Positions 1 through 64,000 of a stretch of DNA of 64,000 nt are shown one piece after another (the stretch's first letter is position 1; each line of letters begins with the position of its first letter). The notes under the pieces were generated by a model, which had not been told where the DNA came from, searched no databases, and worked only from the letters and a program-made list of their open reading frames with translations. Made by a program: the position numbers and the translations under genes. The stretch is from positions 1-64,000 of the forward strand of contig JAYKHS010000030.1 in assembly GCA_035285865.1 (NCBI GenBank), in the 5' to 3' direction. This DNA comes from Candidatus Sericytochromatia bacterium (GTDB lineage Bacteria > Cyanobacteriota > Sericytochromatia > S15B-MN24 > VGJW01).

Positions 1-31
1 GAGGTCGCTGGTTCGAGTCCAGCATTTCCCA
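1..31 (+). tRNA. 3' half of a tRNA cut by the window start; anticodon not visible (Ile or Val plausible)
   Basis: T-arm GCTGG-TTCGAGT-CCAGC (7-23), acceptor 3' strand ATTTCCC (24-30), discriminator A31; lies directly upstream of two tRNA-Ala genes. Confidence 0.8.
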
Positions 32-45
32 CTCGAGGTTTGCCG

Positions 46-118
46 GGGGGTATAGCTCAGCTGGTAGAGCATCGCCTTTGCAAGGCGAGGGTCAGCGGTT
101 CGAGCCCGCTTACCTCCA
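46..118 (+). tRNA. tRNA-Ala (TGC)
   Basis: Cloverleaf: acceptor GGGGGTA/TACCTCC with G3:U70, D-arm GCTC..GAGC, anticodon arm TCGCC-TT TGC AA-GGCGA (TGC 79-81), T-loop TTCGAGC. Confidence 0.97.
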
Positions 119-133
119 CCTGCCGGATCACGA

Positions 134-206
134 GGGGGTATAGCTCAGTTGGTAGAGCGCATCGTTCGCAATGATGAGGCCAGGGGTTCGACTCCCCTTA
201 CCTCCA
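134..206 (+). tRNA. tRNA-Ala (CGC)
   Basis: Cloverleaf: acceptor GGGGGTA/TACCTCC with G3:U70, anticodon arm CATCG-TT CGC AA-TGATG (CGC 167-169), T-arm AGGGG-TTCGACT-CCCCT. Confidence 0.96.
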
Positions 207-229
207 CCTGATAATCCGATTTATTCATC

Positions 230-259
230 GACCGTCGGCAATGCGCCGACGGTCTTTTT
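230..259 (+). terminator. Rho-independent terminator of the tRNA cluster
   Basis: Perfect 10-bp stem GACCGTCGGC/GCCGACGGTC, 5-nt loop, then TTTTT. Confidence 0.9.
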
Positions 260-306
260 GCTTTGGGGGCCGGTCCACCGCGCGGGGCGACTGCGGCCAT
301 GGCTTT

Positions 307-840
307 CTACAGGGCACGCAGCAATGGTCGGCTGACGCCGAACTGGGTCGGATTGTCCTGGCTTGGCTGCGGCTCGGGCGTTCCGCCCACGGGCGTCTGG
401 CCGACAGCCGGCGTCTCGATGGGGGCCAAGGTCGGCGTAGGGGTTGGAGCCGGCCTGGGGGTTGGTGTGCCTCCCGATATGCTGCCCGCGGGCGGTGTCG
501 GGGTGACAACGATTGATGGCGGCGATGTCGTTGCAGCGGAGTCGGGGGTTGCCGTCGGCGCAGTCGTGACTGCTGGCGCAGGCGATGGTGTCGGGCTGCT
601 TGACGGCTCCGGGCTGGTGGTTCCGGGTGATGCGTCGGGGGAGCCGATCGGAAGCGGGCTGCTGCCGCTCGCGGTGGGTGAAACGACGGGACTCGGCGTG
701 GTTGTCGGTTTGGCGGTCGGCTTGGGCGTGGTCCGCTTCGGAGTGGCTGCCGTTACCGGGGCCTCCTCAGCGCAACCGACTGCCAGGAGCGGCAGGCTGG
801 CGGTCGCGGCGGCGAGCAGCAGGGTGGCCATGCGGGACAT
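307..840 (-). CDS. Pro/Thr-rich low-complexity lipoprotein (177 aa)
   Basis: Start moved to MSRMATLLL...LAVGC (lipobox); the remainder is PT/PS-rich; begins 10 nt after the stop of the upstream gene. Confidence 0.7.
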   Translation of the reverse strand: MSRMATLLLAAATASLPLLAVGCAEEAPVTAATPKRTTPKPTAKPTTTPSPVVSPTASGSSPLPIGSPDASPGTTSPEPSSSPTPSPAPAVTTAPTATPDSAATTSPPSIVVTPTPPAGSISGGTPTPRPAPTPTPTLAPIETPAVGQTPVGGTPEPQPSQDNPTQFGVSRPLLRAL

Positions 841-850
841 TTGGGGTTTC

Positions 851-3800
851 CTAGAAGATGGGGGCGTGCAGGCCCTGGCGGCGCAGGACCGGACTCCAAG
901 TCGAGGTGGAGATGTCGTAGATGTTGCCTGTCCCGGGCTGGGTCGCCACAAGGCGGTTGTCCGTCGGCACCAGCTCCAGGCCCCATCCCGACGACCCGGG
1001 CAGCGTTGCCCGTCCCGTCACCGTAAAGGTCCCGCCGGTGGTGTTCACGGAGTATATGCCGCCCACGGTGTTCAGGACGTGAAACTCTTCGCTGCCGGAT
1101 CGGACGGCGATGCCTGTCGGGTTGCCTACACTCCCGATGCTGCGGCCGTTCGTTCTCCCGGTCCCATAGGCCGTGATGTTCCAGCCCACGACGGCGCTGG
1201 TAGCGGCTCCATAAATCCAGTCGCCCAGCCGTTGGATTTCCCGCAGGTTCATCGCTCCGCGAGCCCCGACGGTATCGTGCTGGCGCGGCTGCGACCACGA
1301 CACCTTGTCGCCGTCATCAATGAAGTATTCAATGATGCCACAGCCGGTGCAGCCAATGGTGGAGGCGTATTGCCGCGGGGCGGCCGAACCCGTGGTGGAG
1401 GTCAGGTAGAACACACCGTCGCTTACCCTTGCCAGAACATCTCCATTGCTGAGTGATCGCACGCGAGACGGGCTGCCGTTGAAGACCACGTGCGCGGCGG
1501 ACGCGCCGCTGGGCGCCACGCGCCAGAGCGTCCGGGTCCCGTAGTCGGCGGCGTACAGGTTGCCGCCGGTGGTCGTCAGGCCCATCATCGACGTACCGGC
1601 ACCCGAGACGTTTATGCCGCCCGCATCGACCTGAACGGCCGACCCCGGGCTGGTGATCTTCCGGATGAAAGTGGTGCCCTGGTCGACGACGTAGAGGGCA
1701 CCGCCGAGGAGCGTCATCCCGTATGGGGTTCCCGTGAAGCCTGTGATGGCCGTGGCCGTGGGCACCGTTCCGGCCTGCAGGTCCAGACGCCAGACCTTGC
1801 CGTCCTTGCAGGAGACCCAAGCATAGCGACTGCCGTCGTAGACGAGATCGTAGACGAGATCCGGAAACAGGGCGGCACCTGATGGCCCGAGTGCCGGCGT
1901 ACGGTCCAATATCTCGTGACCGGAACCCGAGGCCGTGATCATCAGCAGCTTCCGGTCGTCGCGATCCAGCAGGAGGTGGCTGTTGCCACCGGAGGCCATC
2001 CGCCACAGCGTCTGGCCGAAGCCATTCCAGTCGTATGTGCCGTGGATGGCGTGACGCCAGAGTTTGAGGCCGTTCTGATCTGCCACCTGCAGGCCTGCGT
2101 ATCCATAGGGCTCGCCGATGGGCGTGCGCCACCAACTGTCCTGATAGATGCCTTCGCAGTTGAGTGCGCCGACGTAACGTGTGCTGCCATCGTCGCTGGT
2201 ATCAAGTGAGCCGGGCAGGCTGAGTCCGCTGACGATGGTCGAGCGGGCCGTTCCGAGCGCCGGATTGACCTCGGTCGCATTGCCGTTGTCCGAATGCGTC
2301 ACATGCAGCAGGCCCTGCCGCATGTTGAGGCCGTACGGTGCGGCGATGCCCGCGATTTGGGTGCGCGTGGTGTTGCCGTCGGCGTCCAGTTTCAGGATGG
2401 CGCCAGACTCCTGCAAGGCCACGAAGAGGTTCCCGCTGGAGTCGGCAGCGATGCCGCGCAGATAGGCCAGACCATAGGCCAGAATCTTGCGGTCGCCCGC
2501 GAGCGAGATGCGCTGCACCAGGGCGCGATCCTGATCGATGACATAGAGGTTGCCGGCGTTGTCCCTGGAGATGGAAGCAGGCGCACGGGTGGTGAGAAAG
2601 GGTTGTGCCCTCCTGTACCGGTCCACCTTGACGATGACGTTCTGCCCCGGGCTGGTGACGTAACAGGAGGCCTCGGTATCGATGGCGAGACCCGACGGAC
2701 CTGCCAGATAGGCCCAGTCAAGCATCGAGGGCGCCAGGGATCCGCTCTCACCGCTCGCGGGCTTGAACCGACGCACCCGGTCCGCAGACGGTTCGACAAC
2801 GTAGAGGTTACCCTCGAAGTCGAAGGCCATGGCCCGCGGCCCGGACAGGCCGGTGTAGGTCGCCAAGGCAGCCTGGGTCACGTTGCTGGTGCCGGACGCA
2901 GCTGCCCAGTTGACTCTGGCACGCACGACCCGATTGTTGCTGCCCTCCGAAACATACAGGTCTCCGTCCGGTCCCAGGGCCAGCGCCTGCGGATCCGTGA
3001 CGGTCATCCACGAGGCGTTGACCATCGTCCCGTCATCGCGCACCTGCGCGATACGACCGGTGCCTCCATCCGCGACATAAACGAAGTAGGGGCTCGCGGT
3101 CCGGCCTTCGGGATTGACCAGGATGGCCCGCGGATTGCTTAGGCCACGGTTGACGACACGAACGACTCCTTCGCCATCCACCGTCATCAGCGTGCCCTGA
3201 TCCGATGAGGCCGTCCATACCAACGTGCTGCCGTTGCTGCTGGTGTATACCGACGAGCGGCCATCGCGTGTCGTCACGCCGAAACTGTTCGTATAGGCGG
3301 TGATGCCCCGGATTCGGATCTGGATCAGGCCGGTGCGGGCTCCCGGTGGCACATCCACGAGCAGGTTCGTGGCGGTGCTGCCCTCCACGACCGGGGCCAC
3401 CACACCACCGGCGAAGGTCACCTCGACGGCATCCGGTTCGAGGTTCCGGCCCGTTAGCGTCACGCGGGTCCCGATGCCGCCCGAGGTGGGACTGATGGCA
3501 CGGTTGACCTCGAAGTTCGTCTGGGTGTTGGCGACCGCGCCGTTGCCACCAAGCACCAGCGCCTGGATGGGGTCCTGGTCGGCGATGACCGCGTTGACGA
3601 CCTGGGTGTAGAGCTCCTGATAGATGGCCGTCGGGAGCGAAAGAACCTCGCGGTAATCGCCGGGCGCCTGGCTCACGAGCTGGGGATCGAGCGCCCCCAT
3701 GAAGACGTTGGCCACGATAGGGTCGCCATCGAGCGTCTTCTGGCTGACGAAGAAGGCAATGGTCGTCGTGGACAGGCTGATGCTGATGGGGCCGGGTGTG

Positions 3801-4294
3801 GCCGACGTCAGGCTGGTCCAGCCCTTGGCCGTGAAGTCGTACCAAACGATGGTCCGCAGCCGCATGAGGTCGCCGCCCGCTTGGTTGGGCTGGGCATTGG
3901 GGCCATTGATGCCCTTGATGGCCTCCATGATGTACGGAACCGAGTAGCGTCCGTCTGCCTCCGGAACCGGCTGGAACGCGCTGCCGAAGGAGATCACGAA
4001 CGAACCGCTGGCATCTGCCAGAGACGTGCCCCGAGTCTCGCCGGAGGAGGACTCGATCAGGGAGACGGTGGCGCCACGCGCGAACTCGTCCAGAAGATTC
4101 GTCAGCTGGACGTGGTAGCCCCGAGAAGGTGCGAGGGTTCCCAAGAGCGAAGTCGTCGCTCCGGTGTTCGGGGCCGTGGCATGGGACACGGTCGAGTTTG
4201 TCGGGGCGCCACCGTCCGACTGCCGGATCGGGGGCACCGAACAGGCAGTCAGTGCCAGGATCAGGCACGCCGTCGTCAGGATTTTCGAGATCAT
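851..4294 (-). CDS. Large surface lipoprotein: conserved N-terminal domain, IPT/TIG domain, NHL/SMP-30-like beta-propeller repeats (1147 aa)
   Basis: Lipobox LTAC; IPT-like ISPTSGGIGTRVTLTGRNL...VDVPPGARTG; many P-x-(G/A)-(L/I)-A-x-D-x-x-G-x-L-Y-V repeats. Confidence 0.88.
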   Translation of the reverse strand: MISKILTTACLILALTACSVPPIRQSDGGAPTNSTVSHATAPNTGATTSLLGTLAPSRGYHVQLTNLLDEFARGATVSLIESSSGETRGTSLADASGSFVISFGSAFQPVPEADGRYSVPYIMEAIKGINGPNAQPNQAGGDLMRLRTIVWYDFTAKGWTSLTSATPGPISISLSTTTIAFFVSQKTLDGDPIVANVFMGALDPQLVSQAPGDYREVLSLPTAIYQELYTQVVNAVIADQDPIQALVLGGNGAVANTQTNFEVNRAISPTSGGIGTRVTLTGRNLEPDAVEVTFAGGVVAPVVEGSTATNLLVDVPPGARTGLIQIRIRGITAYTNSFGVTTRDGRSSVYTSSNGSTLVWTASSDQGTLMTVDGEGVVRVVNRGLSNPRAILVNPEGRTASPYFVYVADGGTGRIAQVRDDGTMVNASWMTVTDPQALALGPDGDLYVSEGSNNRVVRARVNWAAASGTSNVTQAALATYTGLSGPRAMAFDFEGNLYVVEPSADRVRRFKPASGESGSLAPSMLDWAYLAGPSGLAIDTEASCYVTSPGQNVIVKVDRYRRAQPFLTTRAPASISRDNAGNLYVIDQDRALVQRISLAGDRKILAYGLAYLRGIAADSSGNLFVALQESGAILKLDADGNTTRTQIAGIAAPYGLNMRQGLLHVTHSDNGNATEVNPALGTARSTIVSGLSLPGSLDTSDDGSTRYVGALNCEGIYQDSWWRTPIGEPYGYAGLQVADQNGLKLWRHAIHGTYDWNGFGQTLWRMASGGNSHLLLDRDDRKLLMITASGSGHEILDRTPALGPSGAALFPDLVYDLVYDGSRYAWVSCKDGKVWRLDLQAGTVPTATAITGFTGTPYGMTLLGGALYVVDQGTTFIRKITSPGSAVQVDAGGINVSGAGTSMMGLTTTGGNLYAADYGTRTLWRVAPSGASAAHVVFNGSPSRVRSLSNGDVLARVSDGVFYLTSTTGSAAPRQYASTIGCTGCGIIEYFIDDGDKVSWSQPRQHDTVGARGAMNLREIQRLGDWIYGAATSAVVGWNITAYGTGRTNGRSIGSVGNPTGIAVRSGSEEFHVLNTVGGIYSVNTTGGTFTVTGRATLPGSSGWGLELVPTDNRLVATQPGTGNIYDISTSTWSPVLRRQGLHAPIF

Positions 4295-4297
4295 CGG

Positions 4298-7200
4298 CTA
4301 CATCTCCGCCGCGCTGAGCCCGAAGGGCAGGATCTCCCGGGTACGCGTCGCGGGCACGTAGCGCTCGACGCGATGATGGCTGTAGACCGACTGGTAGAGC
4401 GACGAGCCATCGGGTTCCGCCCACATCCCCCACGTCCTGTAACTGTTGTCGACGCCGGGGAAGTTCTCTCCTCCGCCATCGGCCGCCACGCGCACCAGAC
4501 GCATGCCGTAGTGGCTCAGGATGTAGAACCTCCCCTGTGCATCCGAGGCAAAGGCGCCCACGCCGGGACTCCAGCAGTTGCCGGAGGCCGCCGAGTAGTG
4601 CCACTCCTGGCGACTTGCCCCGGTTCCGCTCCAGCGTCCGGTGACGTCGTTCGCACAAAGGCTGGTCGCATTTCCGTAGAGGTTCCCGTTGCTGTCGACC
4701 CCTGCGAGTTGTGGGCCAGACTGCCAGTCCGAAACGCCGATGAAGCGGTAGACCCAGTAGCCGTCGCTGTGGCGCGCCAGACGCAGGCGATCCGTGATCC
4801 AGAAATTGCCGTCGCCCCGCCACATGAAGTTCGGACCGTGGTAGTTGCTGTACCACGCCACGTCGAAGGAGTAGGTCGGGTCCAGCTTGCGCCCCGCGCC
4901 GGCAAGCACCACGATGCCGCCGTCGGTGTCGACGGCGATGTCGTTGTATCCGCCGAGGCCGTTGTAGATGCGTCCGTAGGATCCGCCCGCAGCGAAGGAT
5001 TGGATGCGACCGATGCCCTGGTCCATCGCCAGGACCATCGTGCCGTCCTTGATGTCCAGATTCCTCGGGCTGTCGCCGCCGGTGGACAGGCTACTCTCCT
5101 TGACGGCCGTCGCGGGGTTGATGGACGTGACGCGCGCCGCCCCGTTCTCGGCTACCCAGACGCGGTTCGTCACGGGGTCATAGACGATGCCGAGCGGGTT
5201 GGATAGGCCGGATACCACGGTCGGTCTCGGGATGCCGCTTGGGTTGTAGGAGGTCACGGTACCGGCAGCGGGGTTGCAGACCCATATAATCCCGCTCCCG
5301 TCGACCGCCACGTCCCTGGGACCCGTCAGGTTGGGGTCACGGTTGGCGTCGCAGAGGACCGTGACCTTGTTTACCGCGGTCGAGTTGCCGACGGTGGCGG
5401 CGTCTCCGGCGAGTTTGAGGATCCGGCGATCATCGGTGACGATGATGAAGGCATCCTTGTTTTCCGAATTGCTCTTGTCTCGTGCAATGCCGTTGTTGCG
5501 GATGAAGATGGACTCGTGTTGCTCGATGGCAGCTGACCAGTTCGTGACGTCGTAACTGATGATCCAGCGGTTGGACCGCCCGTACAGCCTGCCTTGGGCA
5601 TAGCTGATACCCGACATGCCGCCGATGCTCTTCAGGACGGCCGATGCCGCACCGGAACTGCGTTCGACACGTGAAAGGGTACCGTTGCCCCTGTTCGTGA
5701 CGTAGAAGCGGTCCCGACCGCCCTGGTTGTCGTAGGTCAGGCCGAAGGGCTTGTTGAATCCGCGGGCGACGGTCGCCAGCTCTCCGGTCGTAACATCCAC
5801 CTTGACGAGGGCATTGTTCGATTCGCTGAGCACGTAGAGGTCGTTGCCGACCTTGTGGATACCGGTGGGTGAGCTGAAGCCGCTGGCGTAGATGGACGAG
5901 TCCCCGAGCGGCGTGATGCGGTAGACGTTGTTCGAGGTGTTATCGATGGCATAGACGTAGCCGGCACGATCCGTGACCAATCCGCCGGGACTCGGCATGT
6001 CGGCGAAGGGCGAGACCTTGCCGGTTGCGTCCCGACGATAGAGCGAGTTGCCCTTGTTGTTGGAAACATAGAGATTGCCCAGCGTGTCGAAGGAAATGCC
6101 CCACGGGGCCGTGAGACCCTCCATGAATGCAGTACCGTTGGCTGCACTGCCGTCATTCAGAATCTCGAGGCGAACCACGTTGTTGCCGCCCAAGTTCGCG
6201 ACATACAAGGCCCCATCCACCCCGAAGGTCGCACCTCTGGGTTGGTTCAGGGCCGTCCCGGTCAATGCGACCTGAACGGGTGCAGCCTGAGGGCTGTCGA
6301 TGCGGTAGATGCGGCCTGCCGTGCCATCCGTAATCCATGCACGGCCATCGCCGTCGAAAGCAATGCCTCTGGGGTCAGCGATGGTGCCTGAAGTGCCGAA
6401 GTCGACGACTCCGGCACCGGGGTTGTACTGGTCCAGGCTGATGATACCTTTCTTGGCCCCTGCACATGTGACATAGAGCCGGCCAGCCTTGAGACAGAGG
6501 GCACGCGGCGCGGTGAGGTTCTTCGCGAAGGGCTTGATGCGCCCCTGGGGATCGACGAGGACGACGGTCCCGAAGGTCTCGTTGGCCACGAACAGGTTGC
6601 CGAGGCTGTCCACCGCCTCGTGGCCCGAGGACAGCGCGAGGAAGAAGGGCGGCGTCACCAGCGTGCGATTGCCCTGGGTGACCGTGATCTCGCCGCTGAC
6701 AGCCGCCGCGGGCACAGTCACCGTCAGGCGTGACAGATCGCTCGAGACGGCCTTGACCGTGGCCGGTACGGAGCTGCCCGAGAGTCCCCGGAAGCTGACG
6801 ATATTGTCCGTCGGGTTCTCGGCAAATCCGGACCCCACGATGGAGATGTCCCGGTTTACGAATTGCGTGTCCGGTTGCAGGGCACCCACGGTGAAGGCGA
6901 TGGACGGGGTGTAGAGCGTATTGCCCAGAGGGTCGGCGGGATCGAGCAGGATGAACATGAAGGGGTCGCGATCCTGCGCCAGGGTTTGGCTTACCCGATT
7001 GTAGGTGTCATTGACCAGAGCATCTGGCAGCAGATTCCCGTAGAGGTTGTAGAACGGATCGGGACCACCCGCCGGGTTCGGTTCCGGGGACAGCGCATTG
7101 ATCATGAGTTCCGGATCCAGAGTCCTTCCGGAGCTCGGAGCCATCTGGCTGCGCAGGCTGAGCAAAAGGGTCAGGGCCGTGGTCGTCCGGTTGAGGATCA

Positions 7201-7660
7201 GCAAGTCATTCTGGCTGATCGAGTTCCAGAAGGTTCCGGTATAGCGGGCCAGCGTGCGCACCCGGACGATATCGGCACCGACGCGATTAGGCAGGTCTGT
7301 CCCGGTCTTCAGGCCCTTGATGGCATCAAGGTAATAGATGGTGTCAGCCTTCGGGGTGAATCCGCCCGCAAACTTCAGATTGAAGGCACCGTTTGACTCG
7401 GTGACGGTTGTTGCCACGGTGAAACCGGTGGCAACCTCGATGAGCGAGACGGTGGCCCTGATTGCGATTTCGGAGCCAATGGAAGCCTGGGTCGTTCGCG
7501 CAATCCCGAGGGCTTCGAGGTCCACCTGGCCGCGCAGGTCAGCGATGGCCGCGCGGGTCTCGCCGCTGGTCGATGCCACTGGCGCGAGGCCGACGCGCGT
7601 ACAGGCCATAAGCAGGCCGAGCAGCACGACCTGAGTCAACCTTGCCAAGGGCCTGCCCAT
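4298..7660 (-). CDS. Large surface lipoprotein, paralogue of 851..4294 (N-domain, IPT/TIG, NHL-like propellers; 1120 aa)
   Basis: RBS GGGAGG; lipobox LMAC; repeats such as PWGISFDTLGNLYVSN and PRDVAVDGSGIIWV. Confidence 0.9.
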   Translation of the reverse strand: MGRPLARLTQVVLLGLLMACTRVGLAPVASTSGETRAAIADLRGQVDLEALGIARTTQASIGSEIAIRATVSLIEVATGFTVATTVTESNGAFNLKFAGGFTPKADTIYYLDAIKGLKTGTDLPNRVGADIVRVRTLARYTGTFWNSISQNDLLILNRTTTALTLLLSLRSQMAPSSGRTLDPELMINALSPEPNPAGGPDPFYNLYGNLLPDALVNDTYNRVSQTLAQDRDPFMFILLDPADPLGNTLYTPSIAFTVGALQPDTQFVNRDISIVGSGFAENPTDNIVSFRGLSGSSVPATVKAVSSDLSRLTVTVPAAAVSGEITVTQGNRTLVTPPFFLALSSGHEAVDSLGNLFVANETFGTVVLVDPQGRIKPFAKNLTAPRALCLKAGRLYVTCAGAKKGIISLDQYNPGAGVVDFGTSGTIADPRGIAFDGDGRAWITDGTAGRIYRIDSPQAAPVQVALTGTALNQPRGATFGVDGALYVANLGGNNVVRLEILNDGSAANGTAFMEGLTAPWGISFDTLGNLYVSNNKGNSLYRRDATGKVSPFADMPSPGGLVTDRAGYVYAIDNTSNNVYRITPLGDSSIYASGFSSPTGIHKVGNDLYVLSESNNALVKVDVTTGELATVARGFNKPFGLTYDNQGGRDRFYVTNRGNGTLSRVERSSGAASAVLKSIGGMSGISYAQGRLYGRSNRWIISYDVTNWSAAIEQHESIFIRNNGIARDKSNSENKDAFIIVTDDRRILKLAGDAATVGNSTAVNKVTVLCDANRDPNLTGPRDVAVDGSGIIWVCNPAAGTVTSYNPSGIPRPTVVSGLSNPLGIVYDPVTNRVWVAENGAARVTSINPATAVKESSLSTGGDSPRNLDIKDGTMVLAMDQGIGRIQSFAAGGSYGRIYNGLGGYNDIAVDTDGGIVVLAGAGRKLDPTYSFDVAWYSNYHGPNFMWRGDGNFWITDRLRLARHSDGYWVYRFIGVSDWQSGPQLAGVDSNGNLYGNATSLCANDVTGRWSGTGASRQEWHYSAASGNCWSPGVGAFASDAQGRFYILSHYGMRLVRVAADGGGENFPGVDNSYRTWGMWAEPDGSSLYQSVYSHHRVERYVPATRTREILPFGLSAAEM

Positions 7661-7766
7661 CGCACCCTCCCACGTGGTCGTCTTGTACCACCTGCAAGCA
7701 GCCTGATCGGTCTTGCTTACAAATTGACAACAAGGGATTGCGACACGTCGGATGCGCCGGAGAGCA

Positions 7767-7797
7767 CGAAGCGCAGACCCTTGGGGTCTGCGCTTCG
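7767..7797 (-). terminator. Perfect 14-bp hairpin downstream of the CLec-fold gene (terminator-like, no clear U-tract)
   Basis: CGAAGCGCAGACCC-TTG-GGGTCTGCGCTTCG, 14 nt beyond the stop at 7812. Confidence 0.55.
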
Positions 7798-7811
7798 CTT
7801 GTGGCAGGGGC

Positions 7812-8936
7812 CTAGAATCTCAGCGAAGGGCGGAAGCCCTGATCGGGCGCTGTGTAGCTGTCGTTCCGGTTGATGCAGAGCAGCCACATGCCGGCCTGGG
7901 GCACCTCATTGAAGTGGCCCCGATCATAAGATCCTCCGCGATTCGTGTAGAAGTTGGCAGACTCCGAAACATTGCCGGCACCCTCGTGGGTGTAGTCGGC
8001 TTTGCCCGGGGCACTCTGGCCAAGCGCATGGTAGGCGTCGCCACGGAACCAAGCTTCGCTGGGCAGGTTGGTCGTGGCCCCGACGACGCCATACATGCGC
8101 AGGACAGGGTCCGTGGACAAGGCCGCGACGTAGCCTGGGGCGGTGCCGCCCATGCCACTGCCTTCGCCTTGGACGATGTACTGGTTGCCCTCCAGATGCA
8201 GGTTGGAGTTCCATTCACGCACCCCGCCAACCAGGTCGAACACGCCGTCGGTGCGGCCGGTGTGACTCGTGAGGTTGACGTCACCCGTCCATCCGGGTGA
8301 CGTGCCGGATCCCGAGAGACTGGCTTTGCCATCCGGGGCCGTGAAGGTCACGTCGTTTTGCTCGCCATCCACGCCGAAGAGCGTGTTGCCCCGGATATCC
8401 ACGCCGTTGATTGCGGTCCAGACCGCCAGAGCGGTCCACTCATCGGCGCCGATCAGGAAACTCGTGCCGGGCGCCATGGCTTCGGCTGCCTGCCTGGCTT
8501 GGGCGAAGGAGACATCGGTCCACGGCAGAGTGCCCTTGGCGACCACCACCGACTTGCCGTCGGAGGCCTTGGCCGCCTCGTACTTGGCCGCATAGAAGCC
8601 ACCAAAGACCGCCGGCGACACCTCGGTGCCGGCAAAGCCGGCCGGAACCTCCTTGACCCAAGCTCCGCGGGGCTTGCCGTCTCCGGCACGCAACAACTGG
8701 TAGGCGGCGAATCGCGGAATCCAGACAAACTCCTGATCCCCATGAGCGGTCCTCAGGACATAGGGGTGGGTCACGGACGGGTTCCCCTTGTCGTCAGGTG
8801 CGAGACGAGGCGTTCCAAGTTCGATGCCGGGAAGGGTCCCGGTGCCCGATTGAGGAAGGACGGCGGCCTGTCCGGCGCAACCGGCTACCACACTTGCCAA
8901 GCCGATCAGACCCAGCGCACGCGTACGACGATTCAT
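7812..8936 (-). CDS. Lipoprotein with C-type-lectin / FGE-sulfatase-like fold (374 aa)
   Basis: Lipobox VAGC; GFYAAKYEA, GVFDLVGGVREW, RGGSY...GFRP terminus; the catalytic Cys motif of true FGE is absent. Confidence 0.85.
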   Translation of the reverse strand: MNRRTRALGLIGLASVVAGCAGQAAVLPQSGTGTLPGIELGTPRLAPDDKGNPSVTHPYVLRTAHGDQEFVWIPRFAAYQLLRAGDGKPRGAWVKEVPAGFAGTEVSPAVFGGFYAAKYEAAKASDGKSVVVAKGTLPWTDVSFAQARQAAEAMAPGTSFLIGADEWTALAVWTAINGVDIRGNTLFGVDGEQNDVTFTAPDGKASLSGSGTSPGWTGDVNLTSHTGRTDGVFDLVGGVREWNSNLHLEGNQYIVQGEGSGMGGTAPGYVAALSTDPVLRMYGVVGATTNLPSEAWFRGDAYHALGQSAPGKADYTHEGAGNVSESANFYTNRGGSYDRGHFNEVPQAGMWLLCINRNDSYTAPDQGFRPSLRF

Positions 8937-8992
8937 TCTGCTCAGCCCCCTTGCGATATCCTGTCAGGACTCCACGTCACCCGCTGGTTGCG

Positions 8993-10126
8993 TCAGTAAC
9001 GCAGCGCGGGGCGGAAGCCCATCCAGTTGGACTGGAAGTCCTCGGTGCGGTTCACGCAGAGCAACCACATGCCTGCCTGTGCGGGCTCGTCGTGATGACC
9101 GCGATCGAAGCTGCCGCCGCGACCACCACGATAGGTCAGCACCGCTCCATCGGGAGGCGTGGCGGTGTGGGTGCCGCTGTTGTCGTGGCCCTGGGTCAGG
9201 CCGCCACCGTGGAAGTAGTCCGACCGGAAGAAGGGGACGGCAGTCTGCTGGGTCCGCCCCGCGACGCCGAATTGGCGCAGCAGGGGGTCCGTGTGCAGCG
9301 AGGCGACGTAGCCCGGAACCGTTGCGCCGACGTCGAGGGGCTGGTTGTCGATCATCAGCTCGTAACCGACCATCGACAGCGCGCCGTCCCACTCCTGGAT
9401 GTTGCCGACAAGATCCAAGACTCCGTCTGCACGCCCCGTGTGGCTGGTCAGGTTGATGCCGGGAGCCCAGGACGTGTCCTTGGCCGTGCCGGTAAGGGCA
9501 GCCTCGCCCACGACTTTCTGATCCCATGTGATCCCCGGACGTTCGGCATCCACACCGGCGAGGGTGTTGCCACGGACGTCGACCCCGTGCAGTTCGGACC
9601 AGACGGCAAGGGCGGTCCACTCGTCGCCGCGCATCAGATGGCTGACGCCGGGAGCCAGAGCCTTGGAAGCGGCATTGGCCTCGAGCCACGTGGTCGCCCA
9701 CGGCTGTCCTCCCCGGACGACGGCGGCCGAGGACTGAGTCCCGTCGCTGCGGCTCGCTTCGTACTTGGCGACATAGAAGCCGCCGAACTCCTGCCTCGCC
9801 CAGTCCACGCCGGGGATGCCCTGGGGCTGGGTGCCTACCCACGTGCCGACCGGACGATCCTTGTGTCCAGCCTGACTCGGACGCACCAACTGATACGCCT
9901 CGAAGCGCGGAATCCACGTGAACACGTTGTCCACGCCGTTGGCCCGCAGGGTGAAATCATGGTGAACTGCCGGGTCCCCGGAATCTCCGGGAGCCAAACG
10001 AACGGCCCCGGTCGTGGCGGCCGCAGTGGTCGGCGTGGCTTGCGGGCTCTGGGCCGCGCAGCCGGCTACGACTCCGGCCAACGCAAGACTGAGCCAGGCC
10101 GACGACCTGAGTCCAGAACGGTTCAT
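8993..10126 (-). CDS. Lipoprotein with C-type-lectin / FGE-sulfatase-like fold, tandem paralogue (377 aa)
   Basis: Start moved to ATG 10126 (RBS GGAGGT); lipobox VAGC; GFYVAKYEA, GVLDLVGNIQEW, RGGSF...GFRPALRY. Confidence 0.85.
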   Translation of the reverse strand: MNRSGLRSSAWLSLALAGVVAGCAAQSPQATPTTAAATTGAVRLAPGDSGDPAVHHDFTLRANGVDNVFTWIPRFEAYQLVRPSQAGHKDRPVGTWVGTQPQGIPGVDWARQEFGGFYVAKYEASRSDGTQSSAAVVRGGQPWATTWLEANAASKALAPGVSHLMRGDEWTALAVWSELHGVDVRGNTLAGVDAERPGITWDQKVVGEAALTGTAKDTSWAPGINLTSHTGRADGVLDLVGNIQEWDGALSMVGYELMIDNQPLDVGATVPGYVASLHTDPLLRQFGVAGRTQQTAVPFFRSDYFHGGGLTQGHDNSGTHTATPPDGAVLTYRGGRGGSFDRGHHDEPAQAGMWLLCVNRTEDFQSNWMGFRPALRY

Positions 10127-10172
10127 GATGACCTCCGATACCAGCTTGCTTCCGAGAAACTTCATACCCAAG

Positions 10173-11228
10173 TCAGGGGATGACCTTCACGCTTTGCGTG
10201 GCCAGGAGCGAGCCTGCCTTGGCCATCACGTGGAAGTCCCCTGTCTGGGAGGCGTTCATGATCTTGCCGCCCACGACAAGCAGGGGAGGTGCCCCGTGGC
10301 CGACGGCGTGATTCGTGTGATCCGTGCCCGCTCCGCCATCTCCCGATGCCGTTTCCCAGAGGGAATCGAAGCTGGTATAGGAGCGATCGTCGGCATCGTA
10401 GCCGACGAGCGGGATGACGATGTCCGAGGTGCCCTGCTTGACCTCGATGGGCCCCGTGGCAATCTCGATGCGAATCAGTTTGGCCACGTCAGCCAGCGAG
10501 ACTGCCTGCCGTTCTCCGACCTGGATGACGATCTTGTCGCGTGTGGCTTCATTGGGCATTTCGAAGTAGAAGGCTTCGTTCGAAAACTTCAGGAGCTTGC
10601 TGGCAGCGACTTCGATACCGCCGACGAAGACCCTGAAGGACACGGTGTCGTCCGTCGGGTATCCCGTGCCCCTGACCTCGACCTGCTGTCCCTGCGCCGC
10701 CGCGAAGTAGCTGAAACTGGCGATGGAAGGCGGATCAAGCGGTTTGGGGGTGGGTGTCGCAGCGGCCGGGAAGACCAGCCTGACCGAGCCGATGGTGCCG
10801 GACTCGAGGGTGATGGTCTCTGCCTTTGTGGCGAGGACCAGACCGTCGCTACGCACGGCTGTCGCCGTGACGGTGACGGAGCCGGCCGGAATTCGGTCCA
10901 TCTGAGCACTGGTGCCGAACTGGGCTTCGACCTCCTTGTCGAAGCCATCGCGGGCCTGGACGCGGAACTTGATGGCGGCCGTGGTTGCCGGAATCGCGGC
11001 CACCTGGCGGTCGGGCCACTTGATCCGAAACACCAGCGTGCCTGTGCCGGCCGGCAGGGCGGGAGCCGAGGTTGCCGGGCCTGCGGAAAGTTCCAACTCC
11101 TGTCCGAAACCGGGCATCCGGACTGCCGAGATGGAGTCCGTGCCGGAGGGGTGCACGATGCTGCAAGCAGAGACGGCCAAGGCGCCGCCCAGCAGGAAAC
11201 TGCCCCAACGAGTGCGGGCCATGATCAC
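10173..11228 (-). CDS. Lipoprotein with beta-sandwich (transthyretin/IPT-like) domains (351 aa)
   Basis: Lipobox VSAC; beta-rich; PPSIASFS...QQVEVRGTGY IPT-like segment; ATGA overlap with the upstream gene. Confidence 0.75.
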   Translation of the reverse strand: MIMARTRWGSFLLGGALAVSACSIVHPSGTDSISAVRMPGFGQELELSAGPATSAPALPAGTGTLVFRIKWPDRQVAAIPATTAAIKFRVQARDGFDKEVEAQFGTSAQMDRIPAGSVTVTATAVRSDGLVLATKAETITLESGTIGSVRLVFPAAATPTPKPLDPPSIASFSYFAAAQGQQVEVRGTGYPTDDTVSFRVFVGGIEVAASKLLKFSNEAFYFEMPNEATRDKIVIQVGERQAVSLADVAKLIRIEIATGPIEVKQGTSDIVIPLVGYDADDRSYTSFDSLWETASGDGGAGTDHTNHAVGHGAPPLLVVGGKIMNASQTGDFHVMAKAGSLLATQSVKVIP

Positions 11229-11911
11229 TCAACCTCCATGTTCAGCGAGCCGACGGCCTCGATGACGACGGGCACGAGGGAGTAGGTCGATTCATCCGGC
11301 GCGATGATCCGGACGTTGCCCGTGCCTTCGGACTTGGCCGTCACGACGCCATCGGTGCTCACGACCGCGATGTTGGCCGGATCAACCGAAAACTTGGCAT
11401 TCAGGACGACCTGTCCCCGATTGGTCAGCCACTCGAAGTTGAGCGCTTCAAACGACTTGATGCCGGGTGCCGGTGTGCCCGTGGTGGGCGGCACCGTCAG
11501 TTTGATGGGTGTCACGTTGCGCACCGTCAGCGAAACGTAGCGAACCGGCGGAGGTGTCGGCAGCGGTTCGGGTGTCGGGGTCGGAGCCTCCGTGACCTCC
11601 GGGGTAGCCGTGCCGCCACCCGTTGATGATCCACCCCCGTCCGGCGTAGCGTTGCCGCCAACTTCGGTTGATGTCGTACCGGTGGGTGTCGGAGTCGGAG
11701 TCGCCTCTGTTTCGATGCTTCCGCCGGCCCCGCCCGGTCTTTGCGTGGCCGCAGGCGTCGCTGCCTTCGCTGGTGCCACCGTGGGTCTACGGGTAGCCGT
11801 GGTTGTCGGGGCCTGCACGGTGGTGGCACCGGCACAGGCCACGAGGCCGGCCAAGGAGGCCGCCAACAGGGCGCTCAGACTCGAGCGCCTGAGCGAGAGG
11901 AACCGGAACAT
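11225..11911 (-). CDS. Lipoprotein with PT-rich linker and C-terminal Ig-like (Big_2-type) domain (228 aa)
   Basis: Lipobox LVAC; FSVDPANIAVVSTDGVVTAKSEGTGNVRI resembles Big_2; RBS GAGG. Confidence 0.78.
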   Translation of the reverse strand: MFRFLSLRRSSLSALLAASLAGLVACAGATTVQAPTTTATRRPTVAPAKAATPAATQRPGGAGGSIETEATPTPTPTGTTSTEVGGNATPDGGGSSTGGGTATPEVTEAPTPTPEPLPTPPPVRYVSLTVRNVTPIKLTVPPTTGTPAPGIKSFEALNFEWLTNRGQVVLNAKFSVDPANIAVVSTDGVVTAKSEGTGNVRIIAPDESTYSLVPVVIEAVGSLNMEVE

Positions 11912-11940
11912 CGAGCGTGACCTCGCGTGGCTGCTGGGAA

Positions 11941-12930
11941 TCAGAAAGAGGTACCGGGCAACGTGCCCGAGACCTTGGGGACGACATCACAGTTGGTCAC
12001 GGCCTTGCCGAGGCCCGTGGAGACGGATAGGAGGCCGCTGGATGCATAGGCGGGCAAGGTCACCTCGATGCGGTTGCTCGCGAAGGCCTGGATGGGCAGG
12101 ATGGCTCCGTTGAGCGTGATCGACACGCGCGCGGAGCTTGAGCCGAAGTCCGCACCGTTGATCACGATGCGGCTGCCGGCGGTGGCCGGATTGGGGTCGA
12201 GGCTGCTGATCGAGGGGGGCTTCAGGCCGGCCGAAGCCCGAAGGACGGGGCCGTTGTCATAGTCGAGCGACGCGATGGGGTCGACGTTGTTTTCGATGAC
12301 CGTCGAGACCAGTGCCAAGGCCGTGCTGATGTCCGATTGCGACATGATGGACGCAGAAATGCCGGGTGCTCCAAGCGATCCGTCCTGCATCGTGATGATC
12401 TGGCTCATCAGGCCCATCCGGGCGTTCGTATCCTGGCGCAACAGGTCGGACAGGATCGAGATGGTCGTGGACAGTCGACTTACGTCCACCGAAAACGGAC
12501 CGGTCAGCGAGTCCGCCACGGTGTTGTTGGCGAACATGATCAGCGTCCTGACGCGCACGGCGTCATAACCCACCGCGTTGTTGTTGAGCCCCTTGATGGC
12601 TTCAAGATAGTAGGGATCCGGACCCGGGACAAAACTCTTGTCCCAGACCAGTTGGAAGACCCCGTTGCTGTCCGTAACCGTCGTGGCCTTGGTCTCGTTG
12701 GTCGCCGTATCGATCAAGGAGACCGTCGCGGCCGTGGCCACCTCCACCATCGTGGCTTGATTCTTTCGGGCTGGCGGCCGCTCGTCCAAGACCACCCGGC
12801 CACGGATTACGCCGCCGGCCTGCGGTACGGATCCGGGCAGCGGCCCAGCGCACCCCCAGAGCGCGACCGCCGCGAGCAGTGCTGTCGCACGGGCCAGCGG
12901 AACCCCGGGTGCATCGGACCGAAGCATCAT
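11941..12930 (-). CDS. Lipoprotein: conserved N-terminal domain plus one IPT/TIG domain (minimal family member)
   Basis: Start moved to ATG 12930; lipobox LWGC; ATVSLID..TTVTDSNGVF..YYLEAIKG..RVRT; PSISSLDPNPATAGSRIVINGADFG. Confidence 0.82.
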   Translation of the reverse strand: MMLRSDAPGVPLARATALLAAVALWGCAGPLPGSVPQAGGVIRGRVVLDERPPARKNQATMVEVATAATVSLIDTATNETKATTVTDSNGVFQLVWDKSFVPGPDPYYLEAIKGLNNNAVGYDAVRVRTLIMFANNTVADSLTGPFSVDVSRLSTTISILSDLLRQDTNARMGLMSQIITMQDGSLGAPGISASIMSQSDISTALALVSTVIENNVDPIASLDYDNGPVLRASAGLKPPSISSLDPNPATAGSRIVINGADFGSSSARVSITLNGAILPIQAFASNRIEVTLPAYASSGLLSVSTGLGKAVTNCDVVPKVSGTLPGTSF

Positions 12931-13110
12931 GCCTGCGATATACCCGAAGCGGGCGAGTTCTTCCAAGTCGACGGGCTTTTCTTGCTAAAGGCCTGCCAGG
13001 TCTGGGGAATCTCTCCCGCGGCGTGCAAGAGAGGCTCTGCTTCGGGTAAGGGAAACTTGTCTGGTCCCTTGTCCAGGCTGCCGTGCTGTCCCCCCTCGGG
13101 AGGTCGTTCC

Positions 13111-15381
13111 TTGCGCGCATTCCTCAAGCGGCTGTCGGTCCTGTCCGTCGTGACGGCCATGTTGGTTGCCTGCACCGCGCCCGGACAGTCCTCCGGGGCT
13201 GGCGCGCCGGCCCCGGAGGATGCTTCGGTCAGCCAGTCCCCGACGATCTCCGACTCGATTCGCGGCACCGTGGACCTTGCTGCGCTCGCGTCTGGGCCCT
13301 CGTCGCGGGAGGTGGCGGCCCTGCCCAGCGAGATTATCCGGGCAGCCACGCTCGTGATGATCGACCCTGAGACGAACAGGACGCTCTCGGCCACCGTCAC
13401 GCGCTCGGACGGCTCGTTTGATCTGGTGCCGCCCGTCGGTTTGGTGGCCGGCAACGTCTATGTGCTCGAGGCATCCAAGGCAGTCGGTGCGATCGGAGGC
13501 GTTCAGACGAACCTCCGGGTCCGTACGATGCTGCGGATTGTTTCAGGCAGATGGACGTCCATCTCCGGTTCCGCCATCCGGATCGACCCCTTCACGACGG
13601 CCGTGGCCTTGGCCAGCCAGCAGAACCCGGATGCCGTGCCGTGGGTGCGGACGATGGGCAAGGTGCTGGTGACGAGCGAGGGCAGCATGTTCGAGGGCAG
13701 CATCGCCTACGACGGTGTCTCCGACGCGGATCTGCTCAACTTGGTCCTGACCATCCGGAACCTGCTCGGTGCGGACCTTGATCCGGTGGCCAACATCCGG
13801 TCCCTGCGCCCGGTCATCTCGGGTGTCTCACGTCCCAAGGGGCGTCCGGGAGAACAGCTCATCATCGAGGGTGAAGGCTTCAGTCCCTTCTCGAGCGACC
13901 TGACCGTGGCCTTCGGGGCAGTGGGGGCGACCATCCGCTCGGCACGCAGCAATCGACTCGTCGTGGATGTCCCAGCCGCCTCGGGCATCGTTTCGCTGAC
14001 GGTTCGCACCCGTCTTGGGCTGTCGAACTCGATTCAGTTCACGGTCGACAACGATCCTCTGGTCGTGGTTTCGGCGGCCTTGCCGGCAGCGGGCCTGCCG
14101 GACACCGTCATCAACATCGCGGGTTCCGGCTTTGACGAGAACAAGGCGCTCAACGAGGTCTACTTCGGCCTGCTCAAGGTCACGCCCGTGACGGCCAGCC
14201 CGAATCTGCTGATCGTCAAGGTGCCCGACGGGGCGGCCACGGGACAGTTGATCGTGAAGTCTCCGCTGGGGACCAGCAACCCGCTCTACTTCCAGGTTCC
14301 CTACCGCATCGACCAGTGCCCGACCTCCGGCATGCCGGACACCGCCATCTCGATACTTGGCGTGTTCCCATCCGCCTCGGGGGCCGTCTCCTTCAACGGC
14401 ACCAACGGTACCGTCCTGACGTGGGCCAAGGACAAAATCACGGTTCGGGTGCCCAACGGATTCTCGGAAGGTGCGCTTCAGATCACGTCGGGTGCCGTCG
14501 TGATCGACGGGCCATCCTTCAAGCTCAAGCAGGGCAACCTCGGGGCCTGGGTTCAGGTTCCGGGGACCTATCGGGACGGCAGCTCCTACATGTCCAGTTG
14601 GCAACTCAACGAGGCAGCCTACCTGAAGCCCTACTACAACTCGGGCATTCTGCGGGTGGCCTACGACGTGAGCGGCAACGTCTCCAGCGTGACGGACGTC
14701 GGCGGCCTCGGCCTGACCTACAACCACTACATCAAGGGTGGCATCGTTCTGGGAAGCTGGGCCTACTGGTTCAACGACTACAGCACCAGCTACCCGTGTT
14801 ACGCGCGGCGGGCGCCTGTCGCCAACGGCGTGATCGGCAACTTCAGCTACTTCCAGAGCCCGCCTACTTACTACTGGGCAGATGCCGAGGAAATCGACGG
14901 GCGGTTGTACCTCATCGACACGTGCTATGGCAACTCGCTGTGGGCCACCATCAACAACGACGGAACCTACGGGGGTTGGAACAGCATCAATGTCGGAGCC
15001 GGCGATTTCCGGCATGGCGCCTTGGTCCGCGTGAAGAACTGGCTGTATCGAATCGGCGGGCAAAACTACAGCAGTAACTGTGCCCGCGCTCCCATCGGCA
15101 ACGGTGGGGTGCTGGGCAGTTTCTCGACCTATGGCTCCTTGCCGGACAACTTCTACGGCGCTTCTGCCGTTGTCGTGGGTAAGTACCTGTATGCGATGGC
15201 TTCCCAGGCCAACAGTTGGTACCGGGCCGAGGTCGATGGCAACGGCAATCTGGGCGGGTGGGTCCGCCAGGCCGGGGGCATGCCGAACACCGAGTATCAC
15301 TCGGACCGTTCGTGGGTGAAGGGCGATTACGTCTACTACTACAGCCGCTTCGGTCTGGCACAGAACCAGATCATCGACTGA
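13111..15381 (+). CDS. Lipoprotein: conserved N-domain, three IPT/TIG domains, C-terminal Kelch-like Tyr/Asn/Gly-rich propeller (756 aa)
   Basis: Start moved to TTG 13111 after GGGAGG; lipobox LVAC; IPT repeats; NGxLGxW-type and VVGKYLY Kelch-like blades. Confidence 0.85.
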   Translation: MRAFLKRLSVLSVVTAMLVACTAPGQSSGAGAPAPEDASVSQSPTISDSIRGTVDLAALASGPSSREVAALPSEIIRAATLVMIDPETNRTLSATVTRSDGSFDLVPPVGLVAGNVYVLEASKAVGAIGGVQTNLRVRTMLRIVSGRWTSISGSAIRIDPFTTAVALASQQNPDAVPWVRTMGKVLVTSEGSMFEGSIAYDGVSDADLLNLVLTIRNLLGADLDPVANIRSLRPVISGVSRPKGRPGEQLIIEGEGFSPFSSDLTVAFGAVGATIRSARSNRLVVDVPAASGIVSLTVRTRLGLSNSIQFTVDNDPLVVVSAALPAAGLPDTVINIAGSGFDENKALNEVYFGLLKVTPVTASPNLLIVKVPDGAATGQLIVKSPLGTSNPLYFQVPYRIDQCPTSGMPDTAISILGVFPSASGAVSFNGTNGTVLTWAKDKITVRVPNGFSEGALQITSGAVVIDGPSFKLKQGNLGAWVQVPGTYRDGSSYMSSWQLNEAAYLKPYYNSGILRVAYDVSGNVSSVTDVGGLGLTYNHYIKGGIVLGSWAYWFNDYSTSYPCYARRAPVANGVIGNFSYFQSPPTYYWADAEEIDGRLYLIDTCYGNSLWATINNDGTYGGWNSINVGAGDFRHGALVRVKNWLYRIGGQNYSSNCARAPIGNGGVLGSFSTYGSLPDNFYGASAVVVGKYLYAMASQANSWYRAEVDGNGNLGGWVRQAGGMPNTEYHSDRSWVKGDYVYYYSRFGLAQNQIID

Positions 15382-15394
15382 CAGGAGCAGGAAA

Positions 15395-17671
15395 GTGTTG
15401 ATCGTTCGGTCACTGAGTGTCCTTGTCGCGCTCACCCTTGCCGTGGCGGGGTGTCAGGGCAGGCCCGCATCCTTGTCACTCGCGCAGACTGCTGAGAACG
15501 GCACCTCCACGCAACGACAGGAGGCGACGCTTGCGGGACCGGCCCTCGAAGGTCGGGCCATCTGGCCGGATCGGGCCGGCCAGAACACGTCGGACATCCT
15601 GCGGGGCGCGACGATCGCGTTGGTCGATCCGGATTCCAACTACACCCTGTCAGCCACGAGCCTGAAGGCGGACGGCACCTTCAGTTTGCCGGTGCCCTTG
15701 GGCATCTCGACTTCCACGGTCTACATCCTGGAAGGCGTCAAGGGCTACAGGCAGGGACAGCCGGGGGGGGAGATCTCGCGCCTTAGGACGCTGGTGCGCT
15801 ACACCGGATCGGGTTGGGCCTCCATTTCCGGAAACTCTCTCATCCTGGATGGTCTTACGACCGCGGTGACGCAGATTGCGCTGCTCTACCCCGCGGACAT
15901 CAGCCGCGCCGGTGTGCTTTCCAAGGTGCTCCAGACGTCCGGGGGGACAGTCCTCAACACGAATCCCGTGCTGCCGAACCATCCTGATTCCGAAATTCTC
16001 CTGACGGCCCAGCTGGTTCGGCAGGCGCTTTCCGCGGACCGGGATCCCATCGCCGTCGTCGATGCCTCGCGCATCTCGCTGCTGAGCCTGAGCGCCACCC
16101 GCGTCACGCCGGGGGACCTGCTGGCGATTCGTGGCCGTGGCTTCGGCCCCACGCCATCCTCGAACACCGTGCTCTTCGGAACGGCCACGGCAAGTGTGGC
16201 GACCGTCGTGCCCGGTCTGCTCCACGCCATCGTGCCCAGCGACATCCGCGGGAACTTCCAGTTGCAGGTACGGTCAGCGCTGGGCCTCTCCGCTGCCATT
16301 CCGGTATTCGTGGATGGTCCCCCGCCGATCCAGCTCAACAGCATCCAGCCTCCCGTGGGGCTGCCGGGACAGACGCTCACGCTTACGGGCCGGGGATTCT
16401 CGTCCACTGCCTCTGCGAACGAAGTGTATTTCGGTCTCGTCAAGGCCACGCCACTGCAGGCAAGCGCCAACAGCCTGGTGGTGAAGGTGCCCAGCGGCCA
16501 GTTGTCCTGCAATGTCGCCGTGCGCGCCAACGGGGTGACCAGCAACCCGTTCTGGTTCGAGATTCCCTACCGCGTCACTTCTGCACCGGACACGGGCATG
16601 GCCGGCCAGACCATTACCGTGAAGGGCCTATTCCCGCCGACCAAAAACAACTCGTCGGCCGTCAGCTTCAACAATTTAGACGGCATATTGCAGTCGTGGA
16701 CCGATACTGAGATTCGCGTGATGGTGCCGTTCGGAGTGACTCAGGGAGCCATCGCCGTCAAGTTCGACGGCGTGACGTTGACCGGTCCGACTTTTACCCC
16801 CAAGGACGGCAATCTGGGCGGATGGTCCCTGGTGAACGGGACCTACCAGAACTACAACAGCTACTACACCGGGTTCATGGGCGAAAAGGCCCTGTTCCTC
16901 CGTGCCTACAGCTCGGGTTACAACCATTACCGGGTCCGGTTCGACGACGCCGGTGCAGTCGCGGGTCTGGACGTCTGGCCGTCGCTCAACAACATGCCGT
17001 ACAACCACTACTTCAAGGGCGGTATCCTGCTGGGCAACTGGATGTACTGGTTCAACGACGGCCAGAACTACGCCTCGGTCTATCGTGCACCCTACGATCG
17101 TTCCAACGACAACCTGGGCCAGTTCACCTATTACGGTGGCATGCCGACGGCCGGATACAATCTGGCCGTTCAGGTCGACAACAGGGTCTTCGTCTACGAC
17201 ATGGTGGGCAGTTGGACCAAGGTGCGCTATGCCACCATCACCAACGATGGTTCTCTGGGTGGCTGGACCAACGAGTCGGGCGGTTGGGGCAACTACATTT
17301 ATGGCGACGTCATCCGGATCGGCAACTACCTCTACCGGTTCGGCGGCTCCGGAGACCCCAACGGATGCTCCCGAGCGCCCATCAGCAACGGGCTGGTCGG
17401 GCAGTTCTCTTACTACCGGGCCATGCCCAACTACTACGAGGGCGCCTCTGCCGCAGTGGTCGGCAACTACGTCTACGTGATTTCGGCCAACTACAACGGC
17501 ATCTGGTGCCGGGCACGCATCAGTGGTCAGGGTGAGCTAGGGGGCTGGGAGAATATGTCCGGCAACACGGCACCCAACCCTTACAACCACGTCGAACGGC
17601 TCTACGTGAAGGGTGGCTACGCCTACTATTTCAATTACTACGGCCTCTATCAGGCGGCTGTCCTGAACTAG
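15395..17671 (+). CDS. Lipoprotein, paralogue of 13111..15381 (N-domain, three IPT/TIG, Kelch-like propeller; 758 aa)
   Basis: RBS AGGAG; lipobox VAGC; colinear similarity, e.g. YNHY(I/F)KGGI(V/L)LG(S/N)W(A/M)YWFND. Confidence 0.88.
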   Translation: MLIVRSLSVLVALTLAVAGCQGRPASLSLAQTAENGTSTQRQEATLAGPALEGRAIWPDRAGQNTSDILRGATIALVDPDSNYTLSATSLKADGTFSLPVPLGISTSTVYILEGVKGYRQGQPGGEISRLRTLVRYTGSGWASISGNSLILDGLTTAVTQIALLYPADISRAGVLSKVLQTSGGTVLNTNPVLPNHPDSEILLTAQLVRQALSADRDPIAVVDASRISLLSLSATRVTPGDLLAIRGRGFGPTPSSNTVLFGTATASVATVVPGLLHAIVPSDIRGNFQLQVRSALGLSAAIPVFVDGPPPIQLNSIQPPVGLPGQTLTLTGRGFSSTASANEVYFGLVKATPLQASANSLVVKVPSGQLSCNVAVRANGVTSNPFWFEIPYRVTSAPDTGMAGQTITVKGLFPPTKNNSSAVSFNNLDGILQSWTDTEIRVMVPFGVTQGAIAVKFDGVTLTGPTFTPKDGNLGGWSLVNGTYQNYNSYYTGFMGEKALFLRAYSSGYNHYRVRFDDAGAVAGLDVWPSLNNMPYNHYFKGGILLGNWMYWFNDGQNYASVYRAPYDRSNDNLGQFTYYGGMPTAGYNLAVQVDNRVFVYDMVGSWTKVRYATITNDGSLGGWTNESGGWGNYIYGDVIRIGNYLYRFGGSGDPNGCSRAPISNGLVGQFSYYRAMPNYYEGASAAVVGNYVYVISANYNGIWCRARISGQGELGGWENMSGNTAPNPYNHVERLYVKGGYAYYFNYYGLYQAAVLN

Positions 17672-17684
17672 GCGTCCGTCGCTG

Positions 17685-17729
17685 CCGTCATCCTCGGGAG
17701 CCGAATCCCCGGGGATGACGGATTATTTT
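17685..17729 (+). terminator. Rho-independent terminator
   Basis: Stem CCGTCATCCTCGGG / CCCGGGGATGACGG (one G:U) followed by ATTATTTT. Confidence 0.75.
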
Positions 17730-17734
17730 GATTC

Positions 17735-17743
17735 TGTTAAAAT
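17735..17743 (+). promoter_or_regulatory. Extended -10 element (TGtTAAAAT), likely leaderless promoter
   Basis: TAAAAT 17738-17743 lies 6 nt before ATG 17750; no RBS. Confidence 0.55.
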
Positions 17744-17749
17744 GTCGTC

Positions 17750-19801
17750 ATGATTTCTTTCGCTACTCGCTTGCTGCTCTTGCTTTCCGTCGTCGCATGT
17801 GGCCGTGCACCCGTTCTCGCGGGTGCCGAGACCGGGGCGCGCGCGGCGGCCGGCCTCGACCTCTCCGGCCCTTCGTCCGCGATGTTCGGAGACTGCCCCA
17901 ACTTCTCGCAGGTGGCCAATGGTGACGTCATGGCCGTGATCTCACGTGACTTCGGGCGCTTGTCGTCTCTGGGAGGACTCGTCGCGTGGCACGCGCCGCA
18001 GCTGACGGAGAATCGCCTGCGCTTGCTCACGGTTGGTTTGCACGACGGTCGCGGTCATCGCTGGGCGGAGAACTGGAAGCTGCTGGGGCAGCGTGTGGTA
18101 CCGGATACGGGCATCGTCGAGACCCGCCTGCAACATCCGGACCTGCCGCTCGTACTCGAACTCACCGATGTGGCGCACCGCGGCCTGCCCGGCATCATCC
18201 GGCGCGTGCGCCTGCAGCACGCCGGCAGCCAGCCGCTCCGGGACCTGCGTTTGACGGTCTTCGCGCACTTCACGCTGGATCGCACGGGCAAGGGAGATAC
18301 GCTGACCGTCGACACGTCGCGACGCCGCCTGGTTCAGACCAATCCGGACGAGGAGGTAAGTGCCGTGGTCGGTGTCTCTGCACCCGTGGCCGGCTGGCAG
18401 GCCGGACGCTCGCTGATGCGGGTCGGGTCTGGTGAGGATGCCTGGTTCGATGTGGCGGACGGTCGTCTGAAGGGCAGCGAGCGGGTTTCCGGGGTGGGTG
18501 CGAACGGGGCCTTGGTCATGGCCGTGCCGGAGCTGATGCCCGGATCGCGCTGGGAGACGGAGATTGCCGTGGCCACCGCCGCCGATGCCTCTCGCGGTCA
18601 CGCCGTGGTCGACAGGTTGCTCCAGGAGGGTTTCTCGACCGTGGCTGGTGCAGATGCCGTGCATTGGCGGACTTGGCTGGAGCGCTCGGTGGTGCCGGCG
18701 GGACTCGATGCCCGCGAGGCGGCCGTCGTGCGCAGGGCCCTCATCGTGCTGAACCAGTTGCAGGCCGGAACGGGTGGCGTGTTGGCATCCCCGTCGGCAC
18801 TGAGTCCGGCGTACAAGTATGTCTGGTTGCAGGACGCGGCTTTCGATGCCCGTGCCCTGATGGTTTCGGGGCATCGCGAGGAGGCTGCGGCCATCCTGCG
18901 CTTCCTTGCCAAGGTCCAGAAGCCGGACGGGGACTGGTGGGTCACCTACTTCTCGGATGGTCGCCCGAACCCGCTCTGGGAGCACGGTACCGAGTTCATG
19001 GGGGCCCATTTCGTGACGACTGCGGGCGCCTATCTCGCGACTTACGGGGTCGACGACACCGTGCGCGCCATCTGGCCGGCCGTGTCGCGGGCAGCTGGCT
19101 TCATGGAACGCCAGATGACGCCTTCGGGAATTCTTGTTCCTTGTCGGGATCTCTGGGAGACCTTCACCGACAAGTCGTGGACCTACACGAACGCTACTTT
19201 CGTCGGGGGGTTGGAGGATGCGGCGCGCATGGGCACCGCACTCGGCATGCAGGCCGAGGCCCGATCCTTCACCCGATCGGCGGCCGACCTGAGGCGTGAC
19301 ATCCTGGCGAAAATGGTCGTCGCGGACGGTGGGTGGCTGGGCAAGGGTCTGCGCCCCGGGGCCAGCCAGCCGGATCCGATCATCGATGCGTCGGTGGTGG
19401 GTGCCGGATGGCCCTATGGCCTCGTGCCCCTGGACCATCCGGTCATGACGGCCACCCTTGCTCGGGTCGAGACTCGGCTGTCCGTGCCCGGCGGGGGCAT
19501 CCGGCGGTATGAGGGGGACGGTTGGTACGGCGGCCAAGGTTGGCCCGAACTGCAGGACTGGATGGCCATCAGCCGCTCGGCCCGTGGTGAGCGGGCATCG
19601 GCGCTTGCCCACCACGCCACCAACACCGAGCGGGCGTGGACCACGGGCAGCCTGCAGATCGGCGAGGTCTTCGACGCCAATCGGCGCGTATTCCCCAGCG
19701 CCTTCCCGCTTGGCTGGGCGATGGCCAAGTACGTTCTGGCCAGCCATGCCCTGCATGGGCCGGCTCATCCGGTGCTCCCCGGCCGACCGGCTGGTCGCTG
19801 A
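17750..19801 (+). CDS. Glycoside hydrolase family 15 (glucoamylase-like) lipoprotein (683 aa)
   Basis: Lipobox VVAC; YKYVWLQD, DLWE, GIRRYEGDGWYGG and PLGWAMA motifs of the (alpha/alpha)6 GH15 domain. Confidence 0.85.
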   Translation: MISFATRLLLLLSVVACGRAPVLAGAETGARAAAGLDLSGPSSAMFGDCPNFSQVANGDVMAVISRDFGRLSSLGGLVAWHAPQLTENRLRLLTVGLHDGRGHRWAENWKLLGQRVVPDTGIVETRLQHPDLPLVLELTDVAHRGLPGIIRRVRLQHAGSQPLRDLRLTVFAHFTLDRTGKGDTLTVDTSRRRLVQTNPDEEVSAVVGVSAPVAGWQAGRSLMRVGSGEDAWFDVADGRLKGSERVSGVGANGALVMAVPELMPGSRWETEIAVATAADASRGHAVVDRLLQEGFSTVAGADAVHWRTWLERSVVPAGLDAREAAVVRRALIVLNQLQAGTGGVLASPSALSPAYKYVWLQDAAFDARALMVSGHREEAAAILRFLAKVQKPDGDWWVTYFSDGRPNPLWEHGTEFMGAHFVTTAGAYLATYGVDDTVRAIWPAVSRAAGFMERQMTPSGILVPCRDLWETFTDKSWTYTNATFVGGLEDAARMGTALGMQAEARSFTRSAADLRRDILAKMVVADGGWLGKGLRPGASQPDPIIDASVVGAGWPYGLVPLDHPVMTATLARVETRLSVPGGGIRRYEGDGWYGGQGWPELQDWMAISRSARGERASALAHHATNTERAWTTGSLQIGEVFDANRRVFPSAFPLGWAMAKYVLASHALHGPAHPVLPGRPAGR

Positions 19802-19879
19802 TCCCGTGTCGCTTTCCATCGGACTGTTGATTCGCAAGTCGCCCGGATGAAGGGGCGATAATCTCCGGGTGAAGATTCC

Positions 19880-19907
19880 TGTAACACCCTTGTAACGTCG
19901 CGGCAAC
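19880..19907 (+). promoter_or_regulatory. TGTAAC direct-repeat site 1 (11-bp period)
   Basis: TGTAAC 19880-85, TGTAAC 19891-96, degenerate GGCAAC 19902-07; upstream of the hydrolase gene. Confidence 0.65.
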
Positions 19908-19930
19908 AAGGTGTTCGGAGGCGGTCGCGG

Positions 19931-21250
19931 GTGGCGGCCTACGGGGAGATGCGGGTGCGGTCAGCAGGGACTGGATGGGTGCGGGGGCTCGCGGCCCTCG
20001 TGCTGTCCGCCGTGTTGCCGGGCTGTGGCGTCACGGGGTCTGGGGCAGCAAGCGCCACCCACGGTGCGGCAGGCGGAACGGCCGTTTCGGTCAAGGCGCG
20101 CGCCAAGGCCACCGACTACGGCATTGTCCGGACCGCCGGTCACAAGACTTGGGCCTTCATCGAGCGCATGGAGCACCGAGCCGCGTCCTTTCCCGATGAG
20201 GCGAGCCGACCGAATGGTCGCCAACGTGAGGACGCCATCGTCGCCGCTTTCGGCACGGAACGGCCCGCCTCGCGCGTTGTCCTGCTGCATGCGATGCCGG
20301 GCTGGGATCGCAAGGGCGAAGTGCCTGTGCTGCTGGTGCATGGCGCGCTGGCCGACGCCGACAGTGCCTGGATGGCGCCGCACGGCAAGCAGGGCTTGGC
20401 GCCGTGGCTCGCGGCGCGTGGCCGTGCCGTCTTCGCGGTAACCTTCGCCCATCGGCACGGAGACAATCTGCTGCAGGCAGAACACGTGGCGGGTGCCTTG
20501 GCCCGAATCCGTGAACTGACCGGCGCGTCTCGCGTGGACGTCGTCGCTCACTCCAAGGGAGTCGCGGCCGTGCGGGCACTGGCCAGCGGCGTCCGAATGC
20601 CATGGTGTCGAGCCTATGGCGGGGACATCCGCAAGTTGGTGCTGCTCGGCGGACCACTGCTGGGCATCGACTACACCTACCGACATCCCTCCGTCCACTT
20701 CGGCCTCGTGCCCGAGTTGGATCACCCGCTGCGCAATGCCCCGACGGCGTGGGAGCGTATGGTGGTCTTCGGCATGTGGAAGGACATCGGCGCCCAGTCC
20801 TTCATGACCGACCGCGGCAACTGTTTCCCGGGTCAGGCCCAGTTGCTGCATCGCTGGGACAAGCGCTTTCCCCTGTCCGCCATGGAGCCGGACGTCCATG
20901 CTACCTACCACGGCGGCAAGGGCCTGATCAGCGAGAGTCGGGGCATCGATGCGGCCATCGAGGCGGGTGGACGCTTCATCGAACGCCTGCGCCGGCATCC
21001 GCTCCCCAAGGGCTTGGACGTGGCGGTCGCTGCCGGTGACAGGGCGACCATGACGACGGTCCTGAACGAGACCGATGGTCCGTCGGACGGCGTGGTCTTC
21101 GTGGAGTCTGCGACCCACGTCGAAGACCTTCTGGCGGCTGGTGCCGATCTGGTGACCCGCGACGTCCTGCCGGTTAACCACATGGAGTTGCTCTACCACC
21201 CACGTTCGCAGGCGTGGCTGGCTGACGTGCTGGCCCGACCGGAGCTGTAA
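19931..21250 (+). CDS. Exported alpha/beta-hydrolase lipoprotein (lipase / possible PHA depolymerase; up to 439 aa)
   Basis: Lipobox LPGC; oxyanion LLVHG, nucleophile elbow AHSKG, SDGVV (Asp), NHMELL (His); immediately upstream of pha genes. Confidence 0.82.
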   Translation: MAAYGEMRVRSAGTGWVRGLAALVLSAVLPGCGVTGSGAASATHGAAGGTAVSVKARAKATDYGIVRTAGHKTWAFIERMEHRAASFPDEASRPNGRQREDAIVAAFGTERPASRVVLLHAMPGWDRKGEVPVLLVHGALADADSAWMAPHGKQGLAPWLAARGRAVFAVTFAHRHGDNLLQAEHVAGALARIRELTGASRVDVVAHSKGVAAVRALASGVRMPWCRAYGGDIRKLVLLGGPLLGIDYTYRHPSVHFGLVPELDHPLRNAPTAWERMVVFGMWKDIGAQSFMTDRGNCFPGQAQLLHRWDKRFPLSAMEPDVHATYHGGKGLISESRGIDAAIEAGGRFIERLRRHPLPKGLDVAVAAGDRATMTTVLNETDGPSDGVVFVESATHVEDLLAAGADLVTRDVLPVNHMELLYHPRSQAWLADVLARPEL

Positions 21251-21262
21251 CGGCGCTGTAAC
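21246..21262 (+). promoter_or_regulatory. TGTAAC direct-repeat site 2
   Basis: TGTAAC 21246-51 and 21257-62; the first copy overlaps the TAA stop of the hydrolase. Confidence 0.65.
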
Positions 21263-21319
21263 CGGGGCCCGGCAGCATCGGAACGTGGACGGCCCGAGCG
21301 CCGTCTCTCGTCTCCGAGG

Positions 21320-21775
21320 ATGGTACCGATGCCGGCCATGAGTCCGCTGGAAACCCTTGCCGCCCAACTCTTCCGCGAAGGCTATGCCTTGGCAGAAACG
21401 GTCGTCAGCAGGCCGCTGCAGGCTGCGCTCGGCACGGAAGCCGCCGGCCAGATGCTCAGTGCCGTGCGGGATTCCTACGCCCTCGGTCGCCAGACGGGTG
21501 ATGAAGCCCTCGAGCAGACCTGGGTGCGGATGCGGCTTGCGAGCCACGGAGAACTGGCCCGTGTGGCTGGACTCGTGGTGCAGGTCGATGACCGGGCGGC
21601 CGAGATCGAGGACCGCCTGGCTTCCCTGGAAGATCTCGTTCGCGCCCAGCATGCGCTGATTCAGGCTCAGGGGCAGCGTATCGAGGCGCTGTTGTCTCTG
21701 GTCGAGCGTCAGGGCACGGCGACCGGCAGGGATGTCGCCCCTGTGTCCCGGACCCCGCGCAAGCCCGGCGCCTGA
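21320..21775 (+). CDS. PHA synthase accessory subunit (PhaR/PhaE-like), up to 151 aa
   Basis: MRLASHGELARVAGLVVQVDDRAAEIEDRL coiled coil resembles the PhaR/PhaE C-terminus; next to a class III/IV-sized phaC; start may be 21329 or 21338. Confidence 0.65.
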   Translation: MVPMPAMSPLETLAAQLFREGYALAETVVSRPLQAALGTEAAGQMLSAVRDSYALGRQTGDEALEQTWVRMRLASHGELARVAGLVVQVDDRAAEIEDRLASLEDLVRAQHALIQAQGQRIEALLSLVERQGTATGRDVAPVSRTPRKPGA

Positions 21776-21827
21776 AATGTTTCCCCACCCCGGGCAGCAT
21801 GCTGCCCCTTTTTGCAGGAGGTTTCCG

Positions 21828-22112
21828 ATGGAGAAGATGGTCGACATGATGCAGCCTTGGATGGAGGCGATGAACCCCACCCGGCCGATGGTCGCGATGA
21901 TGCGCCAGGGGTTGGAGTCGATGGACGTGGCGGGTGCACGTTGGGAGGAAGGCGTGCGGCAGATGCTCGATTTCTGGTCTGTGGCCCGGAGGGACGCTGT
22001 CAAGGTCATCGGCGTCACGCTGGACACCGTGGCGACTGAGGCGCCCGCCTACGTTGGGCGTCTGGCCGACGTCATGACCGAGGCGACGAAGTCCCCCAAG
22101 TCCGCCGCATAG
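21828..22112 (+). CDS. Small helical protein, phasin-like (94 aa)
   Basis: RBS AGGAGG before ATG 21828; amphipathic Met/Ala-rich helices; sits between the PhaR-like gene and phaC. Confidence 0.55.
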   Translation: MEKMVDMMQPWMEAMNPTRPMVAMMRQGLESMDVAGARWEEGVRQMLDFWSVARRDAVKVIGVTLDTVATEAPAYVGRLADVMTEATKSPKSAA

Positions 22113-22137
22113 GCCGACGGTTCGAGGAATCACGAAG

Positions 22138-23202
22138 ATGGCGCGTCCGATGCTCCCCCTCTCAACCGACGAAGGCTTCGGCCCGGTCCTGAAGGCCCTG
22201 AAGGGCTTTCGCTCGGCCTTCCCGCAGCAGCCTGCCCGCGTGGGCCAGACTCCGAAGCAGGTCGTCTGGCGTCGCAACAAGGCAAAGCTCCTGCGCTACG
22301 AGGGGCAGGGGGAGCGTCGGCACGCCACTCCGGTTCTGTTCGTGTATGCGCTTATCAACAAGCCCTACATCCTGGACCTTCAGCCGGGGTCGAGCCTGAT
22401 CGAGTATCTGGTTGCCCAGGGCCATGATGTCTATCTGCTCGACTGGGGCGTACCCGGAGAGGAGGACGGCGGGATGACGCTGGCCGACATCGTGACGGGG
22501 ATGATGCCCTCGGCCGTCCGGGCTGCGTTGCGTTGTTCAGGGACAGAGCGCCTGACGATGTTCGGCTATTGCCAGGGGGGCACACTTGCCGCGATGTATG
22601 CGGCGCTGGACGAGGGGCGCACGTTGGCCAACCTGGTCCTGCTGACGACGCCCATCGACTTTGCCGAGGCAGGGCTCTACAGCAACTGGCTCAATCCCGA
22701 TCACGCCGACATCGATCGCCTTGCCGACAGCATGAAGTTGATTCCCGCCGAGTTGATGGACTTCGGGGCGAAGCTGCTCAAGCCGGTCCAGAACTGGGTC
22801 ACGCCCTACGTGAGGCTGTTCGAGAATCTGGATGACGAGGACTTCGTCGAGAGCTGGCGCGCCATGAACGGTTGGGTCGCGGATGGCATCCCGATGCCTG
22901 CCGAGGTCTATCGTCAGTGGGCCAAGGACTTCTATCAGGGCAACAAACTCGTGAAGGGCGAGGTCATGCTGGGAGCACGCAGGGTGGACCTCTCTCGCAT
23001 CACCTGCCCGCTCCTCGTTGTCCACGCCACCCTCGATCACATCGTGCCCACCTGTCAGTCGACGGTGGTGGCCGACCTTGTTTCCTCGACGGATGTGACG
23101 GTCCTGCCGGTCAAGGCCGGGCACGTCGGCGTGGTGGTCGGCAAGGGGCCGCGGAGGAACTTCTTCCCGCAACTGGACGCGTGGTTGCAAGTCCGCTCCT
23201 GA
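22138..23202 (+). CDS. phaC: Class III/IV polyhydroxyalkanoate synthase subunit PhaC (354 aa)
   Basis: VGQTPK, PVLFVYALINKPYILDLQPG, catalytic box GYCQGG, DHIVP, GHVG. Confidence 0.93.
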   Translation: MARPMLPLSTDEGFGPVLKALKGFRSAFPQQPARVGQTPKQVVWRRNKAKLLRYEGQGERRHATPVLFVYALINKPYILDLQPGSSLIEYLVAQGHDVYLLDWGVPGEEDGGMTLADIVTGMMPSAVRAALRCSGTERLTMFGYCQGGTLAAMYAALDEGRTLANLVLLTTPIDFAEAGLYSNWLNPDHADIDRLADSMKLIPAELMDFGAKLLKPVQNWVTPYVRLFENLDDEDFVESWRAMNGWVADGIPMPAEVYRQWAKDFYQGNKLVKGEVMLGARRVDLSRITCPLLVVHATLDHIVPTCQSTVVADLVSSTDVTVLPVKAGHVGVVVGKGPRRNFFPQLDAWLQVRS

Positions 23203-23243
23203 GCGGACTTGCGGCCGGTGCCCCTGCGGCCTAGCATGCCGGG

Positions 23244-24896
23244 GTGTCCGGCTTGTCGCATGGCGCGCTCGAACCCGATATCCGGGATGACGAGCCCTTC
23301 GATGACGGTGCCTTCGAGCCCGAGGCGGCCGTGCTCCCGGGTATCCTCAGCTCCAGCACGGTCCACGACCGCACGCAGTTCGAAGCCAACTTCGATTTCG
23401 ATGTCCTGCCGCCCGGTCCGGGGGTGCACAAGCGGTACGAGATCGACACGTGGTTCTTCGTGCCTCGGACGATGGGCATCCACGAGGGCACATACGGTCG
23501 GGACCAGTTCTTCGCCGACCTGACGAACTATCTGCGCCTGCGGACGCCTGAGGACGTCTCTTTCGAGCGGCTCGACCCCGAGAACTGGCATCTCCCTGCC
23601 CTCGACCGCTACCTCGCGGCCCATCTGGACACACCCGTCCGCCAGCGCATGGTGGGCCTCGTCCAGCAGGAGATCCGGCTCTTCGGATGCCTGATGAACA
23701 CCCAGTTCAAGCGCCTCTTGCGCGAGGCCGAAAGTGGGCAGGCCCTGCAGATGGTCGCGCGCCTGAAGGCTGTTCTCGATCGATATCGCATGACCTACGT
23801 CAGGCGCGTGATGAAGGAGCCTCTGCTCGTCGACCGTGAGGTGCGCCGGGCCCTTCGCCTGGTGGACGAATACATGTCCTACCGCTTCGAGGCGGTGGCC
23901 ATCCGTTGTCTGCGGCCTGTGGCGCGTGAGGGCAGCGCATTGGCTGCGGCCTTCCGCGCTTGGCTGGACGACGAGATCCGCCACAGGGCCGAGGCCGGTC
24001 TCGTTCGCCTCGACGATGATGCGACGGCTCCCGAGCAGGCCGAACAGCTGAACTACCGTCTTGGCCTGCTCAAGAAGTACGTGGCCGAGGTGCTGTTCCT
24101 GCGCGTTGCCAGCATCAAGCGCGAGCGCCTGTACCGCAATGTCATCGCGGCCATCGGCGCGGGCCTTGCCGCAGCCTGGGCCACGATGGCCGACATGCAG
24201 CGCCTCGCGATGATGAACGATCCCGAGCTTGGCTATCGCCTGGTCGTGGTCCTTGCCATCGGTGTCGTCGCCTATATCTTCAAGGACCGCATCAAGGAGC
24301 TGACCCGAGAATGGTTCAACGAGCGGCTCAAGAAATATCTCCCCGATTTCGATCTTCGCCTCACGTTTCCCCTCTTCGACGCCGACGGCACCATGCGCGA
24401 GATCGCCTTGGGCTCGGCGCGGGAGTTCATGCGCTTCCTGACACGTGGGGCACTCGCTGCGGACGTGCTCTACCTGCGGGACCTCGGCAACCGGCCCGAT
24501 CTGGACCCCGAGCGACACGAGACCATCATCCACTACAGCAAACGCCTCAGCTTCGAGGGCTTGCTGGGCGATCATCCGCTGCATCAGGTCCGGTACATCC
24601 GGGACGTCATGAGGCTCGACATCTCCGAATTCCTGACCAAGCTCTCGGACCCGCGCAAGACGCTGGGCTACTATCACCCGGATCGGGGGCTGCAGACGCT
24701 GAAGGCACCCCGGGTTTACCATGTGAACGTGGTCTTCCGTTATGCCGTAAGCCATCTGCTGGGCAATCGCCGCATCCATCGGGACGTCTCCTATGAGCGT
24801 GTCCGCATCGTGATCGACAAGGAAGGAATCCTGCGCATCGATTCGGTGGTGCCCCGCGGCCAGTTGGGTTATCGCGAGGAGAGCGGCGCTTCATGA
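23244..24896 (+). CDS. Uncharacterised membrane protein with two central TM helices (550 aa)
   Basis: TM pair VIAAIGAGLAAAWATM / LVVVLAIGVVAYIFKDRIKE; TAGCAT -10 lies 6 nt before the GTG; ATGA overlap with the next gene. Confidence 0.8.
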   Translation: MSGLSHGALEPDIRDDEPFDDGAFEPEAAVLPGILSSSTVHDRTQFEANFDFDVLPPGPGVHKRYEIDTWFFVPRTMGIHEGTYGRDQFFADLTNYLRLRTPEDVSFERLDPENWHLPALDRYLAAHLDTPVRQRMVGLVQQEIRLFGCLMNTQFKRLLREAESGQALQMVARLKAVLDRYRMTYVRRVMKEPLLVDREVRRALRLVDEYMSYRFEAVAIRCLRPVAREGSALAAAFRAWLDDEIRHRAEAGLVRLDDDATAPEQAEQLNYRLGLLKKYVAEVLFLRVASIKRERLYRNVIAAIGAGLAAAWATMADMQRLAMMNDPELGYRLVVVLAIGVVAYIFKDRIKELTREWFNERLKKYLPDFDLRLTFPLFDADGTMREIALGSAREFMRFLTRGALAADVLYLRDLGNRPDLDPERHETIIHYSKRLSFEGLLGDHPLHQVRYIRDVMRLDISEFLTKLSDPRKTLGYYHPDRGLQTLKAPRVYHVNVVFRYAVSHLLGNRRIHRDVSYERVRIVIDKEGILRIDSVVPRGQLGYREESGAS

Positions 24897-26536
24897 CCCC
24901 CTGGTTTCAGGCCCTCGGGGGGCTGGGTCTCTTCCTGCTGTCCTTGCGCCTGCTGACGGGGGCCCTGGACCGTACGCTGTCCGATCGCTTCAAGTCGCTC
25001 TTCCGGCATCGTCTGCAGGCCCCCTGGGCGATGGGCATGCTGGGGCTTGGGGCAACGGTGATGTTGCAGGCCAGCGCCGTGACCATCGTGGCGACGATGG
25101 GCCTGCTGCAGACCGGATGGCTCGGGCTCGAGCAGGCGTTCTTCGCGATGCTGGGTGCTACGGTCGGAACCACGCTCAAGGCGTGGGTGGCCGCAAGCTC
25201 CCACTCAGCACTCGGGCTCGCCTTGGTCGGCGTGACCAGCCTCGGCCTCGTGGCCGTTCGTTTCCAGCACCTCAGGGATGTGCTCGAGGCCTTCCTCGCC
25301 ATCGGCCTCTTCCTTGCATCACTCGAGATGCTGGCAGGCGGCTCGGCGGCCCTGCTGGCCGAGGCTGACCTGCTGTCGGCTCTTGGGCGCCTCGAGGGAA
25401 CGGGCATCGGGCCTCAGCTGCTGGCCGTGCTGCTCGGCTTCGGCCTGACGGTCGCGATGCAGTCCTCCAGTTCCGTGGTCTTCCTCGCCATGGACCTCGC
25501 GGCGCGTGGTGTCGTGGACCTTCCGGCCGGCGCCGCCCTGTTGCTGGGTGCCAATGTCGGCACGGCCATCACGCCGTTGCTGGCCTCGGTCGAGTACGAG
25601 ACCCGCGTCCGCCAGTTGGCGCTCAGTCATTTGCTGATCAAGGTCGCCGGCGTGTTCGGAGCCATGCTGATCTTCCCCTGGTTCCTCGGCTTCGTGACGG
25701 CTCCCGTGCGCCACCTGTGGCCGGATGCAGCCATCGGCTGGCAGCTTGCGGCTTTTCATACGGGCTTCAACGTGGTCAATGCCCTGATCTGGGCGGGATT
25801 GGCCGCCTTTGCGCTCAAGGCCGTGCGCTGGCTCTGGCCGGATCCCGAACTGGCCGGTGCACAGGCCTTGCCCCTTGCTGTCCGCCGGATGCTGGTGTCC
25901 GCACCTGATCTCGCCCTTGCCGAAGCCCGCAGGCTGCTGGACGACATGCGGCACATGGCCCGCGATGTCATCGACCCTTGTCTGGATCGCCTCTCCGGGC
26001 GTGTTCAGGATGCCCTGACGCGGAGACGCGTGCGCTCGTTCAGAGCCTTTGAAGCGGTACGCGAGAGCCTGTTGGACCTGCTGATGCAGTTGGGTCAGCG
26101 CGCCAGAGGCCCCCACGTCCAGCAGGAGATTGGTATGATGCTCCGCGAGGTGGGCCAGTGCGGTATGCTGCACGACCTCGCCACGGATCTGGAGAGTCAT
26201 CTGGTCACCGGTCTCATGGTGGATCGTCACCCGGTTCCAGCGGCGTTGCAGGCTGAAGTCGTCGCACTTCGGTCCGAACTCGATGCATTCTGGCTGGCCG
26301 TGCTGTTTCCGGGACAGCCGCGCGAAGCTCTGCCCGACCTGGATGCCCGCTTCGATCGCCTCGACAATGAACTCGTGTTGCATCTTCGTCATGCCGACGG
26401 CCGCCATCACGGCGCCGATCTCTGGTTGCAAGATGCCGTGGCGCAGTTGCGCCAGATTTGCCTGTCCCTGCGTGGTCTCGTCCGGAATGCGGATCCGGGT
26501 GCCACGAATGCTCATCCGCAAGGAGTGCCGTCCTGA
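24893..26536 (+). CDS. Na+/Pi cotransporter family protein with PhoU-like C-terminus (547 aa)
   Basis: GGLGLFL, QASAVT / QSSSSV repeats, LGANVGT, FHTGFNV. Confidence 0.88.
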   Translation: MTPWFQALGGLGLFLLSLRLLTGALDRTLSDRFKSLFRHRLQAPWAMGMLGLGATVMLQASAVTIVATMGLLQTGWLGLEQAFFAMLGATVGTTLKAWVAASSHSALGLALVGVTSLGLVAVRFQHLRDVLEAFLAIGLFLASLEMLAGGSAALLAEADLLSALGRLEGTGIGPQLLAVLLGFGLTVAMQSSSSVVFLAMDLAARGVVDLPAGAALLLGANVGTAITPLLASVEYETRVRQLALSHLLIKVAGVFGAMLIFPWFLGFVTAPVRHLWPDAAIGWQLAAFHTGFNVVNALIWAGLAAFALKAVRWLWPDPELAGAQALPLAVRRMLVSAPDLALAEARRLLDDMRHMARDVIDPCLDRLSGRVQDALTRRRVRSFRAFEAVRESLLDLLMQLGQRARGPHVQQEIGMMLREVGQCGMLHDLATDLESHLVTGLMVDRHPVPAALQAEVVALRSELDAFWLAVLFPGQPREALPDLDARFDRLDNELVLHLRHADGRHHGADLWLQDAVAQLRQICLSLRGLVRNADPGATNAHPQGVPS

Positions 26537-27246
26537 TGATTGCTGCCCTGATGCCTCGGGAACGCAAGTTCTTCGACCTGCTCGAGACTTCGGCCCGACA
26601 GATGCATCGGCGTGCCGAGTGCGTGGCCCGTCTGCTGCGCGAGCCAGATGAGGCACTCGTTGCCGAGATCAATGCGGAGCGGAGAGCGATGCACGGGGAC
26701 CATACCGTCACGCACCGGATCATCGATCAGCTCAACGCGACCTTCGTCACGCCCATCGACCGCGAGGACATCCACGCGCTCGCCTTCAAGCTCGACGACA
26801 TCGTCAACACCATCCTGCTGCTGGGCGATCGCTTCTCGCTGTACCGGATCGTGCCCTCCAGCGAGATGCTGGCCTTGGTGGACCTGCTGGTCCGCTGTGC
26901 CCACGAGATCGTCGTCGGTCTGGAGAAGCTGCGTTCGCCTCGCCTGATGCGCGAAATCCAGGCGCACTGCGATCACATCTACAAGCTGGCCATCGATGCC
27001 GATGACCTCATGCGCCGGGCGCTGGCCCAGTTGTACGGGATTCCGCTGAACTCGCCGACCGAGGTGCTGGTGTCAGCGGCTGCCGGCCTTCCGGCCACGC
27101 ACATGCCGCAGGGGCGGGACCTCCAGCCGGCGGACGTCGTGACCATCCTGAAGTCCCGCGAGGTCCTGGACCTCATGAAGAAGTCGGTCGAACGCTGCGA
27201 GGTCGTCGGTGACCTGTTGCACGGCGTGGCGGTCAAGCATGCCTGA
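26536..27246 (+). CDS. DUF47 / PhoU-like phosphate transport regulator (236 aa)
   Basis: TGATG overlap; MPRERKFFDL, LNATFVTPIDREDI, C-terminal AVKHA. Confidence 0.88.
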   Translation: MIAALMPRERKFFDLLETSARQMHRRAECVARLLREPDEALVAEINAERRAMHGDHTVTHRIIDQLNATFVTPIDREDIHALAFKLDDIVNTILLLGDRFSLYRIVPSSEMLALVDLLVRCAHEIVVGLEKLRSPRLMREIQAHCDHIYKLAIDADDLMRRALAQLYGIPLNSPTEVLVSAAAGLPATHMPQGRDLQPADVVTILKSREVLDLMKKSVERCEVVGDLLHGVAVKHA

Positions 27247-28240
27247 AACGGCACTCGTCCTGATGGGCCTGGTGGTTTTCCTGGCTCTGGCCTTCGACTT
27301 CATCAACGGTTTCCACGACACGGCCAACGCCATCGCGTGCTCGGTATCGACAGGGGTGCTGACGCCTCGCCTGGCCATCATCCTCGCGGCCATCATGAAC
27401 CTCGCCGGGGCGATGTGGTCGACCAAGGTCGCAGCCACGATCGGCAAGGGCATCATCGATCCGGCGATGGCGAGTTCCTCGTTGGTGATTGCGGCTCTGG
27501 TCTCCGCCATCGGCTGGAACTTGCTGACGTGGTGGTGGGGGCTGCCCTCCAGCAGCAGCCATGCGCTCATCGGCGGGGTCATGGGGGCTGCGGTGGCCGG
27601 CCATGGCCTCGGTGCGCTCAAGGTGGCCGGCATCCTCAAGATCGTCCAGTCCCTGATCGCCTCTCCTGTCCTCGGCTTCGTGTTGGCCGTGTCCCTCATG
27701 ATCGGGCTGTTCTGGATGTTCAGGCGCTGGGTGCCCAGCGCCGTCAAGGCGACATTCAGACCGCTGCAGATTCTGGCTGCCGCGTTTATCTCCTTCACCC
27801 ATGGGGCGAACGATGCCCAGAAGAGCATGGGCATCATCCTGCTGGCCCTCATCGGGGCCCACCACTTGCAGGCGGGTGCGGGCGTCCCCTTCTGGGTCAA
27901 GGTCTCCTGTGCGCTTGCGATGGCCCTCGGTACCTCCGTCGGCGGCTGGAAGATCATCAAGACCATGGGCTCCCGGGTGACGCGCCTCGAGCCCATCAAC
28001 GGGTTTGCTGCCGATCTTGCCTCGGCTTCGATCATCCTCTCCGCGACGCACTTGGGCCTCCCGGTCTCGACGACCCATGTGGCGGCAAGTTCGATCATGG
28101 GCGTGGGATCGGCGCGCCGCGTCAGTGCCGTGCGCTGGGGCAAGGCCGGTGAGATGTTCGTGGCCTGGATCATCACGATTCCCATTACCTCGGCCATCGC
28201 GGCCCTCGTCTTCCTGATCGCGCGGATGCTGGTGGGTTAG
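27239..28240 (+). CDS. pit: Inorganic phosphate transporter, PiT family (333 aa)
   Basis: NGFHDTANAIA, GLPSSSSHAL, HGANDAQK, GLPVSTTH signatures. Confidence 0.93.
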   Translation: MPETALVLMGLVVFLALAFDFINGFHDTANAIACSVSTGVLTPRLAIILAAIMNLAGAMWSTKVAATIGKGIIDPAMASSSLVIAALVSAIGWNLLTWWWGLPSSSSHALIGGVMGAAVAGHGLGALKVAGILKIVQSLIASPVLGFVLAVSLMIGLFWMFRRWVPSAVKATFRPLQILAAAFISFTHGANDAQKSMGIILLALIGAHHLQAGAGVPFWVKVSCALAMALGTSVGGWKIIKTMGSRVTRLEPINGFAADLASASIILSATHLGLPVSTTHVAASSIMGVGSARRVSAVRWGKAGEMFVAWIITIPITSAIAALVFLIARMLVG

Positions 28241-28244
28241 GGCA

Positions 28245-31160
28245 GTGACTCCCGGCGTCCCCGGTTCCTGGCCGCGTCAGGTCAGCCCGTACGTCGCTCG
28301 GGAGCGCTTGCTCGAGCGGATCTCGGGCCACGAGGCGGGTGCCCGAATCGAACTGGTGGCGGGGGCCGGAGGCGGGAAGACCGTGCTCGCCACGGACTGG
28401 GCCACGCGCTGGCGTGGACCGGTTGTCTGGTTGTCGCTCGGTAGCAGGCACGCCGACCCTCAGGCGATGGCCTCCGCCCTGTGTGCTGCGGCGCGTCGTA
28501 TCCAGTCAGGTGTCGACCTCGCCGCCCAAGAGTTGCTGGCGCGGCTGGGCGGAGCTCAGGATCACGGGCGCGAGGCACTCTGGGCACTCGCGGCCGATGT
28601 CCCGGAAGACCAGGCTTGGGCCTGGATTGTGGATGGTATCGAAACCCTCCCCGAGGGAGCGGCTGCTGCCGTCCTGCTCGATGTCTTCCTTGACGCGCTG
28701 CCCGAGTGCCACGGGATTCTGCTGTCGGGACGACAGCGTCCGGTCGGCACCGGGTGGCGCAAGGCGCGGCTCGAGGGCCGCGTGACGGAGATCGGGGGCG
28801 GAGACCTGCAGTTCACGCGCGCGGAGATTGCCGAACTGGCCTCGGCGCTCGGGCGCTCCGGGGATGCCACGGCGATCGAGCGGGTCTGGCGCCGGACCTC
28901 GGGCTGGCCGCTGGGGGTCTCGCTGGCGCTCAGGGGCGACGCGGAGCGCCTCGCTTCCGACCTCGAGGGTTATCTGGTCGACGAGGTCCTTTCGGGGCTG
29001 CCTGACGAAACCGCCGTTCTGTTGGAGACCCTGGCCCCTTTGGAGCGGATTCCTCCCTCGCTGGTGCTGGGCCTGGGGGCACGCGCCACGGCCGCCCGCA
29101 TGGCCGATCTGGTACAGCTCGGGTTGTTGTTGCCCCCAGCGGGTGACGATGCCTTCGTCCTGCCCGAGGCCCTCAGGGAAGTCCTGCTTGCGCGGTTGGA
29201 CGCTCGAGGCGCGCGAGAAGCGGCCTGCAGGGCTCTGCTGACGCTGTTGCTGGAGGCTGGTCTCGATGACGAGGCCTATCGTCTGGCCAGGGCCGTCGGG
29301 GATCGTGAACTGGCCGTGACCTTGCTGGCGCGGCTTGCTCCCGGATGGTTGGCAGAGGGGCATTGGCATCGCGCGAGGACCGAACTGGAAGCGCTCGAAG
29401 CCACCGGATCTGAGCCGAGCGTGGCCTTGCGCTGGCTCCGCGCCGAACTGGCACGCGCGGAAGGCCGGTATCCGGAGGCCTTGCGCGCCTTGGACAAGGC
29501 CGAGACGTGCCACGATGCGTTGCCGCCGTGGCCTGCGTTGCTGCTGGTTGCCCGGGCGGGCGTGCATCTGGAGACGGTGGAGCCGTTGGCTGCCGCTGCA
29601 GCCCTCGACAGGGCCCAGCAACTGGCCGGTGAGGGCGGGCTCTCCACGGCACTTCAACTGGCGCGGGCGGAAAATGCTCTGAACCTCGGTATGCCCGGAG
29701 AGGCTGCCGCGATACTGGCCGGGATGGATGGCGAGACGCCTGAGGTGCGTCTCGTGCGCGCCCGGCTGGCACTTCGGACAGGCCGGTTGGCCGAGGCATC
29801 CCGTTTGCTGCCATCCGTCGCGGTGCTTTCCGGCCGGGGCGGTCACCGCAATCCGGCCCTGCTGGACGCTCTGGTGGGTGCCTTGACCGGTCGCGAGACC
29901 GAGGCGCTGGAACGGGCGGAGGCCGTGATCGCCGCCGCCGAGCGTGCCGCTTCCCCGGTGACCCGCGTCGTGGCTCTGACGCGTGCCGGCCATGCCCTTG
30001 CCGCGCTGGCACGAGGTCGCGAGGCCGCTGCGCGCTACGAAGAGGCCTTGCGGATGGTTGCGCGCCTTGGTGTGCCGCGCCTGGGGGCAGAGGCAGAGTT
30101 GGGCCTCGGGATGCTGGCGGGGCAACGGGACGCGGCGCTGGTTCGCATCGACCGCGCAGCCGAACTGGGCCGGCAGACGGGAGATGCGTGGTTCGAGGCG
30201 CTTGCCGCGACGGCCGCTGCCCTCGTCGACCCCGGGGATGATCGACGTGAAGCGGCCATGCTGTTGGCCGATCGGGTCGGGGATCCCTGGTTGGCCGGAC
30301 TGCCGGCATCCGGGGGGGCAGGGTGGCTGCGCACGCCATCCCGCGAGGCCTCCCTCGGTGGTGCACGGCCCGGGTTGATGATCCGCACGTTCGGGGGCCT
30401 CGTGGTCCAGCGCGAGGGTCAGGCCATCCCGTCAAAGGCGTGGACGCGCGACAAGGCTCGCCAGCTGCTGGCCGTGCTCGCGGCTCATCCGGACGAGGTC
30501 CTGCCTAAGGTGCGCCTGATCGATCTGCTCTGGCCGGACATGGAGCCCGAGCAGGCGGATGGCACCTTCCGTGTGGTGCTCAATGCCTTGCAGCGCATCG
30601 TGGAGCCGGAGCGGGCAGCCAAGACCGAACCCCGTTTCATCCGCAGGGAGGGGCCGGGTTATCGCCTTGCCGATGCACCGGACGTCGAGGTCGACATCCG
30701 GTCGCTTGGCCGTCTGCTCGAACAGGCCCTCAGTCTGCCTGATGACGACCCGGCCCTTCTGCCCTTGCTGGCGCGCATCCCGTCCTGGGCTCCGGGGCCG
30801 TTTCTGCCCGAGATGCTGCTGGACGAACCCTGGTGCGATCGGCTGCGGGATCAGTTCGAGACGACCCTCGTGGCTGCGGGCTTGCGTTGGGCGCGTTTGG
30901 CCTGGCAGGCTGAGGACATGGCCATGGCGGGGGCTGCCGCGGCCTTTCTCGTGGGCCGTGACCCTGCGCTCGAGGAGGCATGGCGCCTCTGGATGGCCGT
31001 GCAGGCGAGGCTCGGGGAGCGATCCCTAGCTTTGCGGACGTGGGATCGTTGCGTGGCTGCCATGGCACGCGAGCTGGACGCCGTTCCCGAGCGGGCCACC
31101 GAGGAGCTGGCGGAGGCCATCCGGGCGGGCCGTCCGCTGCCGGACCCCTGGGTGGCGTAA
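28245..31160 (+). CDS. Large transcriptional activator: MalT-like NTPase, TPR region, C-terminal OmpR-type winged helix and BTAD (SARP) (971 aa)
   Basis: P-loop AGAGGGKT, VVWLSL, TSGWPLG; C-terminal IRTFGGLVV..WTRDKARQLL..LWPD..DPALEEAWRLWM..ELDAVP. Confidence 0.88.
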   Translation: MTPGVPGSWPRQVSPYVARERLLERISGHEAGARIELVAGAGGGKTVLATDWATRWRGPVVWLSLGSRHADPQAMASALCAAARRIQSGVDLAAQELLARLGGAQDHGREALWALAADVPEDQAWAWIVDGIETLPEGAAAAVLLDVFLDALPECHGILLSGRQRPVGTGWRKARLEGRVTEIGGGDLQFTRAEIAELASALGRSGDATAIERVWRRTSGWPLGVSLALRGDAERLASDLEGYLVDEVLSGLPDETAVLLETLAPLERIPPSLVLGLGARATAARMADLVQLGLLLPPAGDDAFVLPEALREVLLARLDARGAREAACRALLTLLLEAGLDDEAYRLARAVGDRELAVTLLARLAPGWLAEGHWHRARTELEALEATGSEPSVALRWLRAELARAEGRYPEALRALDKAETCHDALPPWPALLLVARAGVHLETVEPLAAAAALDRAQQLAGEGGLSTALQLARAENALNLGMPGEAAAILAGMDGETPEVRLVRARLALRTGRLAEASRLLPSVAVLSGRGGHRNPALLDALVGALTGRETEALERAEAVIAAAERAASPVTRVVALTRAGHALAALARGREAAARYEEALRMVARLGVPRLGAEAELGLGMLAGQRDAALVRIDRAAELGRQTGDAWFEALAATAAALVDPGDDRREAAMLLADRVGDPWLAGLPASGGAGWLRTPSREASLGGARPGLMIRTFGGLVVQREGQAIPSKAWTRDKARQLLAVLAAHPDEVLPKVRLIDLLWPDMEPEQADGTFRVVLNALQRIVEPERAAKTEPRFIRREGPGYRLADAPDVEVDIRSLGRLLEQALSLPDDDPALLPLLARIPSWAPGPFLPEMLLDEPWCDRLRDQFETTLVAAGLRWARLAWQAEDMAMAGAAAAFLVGRDPALEEAWRLWMAVQARLGERSLALRTWDRCVAAMARELDAVPERATEELAEAIRAGRPLPDPWVA

Positions 31161-31172
31161 CGGACGTGTAAC
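31156..31172 (+). promoter_or_regulatory. TGTAAC direct-repeat site 3
   Basis: CGTAAC 31156-61 and TGTAAC 31167-72; overlaps the regulator's TAA stop; upstream of the acyl-CoA ligase. Confidence 0.62.
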
Positions 31173-31210
31173 GGCGTGGGTCCAAGGTGGGTTCACAGGA
31201 GGACCGACCG

Positions 31211-32755
31211 ATGGCTCTGGGACGCTGGCTGGACCGCTGGGGCACCTATGCTCCGAACAAGACCGCCCTCGTGGATGCCCACACCGGCAGGCGCTGGAGT
31301 TACGAGGCTCTGGCATTCAGGGTCCGCAAGCTGGCCGGTGCACTGGCTGCACGCTGGGGTGTCGGCCCGGGGGACAGGGTGGCGGTGCTGGCGCACAACA
31401 CGCCTGAAACGCTGGAGTTGCTCTTTGCGTGTGCCCGTCTCGGGGCCATCCTCGTCCCCGTCAACTTCCGCCTCGCTTCGGCCGAGGTGGCCTATGTCCT
31501 CGGTGATGCCGAGCCCCGGGTGCTGTTCTACGGTCCGGAATGCCGCGAACTGGCATGGCAGGCGCTGGCACTCCAGCCTGGTGCACAGCCGATTCCCTTC
31601 GTGGCGGACCGCGAAGAGGAGGCTTATTCGGATGTCCTGGCCTCCGGGACCGAGATCTCCGGCCGCGAGGTCGGTGCCGATGATCCGCTGCTGATTCTCT
31701 ACACGTCGGGCACGACGGGCCGTCCCAAGGGTGCCGTCCTGACCCACGGTACCGTCACGTGGAACGCGGTCAACACCCAGGTCGGTTGGGACCTGCGCCA
31801 CGACGACATCACGCTGACGCACACCCCCTTCTTCCATACCGGAGGATTGAACGTCCTGACCACACCCCTGTTTCACATCGGCGGCACGGTCGTGATGCAG
31901 CGGTCCTTCGATGCGGCCGAGGCGCTCGCGCTGGTGGCGCGGGAGCGTTGCACGGTGCTCTTCGCCGTCCCCACGATGTTCCAGATGATGGCCGAGGCAC
32001 CCGGGTTCACCGAGGCGGATCTTTCGAGCGTGCGCTTCTTCATTACCGGTGGAGCGCCGTGTCCCGTGCCGCTGATTCACCTCTACGACACCCGCGGCAT
32101 CGTCTTCAAGCAGGGCTATGGCCTGACGGAGGCGGGCCCCAACTGCTTCACGCTGGATGCCCGGGATGCCGTCCGCAAGGCCGGTACCGTCGGGTTCCCC
32201 AACATGCACGTGGAGATTCGCGTCGTCGACGAGGAGGGGCGCGACGTGCCTCGGGGTGATGTCGGGGAGTTGCTCATCCGCGGGCCCCATGTATTCCCGG
32301 GCTATTGGCGCAACGAGCAGGCGACGCAGGCTGCCTTGCGGGATGGTTGGCTGCACACGGGCGATCTGGTCTGCCAGGACGACGAAGGCTACATGCGCAT
32401 CGTCGATCGCAAGAAGGACATGTATATCTCCGGTGGCGAGAACGTCTATCCTGCCGAGGTGGAGCGGGTCCTGCTCCAGCACCCTGCCGTGCGCGAGGTG
32501 GCCGTCATCGGGGTCCCTGACGCCAAGTGGGGTGAGGTCGGCCGGGCCTTCGTGGCGCTGGAGGCCGGGATGAAGGTGTCCGCGACCGAACTCGATGCGT
32601 GGCTTTCGGGGCAACTGGCCCGCTACAAGGTGCCGCGCAGCTATGCCTTCCCGACGGCCCTGCCCCGCACCGCCACCGGCAAGGTCCACAAGCCCGGACT
32701 CTCCGGCCTGGACCTCGAGTGCCACGTTGCCGATCGTCCCCGTACCCGCGCCTGA
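31211..32755 (+). CDS. Acyl-CoA synthetase / fatty-acid-CoA ligase (514 aa)
   Basis: RBS AGGAGG before ATG 31211; YTSGTTGRPKG, GYGLTE, GWLHTGD, TATGKV. Confidence 0.93.
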   Translation: MALGRWLDRWGTYAPNKTALVDAHTGRRWSYEALAFRVRKLAGALAARWGVGPGDRVAVLAHNTPETLELLFACARLGAILVPVNFRLASAEVAYVLGDAEPRVLFYGPECRELAWQALALQPGAQPIPFVADREEEAYSDVLASGTEISGREVGADDPLLILYTSGTTGRPKGAVLTHGTVTWNAVNTQVGWDLRHDDITLTHTPFFHTGGLNVLTTPLFHIGGTVVMQRSFDAAEALALVARERCTVLFAVPTMFQMMAEAPGFTEADLSSVRFFITGGAPCPVPLIHLYDTRGIVFKQGYGLTEAGPNCFTLDARDAVRKAGTVGFPNMHVEIRVVDEEGRDVPRGDVGELLIRGPHVFPGYWRNEQATQAALRDGWLHTGDLVCQDDEGYMRIVDRKKDMYISGGENVYPAEVERVLLQHPAVREVAVIGVPDAKWGEVGRAFVALEAGMKVSATELDAWLSGQLARYKVPRSYAFPTALPRTATGKVHKPGLSGLDLECHVADRPRTRA

Positions 32756-32782
32756 AGCGCATCACGCAAGGAATCGTTCATC

Positions 32783-33529
32783 ATGACCACGCTCGCTTCC
32801 CACGTTGCCCTCGTCACCGGCGGTGCCCGGGGCATCGGTCGTGCCACCGCAGCCGCCCTGGCCGGGGCCGGGGCCCGGGTTTCCGTCTGGGATCGGGATG
32901 CCGCAGCCGTGGATGAGGCCGTTGCCGCCCTCGCCGCAGCCGGTCATGACGTCACCGGCATGGCCGTGGACGTCACGGACCGGACGTCGGTGCAGGAGGC
33001 CGTCGCGCGGCTTGCCGAGGCAGAGGGACGGCTCGACATCGTCGTCAACAATGCAGGCATCACCATGGATGCGCGCCTCGAGAAGATGACGGAAGCACAA
33101 TTCGATACGGTCATCGACGTCAATCTCAAGGGCGTGTTCAATGTGACGCAGGCGGCCATCGGGCCCATGATCACCGCAGGCAACGGGGGGGTCGTCCTCA
33201 ATGCGTCCAGCATCGTGGGTCGTTTCGGCAACTTCGGACAGACGAACTATGCGGCCACCAAGGCCGGAGTCATCGCGATGACGCAGACCTGGGCGCGCGA
33301 ACTTGCCAAGCATCGCATTCGCGTCAACGCCGTGGCCCCCGGTTTCGTCCTGACGGACATGACCGGGAAGATGCCCGAGAAGGTCCTCGGGATGATGGCA
33401 GACAAGACTCCGCTCGGCAGACTGGGAAGCCCCGAGGACATTGCGGCGGCCTACCTCTTCCTTGCGGGGCCCGGTGCGTCGTTCATCACGGGCCAGGTGC
33501 TCGGGGTCGATGGAGGACTGGTCCTGTGA
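32783..33529 (+). CDS. Beta-ketoacyl reductase (FabG / PhaB-type SDR; 248 aa)
   Basis: TGGARGIG, NNAGI, NFGQTNYAATKAG (YxxxK), NAVAPGF. Confidence 0.9.
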   Translation: MTTLASHVALVTGGARGIGRATAAALAGAGARVSVWDRDAAAVDEAVAALAAAGHDVTGMAVDVTDRTSVQEAVARLAEAEGRLDIVVNNAGITMDARLEKMTEAQFDTVIDVNLKGVFNVTQAAIGPMITAGNGGVVLNASSIVGRFGNFGQTNYAATKAGVIAMTQTWARELAKHRIRVNAVAPGFVLTDMTGKMPEKVLGMMADKTPLGRLGSPEDIAAAYLFLAGPGASFITGQVLGVDGGLVL

Positions 33530-34788
33530 CGACGGGCCTCGTCCCGGCCACGGTGCCGGCGGGCGGGCACGCCGCCCGATGGCTGGTCGAGGCACTCATG
33601 TTCCTGACCTATGCGGCCTTCGGTCTGTCATGGGTCGCGACGACGCCGCTGATGGCGGACCTCAAGGTCGCCTATGGGCTTACGGATGCCCAATTGGGCC
33701 TGCTGTCGACCGCCGTGTCGATCGGCAAGGTCGTGGCACCGCTGCTGACCGCCTGGCTGGCTTTGCGCGTCGGGGTCGCCCGTGCCATCGGCATCGGGTC
33801 GATCCTGATCTGCGCGTGTGCGTTGACGCCTCTGACGACGGAGTTCGGAGGCTTCCTCATCACCCGTTTCGTCTTCGGGCTGGGCGGGGCCATGGTCGTC
33901 ACGCTGCTGTCCCCGATGGTGATGCAATGGTTCGGTCACGCAGAACGGGCGCTGGTCAATTCGATCAACAACGTGGCCGTCAACACCGGCATCACCGTGA
34001 CCCTCTTCGCGACCGTTCCCTTGTCCGAAGCACTTGGCTGGCGTCGCACGCTCATGGTCTACGCCGCCGTCTCGCTGGCGCTGTGCTTGGCCTGGTGGCT
34101 CTTCGGCAAGGATGCCCCCGGCGAGGCCGCCCCCGGCGAGGCCGCCCCCTCGTCTCCGCAATCCGGCACGGCCGGGGATGAGGCTGCCCCGGGCTATGGC
34201 GACGTCTGGCGGCGCACCGAGACGTGGCTGGTCGCCCTCGCGTTCGCCGGTCCTCTGGCCCTGTACCTGTCGCTCAACACCTGGTTGCCCCGACACCTCA
34301 TGGAGACGGCCCACCTCACCAAGGCGACCGCGAGCCAATACACGGGCCTGTTCAACCTGGTCGGGATACCGACCGCACTCGTCATGGGCGTGCTGGTCCA
34401 GCGCGTCGGCCTGAGGCGTCCCTTCATCATCGCGGCTGGGGTGGTCATGGGCCTGGCTTCGCTCGCGCTGGTCTTTGGCGGCAGCCCTGTCTTCTGGTGG
34501 CCGGCGGCCATTCTGCTGGGAATTTCCTTCTTTACCTACACGGGACCGCTCTTCACCCTGCCGATGGAACTGGAGGGCTTCACGCCTCGGCACGTGACGC
34601 TGCTGATGGGGACAGTGTTCAGCTTTGCCTACACGGTCTCGTCCTTTGCCCCAGTGGCTGTCGGTTACCTTCGGGACCTGACGGACTCATTCCTGCCAGG
34701 GCTGGGCATGTGGTGCGTCTTCTCGTTCGTGTTGGCCGGTGCGGGGATGCTCCTGCCCGAGACAGGGCGAAGGACTGCGACGAACTGA
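33526..34788 (+). CDS. MFS transporter (CynX/NimT-like; 420 aa)
   Basis: About 12 hydrophobic helices; RFVFGLG and QRVGLRRP MFS loop motifs; GTGA overlap with the SDR. Confidence 0.85.
   Translation: MTTGLVPATVPAGGHAARWLVEALMFLTYAAFGLSWVATTPLMADLKVAYGLTDAQLGLLSTAVSIGKVVAPLLTAWLALRVGVARAIGIGSILICACALTPLTTEFGGFLITRFVFGLGGAMVVTLLSPMVMQWFGHAERALVNSINNVAVNTGITVTLFATVPLSEALGWRRTLMVYAAVSLALCLAWWLFGKDAPGEAAPGEAAPSSPQSGTAGDEAAPGYGDVWRRTETWLVALAFAGPLALYLSLNTWLPRHLMETAHLTKATASQYTGLFNLVGIPTALVMGVLVQRVGLRRPFIIAAGVVMGLASLALVFGGSPVFWWPAAILLGISFFTYTGPLFTLPMELEGFTPRHVTLLMGTVFSFAYTVSSFAPVAVGYLRDLTDSFLPGLGMWCVFSFVLAGAGMLLPETGRRTATN
34114..34149 (+). repeat. In-frame 15-bp tandem repeat (APGEA x2.4) in the MFS central loop
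   Basis: GCCCCCGGCGAGGCC x2 + GCCCCC. Confidence 0.8.
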
Positions 34789-34833
34789 GCGTGGCCGGCT
34801 CAAGGGGCGCGCTTGTCCCAGCCATGGCATACT

Positions 34834-34852
34834 AATGCAACATGCTTGCATT
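34834..34852. promoter_or_regulatory. Fur-family (Zur/Mur-like) operator palindrome
   Basis: AATGCAA-CATGC-TTGCATT, perfect 7-5-7 inverted repeat just after TGgCATACT, at the head of a metal-uptake operon. Confidence 0.7.
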
Positions 34853-36107
34853 TATGCTGCCAGCTTTTCTGCTGGCCCAGACACCGGCTGCGCCGGATGC
34901 CGGGGCTGACCCTGAGCTGGAAGAGGCGCTGGGAGGGGACGCCCGAGTCCTGAAGGGGCGGACGGTTCCGGTCATGGCCGATCCGGCCGCCTCGGCCGAC
35001 CCTTCCGGGATGTCCGACGACGGCAGCGTAACGACCAGCCCCCTGATGCCGTGGCCTACGGGCCAGGGCGCTGGCGGCGGTGCTTCGGGCAATCCGGATC
35101 TGTCGTTCATCCTAGACGTGGCTGCGGCCATGTTCGATACGGAGCGCGGTCGCCAACTCGGGGCGCACGATCCGCGTGAGCCCGGCTTCAACCTGCAGCA
35201 ACTGGAACTTTCCATCGGCTCGGCCGTGGATCCATTTTCGCGCTTTGACGGCAATCTCGTCTTCTCGCCCTTCGGCGTCGAGATCGAAGAAGCCTATGCC
35301 ACCACAACGGCGTTGAGTTCGGGCCTGCAACTCAGGGCCGGACAGTTCCTGACGCGATTCGGGCGGTCCAATGCCACGCATCCCCACACGTGGGACTTCG
35401 TGGACCAGCCCTTGTGGATGGGCAAGTTCTTCGGCGGTGAAGGCAACCGGGGCCTCGGAGCCGAAGGCTCGGTCCTGCTGCCCTTGCCGTGGTACGTCGA
35501 GGCCGTCGCCTCCGTGACGGATGCGCGGGGTGCCGCGACGAACCGCACGTTCCTGGGCACCCGTCTCGAGCCACCGCGGTCGCCGTTGGACCTGCTGGCC
35601 GTCGGTGCCGTGAAGCAGTTCTTTCCGTTGGCACGTGACTGGTCGCTTTCGGCCGGCGTATCGGGTGCATCGGGCCCATCGGCCCTCGGTGCGCGGGATC
35701 GCGCCGATCTGCTGGGCACGGACGTGTACCTTCGGTATCGTCCGCTCGAGGCCGGAGATCCCACGGTCGTCACCCTGTTGCTTGAGGGGGCGCATCGTCG
35801 TCGCCAGGGGCCCGGCGTGCTGCTCGAGGATACGGGCTGGACGCTTGCCGGCGTCTGGCGTTTCGACTTCCGCTGGGGGGCTGGCCTGCGGTTGGAGCAG
35901 GTTTCGGGCCTGTCCTCGGATCCGCTCGACCCGTCGTGGACGGGGACGCGGCGTCGTCTGAGCGCCCAGTTGACGTTCTGGCCATCCGAATTCTCGCGGA
36001 TTCGCGGCCAACTGGCCCGTGACGAGGCCGTCGGCCTGCCGGTGAGCCACGCCGCCTTCCTCGCACTCGAGACCGTCGTGGGAGCGCACGGCTCCCACGC
36101 CTACTAG
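34842..36107 (+). CDS. Outer-membrane beta-barrel / porin-like metal uptake protein (421 aa)
   Basis: FNLQQLELSIGSAVDP, EIEEAY, HPHTWDF, PSEFSRIRGQ, terminal GAHGSHAY; upstream of a znuA-like gene; alternative start 34854. Confidence 0.8.
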   Translation: MLAFMLPAFLLAQTPAAPDAGADPELEEALGGDARVLKGRTVPVMADPAASADPSGMSDDGSVTTSPLMPWPTGQGAGGGASGNPDLSFILDVAAAMFDTERGRQLGAHDPREPGFNLQQLELSIGSAVDPFSRFDGNLVFSPFGVEIEEAYATTTALSSGLQLRAGQFLTRFGRSNATHPHTWDFVDQPLWMGKFFGGEGNRGLGAEGSVLLPLPWYVEAVASVTDARGAATNRTFLGTRLEPPRSPLDLLAVGAVKQFFPLARDWSLSAGVSGASGPSALGARDRADLLGTDVYLRYRPLEAGDPTVVTLLLEGAHRRRQGPGVLLEDTGWTLAGVWRFDFRWGAGLRLEQVSGLSSDPLDPSWTGTRRRLSAQLTFWPSEFSRIRGQLARDEAVGLPVSHAAFLALETVVGAHGSHAY

Positions 36108-36117
36108 GAGACTTGCC

Positions 36118-37038
36118 ATGCGCCCCATGTCTCGCCTGTTGATCCTGCTGCTGGTCCTCGTGGCCGCGCGACCCGCCGAGGCGGCGCGGAGGGTCGCCGT
36201 CGTGGCGACGGTACCCGACGTCGGGGCCGTCGTCTCGGCCGTGGGCGGCGAGGACATCGCGCTGGTCGTCATGGCCGAACCGACGCAGGATGCGCACTTC
36301 GTCGATGCGCGACCCCATCTGGCGCTGCAACTGAGCAGGGCAGACCTGCTCGTGGCCATTGGTCTCGACCTCGAGGCCGGCTGGCTGCCGCGCCTGCAGG
36401 TCGGGGCCCGGCAAGCCGACATCCAGGTGGGCCGCATGGGCTACCTCGAGGTCGGTCCCTTCGCCCAGTTGCTCGAGATCCCGCGGATGCGCATGGACCG
36501 GTCGTTCGGGGATGTCCACGCCAGCGGCAATCCGCATGTGCTGCTGGATCCGCGCAACGCCGGACGGATTGCCATCGGCGTGGCAGACCGTCTTGCGCGG
36601 CTTGATCCCGAACGTGCCCAGGCTTATCGGGACCGTGCCCGCCGATTCAGGACCGAGGCCGAGAAGGTCGCGGCAGCGTGGCAGGCCCGCGCACGCGACA
36701 TCCCGGCGGCCCGGCGCAAGATGGTGACCTACCATCGCTCGCTGAGCTATCTTGCGAACTGGCTGTCCATCGAAGTCGTGGACACGCTCGAGCCTCAGCC
36801 GGGCATCGCGCCGACCCCGGCCCACATCAAGGACGTGCTGGTCCGGATTCCGGCTCTGGGCGTCCCGCTCATCGCGCAGGAGCCATGGTACCCCGAGCGC
36901 GTGGCCGACCTCGTGGCCAAGCGTGCAGGCATTCGCCGCGTGACGCTGCCCGTGCTCGAGGAGCCGACGCGATCGGGTGCCTACCTTGCGTGGATCGAGG
37001 CCACGGCCCGGATGGTCTGCGGAGGGCTGGCACCCTGA
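36118..37038 (+). CDS. znuA: Zn/Mn ABC transporter substrate-binding protein (306 aa)
   Basis: QDAHFV, GDVHASGNPHVLLDP, VTYHRSLSY, EPQPGIAPTPAH. Confidence 0.88.
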   Translation: MRPMSRLLILLLVLVAARPAEAARRVAVVATVPDVGAVVSAVGGEDIALVVMAEPTQDAHFVDARPHLALQLSRADLLVAIGLDLEAGWLPRLQVGARQADIQVGRMGYLEVGPFAQLLEIPRMRMDRSFGDVHASGNPHVLLDPRNAGRIAIGVADRLARLDPERAQAYRDRARRFRTEAEKVAAAWQARARDIPAARRKMVTYHRSLSYLANWLSIEVVDTLEPQPGIAPTPAHIKDVLVRIPALGVPLIAQEPWYPERVADLVAKRAGIRRVTLPVLEEPTRSGAYLAWIEATARMVCGGLAP

Positions 37039-37904
37039 TGAACCGGATTGCGGGTTTCCTGCCGGTGTTGCTGGCTGGATGTGCCTCGGTTCCGGGGCAG
37101 GGCTTCGGGACGGTCGCGGATGCCACGCTGGTCGTGCGGTGGCAGGGGCAGGGCCGCGCGCCAGTGGCCGAGCCGACCACCTGGTTGACGGCCGGCCATC
37201 GCTTCCGGATTGCCGATCGGGGGCTGAGGCTGAGAACCGGCCCGCTGGTGCTCGAAGGGACTGGCGGTTCGACGACGTCGACGGGGCCTGCCGCGGCCTT
37301 CGATCCTGCTCGACCGCCCACCGGCTTTACCCTATGCCACAACGGGCACTGTCATGCGACGGATGGTCGCCTCGTGCCCTACGAGCAGGTCCCGCTCGAG
37401 TTGGCCCGGAACTCGGGCAGCCTCGTCACGACGCCCTTCATGAGCCTGCTGCCTGCAGGTTCGGGGTCGGGCGTGGGCCCCGGTGCCCCGGAATCCGCGA
37501 CTCCCTTTTCCTGCGTCGGATGTGCCATGCCGGAGGGGCAACTGCTGTCTGTCGCCCTGCCTATCGCCGAGGTGACGCTCGAAGGTTCCCTGACCAGCCG
37601 CGATCCGGGTGCCCCGCTCGTCGGGGGTGCACGTGCCTTCGCCGTGGCGCTGACCGATCCCGGTCTGACGCTCCGGGATGTCGCCCCGCTCACGTTGCGC
37701 TGGGCGCGTCCCGAGAGAATCCGGGTCGAAGCGACGCTCTCCGTTCCGGAGGCCCTGCTCGATGGCCTGCCGTGGGAACGGCTCGCCGCAGACCAGCCTG
37801 CCGGAACCCTGGCACCCGGGGCGGATGCGGCCTCTCGCGAGGCGCTTTTGGCCGCACTCGCCCTGTCCCGACTCTCGGTCCGCTACAGTTCCCCCACCCC
37901 CTGA
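37038..37904 (+). CDS. Lipoprotein with CHNGHCH putative metal-binding motif (288 aa)
   Basis: TGATG overlap; lipobox LAGC; FDPARPPTGFTLCHNGHCH; later CxxC. Confidence 0.75.
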   Translation: MNRIAGFLPVLLAGCASVPGQGFGTVADATLVVRWQGQGRAPVAEPTTWLTAGHRFRIADRGLRLRTGPLVLEGTGGSTTSTGPAAAFDPARPPTGFTLCHNGHCHATDGRLVPYEQVPLELARNSGSLVTTPFMSLLPAGSGSGVGPGAPESATPFSCVGCAMPEGQLLSVALPIAEVTLEGSLTSRDPGAPLVGGARAFAVALTDPGLTLRDVAPLTLRWARPERIRVEATLSVPEALLDGLPWERLAADQPAGTLAPGADAASREALLAALALSRLSVRYSSPTP

Positions 37905-37924
37905 AAACCCGAGGAGTTTTCACC

Positions 37925-38500
37925 GTGCAGAACCTGAGTCTCCACTTGGCATGGCCCCTGTTGGCCGTGGCCGCCGTAGCCTGCTCTCCCGCGGCAACGG
38001 GGCCTGCCGCCACACCGTCTCCTGCCGCCAGCGCGACGGCGTCTCCTGTCGCCACGCCCAGCCCTGCGCCCACCCAGCCCACCTACCAGACAGCCTATGC
38101 CGATGGTTGCGAACATCTCGGAGAGGTGGCCTCGGTGCCGCTTTCCGCAGGGGCCAGCCGGGATGCTGCGGTCACGGCTCCCGTCGGGCATGACCGCCTG
38201 CTCGTGACGATGCCGGCTGCGCGGGAAGGTTGGTTCCGTCTGTCTCCGGCCCATGAGGGGCAGGTCTTCATCTTCACGTCCGAGCCTGCGACGTTCTCCG
38301 TCCGTACCGTAGAGACCGGACGAGCGGTAACCGTCGTGCCCGTGGTTTCCCCGGGAGCGGCGACGTGCCCGGACATGAAGGCCGCCGCGCGCTTTCCGTG
38401 GTCGCTGGCGGATGGGAAGATGGACCTGCAGCTTCTCGCGCCCGTCGCCACCTTGTCGCTGGTGGTCTTCGACGAGACGCCGGAAGCAGAAGAGGAATAG
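37925..38500 (+). CDS. Lipoprotein, hypothetical (191 aa)
   Basis: RBS GAGGAG, GTG start, lipobox AVAC, PT-rich linker, DGCEHL motif. Confidence 0.7.
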   Translation: MQNLSLHLAWPLLAVAAVACSPAATGPAATPSPAASATASPVATPSPAPTQPTYQTAYADGCEHLGEVASVPLSAGASRDAAVTAPVGHDRLLVTMPAAREGWFRLSPAHEGQVFIFTSEPATFSVRTVETGRAVTVVPVVSPGAATCPDMKAAARFPWSLADGKMDLQLLAPVATLSLVVFDETPEAEEE

Positions 38501-39267
38501 TGGGTTCGAGCGGGCATCCGGATTCCGGTTCGCCGATGATCAAGGCCGAGGGCCTGGTCATCGGCCGTTCCGCTCGTGCTCTCCTGCCGCCCATCGATCT
38601 GGTCCTCGAGCGGGGGCGGGCGCTGGGAGTCCTCGGGCGGAACGGTTCGGGCAAGAGCACGCTTCTGGCCACTCTGCTCGGCTTGTTGCCGCCTGTCTCG
38701 GGGCAGGTTCGCCGGCAGGCCTCGCGTCTTGCCTGGGTGCCGCAGCGGTCGCCACTGGCGCCTGATCTGCCCTTGCGGGCCGCAGACGTCGTGGCCCTCG
38801 GCTTCGGACATCGGACGGCCTGGGAGCGCTGGCGTCAGCGTGCTGAGGTCCGGACCCGGATCGCGGAGGTCCTCTCCGTGCTGGGCATCCCGGATGTCCG
38901 GGATACCTCGTTCCACGCGCTTTCCGAAGGGCAGCGCCAGCGTGTCCTCCTGGCACAGGCCCTGGTGGTCCCCCCAGACCTGATGGTGCTCGACGAGCCC
39001 ACCGCCGCGATGGACGGGATGGCCGAACAGGTCGTGCTCGACGCGCTCGACACGCTGCGGCGCAGCCATGGCACGGCCGTGATCCTCGTGTCCCACCGGA
39101 TTTCCAGCGTGATGGCCCGGATGGACCAGGTGTTGTGGCTGGACCGGGAGCCGCCCCGCATCTGGCTGGGCCCACCCGAGCGCCTCGAGGCCCAGCCGGG
39201 CGTGTCCGAGGTGCTGCGGCTGGCGACAGGTCCGCTTCCCGAGCCGGGAGGCTGGGAGCCGCGATGA
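38500..39267 (+). CDS. znuC: Metal ABC transporter ATP-binding protein
   Basis: GRNGSGKST, WVPQ, LSEGQRQRV, LDEPT; start GTG 38500 or ATG 38536. Confidence 0.88.
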   Translation: MGSSGHPDSGSPMIKAEGLVIGRSARALLPPIDLVLERGRALGVLGRNGSGKSTLLATLLGLLPPVSGQVRRQASRLAWVPQRSPLAPDLPLRAADVVALGFGHRTAWERWRQRAEVRTRIAEVLSVLGIPDVRDTSFHALSEGQRQRVLLAQALVVPPDLMVLDEPTAAMDGMAEQVVLDALDTLRRSHGTAVILVSHRISSVMARMDQVLWLDREPPRIWLGPPERLEAQPGVSEVLRLATGPLPEPGGWEPR

Positions 39268-40073
39268 ACGCGCTGCAAGAGCTCTGGACCCTGTTTCGCG
39301 ATCCGCTGTTGACCTCGGCGCTGCTCGGGATGGCACTCGGCCTGCTGGGCGTGCATCTCGTGGCCCGTCGTCTCGTGTTCGTCTCCGCGGCTCTGACGCA
39401 GGTCGCGACGATGGCCGTGGCCCTCTCGTTCCTTGCGGGTGTCCTGCCGGGACTTCCCGGTCCGCGCTGGTTCGCCCTTCTGGCCACGCTCGTGGCCTTC
39501 CGCCTCTTGCTGGCGTGGACGGGAGGCGGATCGCGCGAAGGCAAGCTGGCCTGGGTCCAGCTGATGTCCGGGGCGGTCGCCATCGCCATCGGCACACGGC
39601 TCGCCCGGGAACGTCACGACCTCGATGCGCTGCTGTTCGGGACCGGCGTGCTCGTGGCCCCGGAGGATCTCGTCTGGGGCGCCGTGGTGGCGGCCATCGT
39701 CGTGCTGCCGACGTGGTGGCTGGCTCCTTCCGTGCTGGCGATGTCGGCCGACCCGCGCGGGGCTCGCTTGCGCGGATTGCCTGCAGGACGTCTCGAGTGG
39801 CTGTTCGTCGGACAGGTGGCGCTTGCCGTGGCGGTCGGCACGCGGGTACTGGGCGCCATGCCCGTGCTGGCGCTGGGCGTCTTGCCGGCGTTGGCAGCCG
39901 GTCGGCTGGTGCGTGGGCCGGTTGCGGCCCTCGGATTGGCGGGCCTTCTGGGTGCCGTGGTGGGTGTTGCAGGCTATGCCGCGGCTTATGCGCTCGACTT
40001 GCCGGTCGGTGCCAGCCAGACCCTGCTGGCGGGTCTGCTGGTCCTGATGGCCACGCTCGTCCGCCGTCCCTGA
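39264..40073 (+). CDS. znuB: Metal ABC transporter permease (ABC-3 family; 269 aa)
   Basis: LGVHLVARRLVFVSAAL, LLFG, DPRGARLRG, DLPVGA; ATGA overlap. Confidence 0.85.
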   Translation: MNALQELWTLFRDPLLTSALLGMALGLLGVHLVARRLVFVSAALTQVATMAVALSFLAGVLPGLPGPRWFALLATLVAFRLLLAWTGGGSREGKLAWVQLMSGAVAIAIGTRLARERHDLDALLFGTGVLVAPEDLVWGAVVAAIVVLPTWWLAPSVLAMSADPRGARLRGLPAGRLEWLFVGQVALAVAVGTRVLGAMPVLALGVLPALAAGRLVRGPVAALGLAGLLGAVVGVAGYAAAYALDLPVGASQTLLAGLLVLMATLVRRP

Positions 40074-40136
40074 ACGGACGTGTCCCGGGGCCGCGGATGT
40101 GGCCATGGGCTGCCACAGGGTATAAGGGGAGGACTT

Positions 40137-41393
40137 ATGGCCACCTTTTCACTCTGGCTCGTCCTGGTCGTCGTCGTGCTCGTGCTGCAGGGCCTCGGTC
40201 TTCTGGTCGGCCTCGCCGGCGGCGCCACGGTGCAGTCCGTGCCCTTGCTTGCCTGGTTGGTGCCTCCCGTCGTGGCGGCCCTCGCCGCGCTCGCCGGCAC
40301 GTGGCTCTTCCGCCAGCGTTGGGAGCGCGCGGCGCAGCGCCTTGCCGACCAGCTTCACGCCATGGCCGAGGGTGACCTGAAGCCGGTCGATCACGGTCGT
40401 CTGCCTCCGGGCTTGTCCGAGGTGGCCAGCCAACTTGGCGAGACGCGTGCCGGGTTGGTGCAGTTCGTTCACGAGGCACATGGGGCCTCCGGAACGCTCG
40501 TGCGCCTGCAGGAGGAGCTTCACGGCGTCTCCGAGCGGGGCTCGCGCGGTGCGCGCGGCCTGTCCGGGCAGTCCCAGCGCGTGCTCGAGATGGTGGTCAA
40601 GCAGGCGGAGCTGATTCGCGAGACCATCGCCAGCCTGATGGCCTTCGAGGCCGTGATCCAGTCAGCCGAGCGACACGCGGTGAATGCCGAACAGTTGTAT
40701 CGCCGGACCCACGACACGGTGACCCAGGGCAAGGAGTCGCTCGACAAGCTGCTGGACGCCATTGCCGACCTGCGCAACTCGGTTCATCGATCGACTGATG
40801 GCGTCGTCGAACTGTCCCGCGAGGTGCTCTCGATCGGGGACATCGTCCAGACGGTCCACAACATCGCCAAGAAGACCAACCTGCTGGCCATCAATGCCGG
40901 CATCGCGGCGGCCCAGGCCGGCGAGAAGGGTCAGGGCTTCGCCATCATCGCCGATGAGATTCGCTCCCTGGCGACGCAGACGTCGAGTGCGCTCGCGAGC
41001 ATCCAGGACATCCTGCTGCGGGTCCAGGGGCGTACCAAGGAGGTTGCTTCCGCGATCGGCGTGGGGACACGCAAGGTCTCCGAGGGCGAGACGGCCGCGA
41101 AGGATGCCGGCCGCGCCATTGCCGAGACCCGGACGGCCATGGGGCGGTCAACCGACCAGGTCACCGAGATCCTCAAGGCCACGGCGCAGATCCGCAGCGC
41201 ATCGGATCGCTTGGTCGAGACATTGACCATCATGTCGAACCTGTCCGAAGAGACCCAGAAGGGAACCAAGCAGATGGCCTCTCAGGGAGACGATCAGGTT
41301 CGGGCCCTTGCCGAGGTCAGTGGCGCCGTGGGTGCGCTCGCCGGACAGGCGCGCAGCCTCGAGAAGCTCATCGGACGCTTCCAGCGTGCCTAG
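40137..41393 (+). CDS. Methyl-accepting chemotaxis protein (418 aa)
   Basis: Two N-terminal TMs, HAMP-like segment, IAKKTNLLAINAGIAAAQAGEKGQGFAIIADEIRSLA; RBS GGAGG. Confidence 0.9.
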   Translation: MATFSLWLVLVVVVLVLQGLGLLVGLAGGATVQSVPLLAWLVPPVVAALAALAGTWLFRQRWERAAQRLADQLHAMAEGDLKPVDHGRLPPGLSEVASQLGETRAGLVQFVHEAHGASGTLVRLQEELHGVSERGSRGARGLSGQSQRVLEMVVKQAELIRETIASLMAFEAVIQSAERHAVNAEQLYRRTHDTVTQGKESLDKLLDAIADLRNSVHRSTDGVVELSREVLSIGDIVQTVHNIAKKTNLLAINAGIAAAQAGEKGQGFAIIADEIRSLATQTSSALASIQDILLRVQGRTKEVASAIGVGTRKVSEGETAAKDAGRAIAETRTAMGRSTDQVTEILKATAQIRSASDRLVETLTIMSNLSEETQKGTKQMASQGDDQVRALAEVSGAVGALAGQARSLEKLIGRFQRA

Positions 41394-43512
41394 GCAGCCC
41401 CGGCGCGGGGTGCGCACGCCGTACCTCAATGCCGAGATTTCCTGGCTGGACTTCAATGGGCGCGTGCTCGAGGAGGCTGCCGACGCTACCCTTCCGGCAC
41501 TCGAACGTCTGCGATTCCTGGCCATCAGTGCCACGAACCTCGACGAGTTCTTCATGATCCGGGTGGCCGGCCTGCAGCAGCAGTTGGCCAGTGGTCGGCA
41601 CGTGCTGTCGCCAGATGGCCTTGCTCCCTCGGCGCAGCTCGAGGTGATCCGGGACCGGGTCCTCGAGATGACCCGGCGGCAGGAGGCCATCCTGACGCGT
41701 GAACTGCTGCCCTCCATGGCCGGCCATGGCATCCGTGTCCTTCGTCATCAGGATCTGCCGGTCCCCGAGCGGGAGCGTCTGGCCCGCTGGTACCACGAGG
41801 AAGTCTTCCCTGTCCTGACGCCCCTGGCGGTAGACACCAGCCATCCTTTCCCCATCATCTCCAACCTGTCCCTGAACCTCGGTATGCTGGTGGATGCGCC
41901 CCACGGGGGCGAGGCTTTCGCCCGGGTCAAGCTGCCGCCCAATCTGCCACGCTTCGTCCCGTTGCAGGGGGGGCTCGGCTTCCTGCCCCTCGAGGAGTTG
42001 GTGGCCGCCCATGTGGATGCCCTGTTTCCCGAAATTCGGGTGCGCGCCATCCATCCCTTTCGGGTGACGCGCCATGCGGATATCGAGATCGCGGAGGATG
42101 AGGCGGTCGATCTGCTGACGGTCGTCGAGCAGGAAGTCCGCAAGCGTCGTTTCGGCCGGGCCACGCGTCTCGAGGTCACGGATCGCATGCCGGCCGGCAT
42201 GCGGGACATGCTCGTCCGGGCCCTGTCCCTTAGCGAGATGGATGTTTATGCCACGGATACGCTGACGGGCCTCGGCGACCTGATGCAGTTGGCTCGCCTG
42301 CCCGTGCCGGACCTCCAGATCCCGGCGCACTTGCCCTCCGTTCCCAAGGCCTTCCGGAGAGAAGAGGACCTCTTCGCCGTGATCCGCGAACGGGATGTGC
42401 TCGTCCATCATCCCTTCGAGGCCTTCGACCCCGTGGTGGATTTCATCTGGCAGGCGGCCGAGGACCCGAATGTCCTCGCCATCAAGCAGACGCTCTACCG
42501 GACGACGGGAGACTCCGGCTTCATCGAGGCCCTCGGCGAGGCGGCCGAGCGGGGCAAGCAGGTTGCCGTGGTGGTGGAGCTCAAAGCGCGCTTCGACGAG
42601 GAGAACAACATCCTCTGGGCCAAGCGGCTCGAACAGCGCGGCGTGCATGTCACCTACGGACTCGTCGGCCTGAAGACCCACGGCAAGCTGGCCCTTGTCG
42701 TCCGCCGTGAGCCCGACGGCATTCGGCGCTATGTGCACATGGCGACCGGAAACTACAACCCCAGCACGGCTCGCGGCTACACCGACCTCGGTCTCTTCAC
42801 GGCCGATCCCGACGTGGGGGCCGACGCCAGCGACCTCTTCAACACCCTGACGGGGTACTCCCGCAAGCAGGCCTACCGGCGCTTGCTCGTCGCGCCCGAG
42901 GGCATGCGCAGCAGGCTTGTCGCGCTGATTCGCGAGGAGGCGGCCCGCAAGGAACAGGGTCGTATCGTGTTCAAGTGCAATGCCTTGACGGACATTCCCA
43001 TCATCCGGGAGCTCTATGCAGCTGCGCAGGCAGGAGTCGCGATAGACCTCGTCATCCGCGGCATGTGCTGCCTGCGACCGGGCGTGCCGGGTTTGTCCGA
43101 GCGGATTCGGGTGCGCAGCGTCGTGGGTCGTTTTCTCGAGCACTCGCGCGTCTTCGCGTTCGGGCATGGCGACGAGGCGCGAATCTGGATCGGCAGTGCG
43201 GACATGATGGCGCGAAACCTGGACCATCGCGTCGAGGTGCTCTTTCCTGTCCGGGATCCGGCTGCAGCGCGAAGGATTCGCGAGGAGGTGCTCGCCTCCT
43301 ACCTGGCCGATGACGTGAAGGCCCGAATTCTGGATGCCGACGGCAACTGGAGCAGGCCGGCACGCGCCTCCGGGGCCTCGCCGGTCGATGCCCAGGCCTA
43401 CCTCATGGAGGCCTCCCGGCCCCCGGCGAAGTCACCCCGCGTGCGTCAGGTCGGAGGAAAGGGGAAACGACGCAAACCGGGCAAGCAGGTTTCGCGCAAA
43501 CCTCGCCTATAA
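41386..43512 (+). CDS. ppk1: Polyphosphate kinase 1
   Basis: EISWLDFNGRVL, NLDEFFMIRVAG, HHPF phospho-His, ELKARFDEENN, GRFLEHSR; start 41386 or 41410. Confidence 0.95.
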   Translation: MPRQPRRGVRTPYLNAEISWLDFNGRVLEEAADATLPALERLRFLAISATNLDEFFMIRVAGLQQQLASGRHVLSPDGLAPSAQLEVIRDRVLEMTRRQEAILTRELLPSMAGHGIRVLRHQDLPVPERERLARWYHEEVFPVLTPLAVDTSHPFPIISNLSLNLGMLVDAPHGGEAFARVKLPPNLPRFVPLQGGLGFLPLEELVAAHVDALFPEIRVRAIHPFRVTRHADIEIAEDEAVDLLTVVEQEVRKRRFGRATRLEVTDRMPAGMRDMLVRALSLSEMDVYATDTLTGLGDLMQLARLPVPDLQIPAHLPSVPKAFRREEDLFAVIRERDVLVHHPFEAFDPVVDFIWQAAEDPNVLAIKQTLYRTTGDSGFIEALGEAAERGKQVAVVVELKARFDEENNILWAKRLEQRGVHVTYGLVGLKTHGKLALVVRREPDGIRRYVHMATGNYNPSTARGYTDLGLFTADPDVGADASDLFNTLTGYSRKQAYRRLLVAPEGMRSRLVALIREEAARKEQGRIVFKCNALTDIPIIRELYAAAQAGVAIDLVIRGMCCLRPGVPGLSERIRVRSVVGRFLEHSRVFAFGHGDEARIWIGSADMMARNLDHRVEVLFPVRDPAAARRIREEVLASYLADDVKARILDADGNWSRPARASGASPVDAQAYLMEASRPPAKSPRVRQVGGKGKRRKPGKQVSRKPRL

Positions 43513-43589
43513 TCGTTCATAACCCGTTCTTGAGCCGTGGGGGCTAAGGGGTCGGGTCCTGGACAGGTTTGCGAGGGGGCATCAGGAGC

Positions 43590-45209
43590 GTGACTGGGGG
43601 GCATCGGGTTCGCGGCCGCTGGGCAAAGGCTCTGGCGTGTCTGGCGTTGGCCGGGTGCGGTTCCGCCTTCGCGGCGCCATCCGGACCTTCGGCTGCTTCG
43701 GGCGATCTTCAGGCGCAGGCGGCAAGGCGATCGGACCTTGTGGCGCGCAAGGACTTTCGGGCCGAATCCATCTACTTCGTCATCACGGATCGCTTCGTTG
43801 ATGGCGACACCCGCAACAACAAGCTGTACGGCGACGAGTACGCGCCTGGCGACCTGTTCCTGAACCAAGGGGGCGACTTCAAGGGCCTCATGGCCAATCT
43901 GGACCACATCCAGAAGATGGGCTTCACGGCGCTCTGGATCACGCCGCCCGTGCTGCAGCCTCCGGGTGCTTACTACTCGGCCAATGGTACCTATCGTGCC
44001 AGCGGCTACCATGGTTATTGGGCATGGGATTTCTCCAAGGTCGATCCGCATCTCGAGTCGCCGGGGGCTACCTATGACGATTTGATTCGGGCTTGCCACG
44101 CCCGTGGTCTCAAAGTCATTCAGGATGTCGTCTGCAATCACGGTCACGGCGTCGAGGTCGGAGCAGCGACGCGCTGGAAGGACCGTTCCGGCTACATCGC
44201 CGGCAATGGCGAGGAGCTCGACTTCCACGACGATCGGCGGAATTTCTTCCATCACGACGGCCAAGGGCTCTATGACCTGATGGACTTCCGCGACGACTCA
44301 TCCGAGGTCCTCGATTGGCTGTCGCGCATCTATGAGAAGTGGCAGGACCGTGGTGTCGATGCCTTCCGGATCGATACGGTCGGTTGGATGAAACCCACCT
44401 TCTGGGCCGGATTCACGGATCGGATGCACCGGCATCGCAGCAACTTCTTCATGTTCGGTGAGGCGTGGACCAACTCGGACTTCTCGTGGCTGGCCGGCTT
44501 CACGCGACTTCCCGGCACGCAGGGGTCCCCCATGCAGTCGGGCATGAGCATGCTCGACATGCCGGGCTCGTCCATGGGTGGCTGGGGACGCCTCGAGCAG
44601 GTCTTCAAGGGCGGCGACTACCATGCCGTGGATGAGGTCCTGCGTCACGACTCCCTGTATCGGGATCCGACGTGGCTGGTCACCTTTCTCGACAACCACG
44701 ACAAGCCTCGATTCAACGGGAACGGCGACGAGGGCTCACGTCAGGCTACTTCAGTCCAGGCCAAGGACGCGCTCAACTGGTACTTCACGGCGCGAGGCAT
44801 CCCCTGCGTCTACTACGGTACCGAGGTCCTGCTGCAGGGGGGCAGCGAACCCGACAACCGCCGCATGCTGGGCCAATCGGGCATCAAGGCCTCGCGCAAT
44901 CACACCGTGGGCCTGCATCTGGCTTTCCTGAACAAGCTTCGGGCCTCCAGCGCCGCACTTCAGGGCGGTACGCAGCATCGTGTCTTGGCCGGTCGTGACC
45001 ACTACGTCTTCCGGCGGCATCTGGCCGATGAGGATGCCCTCGTCCTGCTCAACAAGGGCGATCAGCCCGTCACGTTGGTCGTGCCCGCCCGAACCGGCAA
45101 ATGGTTCGACAGGGTCACGGGTGAGGAACGTCTGGCCGCCGGGGGGCGTCTGACCGTCACGGTGCCGGCGCACGACATCCGCGTCGTCTCCGATCGCCAG
45201 AGCCGCTGA
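43590..45209 (+). CDS. GH13 alpha-amylase-family lipoprotein (539 aa)
   Basis: RBS AGGAG + GTG; lipobox LAGC; YHGYW, DVVCNH, FRIDTV, FGEAW, FLDNHD. Confidence 0.9.
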   Translation: MTGGHRVRGRWAKALACLALAGCGSAFAAPSGPSAASGDLQAQAARRSDLVARKDFRAESIYFVITDRFVDGDTRNNKLYGDEYAPGDLFLNQGGDFKGLMANLDHIQKMGFTALWITPPVLQPPGAYYSANGTYRASGYHGYWAWDFSKVDPHLESPGATYDDLIRACHARGLKVIQDVVCNHGHGVEVGAATRWKDRSGYIAGNGEELDFHDDRRNFFHHDGQGLYDLMDFRDDSSEVLDWLSRIYEKWQDRGVDAFRIDTVGWMKPTFWAGFTDRMHRHRSNFFMFGEAWTNSDFSWLAGFTRLPGTQGSPMQSGMSMLDMPGSSMGGWGRLEQVFKGGDYHAVDEVLRHDSLYRDPTWLVTFLDNHDKPRFNGNGDEGSRQATSVQAKDALNWYFTARGIPCVYYGTEVLLQGGSEPDNRRMLGQSGIKASRNHTVGLHLAFLNKLRASSAALQGGTQHRVLAGRDHYVFRRHLADEDALVLLNKGDQPVTLVVPARTGKWFDRVTGEERLAAGGRLTVTVPAHDIRVVSDRQSR

Positions 45210-45217
45210 GCCTGACT

Positions 45218-46402
45218 TCAGGCCGTGACGGCCTCTTCCGCGGGAGCAGGGGACTCGGTCGCCTCTTCGGTCGACGGGTCCTCGAGTGCCTCGAGCGCCC
45301 CTTGAACCTCAGTCCACGAGCCAACCTGCCGATGCGTCTGCCGTGACGCCTCCGTGAGACTGCCGGACAGTTCGCGGACCCACTGGCTCAGGCCTTCGGA
45401 CTGGACGACCAAACCGGAGGCGAGGTCCCCCATGGTTGCGCGCTCCTTCTCGACCACCATCATGCCTTCCACGACCCGAGCTGCCTGCATGCCTGTGGCC
45501 TTTGCGGCCTCGAGGATATCCTTTATGGCGCGATCGGCCCCCCCGGCAGCCGCCACGCCGGCCCGGACGGCCTCTGCAGAACTGCCCATCGATTGCTGGG
45601 CGGTCTCGGCTTCCTTCACGGTTGCCAGCAGGATCTGGTCGATCAACTCGACGCTTCGTGCACTTTCCTCGGCCAACTTGCGAACTTCCTCGGCGACAAC
45701 GGCGAAGCCGCGGCCCTGCTCTCCGGCCCGCGCCGCCTCGATGGCGGCGTTGAGTGCCAGCAGGTTGGTCTGGCTGGCGAGGGCCCGGATGGTCGTCGTG
45801 ATCTGCGTGACCTCGGCCGAACGCTGCGTCAGGTGGTCGAGGGTCACGGTGGCCTTGCTCATCAGGCTCTCGACGCCGCGCATCTCGCTCACGAGGCTGG
45901 CGACCGCCTTGCTGCCCGTCTCGGCTTGCCTCTGGGCCTGTGTCGCGGCGTCTCCGAGGCTGCGTGACCGCATCAGGCCCTCCGCCACGGTCTCTCCCAG
46001 CTGCCGCATGCCCTCGGCGATGTTTCGCGATCCTTCCGACTGGCGCCTGGCCTCACTCTGCAGGCGGTCGTTGGCCCTGCCGATCTCACCCAGAACGCCC
46101 AGAAGATCGCGGCTGGCGAGGATACCCCGATCGACCTGTTCGATGAGCGCGCGGACCCGTGCCTCCTGCGGCCTGCCGTGATTCAGTCTGCCGGCCATGG
46201 CCTGCCAGAGTCCGTCGTCCTCAAGACCTTGTCCCGCCTGACGCCAGGCCACGATCGTGGCTGCAGCCATGGCCACGGCGGCCGCCAGGATCGCGACGGC
46301 ACCCTCTCGGTGGCTCAGGGCTCCCGACAGCGCCAGAAGACCGAGGGTCGCGGTGACGAGGCCGAGGACGAGGAGGGCGAGAAGCCAGCGTTGTGCATGC
46401 AT
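45218..46402 (-). CDS. Methyl-accepting chemotaxis protein (394 aa)
   Basis: TAATG overlap with mutL; two TMs; [34 protein letters not shown]. Confidence 0.9.
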
Positions 46403-48222
46403 TACCGTGTCTGCATACCCCGCAGGCACCGCCGGTGCAACTCGTCCATCGAGACGAGCACGGACGTCGGCCGGCCATGCGGACAGGTGAAGGGCTGGTC
46501 GCACTGCCGCCAGAGTTGCAGCAGGCGCTCCATCCGCGGCATGTCCAGGCGGTCCCCGGCCTTGGTCGCGCCGTGGCAGGCCAGCGTGACCCGCCATCGG
46601 TCCGACGGGTCGAGGTGTGCGAGTTCCCCCCCATCCCGGGTCTGTTCCAGAAGCCGGGCAATGATGGCTGGACCTTGTCCCTCCGGCAGGAGAGCCGGCA
46701 CGGCCGTCATGTTGTCGTCGGCATCGAAGGCGAAACCCATCCGCGTGAAGGCTTGGCGATGTTCCGCCAGCAGACCGCGCCATTCCGGCGAGAGGTCGAG
46801 GGGCTGTGGCAGCAGCAGGGCTTGCGATACGGCCTCTGCTTCGCCCAACTGCTCATACAGGTAGCGCTCGTGCGCGTTGTGCTGGTCGATGAGCAACACC
46901 CCGTCGGGATGGATCGCGATCATGTAGGTCTCGTGCAGTTGGCCCACGATCCTGAGGGCATCCCACGGATAGGTCCGCCCGTCCGGCACGGGGGCACGCC
47001 GGACTGTATCCGGATTCGGCGAGGACCAGGACAGACGCTCCTGGACTGCTCGGCCTTCGAGCACCAGCGGGGGCGGCATGGTTGCCATACTTTGTGATGA
47101 TTGCCAGCCGCTCGAATCCGTCACCGTGGGCACGGGAGTGGCGCCTTGCATGCCGGGGACGAGGCTGCGCGGATGCGCGGCGGGCAGCGTGCGCGTCATT
47201 TCGAAGGTCCCGCGCTGCGGTTCCGAATGTGCAGCATCCCGCTGGCGCATGGCGGCACCCACGGCTTGCCGGATGAGTCCGTGCAGGGCGCCCGCATCGG
47301 CGAGCCGAACCTCCCGCTTGGTCGGATGCACGTTGAAGTCCACCCGGGTGGGGTCGAGCCGCAGGTCCAGGACATAGATGGGATGCCTGCTGGGGGGGAC
47401 GTGGCCAGCCATGGCCTCGTCCACGGCTCGGGCAAGCGCGGGATGACGGATGGGCCTGCCGTTCACGAACAGCCATTGTCGGCTGCGATCGCCCCGAATC
47501 ATCTCCGGTGGGCACAGCAGCCCCGTGAGCTCGCCGATGGGTGTAGCCGCGTGCACCGGCAGGAGGCGGTCCGAGGTGCCCGGTCCGAGGATATGGGCAA
47601 GGATGGAGCCCATGTCGGCGAGCCCGTGGGTATCGAGCACGACCTTGCCTTGGACCGTGATCCGGAAGTTCACCTCGGGGTGCGCGATCGCCACGGCGGT
47701 CAGGGCTTCGACGACGTGGCCCGTCTCCGTGGAGTCGGTGCGCAGGAATTTCAGTCGTGCCGGCGTGCCGGCGAAAAGATCCGTGACCTGAACGCTGGTT
47801 CCCGGTGCGCCAGCTGCCGGGGTCAGCGCACCCAAGTCACCCATCGCGCACGTCAGGCTCCAGGCCTGTTCCAATCCGGGGGGGCGTGAACGGATGGTGA
47901 CCCGTGCGACGGCACCAAGGGCCGCGAGGGCCTCGCCGCGAAACCCCATCGTTGCCAAGGCCTCGAGGTCCGACAGCGCACGCACCTTGCTCGTCGCGAA
48001 GCGCTCGAAGGCCATCGGCAAGTCCTCAGGCGCGATGCCGCAGCCGTCATCGACGACTTGGAGCGTTCTGCCGCCATCGGCCACGAGGACCTCGATGCGG
48101 GTTGCGCCGGCATCCAACGCGTTGTCCACGAGTTCGCGCGCGGCATTGGCCGGACGCTCGACCACCTCGCCCGCGGCAATCTGGTTGGCGAGCACGTCGG
48201 GTAGTCGGTGGATACGCGGCAT
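46402..48222 (-). CDS. mutL: DNA mismatch repair endonuclease MutL (606 aa)
   Basis: [54 protein letters not shown] -10 lies 7 nt before the ATG. Confidence 0.96.
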
Positions 48223-48265
48223 GGGGCCGATCCTAGCCCCGGAGAGCCACGGCGGCAACCTGGGT

Positions 48266-48985
48266 ATGATGCCCCGGGACGTCATGGAAGAGCCGTCGGA
48301 AGATCGCGTGCATCCGCTCTGGTTGCCTCCTGTGGGGGGTGGGCCCCTGCAGCCGCATCTCGCCATTCTGGACCTGGCGCGTGAAAGCGGCGAGGAGGCC
48401 GGCCGCGTGGTGGAGGCCCTGCTGTCCAGCGGTCAGTTCCATCAGGCGGCGCGTTGCCTCGAGGTGCTGGCCCAGGAGGGCCTCGGTCTCGAGACCGCCG
48501 GCAGGGATCGACTCGACCCCGAGGCACCCGAGTTCGGGGCATTCCATGCCACGATCCTGCTGCTTTTGCGTTCCGGGGTGCTGTATGGCCGTGCCGGGCG
48601 CCCGAAGACGGCAGGTGCCGTCTTTCGTCGGGCCCTGATCTTCGTCGAGGATACGCTCCGTGAAGTTCCCGGGCAGCCTGCTCCGGGCCGGGGTGGCTTG
48701 TGGAGTCTCGGTGTCACCTTCGAGCTTGCGGGTCATGTCTGTGTCGCGCTTGGCGAGCAGGACGGCCTTGCCTACTACGGGGCCGCGCTCGACTACTGGG
48801 AGCGGGCCGAACGGGCACATCCCGAGGACCTGGGGACGTTGACGGGCCATCCCGTCACGCGTACGGTCATCTCGTGCCTCGAGCCCGCTACGGCGCGCCT
48901 TGACCTGGATGAGGCCTGGCGCACCCTGCTGCTCACGGCCGATTACCCCACGAGGCTGGATTCAGCCAGAAGCCTGTTGCGATGA
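48266..48985 (+). CDS. Hypothetical TPR-like helical protein (about 235-240 aa)
   Basis: Helical Ala/Leu pattern; ATGA overlap with the DnaJ-domain gene; start uncertain (48266/48269/48284). Confidence 0.65.
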   Translation: MMPRDVMEEPSEDRVHPLWLPPVGGGPLQPHLAILDLARESGEEAGRVVEALLSSGQFHQAARCLEVLAQEGLGLETAGRDRLDPEAPEFGAFHATILLLLRSGVLYGRAGRPKTAGAVFRRALIFVEDTLREVPGQPAPGRGGLWSLGVTFELAGHVCVALGEQDGLAYYGAALDYWERAERAHPEDLGTLTGHPVTRTVISCLEPATARLDLDEAWRTLLLTADYPTRLDSARSLLR

Positions 48986-49695
48986 CGATGTCGGCACCTA
49001 CCGAAGACCTTTACGCGATCCTGGGTGTTTCCGAGGATGCCGATGATGCGGCCCTGAAGGATGCGTTCCGCCGCTTGAGCCGGGAGCTGCATCCCGATCG
49101 CTATGTGGGTGACGTCGACAAGCAGGAAGAGGTCCAGGCCCAATTTGCCAAGGTTTCCGGTGCTTACAACGTCCTGAAGGATCCCGAGCAGCGTTCCGAG
49201 TACGACTTCACGCGGCGTCTGCTGGGCAACACCCAGTCGGCACCATCTGCGGCCCCTGCCTCTGATTTCCGCAACTCCCGGGCCAAAGCCTGTTACAACG
49301 CCGCCATGGCCTTGCAGGCCGAGGGCGAGATTGGCAAGGCGATCGAGTCGGCCAAGGAAGCCATCTCCCTTGATGCCAACGAGGCGACCTACCGGACCTT
49401 GCTGGCCGCCCTCTATGCCCGCAAGGGCTGGAGCAGCTATGCCAAGGCGGAACTGGACGTGGCCCTGCGCCTGAACCCCGAGGACGAGGCGGCCCAGAAG
49501 TTGATGCGGCGCTTGCAACGCGAGGCCCAGGAGGCGGAGGCTGGCCAGGTCGAGGAGCGGCCGACCAAGGGGCGGGGAAAGAAGGCCAAGCGTCGGCCGG
49601 ATGTCGAGGTCAAGGGCGTGCGCAGCCTCAAGCGCCGTCGCAAGACGGTGTGGGAGATGCTTTTCGGCTGGATGTCGCGCAAGAAGGCACGCTGA
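48982..49695 (+). CDS. J-domain (DnaJ-like) protein with TPR and basic C-terminal tail (237 aa)
   Basis: DLYAILGV...LHPDR...AYNVLKDPEQRSEYD; TPR-like repeats follow. Confidence 0.88.
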   Translation: MTMSAPTEDLYAILGVSEDADDAALKDAFRRLSRELHPDRYVGDVDKQEEVQAQFAKVSGAYNVLKDPEQRSEYDFTRRLLGNTQSAPSAAPASDFRNSRAKACYNAAMALQAEGEIGKAIESAKEAISLDANEATYRTLLAALYARKGWSSYAKAELDVALRLNPEDEAAQKLMRRLQREAQEAEAGQVEERPTKGRGKKAKRRPDVEVKGVRSLKRRRKTVWEMLFGWMSRKKAR

Positions 49696-49697
49696 AG

Positions 49698-50282
49698 ATG
49701 CCAGCCAAGTTCCGCTATCGCATGGCGACGGTGCTGGACCTGCGGGTGAAGCGCGAGGACAAGCTGACGCAGGAGAAGGCGAAGCGGGAGCGCGAGCGAG
49801 ATCAGGAGCGTGACTTGCGCGATGAGCTCAAGGCGCGGCTCGCGGCGGCACGGCGTTCGATGGGGGCGTCGCTTGCCTCGGGCCAGGCGGCCAACGTGCA
49901 GATGGGCAATGACTATGCCGCTGTGCTCGAGAAGAAGCTTGAAGCTCAGGAAAAGCGCCTGCGCGAGGCCGAGGGTGCCGTCGACCAGGCGGATCAGGAC
50001 CTCAAGCTGGCCAAGCGCGAGGTCAAGATTCTCGAGAAGCACAAGGACAAGGCCAAGGAGCGTTGGTCGGCCGAGATGGCCCGCAAGGACGCGATGCTTC
50101 TGGACGAGATGGCCGTGCAGGGCTACCTGAAGAAGGAGCGCTTGCGCATCGAGGAGGACGAGCAGGAAGCGGCGCGCGAGGCAGCCCTCGAGGCTGAATC
50201 GGCTTGGATGGCCGGGCTGATCCAGGCCTCGGAGCAAGCCGCGCCGCGTCGATTGGGTCTGGTCAGGAAGGAGCAGTCATGA
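49698..50282 (+). CDS. fliJ: Flagellar / type III export chaperone escort FliJ-like (194 aa)
   Basis: KFRYRMATVLDLR start and KREVKILEKHKDK...LLDEMA near the end, typical of FliJ/YscO. Confidence 0.75.
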   Translation: MPAKFRYRMATVLDLRVKREDKLTQEKAKRERERDQERDLRDELKARLAAARRSMGASLASGQAANVQMGNDYAAVLEKKLEAQEKRLREAEGAVDQADQDLKLAKREVKILEKHKDKAKERWSAEMARKDAMLLDEMAVQGYLKKERLRIEEDEQEAAREAALEAESAWMAGLIQASEQAAPRRLGLVRKEQS

Positions 50283-51061
50283 TTCCCGTTCCCCCCATCC
50301 AGCCGCCCAAGGCGCCCAAGGTGGCTCCGCAGGACGTCGAGAATCCGGATCATGACCGCAAGGTCGAGGAGGCTCGCGAGGATCGCGAGGCTGTCGAAAG
50401 GCGGCCGTTCCTGCACTATCTGGCCCAGATCGTGCCCGGCTTGCTGCCCGGTACCCTTTCGGACGAGGCGTTGGCTGCGGCGGATGCCGCCGGAGCCGTG
50501 GCCGGTCTCGTCCTCGACGTCGACACGGACAAGGGGGCAGATGCGTCGCGGGCGTGGGAATCGTGGTTCCAGCAACAGCCTCACCCGGGCCTGCAACCCC
50601 TGGTGCCGCCCGATATGGGCGTTGCGGTCGACGATGCGCCTGCCGTGCGCATGCGGCCGGGCCTCGAGGTACCGGCTATTCCCGGGCTGGTGCGCGCCGA
50701 AATCGTGCGTGCGCAACCAGGCGAGGTGCCCGCCACCACCTTGCGATTCCAGTTGGCACCTGAGCATCTGGGGAAGCTGGATCTCTCATTCACGTATGCG
50801 CAGCAGAAAGTCAGCGTGACCATCGTCGCGCAATCGCAGGCCGCCCGTGAACAACTCGCCGAGAAGCTTGGCCAGATCCGCGACATCCTCCACCAACATC
50901 GGCTGCAGGCCGACAAGGTCGAGATCGCCGTAGAGGGCCGGAGCAGATCAGGTGGCGCGCGTCAGGATGCGGACCTGGGGGCCGGCGGAGCGGGTGGACG
51001 GTTGCCACGCCGCAGACTCAGGAAGCCCACGGCAGAAGGTGAAGACATCACCATCTCGTGA
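50279..51061 (+). CDS. fliK: Flagellar hook-length control protein FliK-like (C-terminal T3S4 domain; 260 aa)
   Basis: LRFQLAPEHLGKLDL...AREQLAEKLGQIRDIL; follows fliJ with ATGA overlap. Confidence 0.68.
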   Translation: MIPVPPIQPPKAPKVAPQDVENPDHDRKVEEAREDREAVERRPFLHYLAQIVPGLLPGTLSDEALAAADAAGAVAGLVLDVDTDKGADASRAWESWFQQQPHPGLQPLVPPDMGVAVDDAPAVRMRPGLEVPAIPGLVRAEIVRAQPGEVPATTLRFQLAPEHLGKLDLSFTYAQQKVSVTIVAQSQAAREQLAEKLGQIRDILHQHRLQADKVEIAVEGRSRSGGARQDADLGAGGAGGRLPRRRLRKPTAEGEDITIS

Positions 51062-51095
51062 GATTCGGCCCGTCCCGCCCGGGCGGGTCGCGGGC

Positions 51096-51371
51096 TCAGC
51101 GGGCCGCGAGCGAGAAGGGCCAGAGCGCCCGGCGTGGCTCAGGGCTGCGGAAGGCCTGCAGCAGCACGGTCCGCTCCAGATGCTCCTCGCGCTCTGCCAG
51201 GCGACACTGGAGGGCCTCGCGTCCGCGCTCAGCCGCCACCAGTGCCTCGCGCAGACGGGCGATCTCGGCGTGTGCTTCGTGGCGGTCGCGCTCGAGCCGC
51301 GCGATGCGCGTGCGCAGACGTCCGGCCACGGCGGACGGAAGATGGGGTGGTGCGACGACGTCGGGGGTCAA
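51096..51371 (-). CDS. Small coiled-coil hypothetical protein (91 aa)
   Basis: TTG start after AGGGAG; heptad pattern; ends RRALWPF. Confidence 0.55.
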   Translation of the reverse strand: MTPDVVAPPHLPSAVAGRLRTRIARLERDRHEAHAEIARLREALVAAERGREALQCRLAEREEHLERTVLLQAFRSPEPRRALWPFSLAAR

Positions 51372-51442
51372 GTGGCAGGCTCCCTAGGACTGAACCTTGT
51401 GCAACGGTCACAAAGTTAACACGCTCTTTTCGGGCTTCGGAA

Positions 51443-51521
51443 GGTGGATATCCCCGATTGATGGTGGATAGCTGAAAGTTTCTCGGTGGAAATTTCAGGA
51501 GTACCGGTGGACTGCGGTGGA
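51443..51521 (-). repeat. Cluster of five co-oriented TCCACC boxes (DnaA-box-like)
   Basis: GGTGGA at 51443, 51463, 51485, 51506 and 51516 on the + strand, in an intergenic, relatively AT-rich stretch. Confidence 0.75.
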
Positions 51522-51538
51522 AAAGGCCGGGAGACCTT

Positions 51539-52510
51539 TCACGGGGCGTTGGCGATCTCGACTTCCACCGGTTCGCTGGCCCGGTGACGTCCCTCGTGGG
51601 TCCAGGCATAGAGTCGGATGCGGTGGGTGCCGTCCTCGATACCCGTGGTGTCCAGGGGCACCTCCATCTGTGCCGAGAGACGGGTTTCCGAGACCACGGC
51701 GCGGCCATCGACCGCGACCTGCAGCAGACGGAAGGCCTGGGGATTGTCCAGTCTGACCTTGAGGAAGGTCGTGTAGCGCAGGGTGTTTCCGGCCGTCGGC
51801 CAATTGAGTGCCACGTTACCCGTCGTCCGGGCCTGTTCCCGAGGGGCTTCTTCAGGAACAGAGGCCAGGGCCTGCGGCGGCTCACGCCGAGGATCCGCGA
51901 TGCGCTCCGCCTCCACTGCGGCCGGCTTGGCTGCCGTGGCACGCCGGACAGCCGCGGCGACGCGCGCATCGATCAGCGCCTCGAATCTCTCTGCCGTCAA
52001 GGCGGGTCGATTCGCGACACGCGGGGCAGGACGGGAAACAGGTTCTCCCGAGGGAGCGTAGACCGTGTCGACAGGGGCAGGCACGGTTGCCGCCCGAGGC
52101 TGGATCATCGTCTCGGCGACGGTCTCGGTGGCGACCGGAGCAGGCGCTTGCGGGGCGGGAGCAGTGGACTCCTGCGAGCCGCCCCAGGTCCGCCCAAGCA
52201 CGAAGGCAGCCAACAGCGCGGCAAGCGTCCAGCCAAGCGTCGCATCGCCCTGGCTCCGCCGCCGAGCGCGCGGAGCGCTGGCGAGGCGTTCGGCTCTGGC
52301 CGCGACGAGTCTTCTGGTGACGGAACGGACGCGCGGCGTGTCGACGAGGCGCGCCGGCCTGCTGCCTGCTGCCCGTTGTCCAAGGGCCTGGTCACGCGCG
52401 GCCCGGCAGGCCTTGCACACGTTGTCCTGGCCGCAGGGTTCACACAGCGGGATGCGGCAGCGCTGACACTGGACGGTGCCGGGCTCGTGCTGGTGATAGA
52501 TGCAGATCAC
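51539..52510 (-). CDS. Membrane protein: N-terminal B-box-like Zn finger, one TM, PT-rich linker, C-terminal Ig-like domain (323 aa)
   Basis: CxxH...CxxC...CxxC...CxxC; TM LGWTLAALLAAFVLG; LDTTGIEDGTHRIRLYAW; RBS GAGGAG. Confidence 0.78.
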   Translation of the reverse strand: MICIYHQHEPGTVQCQRCRIPLCEPCGQDNVCKACRAARDQALGQRAAGSRPARLVDTPRVRSVTRRLVAARAERLASAPRARRRSQGDATLGWTLAALLAAFVLGRTWGGSQESTAPAPQAPAPVATETVAETMIQPRAATVPAPVDTVYAPSGEPVSRPAPRVANRPALTAERFEALIDARVAAAVRRATAAKPAAVEAERIADPRREPPQALASVPEEAPREQARTTGNVALNWPTAGNTLRYTTFLKVRLDNPQAFRLLQVAVDGRAVVSETRLSAQMEVPLDTTGIEDGTHRIRLYAWTHEGRHRASEPVEVEIANAP

Positions 52511-52637
52511 GTGGCGCTCTCCTCTTCGGAGTTATCGGGTCACGCCGCCCGAACTGCCCCAAGGCCGGGTTAAGTCCCGGCGAAGAATCGATGCAGATGC
52601 ATCCGGGGGCTGCCGGTGCTAGGCTTGGGGCCGAGCC

Positions 52638-53792
52638 ATGGTTTCCGAGCGGCACGAACTTCCTTCTCTCGCCAATCTCCGCGGTGCGTGGCTGGAGATT
52701 GACCTGGGGGCTTACCGGCACAACGTTTCGGCTCTGCGTGGCTGGCTTGCCCCCCACACCCACCTGATGGCCGTCATCAAGGCCGACGGCTACGGTGCAG
52801 GCGCACTGCCCCTCGCGCGAACGGCCGTCCAGGCGGGTGCTGACCGCCTCGCCGTGGCGACGGTCGGCGAGGGCATCCGCCTCCGACAGGCAGGTATCGT
52901 CCACCCCATCCTGCTGTTGTCCCTGGTTCCGCCCGAGGCCTGGGCCTCGGCTCTGCGCAACGGGCTCGAGCTTACGGTTTCCGATGCCACGGCACTTGCG
53001 CGGCTCGCCGAGGTCGCGGGGGAGGTCGGCGTAAGGGCTGCCGTGCACCTCAAGGTCGATACCGGCATGGCTCGGGTAGGCACGGCCCCGGACGACCTCG
53101 GCAAACTGCTGGCAGCCTTCGATAGCGAGGGCAATATCGACCTCGTCGGGCTCTCCAGTCACCTGGCCTCTGCGGATGATCCCGACCCCTGTGCGCTGCA
53201 CGCTGCGCATGACGCCTTTCGCCGCGCGGTTCTTGCGCACGCCTTGCCTGCCGGCACGCTCCGCCACCTCGCCAACTCCGCCGCGACGTTGCGTGCTCCG
53301 GAGACGCACTGGGACATGGTTCGGCCCGGATTGCTGCTGCATGGCGTCGCACCTGGCGTCGCCGTACCGGCGGAACTGGGCTTGCGGCCGGTTTGGACCC
53401 TTCGGGCTCGTTTGATGCAGGTGCGTGTCTTCCCGGCAGGTACCCGGGTGGGTTACGGGGGGAGACATGTCGTCGTGCACGAGACCCGGCTGGGAGTCTT
53501 GCCTGTAGGTTACGCGGACGGGCTGCCGCGTGCGCTCGAGGGGCAAGGACAGGTCCTTGTCGGCGGTCGGCGACGGCCGATGGTCGGTGCCGTCTCGATG
53601 GATCAGGTCGTGGTTGACCTGGGACCCGGCGAACTTGCGGAGTACCCGCCCGGAACGGAGGCCGTGCTGGTCGGTCGGCAGGGTGCGGAGGCGATCGAAG
53701 TGACGGATCTGGCCGATTGGGCCCATACGATCCCGTATGAGATTCTTACGGGCTTCGGCCGTCGCCTGCCGCGGGTTTATCCGGGGTCATGA
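52638..53792 (+). CDS. alr: Alanine racemase (384 aa)
   Basis: AVIKADGYG (PLP Lys), HLKVDTGMARVG, HLANSAA, VGYG, GYADG, SMDQ, TIPYEIL. Confidence 0.95.
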   Translation: MVSERHELPSLANLRGAWLEIDLGAYRHNVSALRGWLAPHTHLMAVIKADGYGAGALPLARTAVQAGADRLAVATVGEGIRLRQAGIVHPILLLSLVPPEAWASALRNGLELTVSDATALARLAEVAGEVGVRAAVHLKVDTGMARVGTAPDDLGKLLAAFDSEGNIDLVGLSSHLASADDPDPCALHAAHDAFRRAVLAHALPAGTLRHLANSAATLRAPETHWDMVRPGLLLHGVAPGVAVPAELGLRPVWTLRARLMQVRVFPAGTRVGYGGRHVVVHETRLGVLPVGYADGLPRALEGQGQVLVGGRRRPMVGAVSMDQVVVDLGPGELAEYPPGTEAVLVGRQGAEAIEVTDLADWAHTIPYEILTGFGRRLPRVYPGS

Positions 53793-53813
53793 CTGCCGAA
53801 GCCCGTATCAACA

Positions 53814-54119
53814 TCAAGTGTTCTTGATACGCTTCGCCTTCTTGAGGGCGCTGAGTTGCGCACGCACTTCCAACTCGCGCGCAGCAATCTCCTCTGGCGT
53901 CATCGACTCGAGGATTCGGGCCACCTCGATGCGATCCTGATGACGCGTCTGCAAGGACTTGATCTTAGCGTCGAGCGTGGCCAGCTTGTTTTCATACTGC
54001 GAAACGAGCTGGCTCCTCTTGGCTTCAAGGTCCTGGAGCAACTCGTAAGCGGTCCGCCGAGGCTTGCGCTGAGTTTGTACTGCGTTCTTGGCAGCGGGTT
54101 TGGTCTTCGTTCTCGGCAT
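53814..54119 (-). CDS. Small basic coiled-coil protein (101 aa)
   Basis: RBS AAGGAG before MPRTKTK; Lys/Arg-rich ends; locally lower GC. Confidence 0.7.
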   Translation of the reverse strand: MPRTKTKPAAKNAVQTQRKPRRTAYELLQDLEAKRSQLVSQYENKLATLDAKIKSLQTRHQDRIEVARILESMTPEEIAARELEVRAQLSALKKAKRIKNT

Positions 54120-54397
54120 CCATGTCTCCTTGACCTTGTTTGGGATGTCACCGTTGCGAATCATGGTGGCAGTCCCTGACATATTGAGTTTCCTCATCAA
54201 TAGTCCCCTTATAACGTGGAATCTGACAAGAGCTTAGCTGGCTCTGTCCTGTCTGATCGCAGCAAATTGACCGAAATGTCTTTCCGTCCAGCTCCTGCTG
54301 CTGCCGTCGGATTTCTGGTGCTGCCTCGGGCGCGTCAAGCACGATCGCCTCCCCTCCGGCCGATAGCATGGGGTCCGCCTCAGGAGGGTCCCCTGCC

Positions 54398-54937
54398 ATG
54401 CCGAAGCCCATCGGTTCCTCGTCGTCGGCCGCGCCGGTCGTTTCGGCACCTGTCGTCGCCGAGCCTTGGCCGCAGGTACTCGACAGGGTCCGCACCACGT
54501 TGGCCAGGGATTCAGGAAAGCTTCCTGCAGACGCGGCGGGTCGCAAGGCGTGGGTGAGCCGTGAGACGGCGGTGGTCGCCACGCTCGACAAGGACATGAA
54601 GGTCCTCCGCGATGCCTGGTTCGCCGACAAGATCGATTTCGACACCTTCACCGACCTTTCAGGCAAGGTTTTCGACCGGCACGTGGCCCTCGACCGGGCG
54701 CGCGTGGCCCTTGCCCCCCCCAAGGCTCCGGCAACGCCCGGCAAGCCCGGAACCGGCAAGGAGGCCTGCTCCGACTACATGTCGCCTGACCTGCTCAAGT
54801 TCATCGAGGGCAACCAGCAGAACGGCCTTGGCCTTATCGGTGCCGTCGTCCTTCCTGCCGCGGCCCTGGTCGATCTCGCCACGGTCCTCGGCAAACTGTC
54901 GGCTGCTTGCGAGGCCAAGCCCACGAAGCCTCGTTGA
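54398..54937 (+). CDS. Hypothetical protein with C-terminal hydrophobic segment (179 aa)
   Basis: RBS AGGAGG; TAGCAT -10 at 54364-69 favours ATG 54398 over 54368. Confidence 0.6.
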   Translation: MPKPIGSSSSAAPVVSAPVVAEPWPQVLDRVRTTLARDSGKLPADAAGRKAWVSRETAVVATLDKDMKVLRDAWFADKIDFDTFTDLSGKVFDRHVALDRARVALAPPKAPATPGKPGTGKEACSDYMSPDLLKFIEGNQQNGLGLIGAVVLPAAALVDLATVLGKLSAACEAKPTKPR

Positions 54938-54965
54938 CTCGGGGCCGGTGGGGTATGCAAAGAGC

Positions 54966-55994
54966 ATGACCACCGGCACCACGCAGACCCCCGATTCTGT
55001 TCCCTCCACGCCTGCCCGGAGGGCGTGGACCCAGGCCTTGCGCCAAGCCATAGCCGCCCACGGAAGCGGGCGTTGGATCGAGGCAGAAACGGCTGGACGA
55101 AAGGCCGTGGAGCTTGCACGTGGGCTGCCGATGCCCGAGGGGGGCGCGGACCTTGCGGCCTCGCTCAATCTGCTTGGCAATGTTCTGCAGGGTCTGGGGC
55201 GCGCGCAGGATGCCGCCTCGTGTTACGCAGAGGCCCTTGATCAAGCCGACGAGGTGCGGGCACGCGTGGTCGCCTTGGCGAACCTGGGATCGGCCAGGCG
55301 CGAGGCAGGTGAATTCGTCGTCGCCGAAGAGCATCTTGTCGAGGGTCTGGCGCTTGCGCGCGATGAAGTGCCGGATCAGGTGGAAGGGCTGCTCGACAAG
55401 CTGGGGCGGCTGTTCCAGCAGACGGAGCGTGCCGAGGAAGCGCTGCGCTTTTTCGTGGAGCGGGTGGAGCGCACGGCCCCGCCCGACGGGGCCGAGGGAG
55501 ACCTCGCCAAGCCGACGGATGCCCACCTGGATGCGCTCTTTCATCTGGCTGCCGCTGCACTCGAACATGGGGATGCGGTTCAGGCCGCGAACTGGTTCCG
55601 GGATCTCTCGGACAAGATGACGGTGCGCGGCGGTGCACGAAGCCTCGGGCGTGCTCAGGCGCTTACGGGACTTGCCCGCGCCCATCAGCTCGCAGGTCGG
55701 CATGCGGAAGCGGTAGCCTCCGCGCGCGAGGCCCTGGAGGTCCGTGAGGCCATGCTGGGCAGGGATCATCCCGAGCTGCTCTCGGCCCGCCACAATCTGG
55801 CCCACGTCCTTCTTGCCGCGGGCAAGGCGCGGGAGGCCGAGCCTCTGGCCCGGGCGGTCATGGATGCTGTCGCGGGCCTTCCTGCCGATGACGGGCGCCG
55901 GACGGCTGCTCTGGAGGTGCTCGTCGGCGTGCTCGAGAAGACGGGGCGGCTTCGCGAGGCGGCAACCTTCAAGAAGCAATTGTCGAAGTCTTGA
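54966..55994 (+). CDS. Tetratricopeptide repeat protein (342 aa)
   Basis: LAASLNLLGNVLQGLG, LGRDHPELLSARHNLA TPR repeats. Confidence 0.85.
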   Translation: MTTGTTQTPDSVPSTPARRAWTQALRQAIAAHGSGRWIEAETAGRKAVELARGLPMPEGGADLAASLNLLGNVLQGLGRAQDAASCYAEALDQADEVRARVVALANLGSARREAGEFVVAEEHLVEGLALARDEVPDQVEGLLDKLGRLFQQTERAEEALRFFVERVERTAPPDGAEGDLAKPTDAHLDALFHLAAAALEHGDAVQAANWFRDLSDKMTVRGGARSLGRAQALTGLARAHQLAGRHAEAVASAREALEVREAMLGRDHPELLSARHNLAHVLLAAGKAREAEPLARAVMDAVAGLPADDGRRTAALEVLVGVLEKTGRLREAATFKKQLSKS

Positions 55995-56007
55995 TCAGCT
56001 TCTGCGG

Positions 56008-56060
56008 TTGACGCCGGTACGGGCGCTGGTATCCTGAAAGGGTACTCATTTGGTCCCGTT
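56008..56060 (+). promoter_or_regulatory. Sigma70-type promoter of the suf operon plus probable Rrf2 operator
   Basis: TTGACG (56008-13)-N16-TATCCT (56030-35) with extended TG, then imperfect inverted repeat AAAGGGTAC-TCATTT-GGTCCCGTTT. Confidence 0.6.
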
Positions 56061-56064
56061 TAGC

Positions 56065-56568
56065 GTGTTCCGCATCAACCGACTTACCGACTACGCCCTG
56101 GTCATCCTGGGGCGCCTCGCCGCGTCCGGGAAGGGCGCCAGCCAGAGCGCGGCCGAACTGGCCGAGGCCACCCAGTTGCCTTTGCCCACGGTCATCAAGG
56201 TGCTCAAGACCCTTGCTCGCGAAGGCGTTCTGGATTCCGTCCGGGGCGCGCGCGGCGGTTATCGCCTGGTGCGGCCGGCCGAATCCCTGACGGTGCTCGA
56301 GGTTCTGGAGGCCATGGAGGGCCCCGTAGCGGTCACCGAATGCGTCGAGCCGGGGACGGAGGCCGGTTGTGCTTATGCGTCCGCTTGCGTGGCGCGTGGG
56401 CCTTGGGGCCGCATCAACGTGGCCTTGCGCGCGGCGCTGGCCGAGGTGGTCCTCGCCGATCTCGACACGCACGCGGGCGCTGCGCCGATGGTGCCGATGC
56501 CGGCGCATGCAGGGTCATGTTCTTCCGGGGGCTGCGCAGCCCCTTCTGCCGCGGGGGCCAGCAGATGA
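56065..56568 (+). CDS. Rrf2-family SUF system Fe-S assembly regulator
   Basis: [32 protein letters not shown]; heads the suf operon. Confidence 0.92.
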
Positions 56569-58016
56569 GCGATGCCGCAACCCTGAAGGGTATCACCGAG
56601 CAGGAGTATGCCTACGGCTTTGTCACGGACGTGGAGACCGAGACGTTGCCCAAGGGGCTTTCCGAGGACATCGTCCGGGCCATCTCGGCCAAGAAGGGCG
56701 AACCCGAGTGGCTGCTCGAGTGGCGTCTGAAGGCCTACCGCCAGTGGTTGCGCATGCTGGAGCGCGACGGCGAGCCCACTTGGGCCAGGCTTGAGGTGGC
56801 AAAGGTCGATTATCAGGACCTGCATTACTACGCGGCCCCGAAGGCTGCCGAGGCGCCGAAGAGTCTGGATGAGGTCGACCCTGAGATTCGCAAGACCTTC
56901 GACAAGTTGGGCATTCCGCTCGTCGAGCAGATGCGCCTTTCCGGCATTGCGGTCGATGCCGTCTTCGACAGCGTGTCCGTGGCCACCACCTTCAAGGACA
57001 AGCTGGCCGAACTGGGCATCATCTTCTGCAGCTTCAGCGAGGCCGTGCACGACCATCCTGATCTGGTGCGCAAGTACCTCGGCAGTGTCGTGCCGCCTAC
57101 GGACAACTTCTATGCCGCGCTGAATTCGGCAGTCTTCAGCGACGGTTCGTTCTGCTACATCCCGCCCGGCGTGCGCTGTCCGATGGAGCTGTCCACCTAC
57201 TTCCGGATCAACGCCGCAAGCACCGGCCAGTTCGAACGAACCCTTCTCGTTGCAGACGCGGGAGCCTACGTCAGCTATCTCGAAGGCTGCACGGCACCTC
57301 GACGGGACGAGAATCAGTTGCATGCGGCGGTTGTCGAGTTGGTCGCCCTTGAGGACGCCACCATAAAGTATGCGACGGTCCAGAACTGGTATCCGGGGGA
57401 CGCCGAGGGGCGTGGCGGCATCTACAACTTCGTCACCAAGCGCGGCAAGGCTTTCGCACGGGCCAAGATCAGCTGGACGCAGGTCGAGACCGGGTCGGCC
57501 ATCACGTGGAAGTATCCGTCCGTCATCCTGTTCGGTGACGACTCCGTCGGCGAGTTCTACTCCGTGGCGCTGGCCAACAACCGCCAGCAGGCGGATACGG
57601 GCACCAAGATGATTCATGTCGGGCGCAACACGCGCAGCACGATCGTCTCGAAGGGCATTTCGGCCGGTCGTGGTCAGAACACCTATCGCGGCCTGGTCAA
57701 GGTGCTGCCCGGGGCTGACGGTGCCCGGAACCACGCCCAGTGCGACTCGCTGCTGATGGGAGATCGCTGCGGGGCCCACACCTTCCCGACGGTGGACGTG
57801 GCCAATCCGACAGCCATCATCGAACACGAGGCCACGACCTCGAAGATCAGCGAAGACCAACTCTTCTACTGCCAACAGCGGGGCATGTCCGCCGAGGATG
57901 CTGTCTCGCTCATCGTCAACGGATTCTGCAAGGACGTGCTGCGCGAACTGCCCATGGAGTTCGCGGTCGAGGCTCAGAAGCTTCTGGGATTGAGCCTCGA
58001 AGGCAGCGTGGGTTGA
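56565..58016 (+). CDS. sufB: Fe-S cluster assembly protein SufB (483 aa)
   Basis: [46 protein letters not shown]. Confidence 0.97.
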
Positions 58017-58022
58017 GGAAGG

Positions 58023-58780
<758 letters not shown>

Positions 58781-58784
<4 letters not shown>

Positions 58785-59992
58785 CGCATCCCGTTCTGGA
58801 TGGGTTGCGCCCGGGCACGGCGTCGCCCGTGTCTGCCCCGTGGCGTCAGGGTGCGTGGTCGCGCCTCGAACGCGATGGTGTGCCCCATCGGCGGCAGGAG
58901 GCGTGGCGGACGACGGATCCGGCTCCCTTCCTGGATCGTCTCGCGCAGGGTCAGGCAGCAGTGGCCCAGGAGCCCCCGACAGGTGCACTTGTCCTGAATG
59001 CGGACGGTACTTGGACGCTGCCAGCGGAAGATATCCCGGGCATTCGTGCGCGCAGCCTGGAGGATGCCTGCGAAGAGGGGACCGCGGTGTCGGACTGGCT
59101 TGCGGGAACCTCCGGGGCGATGGGGCTCGCGGATGTGGTTCGTGCCGGTGCATCGGGCGGCGGTGTCCTCGAGATAGCGGGCATCATCGAACAGCCTTTG
59201 CGCGTGTGGCGGACGCCGGCTGCGGGTGCGGCGATCCTGCCGCCGCTGCTCGTCGTGCTGGCTCCCGGTGCCCGGGTCGTGATCGAGGACCTCGGCGGTG
59301 CGGCAGGTACCCTGCTTACGGCCGGCCACGGCGTGGTCGGCCCTGATGCGCGCTTGCACTGGGTGCGGCATGTCTCGGCCGCCCTCGGGACGACCTGGTG
59401 GCAGGACACCCAGTCCTTCCGGGTAGAGGCCGGGGGGGAGCTGGATGTTCACGTGGTGGTCACGGGCGCTTCCTGGCTGCGGATGGATTTGCCGGTCGCG
59501 CTCGTCGGCGAAAATGCATCCTTCAGTTATCGTGGGCTGATTGCCAATCCGGCCGATGGCCATGCGGACCTCCGGCTGGATTTGCGCCACCGGGCCTCGC
59601 GGACGACCAGTCGTCAGGTGCATCGCGGCTTGCACGGTCGTGGTGCACGCGGCATCTTCACCGGATTGGTTCACGTGGTCGAAGGCGTGGGGGCCGTGCG
59701 ATCGGATCAGGAGTTGCGGGCCCTGATGCTGGCCGAGGGTGCCTCTGCCCTGTGCCAGCCCCAGCTCGAGATTCTCGCCGACGACGTTGCCTGCAGCCAC
59801 GGTGCGACGGTCGGCCAACTGGACGAGGATGCCTTGTTCTACCTGCGTGCGCGTGGCTTGGATGCTCCAACGGCGCGGGCCCTTCTGGCCGCCGCCTTCG
59901 CGCAGCCTGCCTTGGAGGGCTTGCCTTCCGGAACGGCACAGGCCGTGCGGACCGACCTTGCTCGTGCGGGGCTGGCGGAGGTGGGATCATGA
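58781..59992 (+). CDS. sufD: Fe-S cluster assembly protein SufD (403 aa)
   Basis: EAWRTTD, PQLEILADDVACSHGATVGQLDEDALFYLRARG. Confidence 0.92.
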
Positions 59993-61230
59993 GCGGCGTG
60001 ATCCGGGAGGTCGCGGCGGATCCTGCCGCGTGGCGTGCGGACTTTCCCATCCTGAGCCGAACCTTTCGAGAGAAGCCGCTTGTCTATCTCGACAGTGCTG
60101 CGACGACGCAGAAGCCACAAGCCGTGATCGATGCCGTGACGCGGTTCTACGCCTGGGAAAATGCGAACGTTCACCGCGGTGTCTACAAGCTGTCCGAGGA
60201 GGCCTCTGCGCGATTCGAAGCCGTGCGACCGCAGGTTGCACGCTTTATCGGTGCTCCTGGGCCACGTGGAGTCATCTTTGTCCGGGGGGCCACCGAGGGC
60301 ATCAATCTCGTGGCCAGCACGTGGGGCAGAACCCACGTCGGCGAGGGTGACGAAGTGCTCATCACCGGCATGGAACACCACGCCAACCTCGTGCCCTGGC
60401 AGCAGCTCTGCCTGCAGTCGGGGGCTCGGCTCGTCGTCGCGCCGCTGCTGGATGACGGCTCGTTGGACCTTGAGGCGTGGCAGAACCTGCTGGGTCCGAA
60501 GACCCGCATGGCGGCCATGGTGCATGTCTCCAATGCGCTGGGCACCGTGAACCCCGTCCGGGACATGGTGTCGGCCGCGCGCGCGGCGGGTGCCGTGACC
60601 CTGGTCGACGGCTCTCAGGCTGCGCCCCACATGTCAGTCGACATTTCCGCCATCGGTTGCGACTTCTACGTCTTCAGCGGCCACAAGGTCTACGGTCCGA
60701 CCGGGATCGGCGTGCTCTGGGGGCGTGAGGAACTGCTCGAGGAGATGCCCCCGTATCACCTTGGCGGCGACATGATCCTGTCCGTCACCTTCGAGGAGAC
60801 GGTATTCAACGAGATTCCCCACAAGTTCGAAGCCGGGACCCCCCACGTCGAGGGCGTTCTGGGCTTGTCGGCGGCCATGACCTACCTCGAGTCGTTGGGC
60901 CTCGACAGGGTGCGTGACCATGAGGATGCCTTGCTGGCGTACGGGACGAACCTGCTTCAGGACGTGCCCGGATTGCGCATGGTCGGTACAGCCACGCACA
61001 AGGCGGGCGTGCTCGGCTTCGTGATGGACGGGGTGCACCCCCACGATCTCGGCACGCTTCTGGATGCCCGGGGCATCGCCATACGGGCCGGTCACCACTG
61101 CGCACAGCCGGTGATGAAACGCTTCGGCGTGCCGGCCACGGCTCGGGCATCCCTTGGCCTCTACAACAGGCGCGAGGATCTGGAGGCGCTTGCGGAAGGC
61201 CTTCTGGCGATCCGGCGCATGTTCGGTTGA
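59989..61230 (+). CDS. sufS: Cysteine desulfurase SufS (413 aa)
   Basis: YLDSAATTQKP, MEHHANLVPWQ, SGHKVYGPTG, RAGHHCAQP. Confidence 0.96.
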   Translation: MSGVIREVAADPAAWRADFPILSRTFREKPLVYLDSAATTQKPQAVIDAVTRFYAWENANVHRGVYKLSEEASARFEAVRPQVARFIGAPGPRGVIFVRGATEGINLVASTWGRTHVGEGDEVLITGMEHHANLVPWQQLCLQSGARLVVAPLLDDGSLDLEAWQNLLGPKTRMAAMVHVSNALGTVNPVRDMVSAARAAGAVTLVDGSQAAPHMSVDISAIGCDFYVFSGHKVYGPTGIGVLWGREELLEEMPPYHLGGDMILSVTFEETVFNEIPHKFEAGTPHVEGVLGLSAAMTYLESLGLDRVRDHEDALLAYGTNLLQDVPGLRMVGTATHKAGVLGFVMDGVHPHDLGTLLDARGIAIRAGHHCAQPVMKRFGVPATARASLGLYNRREDLEALAEGLLAIRRMFG

Positions 61231-61240
61231 GGAGTGCAGG

Positions 61241-61690
61241 ATGGACGAACTCAGGGACCTCTATCAGGAAGTGATCCTGGACCACAACCGCAGCCCGCGT
61301 AATCGTCGCCCGCTGGCGGACGCCACGCATCGAGCGAACGGCCACAACCCGCTGTGTGGAGACCAACTCGTCGTGCAGTTGCGCTGCGCCGACGGTCGTG
61401 TGCTCGAGGCCGCCTTCGAGGGAGATGGGTGTGCCATTTCCACCGCATCGGCTTCACTGATGACGGAAGGCATCCGGGGGCGCAACGAAGATGAGGTCCG
61501 CGCCATGCACGAGCAGTTCCATCGCCTGGTGACCACCGGGGATGCAGATCTGGACCGGCTGGGCAAGCTCGCCGCCTTGGCGGGAGTCGCCGAATACCCG
61601 GCGCGCGTGAAGTGCGCGAGTCTCGCGTGGCACACCCTTCTGGCCGCGCTGGACCGCAAACTGGACGCACCTGTCTCGACGGAGGCCTGA
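61241..61690 (+). CDS. sufU: SUF system NifU-like sulfur carrier SufU (149 aa)
   Basis: LYQEVILDH, NPLCGD, GCAISTASAS, RVKCASLAWH. Confidence 0.93.
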   Translation: MDELRDLYQEVILDHNRSPRNRRPLADATHRANGHNPLCGDQLVVQLRCADGRVLEAAFEGDGCAISTASASLMTEGIRGRNEDEVRAMHEQFHRLVTTGDADLDRLGKLAALAGVAEYPARVKCASLAWHTLLAALDRKLDAPVSTEA

Positions 61691-61693
61691 CGC

Positions 61694-62062
61694 ATGTCGG
61701 AACTGGAATCGAAGATGCCCCCTGTTTCGGCCCGAGCGCCTCTGGGGTCGGAAGAGATGGCGCGCCTCGAGGAAGAGATGGTCGCCGTCCTCAAGACCGT
61801 CCATGACCCCGAGATCCCCGTGGACATCTACGAACTCGGCCTGATTTACGAGCATCGGGTGGCTGCCGATCGGACGGCGTACGTCGTGATGACGCTGACC
61901 TCCCCTGGATGCCCGGTTGCCGGCAGCATGCCCGGCGAGGTCCGGCAGAAGATCGAGGCCATCGAGGGCATCGACGTAGCCGAAGTCGAGGTCACGTGGG
62001 ATCCGGCATGGACCCGCGACATGATGTCGGAAGTGGCCAAGCTCCAGCTCAACATGTACTGA
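61694..62062 (+). CDS. sufT: DUF59 / SufT Fe-S assembly protein (122 aa)
   Basis: VHDPEIPVDIYELGLIY, MTLTSPGCP, WDPAWTRDMMS. Confidence 0.9.
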   Translation: MSELESKMPPVSARAPLGSEEMARLEEEMVAVLKTVHDPEIPVDIYELGLIYEHRVAADRTAYVVMTLTSPGCPVAGSMPGEVRQKIEAIEGIDVAEVEVTWDPAWTRDMMSEVAKLQLNMY

Positions 62063-62103
62063 GGGGGGCACCAGCCGGCATCCCCCTCGTCGGCGCGTGG
62101 CCC

Positions 62104-62985
62104 TCAGCGGAAGCCGAGGCCGAACGAGATCGTGACGGTTTGCAGCCAGTTTTCGGCGAAGCCATCGCTGAACGGTTGCTTGATGCGCTCGGTGCCCTTG
62201 GCGCCGCCCCCCAGATAGCGCAGATTGGCGAATACGTCATAGGACGGGGACAGGGCAAGACCCGTTCGCAGCGAGGCATCGAGCAGTGCTCCCTCGAAGG
62301 GGAAGTCCACGCCGTTGAAACCGGCGCTGGTGGCGTAGGAACCGTCGGCATCGACGGCCCACCACGCTCTGCCACCCAGGGGCTGGCGTGCGCGGAACTT
62401 CAGCAGGGGCACGGGACCGAGGTCGGTGCGGACGACGCGCTGTTCGCCGTTGGCCGATGAAAAGACGGACACGGCGTTTCGAAGCTGAAGACTGAGGCCC
62501 AGACCGAGTTCACGGTCTGGGTCGAGGTCGAAGTCATACAGGTAGCTGGTGCGGTAGAAGTCGAAGCCGTAGCGCACATCCAGCGGTGTCGCTCGCTTGA
62601 AAGTGATTTCCTCGACGCGCTCGTCCTTGGTCGTGACGGTCTGCGTGCGCAGATCGATGGGCTGGTAAAGGAAGGTCCACTTGTGCCGCTCACCGAAGGT
62701 CAGCCCGGCCTGCAGGCGCTGGAACGGGAAGAGCGTGTCCTGTCTGCCATCGGCGACATAGTCGAATACCGTGCCCTGCGAGCCGTACTGGATCTTGTGG
62801 GTGATGACGCTGACAGCACCAAGCTCGATCTGGCCATCGATACGGATGTCCGTACCGGGCGGGTTGGGCACGGGAAAGCCCCACTGTCCGACGACCGACC
62901 CCTGCGAGAGTTCGACCTCCGCCCCGAATGCCGGCGTACCCGGAAAGCCCAGCAGGAGTGAGGCGACCAAGGTTTTGCGCAGCAT
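62104..62985 (-). CDS. Hypothetical outer-membrane beta-barrel protein (293 aa)
   Basis: Sec signal peptide, alternating aromatic beta-strands, C-terminal ISFGLGFR; RBS GGAG. Confidence 0.78.
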   Translation of the reverse strand: MLRKTLVASLLLGFPGTPAFGAEVELSQGSVVGQWGFPVPNPPGTDIRIDGQIELGAVSVITHKIQYGSQGTVFDYVADGRQDTLFPFQRLQAGLTFGERHKWTFLYQPIDLRTQTVTTKDERVEEITFKRATPLDVRYGFDFYRTSYLYDFDLDPDRELGLGLSLQLRNAVSVFSSANGEQRVVRTDLGPVPLLKFRARQPLGGRAWWAVDADGSYATSAGFNGVDFPFEGALLDASLRTGLALSPSYDVFANLRYLGGGAKGTERIKQPFSDGFAENWLQTVTISFGLGFR

Positions 62986-63084
62986 GACGTTCTCCCGTTA
63001 AGTCAGGGGGCTTTCCGCCATGCTGCACCAGTCGGCTGCGATTGTCCAACAATTGTCTAGATTATTGAGCAACGGGGGCATGCC

Positions 63085-64000
63085 CTAGCTTGAGGGGACG
63101 CCAGCCCGAGCGCTGACGCGCACGTCGTCGGGTGGTGCAGCGAAGAGTCCCGTCTCCCCCAAGCGGTCACGGAAGTAACCACTGATCGTGCCGGGTGCCT
63201 CACTGTATGTGCCGTCGGGTCGCCGGCCCATGCGGTCGTCGTATTTGGCCCAGTTTCCCTTGCCCTCGCGCAGCACGGGGTAGGTGCCTGCCGGATCGTG
63301 TATGGCAAGCCCGCGTGACGCAGAACCGAACTCGCGCATCACTTGGTCGAAGATCGGCTGCAGGACGTTCTTCTGCTCGTGAATGCCAAGCAGCAGGTTT
63401 CCCCGGTGCATGGCCGCCGCACGCGCAGCGGGTTCCGAGGTCCTGCGGGCCTCCTGATAGGCGGTGAAGGCGTCCCGGATCAAGCCATCCGGATCCCTGA
63501 TCTGGCCCGAGGCATAGCCTTCTGCGGCCAAAGCCAGAACACCGTCCCGGCCCTTTGATTCCGCATCGAGGAAGATGGCGAATGCCGGAGCGATATGGTC
63601 ATGGACCGTACGGTTCCCCTGCTCCAGTCGGATGGCCATCGCCTCGACGGATCGGGATACCCTGGGGATGGCGCGGAGCAATTTCGCGGCTGGCCATAGG
63701 CCGGGGGCAAGCAGGTCCATGGTCTTCAGGTCGGCCTCTGCGAGGACCATGGATACCGCTTGTCTCAGGGCACCTTGCTGAGCCATGATGCCCGCCAGGT
63801 CATCGGCAACCTTGGGTCCCCACTGGTGCACCCGATGGGGTTCCCGAGACAGGCCATGCTTGAGTTCCGCGAGCAGGCGCCTCGTCAGTGCCATGCTGCG
63901 CAGGGCAACGCCCACTTCATGCGAAGCATGCTGACCGAAGGCCATCCAGCTCGGGTGCTCGGGTTGCCCGAGCCAGGCCCTGAATGATTCCGACAGGGCG
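63085..64000 (-). CDS. Hypothetical protein, 5'-truncated by the window end
   Basis: The frame of ORF 63085..63945 stays open to 64000 (ALSESFRAWLGQPEHPSWMAFG...); contains NLLLGIHEQ and GNWAKYDDRM. Confidence 0.72.
   Translation of the reverse strand, partial: ALSESFRAWLGQPEHPSWMAFGQHASHEVGVALRSMALTRRLLAELKHGLSREPHRVHQWGPKVADDLAGIMAQQGALRQAVSMVLAEADLKTMDLLAPGLWPAAKLLRAIPRVSRSVEAMAIRLEQGNRTVHDHIAPAFAIFLDAESKGRDGVLALAAEGYASGQIRDPDGLIRDAFTAYQEARRTSEPAARAAAMHRGNLLLGIHEQKNVLQPIFDQVMREFGSASRGLAIHDPAGTYPVLREGKGNWAKYDDRMGRRPDGTYSEAPGTISGYFRDRLGETGLFAAPPDDVRVSARAGVPSS

Follow-up and report, generated by a model that had tools for sequence, protein, structure and literature searches.

The closest described systems to the locus analysed here are the type V pili, which are said to be unique to Bacteroidia (PMC13655056). 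The pilins (in P. gingivalis the FimA/Mfa1 stalk, the FimB/Mfa2 anchor and tip pilins) are lipoprotein precursors with transthyretin-like domains; they have a lipidated anchor strand and a loop that is cut, and donor strands are found on stalk and anchor pilins and not on tip pilins (PMC13655056). We examine a stretch of 64,000 nucleotides (the window) from a Sericytochromatia genome. The host is an uncultured, non-photosynthetic relative of cyanobacteria.

Positions 307..17671 of the window form an array of ten lipoprotein coding sequences in two divergent operons separated by a 180-bp gap (12931-13110), and in all ten a hydrophobic stretch followed by a lipobox cysteine can be read from the sequence. 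Five of the ten carry an N-terminal domain that we call class I, which is absent from the other five. On the minus strand these are the tip-like proteins A (851..4294; class I domain 3560-4156, IPT domain 3272-3517) and B (4298..7660; class I domain 6953-7546), both with NHL-type propellers and no tail, and the stalk-like protein C (11941..12930; class I domain 12268-12816, IPT domain 11980-12219), which is headless and has a donor-like tail. On the plus strand are the tip-like proteins D (13111..15381; class I domain 13249-13794) and E (15395..17671; class I domain 15536-16057), both with a Kelch-like head and no tail. The one to three IPT domains per protein in the initial annotation agree with the counts of 1, 1, 1, 3 and 3 from A to E, and Pfam TIG matches them. 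The remaining genes are all on the minus strand: a Pro/Thr-rich lipoprotein (307..831) with two Glu right behind the cysteine and no recognised folded domain or tail; two paralogous lipoproteins of about 45% identity that consist of an FGE-sulfatase-like head only (7812..8936 and 8993..10126); and the pair 10173..11228 and 11225..11911, discussed below. In genome G011 the homologues of the two head-only proteins are heads fused to a class I domain (E 1e-38 to 1e-47 for 7812..8936 and 1e-47 to 1e-62 for 8993..10126). An Rfam search returned two tRNAs and nothing else, promoter and terminator counts are at chance level, and a 16S gene is absent from the assembly.

The shared domain, which the initial annotation had put at about 190 residues in these same five open reading frames, is real and spans about 175-200 residues. 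Pairs of domains match by BLASTP at E 2e-7 to 4e-25 (database size set to 1e6); A and D have no direct match and are connected via B, C and E. A profile trained on 124 rows, with the host's genus left out, recovers nine copies at E 1e-27 to 1e-48, the five of the window and four others of the genome, and profiles of the N-half and of the C-half each recover the same nine. Since the C-half, with its conserved TTA and D-x-D-P, is specific to the family and on its own recovers these nine members only, the domain is more than a generic beta-sandwich; three other open reading frames match generic sandwich strands only, at E 4e-4 or worse. At the sequence level, a lipobox stands at most 62 residues ahead of the domain in 137 of 148 matches. 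The proposed restriction to one lineage is supported as well: the domain occurs in 25 of 41 Sericytochromatia genomes, with up to 77 copies per genome, and in none of 209 genomes from elsewhere in the phylum, and a search of 301 Bacteroidota genomes gave partial weak matches only, in 14 of them.

The closest described sequence family is the carboxypeptidase regulatory-like, transthyretin-like sandwich PF13620 (CarboxypepD_reg), which reaches residues 66-94 of C only (17.6 bits against a cut-off of 32.3) and has no match in A, B, D or E. Among 142 family members, 41 have a hit to it at an E of 0.01 or better (best E 1e-4), and the match spans about 30-60 residues of a model of about 82, with the gathering cut-off not reached. 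In structure, the first ~115 residues of class I weakly resemble this sandwich (Z 5-6). A fold search with the class I domain alone gives weak transthyretin-like matches (best Z 6.2), none of them clear, and full-length C returns IPT matches only. The domain is predicted, from models, to be a transthyretin-like sandwich plus a helical half with no structural match; the lack of a clear fold match does not show a new fold. The best hit of a PDB sequence search has E 0.15, NCBIfam holds nothing relevant to the class I domain, and an Atlas search gave nothing beyond hypothetical proteins or leads.

Beyond the IPT domains, the heads of A and B match NHL/Vgb/SGL propeller models, as had been proposed. 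The heads of D and E have no direct Pfam match, and they are called Kelch-like by their match to a Pfam-Kelch-positive relative (E 6e-11 and 1e-7). The suggestion that heads are swappable is upheld only over evolutionary time. Rapid shuffling is not supported, because members with like heads group together on the domain tree, which needs 35 changes of head type against a minimum of 26 and a shuffled mean of 78; this is a quick tree of 120 rows in which one head cluster wrongly joins NHL and LamG heads. A lipoprotein with an IPT stalk and a propeller head is also seen in Bacteroides surface glycan-binding lipoproteins (PDB 3hrp, 3tc9 and 4hw6). These are the top fold matches of the IPT domain, and the match covers that domain only, leaving the class I domain unmatched.

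The class I domain begins with a strand of the form [LIV]-x-G-x-[VIL], followed by a loose loop with R-x-x-Q-A. The strand's Gly is invariant across 142 class I domains, and in the loop R is found in 61%, Q in 73% and A in 87%. In C, the first strand (12787..12810, minus strand) holds the invariant Gly and corresponds to the predicted strand E7-13 of the model, and the R-x-x-Q-A-T motif, the putative cut site, is at 12751..12768 (minus strand) in a low-confidence loop of the model. B has the canonical loop motif at 7481-7501 (minus strand), and the motif deviates in A (no Q-A) and in E. AlphaFold models place the first strand within a confident sandwich and give the loop a pLDDT of about 60-77. 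The motif is kept by 19 of 21 tail-bearing headless members, which therefore resemble both donors and acceptors that are cut, and its strict form by only 43 of 84 headed members. The loop after the first strand is probably cut. A clostripain-like C11 lipoprotein, encoded in the host genome (G000, C5:45775-47127), is a weak candidate for the protease, being absent from two genomes that carry class I (G005 and G007) and present in genomes that do not. Gingipain (C25) was found in 1 of 31 genomes searched and not in the host genome. A dedicated extra signal peptidase I is rejected, with one copy each in G000, G011 and G015, as is a second cut common to lipoproteins at large: the simpler pattern [AVTSI]-[QK]-A shows no enrichment among 191 other lipoprotein candidates (25 against an expected 28).

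Headless class I members, including C, end in a mimic of the class I first strand, and headed members mostly do not. In C the tail pentapeptide (11959..11973, minus strand), a putative donor strand, reads hydrophobic-x-G-x-hydrophobic in register with the first strand. When the last 14 residues are scored with a matrix trained on N-terminal strands only, 25 headless members score above 85 headed ones (p=1e-5). Among separately fetched sequences, the scores of 13 headless members (one a near-copy of a training row) exceed those of 30 headed members (p=0.003) and those of 29 unrelated proteins that end in IPT (p=0.005). The Gly is retained in 22 of 24 aligned tails. The mimic is short, at five residues, and four headless members are without it; the median class I tail score of 1.6 lies below the genome's 95th percentile of 3.1. 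Of 21 class I tails, 6 lie above the 95th percentile with the class I matrix and 2 with the class II matrix. A first tail pattern, written post hoc, is found in 20 of the 25 tails used for training. In new entries it matches only 7 of 14 that are headless, one of these a truncated fragment matching by chance, and 5 of 34 that are headed. Because tails stand behind up to 9 IPT domains, they would be too distant to reach the class I domain of their own protein.

A second pair of this kind lies within the array. The product of 10173..11228 is a class II acceptor-like lipoprotein with a different N-domain (10761-11054) followed by an IPT domain; its first strand is at 11016-11045 and its R-x-x-x-A loop at 10995-11012. 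The gene lies behind 11225..11911, which encodes an anchor-like lipoprotein with a Pro/Thr linker and a Big-like domain, no acceptor domain and no loop motif, and whose tail at the C-terminus (11228-11257) is a mimic of the first strand in the 10173..11228 product (all on the minus strand). Of the 32 genes that immediately precede a class II acceptor, 21 end in a class II tail pattern composed after seeing the tails; among called genes, 45 of 2499 do. In 19 of the 21, both acceptor domain and loop motif are lacking, as expected of anchors. With an independent matrix, 13 of 25 upstream tails rank above the 95th percentile of the genome (p=8e-8). A comparison of the class I and class II domains showed no detectable homology (probability 0.9%, 16 columns). 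For class I, the search for an anchor came up empty in the host genome and gave one candidate in G011. There is no support for a strict coupling of class II genes to stalk genes, as class II genes are at 6 of 10 G011 loci with a stalk gene versus 8 of 20 stalk-less loci. At least two acidic residues follow the cysteine in 10 of 19 anchors, and in none of the 137 class I or 28 class II proteins. The Bacteroidetes lipoprotein export signal is likewise an acidic patch right behind the lipidated cysteine (PMC5080379); here, however, none of the acceptors examined has the patch, and neither does the window's anchor 11225..11911.

From these patterns we consider it fairly likely that the class I domain is a strand-exchange socket, in which the loop is cut and donor tails swap in for the first strand. 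The first beta-strand of a lipoprotein would leave after the cut, and the tail of a headless member would insert in its place in the next subunit. Since headless members end in a copy of the first strand, they would be likely to clip into each other and into head-bearing members, forming stalks that may be exposed on the surface. C, with socket and tail on one protein, would be the stalk and could chain with itself, perhaps beyond simple pairs; A, B, D and E, with a socket only, would cap the chain as tips and may serve in adhesion. The last-added subunit would be held in the membrane by its own lipidated first strand. The products of 10173..11228 and 11225..11911 would be a second, non-homologous socket and tail with their own sequence code, following the same principle and working mostly as anchor and partner. 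Of the roles first offered for the shared domain (anchoring, export or polymerisation), linking or polymerisation is thus the one favoured by the donor-like tails and the second donor/acceptor pair. The broader proposal, that Sericytochromatia independently built a lipoprotein strand-exchange pilus with IPT stalks, two unrelated sockets, orthogonal codes and one shared loop-cutting protease, we put forward tentatively.

Compared with type V pili (PMC13655056), the system has in common lipoprotein precursors, a first strand followed by a conserved loop, a donor-like C-terminus that headless and anchor-like members have and tips lack (here a sequence pattern), and anchors with no loop motif; the first domain, transthyretin-like in type V pilins, is here a predicted sandwich with weak transthyretin-like matches. 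It differs in having one sandwich plus a helical half and then IPT, where type V pilins have two transthyretin-like domains, and a short free tail in place of a long strand flipped out of the CTD. In C, the helical half leads into an IPT domain, which matches a known IPT fold at Z 13.6, and then a coil tail, with no second transthyretin-like CTD. The Sericytochromatia system also has two unrelated acceptor domains with separate codes, belongs to a different phylum, has no gingipain and shows dozens of tip paralogues per genome. None of 142 class I domains matches a type V pilin Pfam family at E 0.01, and PF06321 has no match in G000 (83% complete); the positive control matched in B. thetaiotaomicron. 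The fold similarity to a Bacteroidales fimbrial protein (3r4r) has Z 4.5 and rmsd 3.6 over 97 aligned residues, at rank 44. The best reading of these sequence comparisons is that the system resembles type V pili and yet is not a member of that family.

Strand donation might instead stop at pairs or at short chains that follow gene order, each headless member being a one-to-one spacer for one head protein. This would fit the class II genes, which are mostly one anchor gene and one acceptor gene, and a G011 locus that reads as a fixed-order chain (two headless members, the first with 7 and the second with 3 IPT domains, then two with heads and an anchor-like gene); the IPT repeats, moreover, already provide length. 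We find it unlikely, given that a base that is never cut would not need the loop motif that headless members keep more often than headed ones (19/21 versus 43/84), and that class I tails show, by eye, no obvious partner-specific divergence.

The sequence features could also be read with no strand donation at all. If class I were a passive membrane-proximal base or an S-layer-like lattice module, with loop motif and tails acting as export or sorting signals, its abundance (up to 77 copies per genome) and a helical half with no counterpart in type V pilins would be accounted for; a weak S-layer fold match (SlaA/B, Z 5.8) outranks the fimbrial protein, and the acidic residues in 10 of 19 anchors suggest that an N-terminal sorting signal exists. 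What such a module leaves unexplained, and what makes us regard it as quite improbable, is that each class of tail mimics its own class's first strand, with the invariant Gly in register, and that headed members have no such tails. The tails are equally unexplained if the cut merely sheds adhesins or lectins from the lipid anchor with no re-linking. Signal peptidase I sites follow a small-x-Ala rule, which the loop motif resembles, and head-only lipoproteins with no class I domain stand in the same operon. The putative site, however, follows the first strand of the predicted sandwich, so that a cut alone would not be expected to free the protein unless that strand were displaced, and we hold simple shedding to be very improbable.

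Returning to strand exchange, among titles and abstract openings on Sericytochromatia lipoproteins and pili, on type V pili and donor strands, on lipoprotein export signals, and on surface adhesins and predation, we found no published description of such a system. If the proposal is true, a single type of stalk could present any one of the dozens of tip adhesins, and adaptors with a class I socket and a class II tail could bridge both codes. The short tail and its socket, with two orthogonal codes, would then be a pair open to tests with recombinant proteins. Cut-and-swap assembly of lipoproteins would then have been built from unrelated parts in the cyanobacterial phylum, and this route to fibres would have arisen repeatedly or be far older. 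It would also give a function to a large protein family of an uncultured class, with 77 copies in one genome.

Sequence comparison and a profile search both bear out the initial annotation in its claim that five lipoproteins of the array, starting at 851, 4298, 11941, 13111 and 15395, share a specific N-terminal domain (here class I, about 185 residues). The domain is present in 25 of the 41 other genomes of the class, with 77 matches in genome G011 and 42 in G070, and a search of 209 genomes from the rest of the phylum returned none. Among 301 Bacteroidota genomes, with no more than 11 candidates scored in each, 14 gave weak matches, all restricted to model positions 3-76. Across the fetched loci, a lipobox lies within 62 residues of the domain in 137 of 148 distinct matches. 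The reading of the domain as unassigned also holds, as no family in PDB sequence, NCBIfam or Pfam searches names it. Confident AlphaFold models of 11941..12930 (pLDDT 91) and of the 13111 domain (pLDDT 88.5) have the same layout: the first strand runs into a low-confidence loop and a short helix, after which come a beta-sandwich and a helical half. In a fold search the sandwich shows a weak resemblance to transthyretin-like folds (best Z 6.2, rmsd 2.8, 79 aligned residues) and the helical half gave no clear match. By analogy with transthyretin topology, strand 1 would have a neighbouring strand on either side, and taking it out would leave a groove.

The first strand reads [LIV]-x-G-x-[VIL], with the Gly invariant, and the loop after it bears R-x-x-Q-A; a small-[QK]-A pattern is not enriched among other lipoprotein candidates. 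Class I members split into headed proteins and headless ones; headless proteins have 1-9 IPT domains and, in most cases, a short C-terminal tail. A matrix that was trained only on first strands discriminates the C-termini of 25 headless from those of 85 headed members (p=1e-5). This comparison followed the removal of six same-genus near-duplicates and left out members of intermediate length or truncated by locus ends. On new sequences, truncated entries excluded, this matrix, which is independent of the tails, distinguishes 13 complete headless proteins both from 30 headed proteins (p=0.003) and from 29 unrelated proteins that end in an IPT domain (p=0.005). A post-hoc tail pattern matches 20 of 21 tails, none of four tailless headless proteins and 4 of 85 headed ones; of 14 new headless entries it matches only 7. 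Four tailless headless proteins of G011 (L054, L063, L071, L074) form one tree branch, and a distinct small lipoprotein adjoins each.

The N-terminus of 10173..11228 is a different domain, class II, for which three search rounds gave 39 matches, 11 of them on contigs of the source genome. Profile comparison detects no homology between the two classes; class II also begins with a strand, followed by an R-x-x-[QA]-x loop. Genes lying immediately upstream of class II acceptors carry a C-terminal mimic of the class II strand: on a class II matrix, the tails of 13 of 25 upstream genes (26 of 36 matches parsed, one without a neighbour) exceed the genome's 95th percentile, and a post-hoc pattern matches 21 of 32 upstream genes vs 45 of 2499 genes. 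Nineteen of these 21, 11225..11911 among them, have neither acceptor domain nor loop motif, and an acidic patch follows the Cys in 10 of the 19 anchors vs 0 of 165 acceptors, resembling the Bacteroidetes export signal (PMC5080379).

Stalk, anchor and tip roles are, as judged from sequence, legible twice in this system, and we consider it reasonably probable that its subunits link by a cut and swap, with stalks able to chain. The loop behind the first strand of a lipidated subunit would be cut, and the C-terminal tail of a stalk or anchor would take that strand's place in the next subunit; tips would have no donor. Each class would assemble this way with a separate code. Strand donation might instead give only pairs or fixed short chains, which we regard as unlikely: the loop motif is retained in 19 of 21 tail-bearing headless members vs 43 of 84 headed ones, an argument for chains rather than pairs in class I. 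Two further readings seem more doubtful still, namely that the class I domain is a passive base whose motifs are sorting signals and, least probable to our minds, that the loop cut serves shedding.

Under cut-and-swap linking, two class I proteins of G011, L070 (above the 99th percentile of the class II matrix) and L066 (above the 95th), may be adaptors because of these scores. One class I anchor-like gene occurs in G011 and none was found in the source genome. In G011, loci L075 (2693-13227) and L076 show an ordered run: a headless gene with 7 IPT domains, another with 3, two headed genes and an anchor-like gene whose tail is of class I, succeeded by a similar run containing a 5-IPT member. 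A second lipoprotein array of the source genome (about 12 kb, C28:187769-208867, L002 and L003) holds a class I stalk and tip and several class II acceptors and anchors; it sits between what we take to be an rpoB-like gene and an unsplit 1887-aa rpoC-like gene, rpoB and rpoC being normally neighbours. A third lipoprotein family of the source genome (ORF starts C2:58788, C3:66096, C4:110432, C5:99840, C30:175550), with a sandwich-like start and a long loop of N-x-A-G repeats that in some cases ends in an R/V-x-x-A motif, is possibly another acceptor class.

As loop protease, neither a gingipain nor a dedicated extra signal peptidase was found in the source genome. It does encode, as a weak candidate, a clostripain-like C11 peptidase with a lipobox (C5:45775-47127); C11 peptidases prefer Arg. 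The family occurs in 45 of 47 genomes of the class, in up to 10 copies, and is absent from two domain-carrying genomes.

Sericytochromatia are a non-photosynthetic sister class of cyanobacteria, and the source genome spans 2.8 Mb (83% complete). Its array comprises eight lipoprotein genes in a row on the minus strand (12930 to 307) and, 180 bp away, two on the plus strand (13111, 15395). Genome G003 shows synteny for nine of these ten (851..17671), the 307 gene lying beyond the compared contig's end. In G004 the Kelch-like, stalk-like and class II genes and the FGE-like pair stay grouped and the NHL pair lies elsewhere; together with the G003 synteny, this makes the array a composite of modules. 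Two tRNA-Ala genes (TGC, CGC; 46-208) immediately past the array end are a possible insertion site. At the other end a GH15-like gene opens the following series (17750-23202), then presumably a lipase-like lipoprotein and polyhydroxyalkanoate-cluster-like genes; we take 56065-62062 to hold an Rrf2 regulator and a suf-like Fe-S assembly operon.

In a selected sample of 23 members, Pfam names NHL/teneurin-type propellers, Kelch, FGE-sulfatase, CBM4/9 with LamG, pentapeptide repeats, LRR-like and Big_5 heads, and names no head for several. Head types cluster on the domain tree, with a few forced swaps. FGE-like heads stand alone in the window and are fused to the class I domain in G011; the two head-only FGE-sulfatase-like lipoproteins (7812-10126) keep their pairing in G003 and G004. 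The C-termini of 851..4294, 4298..7660 and relatives carry G-L-x-x-P-x-like motifs, which we take to be probably the closing strand of the NHL propeller, not a donor.

In type V pili (PMC13655056), the loop following the first strand of each lipidated subunit is cleaved, a donor strand at the C-terminus of stalk and anchor pilins substitutes for the next subunit's first strand, and tip pilins have no donor. As sequence patterns and single-chain models suggest, the Sericytochromatia system would work like such a pilus but is not a member, because it lacks the second transthyretin-like domain, the class I domain does not match the pilin family, no gingipain for processing was found in the source genome and the system lies outside the host range. 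Judged by titles and abstract openings, literature searches showed no description of a Sericytochromatia strand-exchange system. New here are the class I domain's range and specificity, the test of the tail on new sequences, the retention of the loop motif on tail-bearing members and the acidic mark on anchors.

Follow-up and report, generated by a model that had tools for sequence, protein, structure and literature searches.

The analysed window is a stretch of 64,000 nucleotides from a Candidatus Sericytochromatia bacterium, and it contains a locus in which a short direct repeat, referred to below as the box, stands on the forward strand ahead of three units encoded on that same strand. The first of these is a gene for an exported alpha/beta-hydrolase (positions 19931–21250, likely start ATG 19949) with the lipoprotein signal LPGC and the nucleophile motif AHSKG. 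Its fold is that of a generic lipase/esterase, and its similarity to PhaZ7 is weak. Assignment as a polyhydroxyalkanoate (PHA) depolymerase was rejected, as a profile search against PDB ranked family-I lipases first (E 1e-8) and PhaZ7 at about 1e-4. The AF2 model of the hydrolase is mediocre (pLDDT 62.9) and its Foldseek matches are generic alpha/beta-hydrolases; we leave it as an exported esterase or lipase. In the alignment of its orthologues, L014 is omitted and the L018 and L024 references are trimmed to end before stop codons.

The second unit is the phaR–phaC operon. It begins with a gene for a PhaR-type PHA synthase subunit of 151 aa (positions 21320–21775, likely start ATG 21329), "phaR-like" in the preliminary description; this is a Bacillus-type synthase subunit and not a DNA-binding regulator. 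The family assignment comes from TIGR02132, matched by 10 of the 11 PhaR orthologues with a best E of 6.9e-24 and by the copy in the window with E of only 0.003; the L024 row, with a stop codon inside the matched stretch, is omitted from the PhaR alignment. A small conserved protein with no assigned family occupies a phasin-like position (21732–22112, likely start near 21828), and it is followed by PhaC, the catalytic subunit of a class III/IV type PHA synthase (positions 22138–23202), which scores 363.4 bits against TIGR01836, 1.9 below the cut-off of 365.3. A short PhaC (about 355 aa) together with a PhaE or PhaR partner subunit, here PhaR, is the composition of a class III/IV synthase operon.

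Tightly packed behind phaC is an insert (positions 23244–28240) that encodes a 550-aa membrane protein, a Na/Pi cotransporter, a PhoU_div protein, and a PHO4/Pit phosphate transporter; it is genus-specific and present only in genomes G000–G003. As had been noted before, the box is absent ahead of these phosphate genes, where no site with up to one mismatch was found. The −10 element of their own that had been attributed to them was not confirmed, as the sole promoter-like site in the region 19000–37000 falls inside the 550-aa reading frame and is at shuffle level; in the same region, consensus scans for terminators and promoters gave no more matches than in shuffled sequences. With gaps of at most 41 nt or overlapping reading frames, the phosphate genes seem to share a transcript with phaC rather than to have a promoter of their own. 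The operon would be closed by the gene of a 971-aa regulator (positions 28245–31160). The third unit is the ligase operon (positions 31187–34788), which encodes an acyl-CoA ligase (likely start ATG 31210, behind GGAGG), an SDR similar to FabG/acetoacetyl-CoA reductase, and an MFS transporter. An exported 421-aa protein matching no known family (positions 34842–36107, forward strand), syntenic within the genus only, is possibly co-transcribed with it.

The regulator had been described as an NTPase–TPR–wHTH–BTAD protein, and the domain matches bear this out, those to the middle part being weak. A MalT-like NOD occupies residues 10–422, with Walker A residues G42, G44, and K45 and Walker B residue D130, all four invariant in 14 orthologues. 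The N-terminal part matches MalT (PDB 8bob, E 1.3e-10; NF003420, E 1.9e-18), with similarity spanning residues 10–298 and 10–422; on the MalT equivalog model the protein reaches 65.9 bits, far below the cut-off of 537. The middle part is putatively TPR-like, with weak matches only (TPR_16, E 0.0018; TPR_19, E 0.018). It is followed by a wHTH domain (Trans_reg_C, PF00486; residues 736–808, positions 30450–30668) with 27.5 bits against a cut-off of 26.2, or 31.2 bits in the genome scan, and by a BTAD domain (PF03704; residues 851–960, positions 30795–31124) with 39.3 bits against a cut-off of 22.1. Together they form a SARP domain located at the C-terminus (approximately residues 710–971 of 971) and not at the N-terminus. 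The AF2 model of residues 682–971 has a pLDDT of 88.5, and its six best Foldseek matches in PDB are AfsR (8k60, 8hvr) and EmbR (2ff4, 2fez), with E from 7e-9 to 4.5e-8 and TM from 0.59 to 0.70; the next matches are TPR proteins with E above 3e-3. Across the order the segment of the recognition helix, DGTFRV.LN.L, is invariant at an overall identity of 35–40%. A Pfam search found neither a GerE/LuxR domain nor a Response_reg receiver domain in the regulator. Among the other proteins of the locus, none matched a Pfam domain for DNA binding when matches with E as high as 1 were admitted, and the regulator families PhaR, PhaQ, PhaD, PhaM, and PhaF were matched in Pfam or NCBIfam by neither the regulator nor any protein of the locus.

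The preliminary description had reported one direct repeat with an exact 11-bp period before the three units, and the pattern YGTAAC-N5-TGTAAC indeed matches at three places, all on the forward strand. Box 1 (TGTAAC-N5-TGTAAC, positions 19880–19896) precedes the hydrolase gene and is exact in G001, G002, and G003. Box 2, of the same form (positions 21246–21262), precedes the phaR–phaC operon, and its distal half-site includes the TAA stop codon of the hydrolase (positions 21248–21250). Box 3 (CGTAAC-N5-TGTAAC, positions 31156–31172) precedes the ligase operon; here the distal half-site includes the TAA stop codon of the regulator (positions 31158–31160). In genus g1, a block with GATAAT is conserved 20 nt upstream of box 1 and could be a second promoter.

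The repeat does not occur at background frequency. YGTAAC-N5-TGTAAC had no match in 100 shuffles of the window that preserved its dinucleotides, and over both strands of the complete genome (2,824,092 bases) GTAAC-N6-GTAAC matches at the three boxes only, versus 0.12 pairs expected from 825 single GTAAC words; for the control word GTCAC, 5 pairs were found versus 6.4 expected. It follows that elsewhere in this genome the exact box stands before neither pst/pho nor any other genes, on which ground readings as a GlnR, PhoP, or Pho-box site were set aside. An NtcA-type site, whose consensus we take to be palindromic, was rejected because the repeats are direct and not inverted. When a scan was made free of any given word (any 5-mer, N6, the same 5-mer, N10, [TC]ANNNT), 121 matches with 106 words were obtained, and GTAAC alone had at least two matches within 20 kb. 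Tolerating one mismatch adds 21 sites genome-wide, only 3 of which have the −10 signature described below, and the looser pattern GTNAC-N6-GNAAC has 67 matches in the genome.

A −10-like hexamer of the TANNNT type follows each of the three boxes at a distance of exactly 10 nt, namely CAAGGT (positions 19907–19912), CAGCAT (positions 21273–21278), and CAAGGT (positions 31183–31188), all on the forward strand. Their role as −10 elements is predicted from the position-specific conservation of A and T; a search of sequencing runs listed no RNA run that contains this DNA. In an alignment of 45 boxes from 18 genomes, in which the search pattern itself fixes the box cores and one genus contributes 11 sites, A is found at +27 in 45/45 sites, T at +31 in 41/45, and T or C at +26 in 42/45; these positions are absent from the search pattern, and the signature is therefore independent of it. 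The box 3 site of G002 (L029), 14 nt from a contig end, is omitted from this table. In all 45 mapped units the boxes occupy promoter positions on the coding strand. According to PMC10936776, the direct repeats of SARP promoters are spaced by 11 or 22 bp, and 8 bp lie between the 3' one and the −10 element. The 45 boxes have a period of exactly 11, and 9 nt separate the end of the conserved TGTAACG 7-mer from the TANNNT hexamer, or 8 nt if it is framed as GTAACGN.

This geometry bears on two other explanations. The GTAAC word could be the −35 element of an alternative (ECF-type) sigma factor, given that ECF −35 elements often contain AAC, or the repeats could be remnants of mobile or repeated elements with no regulatory role. 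Both are highly improbable: there are two helically phased copies with a housekeeping-type TANNNT fixed 10 nt from the proximal one, the distances of 10 or 21 nt from the GTAAC copies to the −10 correspond to neither ECF nor sigma-70 spacing, and the spacers and flanks are not conserved, unlike those of a mobile element, around boxes that keep to promoter positions of the coding strand.

It is also conceivable, and in our estimate quite unlikely, that the regulator binds the boxes as a repressor or dual regulator that occludes the core promoter. The boxes would lie at about −39 to −18 relative to the inferred transcription start, over the region bound by RNA polymerase, which is compatible with repression, and the GATAAT-containing block of genus g1 could serve as a second promoter upstream of box 1. 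However, the 45-site alignment shows no conserved −35-like hexamer at a suitable spacing, its columns +3 to +8 being poor in information, and the −10 hexamers are weak in this genus (CAAGGT, CAGCAT), as is typical of activator-dependent promoters. Moreover, the regulator carries a BTAD domain, and its fold and the geometry of the boxes correspond to those of AfsR, an activator that works from this same position.

The boxes were expected to be conserved at orthologous loci, and related genomes agree with this: the boxes are kept at orthologous positions while spacers and flanks drift, and in the aligned genomes the half-sites are invariant inside boxes with variable spacers. In G001 and G003, all three genome-wide matches are at syntenic places; the same holds for 3/3 matches in G002, where the third stands at the start of the contig bearing the ligase operon. 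The single match in G023 directly follows the regulator, all four matches in G009 are near the regulator gene, and all seven in G015 are on one contig (positions 43486–58002) around it. Over 26 genomes of the order, 43 of the 91 exact matches are within 10 kb of a regulator orthologue versus 0.4 expected, these neighbourhoods making up 0.48% of 99.6 Mb. The remaining 48 are not near a regulator; 33 were examined, a reading that left out the 8 matches of G014 (reversed-pattern control, 13) and the contig-end matches L043 and L062, and 19 of them have no −10 signature and may be chance occurrences. Among the 18 genomes of the order with a phaC orthologue, 17 carry a same-strand box up to about 1.1 kb upstream of it, and in the eighteenth phaC is at a contig edge. 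Further genes that have a box in front of them in relatives are those for an esterase of the PHB-depolymerase family, for the glyoxylate shunt, and for pyrophosphatase and acetate kinase.

A scan of one genome per species (185,579 species) with conserved peptides of the regulator gave 21 loci, 7 of them labelled Chloroflexota. One of the peptides is the recognition helix, so that these loci test the link between helix and box and are not a random sample of homologues. The exact box is present at 17/21 loci versus at most 0.02 expected per locus, at a further three the regulator gene is directly followed by a box with one mismatch and a −10, and one locus has none. In the relatives that carry the orthologue, the box keeps to the same promoters. 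Homologues of phaC and/or the ligase are also present at 5 of the 7 Chloroflexota loci.

Paralogues of the regulator have repeats of their own. The operon of a 1208-aa paralogue (on C22) is headed by GTAAG-N6-GTAAG-N10-CATGAT, and the GTAAG-N6-GTAAG pair occurs once per genome in G000–G003, always beside this paralogue, whose recognition helix differs from that of the regulator. Another, the C13 paralogue, is flanked by both of the genome's matches to GGGAGGT-N4-GGGAGGT. TPR_MalT is matched by a paralogue at 1.2e-13. The candidate repeat ACGGCAA-N4-ACGGCAA of a fourth paralogue, unique in G000 and absent from G001–G003, was not counted as support.

These data make it unlikely that the boxes are real but are read by a response regulator of the OmpR/PhoB family (WalR, RpaB, PhoB, or a GlnR-like protein), with the STAND–SARP protein binding elsewhere or acting indirectly. 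Such a reader is available in principle, as the genome encodes 10 proteins with Trans_reg_C (OmpR family) of response-regulator size. WalR/VicR and RpaB are OmpR-family winged-helix proteins with direct repeats of TGTAAC-like half-sites; the half-sites and the 11-bp period fit the WalR consensus TGTWAH-N5-TGTWAH, and RpaB sites (HLR1) are similar to the box half-site. The word TGTAAC also turns up in PhoB and VicR papers. Because the regulator and the targets co-occur, the phyletic profile does not by itself separate binding by the regulator from binding of a housekeeping factor at the same genes. However, WalR/VicR and RpaB carry receiver domains and have genome-wide regulons, whereas here the regulator has no receiver and the box is found at one locus per genome; a global regulator would be expected at its own canonical targets. 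A degenerate pattern in the WalR style has 3 matches in the genome, two of which are boxes, and the RpaB HLR1 pattern has 0. Moreover, in two phyla the boxes occur where the regulator gene does, and different private repeats beside the genes of two paralogues are not expected from a shared response regulator.

Overall, we consider it probable, at roughly 80%, that a small, conserved regulon for carbon storage has the paired GTAAC boxes as its promoter elements, and that the adjacent regulator binds these as a tandem pair and activates transcription. The prediction that it switches on carbon-storage genes follows from the uniqueness of the box in the genome and its retention beside the regulator and PHA genes in two phyla. 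The comparisons thus support, at the level of sequence, the earlier reading of the 971-aa protein as a putative activator of PHA genes through these sites; we infer both binding and activation. Two SARP domains would occupy both half-sites, at about −39 to −18, and substitute for the −35 element that is lacking, in the manner of AfsR at the afs box, placed at −40 to −19 in PMC10936776. The N-terminal ATPase and sensor would hold the DNA-binding end inactive until ATP and some metabolite bind. The regulator gene would be the last in the operon behind box 2, and induction would then be self-reinforcing. The predicted targets here are the exported esterase, the PHA synthase operon with its inserted phosphate transporters, and the operon of the acyl-CoA ligase, reductase, and MFS importer. 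Judging by the box-headed genes here and in relatives (esterases, PHA synthase, ligase, glyoxylate shunt, acetate kinase), the physiological role is likely the coupling of organic-acid uptake and activation to polyester storage.

The closest known proteins are AfsR and other large SARPs of Streptomyces (SARP domain, NOD, and TPR), with which the regulator shares the wHTH and BTAD domains, the modelled fold, and a STAND-type ATPase with a repeat sensor, putative in the regulator; its predicted operator, two 11-bp-phased direct repeats over the −35/spacer region, has nearly the position of the afs box. They differ in domain order, the SARP domain being N-terminal there and C-terminal here; in the ATPase, NB-ARC there and MalT-like here; in the hosts, actinobacteria there and Sericytochromatia with relatives in Chloroflexota here; and in the targets, antibiotic clusters there and, as predicted, PHA synthase and carbon-assimilation genes here. 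A 2024 review (PMC10972967) states that SARPs occur exclusively in actinobacteria and gives small, medium, and large SARPs and SARP-LALs all with an N-terminal SARP domain. The layout of MalT, an N-terminal P-loop NOD, then a helical-repeat sensor and a C-terminal DNA-binding domain, is the same as predicted here, and activation by inducer and ATP would be expected by analogy; the output, however, is a LuxR-type HTH in MalT and a SARP domain in the regulator.

Known regulators of PHA genes are of another kind. The available text of a 2021 review on PHA regulation names PhaR, PhaQ, PhaD, and PhaM types, in agreement with the classical repressor control cited in the preliminary description; these are small, granule-associated or TetR-like proteins, most of them autoregulated repressors, and neither MalT nor SARP is mentioned in that text. 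PhaR, PhaQ, and PhaD (and PhaM and PhaF) resemble the present regulator in being locally encoded regulators of PHA genes, whereas the latter is a 971-aa ATPase and a predicted activator. The open-access literature covered yielded no paper on PHA regulation in Sericytochromatia beyond incidental mentions, none joining SARPs with PHA regulation (SARP occurs once, in one review of PHA genetic engineering), and no description of a protein that joins a MalT-type NOD to a SARP domain at the C-terminus.

Taken together, our results point to a predicted STAND–SARP activator of reversed domain order, outside actinobacteria, that would control PHA synthase and carbon-assimilation genes. In the literature, as far as its accessible parts go, SARP activators are an actinobacterial speciality for antibiotic clusters, and PHA genes are under small repressors such as PhaR. 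For a predicted SARP-type regulator of primary carbon storage, the locus offers a complete and testable triplet of regulator, operator, and regulon; with an operator this short, of exact sequence and fixed geometry, synthetic DNA and a purified domain would suffice for a test, and the organism would not have to be grown. The hosts are uncultured non-photosynthetic relatives of cyanobacteria, and the system is common to them and Chloroflexota. In these organisms, the box would give a simple readout of the co-regulation of PHA genes with esterases, the glyoxylate shunt, and, in this genus, phosphate transporters. The paralogues, with operator words of their own, hint at a set of promoters that are ligand-gated and orthogonal to one another and that could aid engineering, including control of bioplastic production. 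More tentatively, with the chances somewhat short of even, the regulator may be the founding example of a cross-phylum class of one-protein metabolic switches that combine a MalT-type STAND sensor with a SARP output and use private 11-bp-phased operators (GTAAC, GTAAG, GGGAGGT) beside their own genes, the GTAAC member being the master activator of PHA storage and of acetate or fatty-acid assimilation in Sericytochromatia and Anaerolineae, in the role that granule-sensing repressors of the PhaR type have in model bacteria. If such a class exists, SARPs would be neither confined to actinobacteria nor bound to antibiotics.

We scanned the window for YGTAAC-N5-TGTAAC and found it at 19880, 21246 and 31156, each time on the + strand; the pattern was absent from 100 of 100 shuffles of the window. 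The core of this repeat, GTAAC-N6-GTAAC (two direct half-sites with an 11-bp period, referred to here as the box), occurs three times, both strands combined, in the whole assembly of 2,824,092 bases and 32 contigs, where the window is C30:1–64000; 0.12 pairs are expected from the 825 single GTAAC words. The control word GTCAC forms 5 pairs versus 6.4 expected. All three matches are sites named in the preliminary description, box 1 (19880–19896), box 2 (21246–21262) and box 3 (31156–31172), and its observation of three phased repeats is thus confirmed. Since the box pattern was defined after the sites were known, we added a word-free scan for any 5-mer that recurs after 11 bp, with [TC]ANNNT another 10 nt on. 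It gave 121 matches with 106 different words in the genome, and clustering within 20 kb was seen for GTAAC only. When one mismatch was permitted, just 21 extra sites appeared across the genome, of which three show the −10 signature.

In boxes 2 and 3 the distal half-site takes in the TAA that ends the preceding gene (21248–21250 and 31158–31160). The same overlap is seen in many genomes (extracted loci L013 at 14689, L014 at 14249, L020 at 12233, L021 at 8592 and L022 at 12715), and the TAA inside the next operon's distal half-site is often the stop codon of the regulator gene itself. Gene end and operator are packed unusually tightly in these GC-rich genomes, which have few TAA stops. On the 5′ side of box 1, a block at 19840–19879 (CGCAAGTC ... 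GAAGG..CGATAA. ... CGGGTGAAG) is kept in all four genomes of the genus. A GATAAT hexamer within this block (GATAAG in the relative G002) is placed 20 nt ahead of the box, and the block could be a second promoter or a site of another factor.

The predicted reader of the boxes is the 971-aa regulator encoded at 28245..31160 (+). Its orthologues have 68% identity in G003, 67% in G001, 53% in G002, where a contig end cuts the gene (all three being genus relatives), and 47% in the more distant G023. In G001 and G003 the box occurs three times genome-wide each, always at the three syntenic positions; of the three G002 matches, two occupy the upstream positions and one is at the very start of the contig carrying the ligase operon, and the sole match of G023 sits between regulator and ligase. 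Intergenic alignments within the genus show invariant half-sites, with varying spacers and most flanks varying as well. Conservation at orthologous loci, a check proposed in the preliminary description, is therefore borne out at syntenic positions in all four genomes. In G023, which is 81% complete, regulator, box and ligase operon are present and phaC was not found.

A set of 26 genomes from four families of the order contains 91 exact matches, 43 of which lie within 10 kb of a regulator orthologue on the same contig; as such neighbourhoods make up 0.48% of 99.6 Mb, only 0.4 matches would be expected there. The linkage is complete in G009 (4/4) and nearly so in G011 (4/5), and in G015 all seven matches fall on one contig around the regulator, from 43486 to 58002, heading seven units in both directions. 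According to a tblastn map of 19 loci, boxes precede phaR-phaC, ligase-FabG-MFS, hydrolase, MFS and FabG genes, and the regulator is always part of the cluster. A phaC orthologue is present in 18 of the 26 genomes and has a same-strand upstream box in 17; in the remaining one, G007, phaC begins at the contig edge. Four genomes (G010, G013, G018 and G026) are without phaC or regulator orthologues (best E above 1e-18, or no match), and their exact matches number 1, 0, 0 and 0. G017 has phaC and boxes with no regulator match, and its contig stops right after a box, where its relative G015 has the regulator. In other orders of the class, exact-box matches were not in excess of a reversed-pattern control. 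On contig C11 of G008 (L021, 4823–5350), phaC consists of two short fragments between box and regulator, with both boxes and the regulator intact.

In an alignment of 45 boxes, drawn from 18 genomes, the search pattern itself fixes the core, and one genus supplies 11 of the sites. Outside the search pattern, all 45 boxes have A at +27, 42 have T or C at +26 and 41 have T at +31, which corresponds to a TANNNT hexamer exactly 10 nt past the proximal GTAAC. The base before the distal GTAAC is T in 31/45, the base before the proximal one is T in 36/45, G follows the proximal GTAAC in 36/45, and at six promoters a third GTAAC stands 13 nt upstream. No conserved −35-like hexamer was found in this alignment 16–18 nt from the −10. 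With no −35 and only weak −10 hexamers, repression at the boxes is a disfavoured reading relative to activation, as far as promoter sequence can indicate. The geometry of the boxes does not suit the −35 element of an ECF sigma factor or a mobile repeat.

A study of SARP-dependent promoters (PMC10936776) describes direct repeats spaced by 11 or 22 bp, a distance of 8 bp between the 3′ repeat and the −10, an AfsR box at −40 to −19, SARP protomers bound as a side-by-side pair that touches sigma region 4, and NOD and TPR parts that are inhibitory until ATP is bound. Assuming a start about 7 nt past the predicted −10, the boxes studied here would lie at about −39 to −18, and transcription would begin near 19919, 21285 and 31195. 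By analogy, the regulator may be likened to a SARP at an afs-type box, although it does not have the N-terminal domain order of the SARP family; it may also be likened to a MalT/STAND switch, but it has no LuxR output of the kind that MalT and LAL regulators carry.

Residues 10–422 of the regulator match MalT (NF003420) with E 1.9e-18, far under the equivalog cut-off, and residues 10–298 match PDB entry 8bob with E 1.3e-10. Walker A residues G42, G44 and K45 and Walker B residue D130 are invariant among 14 orthologues, the middle part gives weak TPR matches only, and the C-terminal part contains Trans_reg_C (736–808) and BTAD (851–960), each above its cut-off. An AlphaFold model of residues 682–971, built from 15 orthologues, has a pLDDT of 88.5; its six best PDB matches are AfsR (8k60, 8hvr) and EmbR (2ff4, 2fez), with E from 7e-9 to 4.5e-8, followed by TPR proteins with E above 3e-3. 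Close relatives of the protein are named Candidatus Sericytochromatia in databases, with one record of Candidatus Tanganyikabacteria.

The genome contains four STAND-SARP genes. The paralogue on contig C22 (1208 aa; AAA_22, TPR_MalT, Trans_reg_C, BTAD) belongs to an operon of a lipoprotein, a Menorin-like protein, the paralogue and a Rieske oxygenase (L031, 2626–8898), headed by GTAAG-N6-GTAAG-N10-CATGAT at C22:178587–178602 (L031, 2588–2603). The GTAAG pair occurs once per genome in all four genus members, always a few kb from the paralogue, and the recognition helices of this paralogue and the regulator differ. The 1009-aa paralogue on C13, ending at C13:18870, is flanked by the genome's two GGGAGGT-N4-GGGAGGT matches (C13:14588–14605 and 20464–20481, − strand); G001 has one such match, on the contig with its paralogue. 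For the fourth paralogue, the candidate repeat was not conserved across the genus genomes. A private repeat per paralogue is expected if STAND-SARP proteins read these repeats, and unexpected for a shared response regulator. A classical OmpR-family response regulator could read TGTAAC-like repeats, ten such candidates are encoded in the genome, and the WalR consensus fits the box. The degenerate WalR pattern has only three genome matches, two of them being boxes described here, the RpaB pattern has none, and both the linkage of box to regulator and the private paralogue repeats speak against this explanation.

The link between the boxes and the STAND-SARP regulator can also be followed across phyla. 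We scanned 185,579 species, one genome each, with two peptides from the regulator alignment, W[GT]R[ED]KARQL and D[GQ]TFRV[AV]LN, of which the second is the recognition helix, and obtained 21 loci. At least one exact box is present in 17 of them, versus 0.02 or fewer expected per locus; L075, L076 and L083 have a one-mismatch box with a −10 directly 3′ of the regulator gene, and in L079 neither an exact nor a one-mismatch box was found. Seven loci are labelled Chloroflexota (Anaerolineae, Anaerolineales, Ardenticatenaceae, Promineifilaceae): five have exact boxes, one a one-mismatch box and one none, and five contain phaC and/or ligase homologues. Thus, proteins of about 30% identity with a common recognition helix adjoin the same DNA word and similar genes in another phylum as well. 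In two Chloroflexota loci, L078 and L080, three GTAAC in 11-bp phase lie on the opposite strand 5′ of the regulator gene, and the regulator gene itself has TGTAAT-N5-TGTAAT-N..-TACAAT in front of it, which may be a weaker box for autoregulation.

Gene families at this locus were assigned by Pfam and NCBIfam. The gene behind box 1 encodes an exported alpha/beta-hydrolase that bears a lipoprotein signal and contains the motif AHSKG; its profile search reaches the PhaZ7 depolymerase at E of about 1e-4 only and its fold search is unspecific, and it is a generic lipase or esterase. It is followed by a 151-aa protein, a 126-aa protein without family and a PhaC of the short class III/IV type (TIGR01836, 363.4 bits versus a cut-off of 365.3). 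The family profile TIGR02132 identifies the 151-aa protein as PhaR, a PHA synthase subunit of the Bacillus type and not a regulator: 10 of 11 orthologues match it (best E 6.9e-24), the window's own copy giving E 0.003 only. A GC-rich hairpin, GGGCAGCATGCTGCCC followed by CTTTTTG (21792–21817), separates the phaR stop from the following gene, whose start is probably near 21828, and may be a partial terminator setting subunit ratios; terminator-like matches in this region were not more numerous than in shuffles.

Between phaC and the regulator lie genes for a 550-aa membrane protein, a Na/Pi cotransporter, a PhoU_div protein and a PHO4/Pit transporter (23244–28240), and the regulator is followed by an acyl-CoA ligase, a FabG/acetoacetyl-CoA-reductase-like SDR, an MFS transporter and an exported 421-aa protein. 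From 21320 to 31160 neighbouring genes overlap or are separated by at most 41 nt, an arrangement that points to one long operon running from box 2, with the regulator last. The four-gene phosphate insert, with gaps of at most 41 nt, occurs in this genus only; given its tight packing, phosphate transport may be co-expressed with the PHA synthase, a pairing that recalls polyphosphate-accumulating organisms.

Taken together, every available computational test supports the interpretation in the preliminary description that a SARP-type protein would activate PHA genes via the boxes. In the open-access literature searched we found no published account of the regulator's architecture or of such a PHA regulator. 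A 2024 review places SARPs only in actinobacteria, all classes having an N-terminal SARP domain (PMC10972967), and a 2021 review of PHA regulation names PhaR, PhaQ, PhaD and related regulators, with MalT and SARP nowhere mentioned in it. New here are a defined putative operator, its predicted regulon and conservation across phyla.

The extent of the regulon was assessed from 33 exact matches that are remote from the regulator in the order's other genomes; 14 of these have an A/T −10 signature. Such distant boxes head phaR-phaC and ligase-MFS on other contigs, and in G004 a PHB-depolymerase-family esterase with a lipoprotein signal; G005 has the same esterase gene, but its hexamer fails the −10 rule. 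Others head inorganic pyrophosphatase (G008), malate synthase (G016), isocitrate lyase (G022) and a 377-aa alpha/beta-hydrolase (G019, G021), and acetate kinase lies behind a box with a shifted −10. The esterase, pyrophosphatase, acetate kinase, malate synthase and isocitrate lyase boxes belong to loci L034, L035, L040, L041, L045 and L060 of G004, G005, G008, G016 and G022. In larger genomes, the regulon would thus extend into acetate and glyoxylate-shunt metabolism. Considered with the esterase, MFS importer, CoA ligase and reductase of the window, these genes suggest that the regulon would couple PHA synthesis to the uptake and activation of organic acids or polyester breakdown products.
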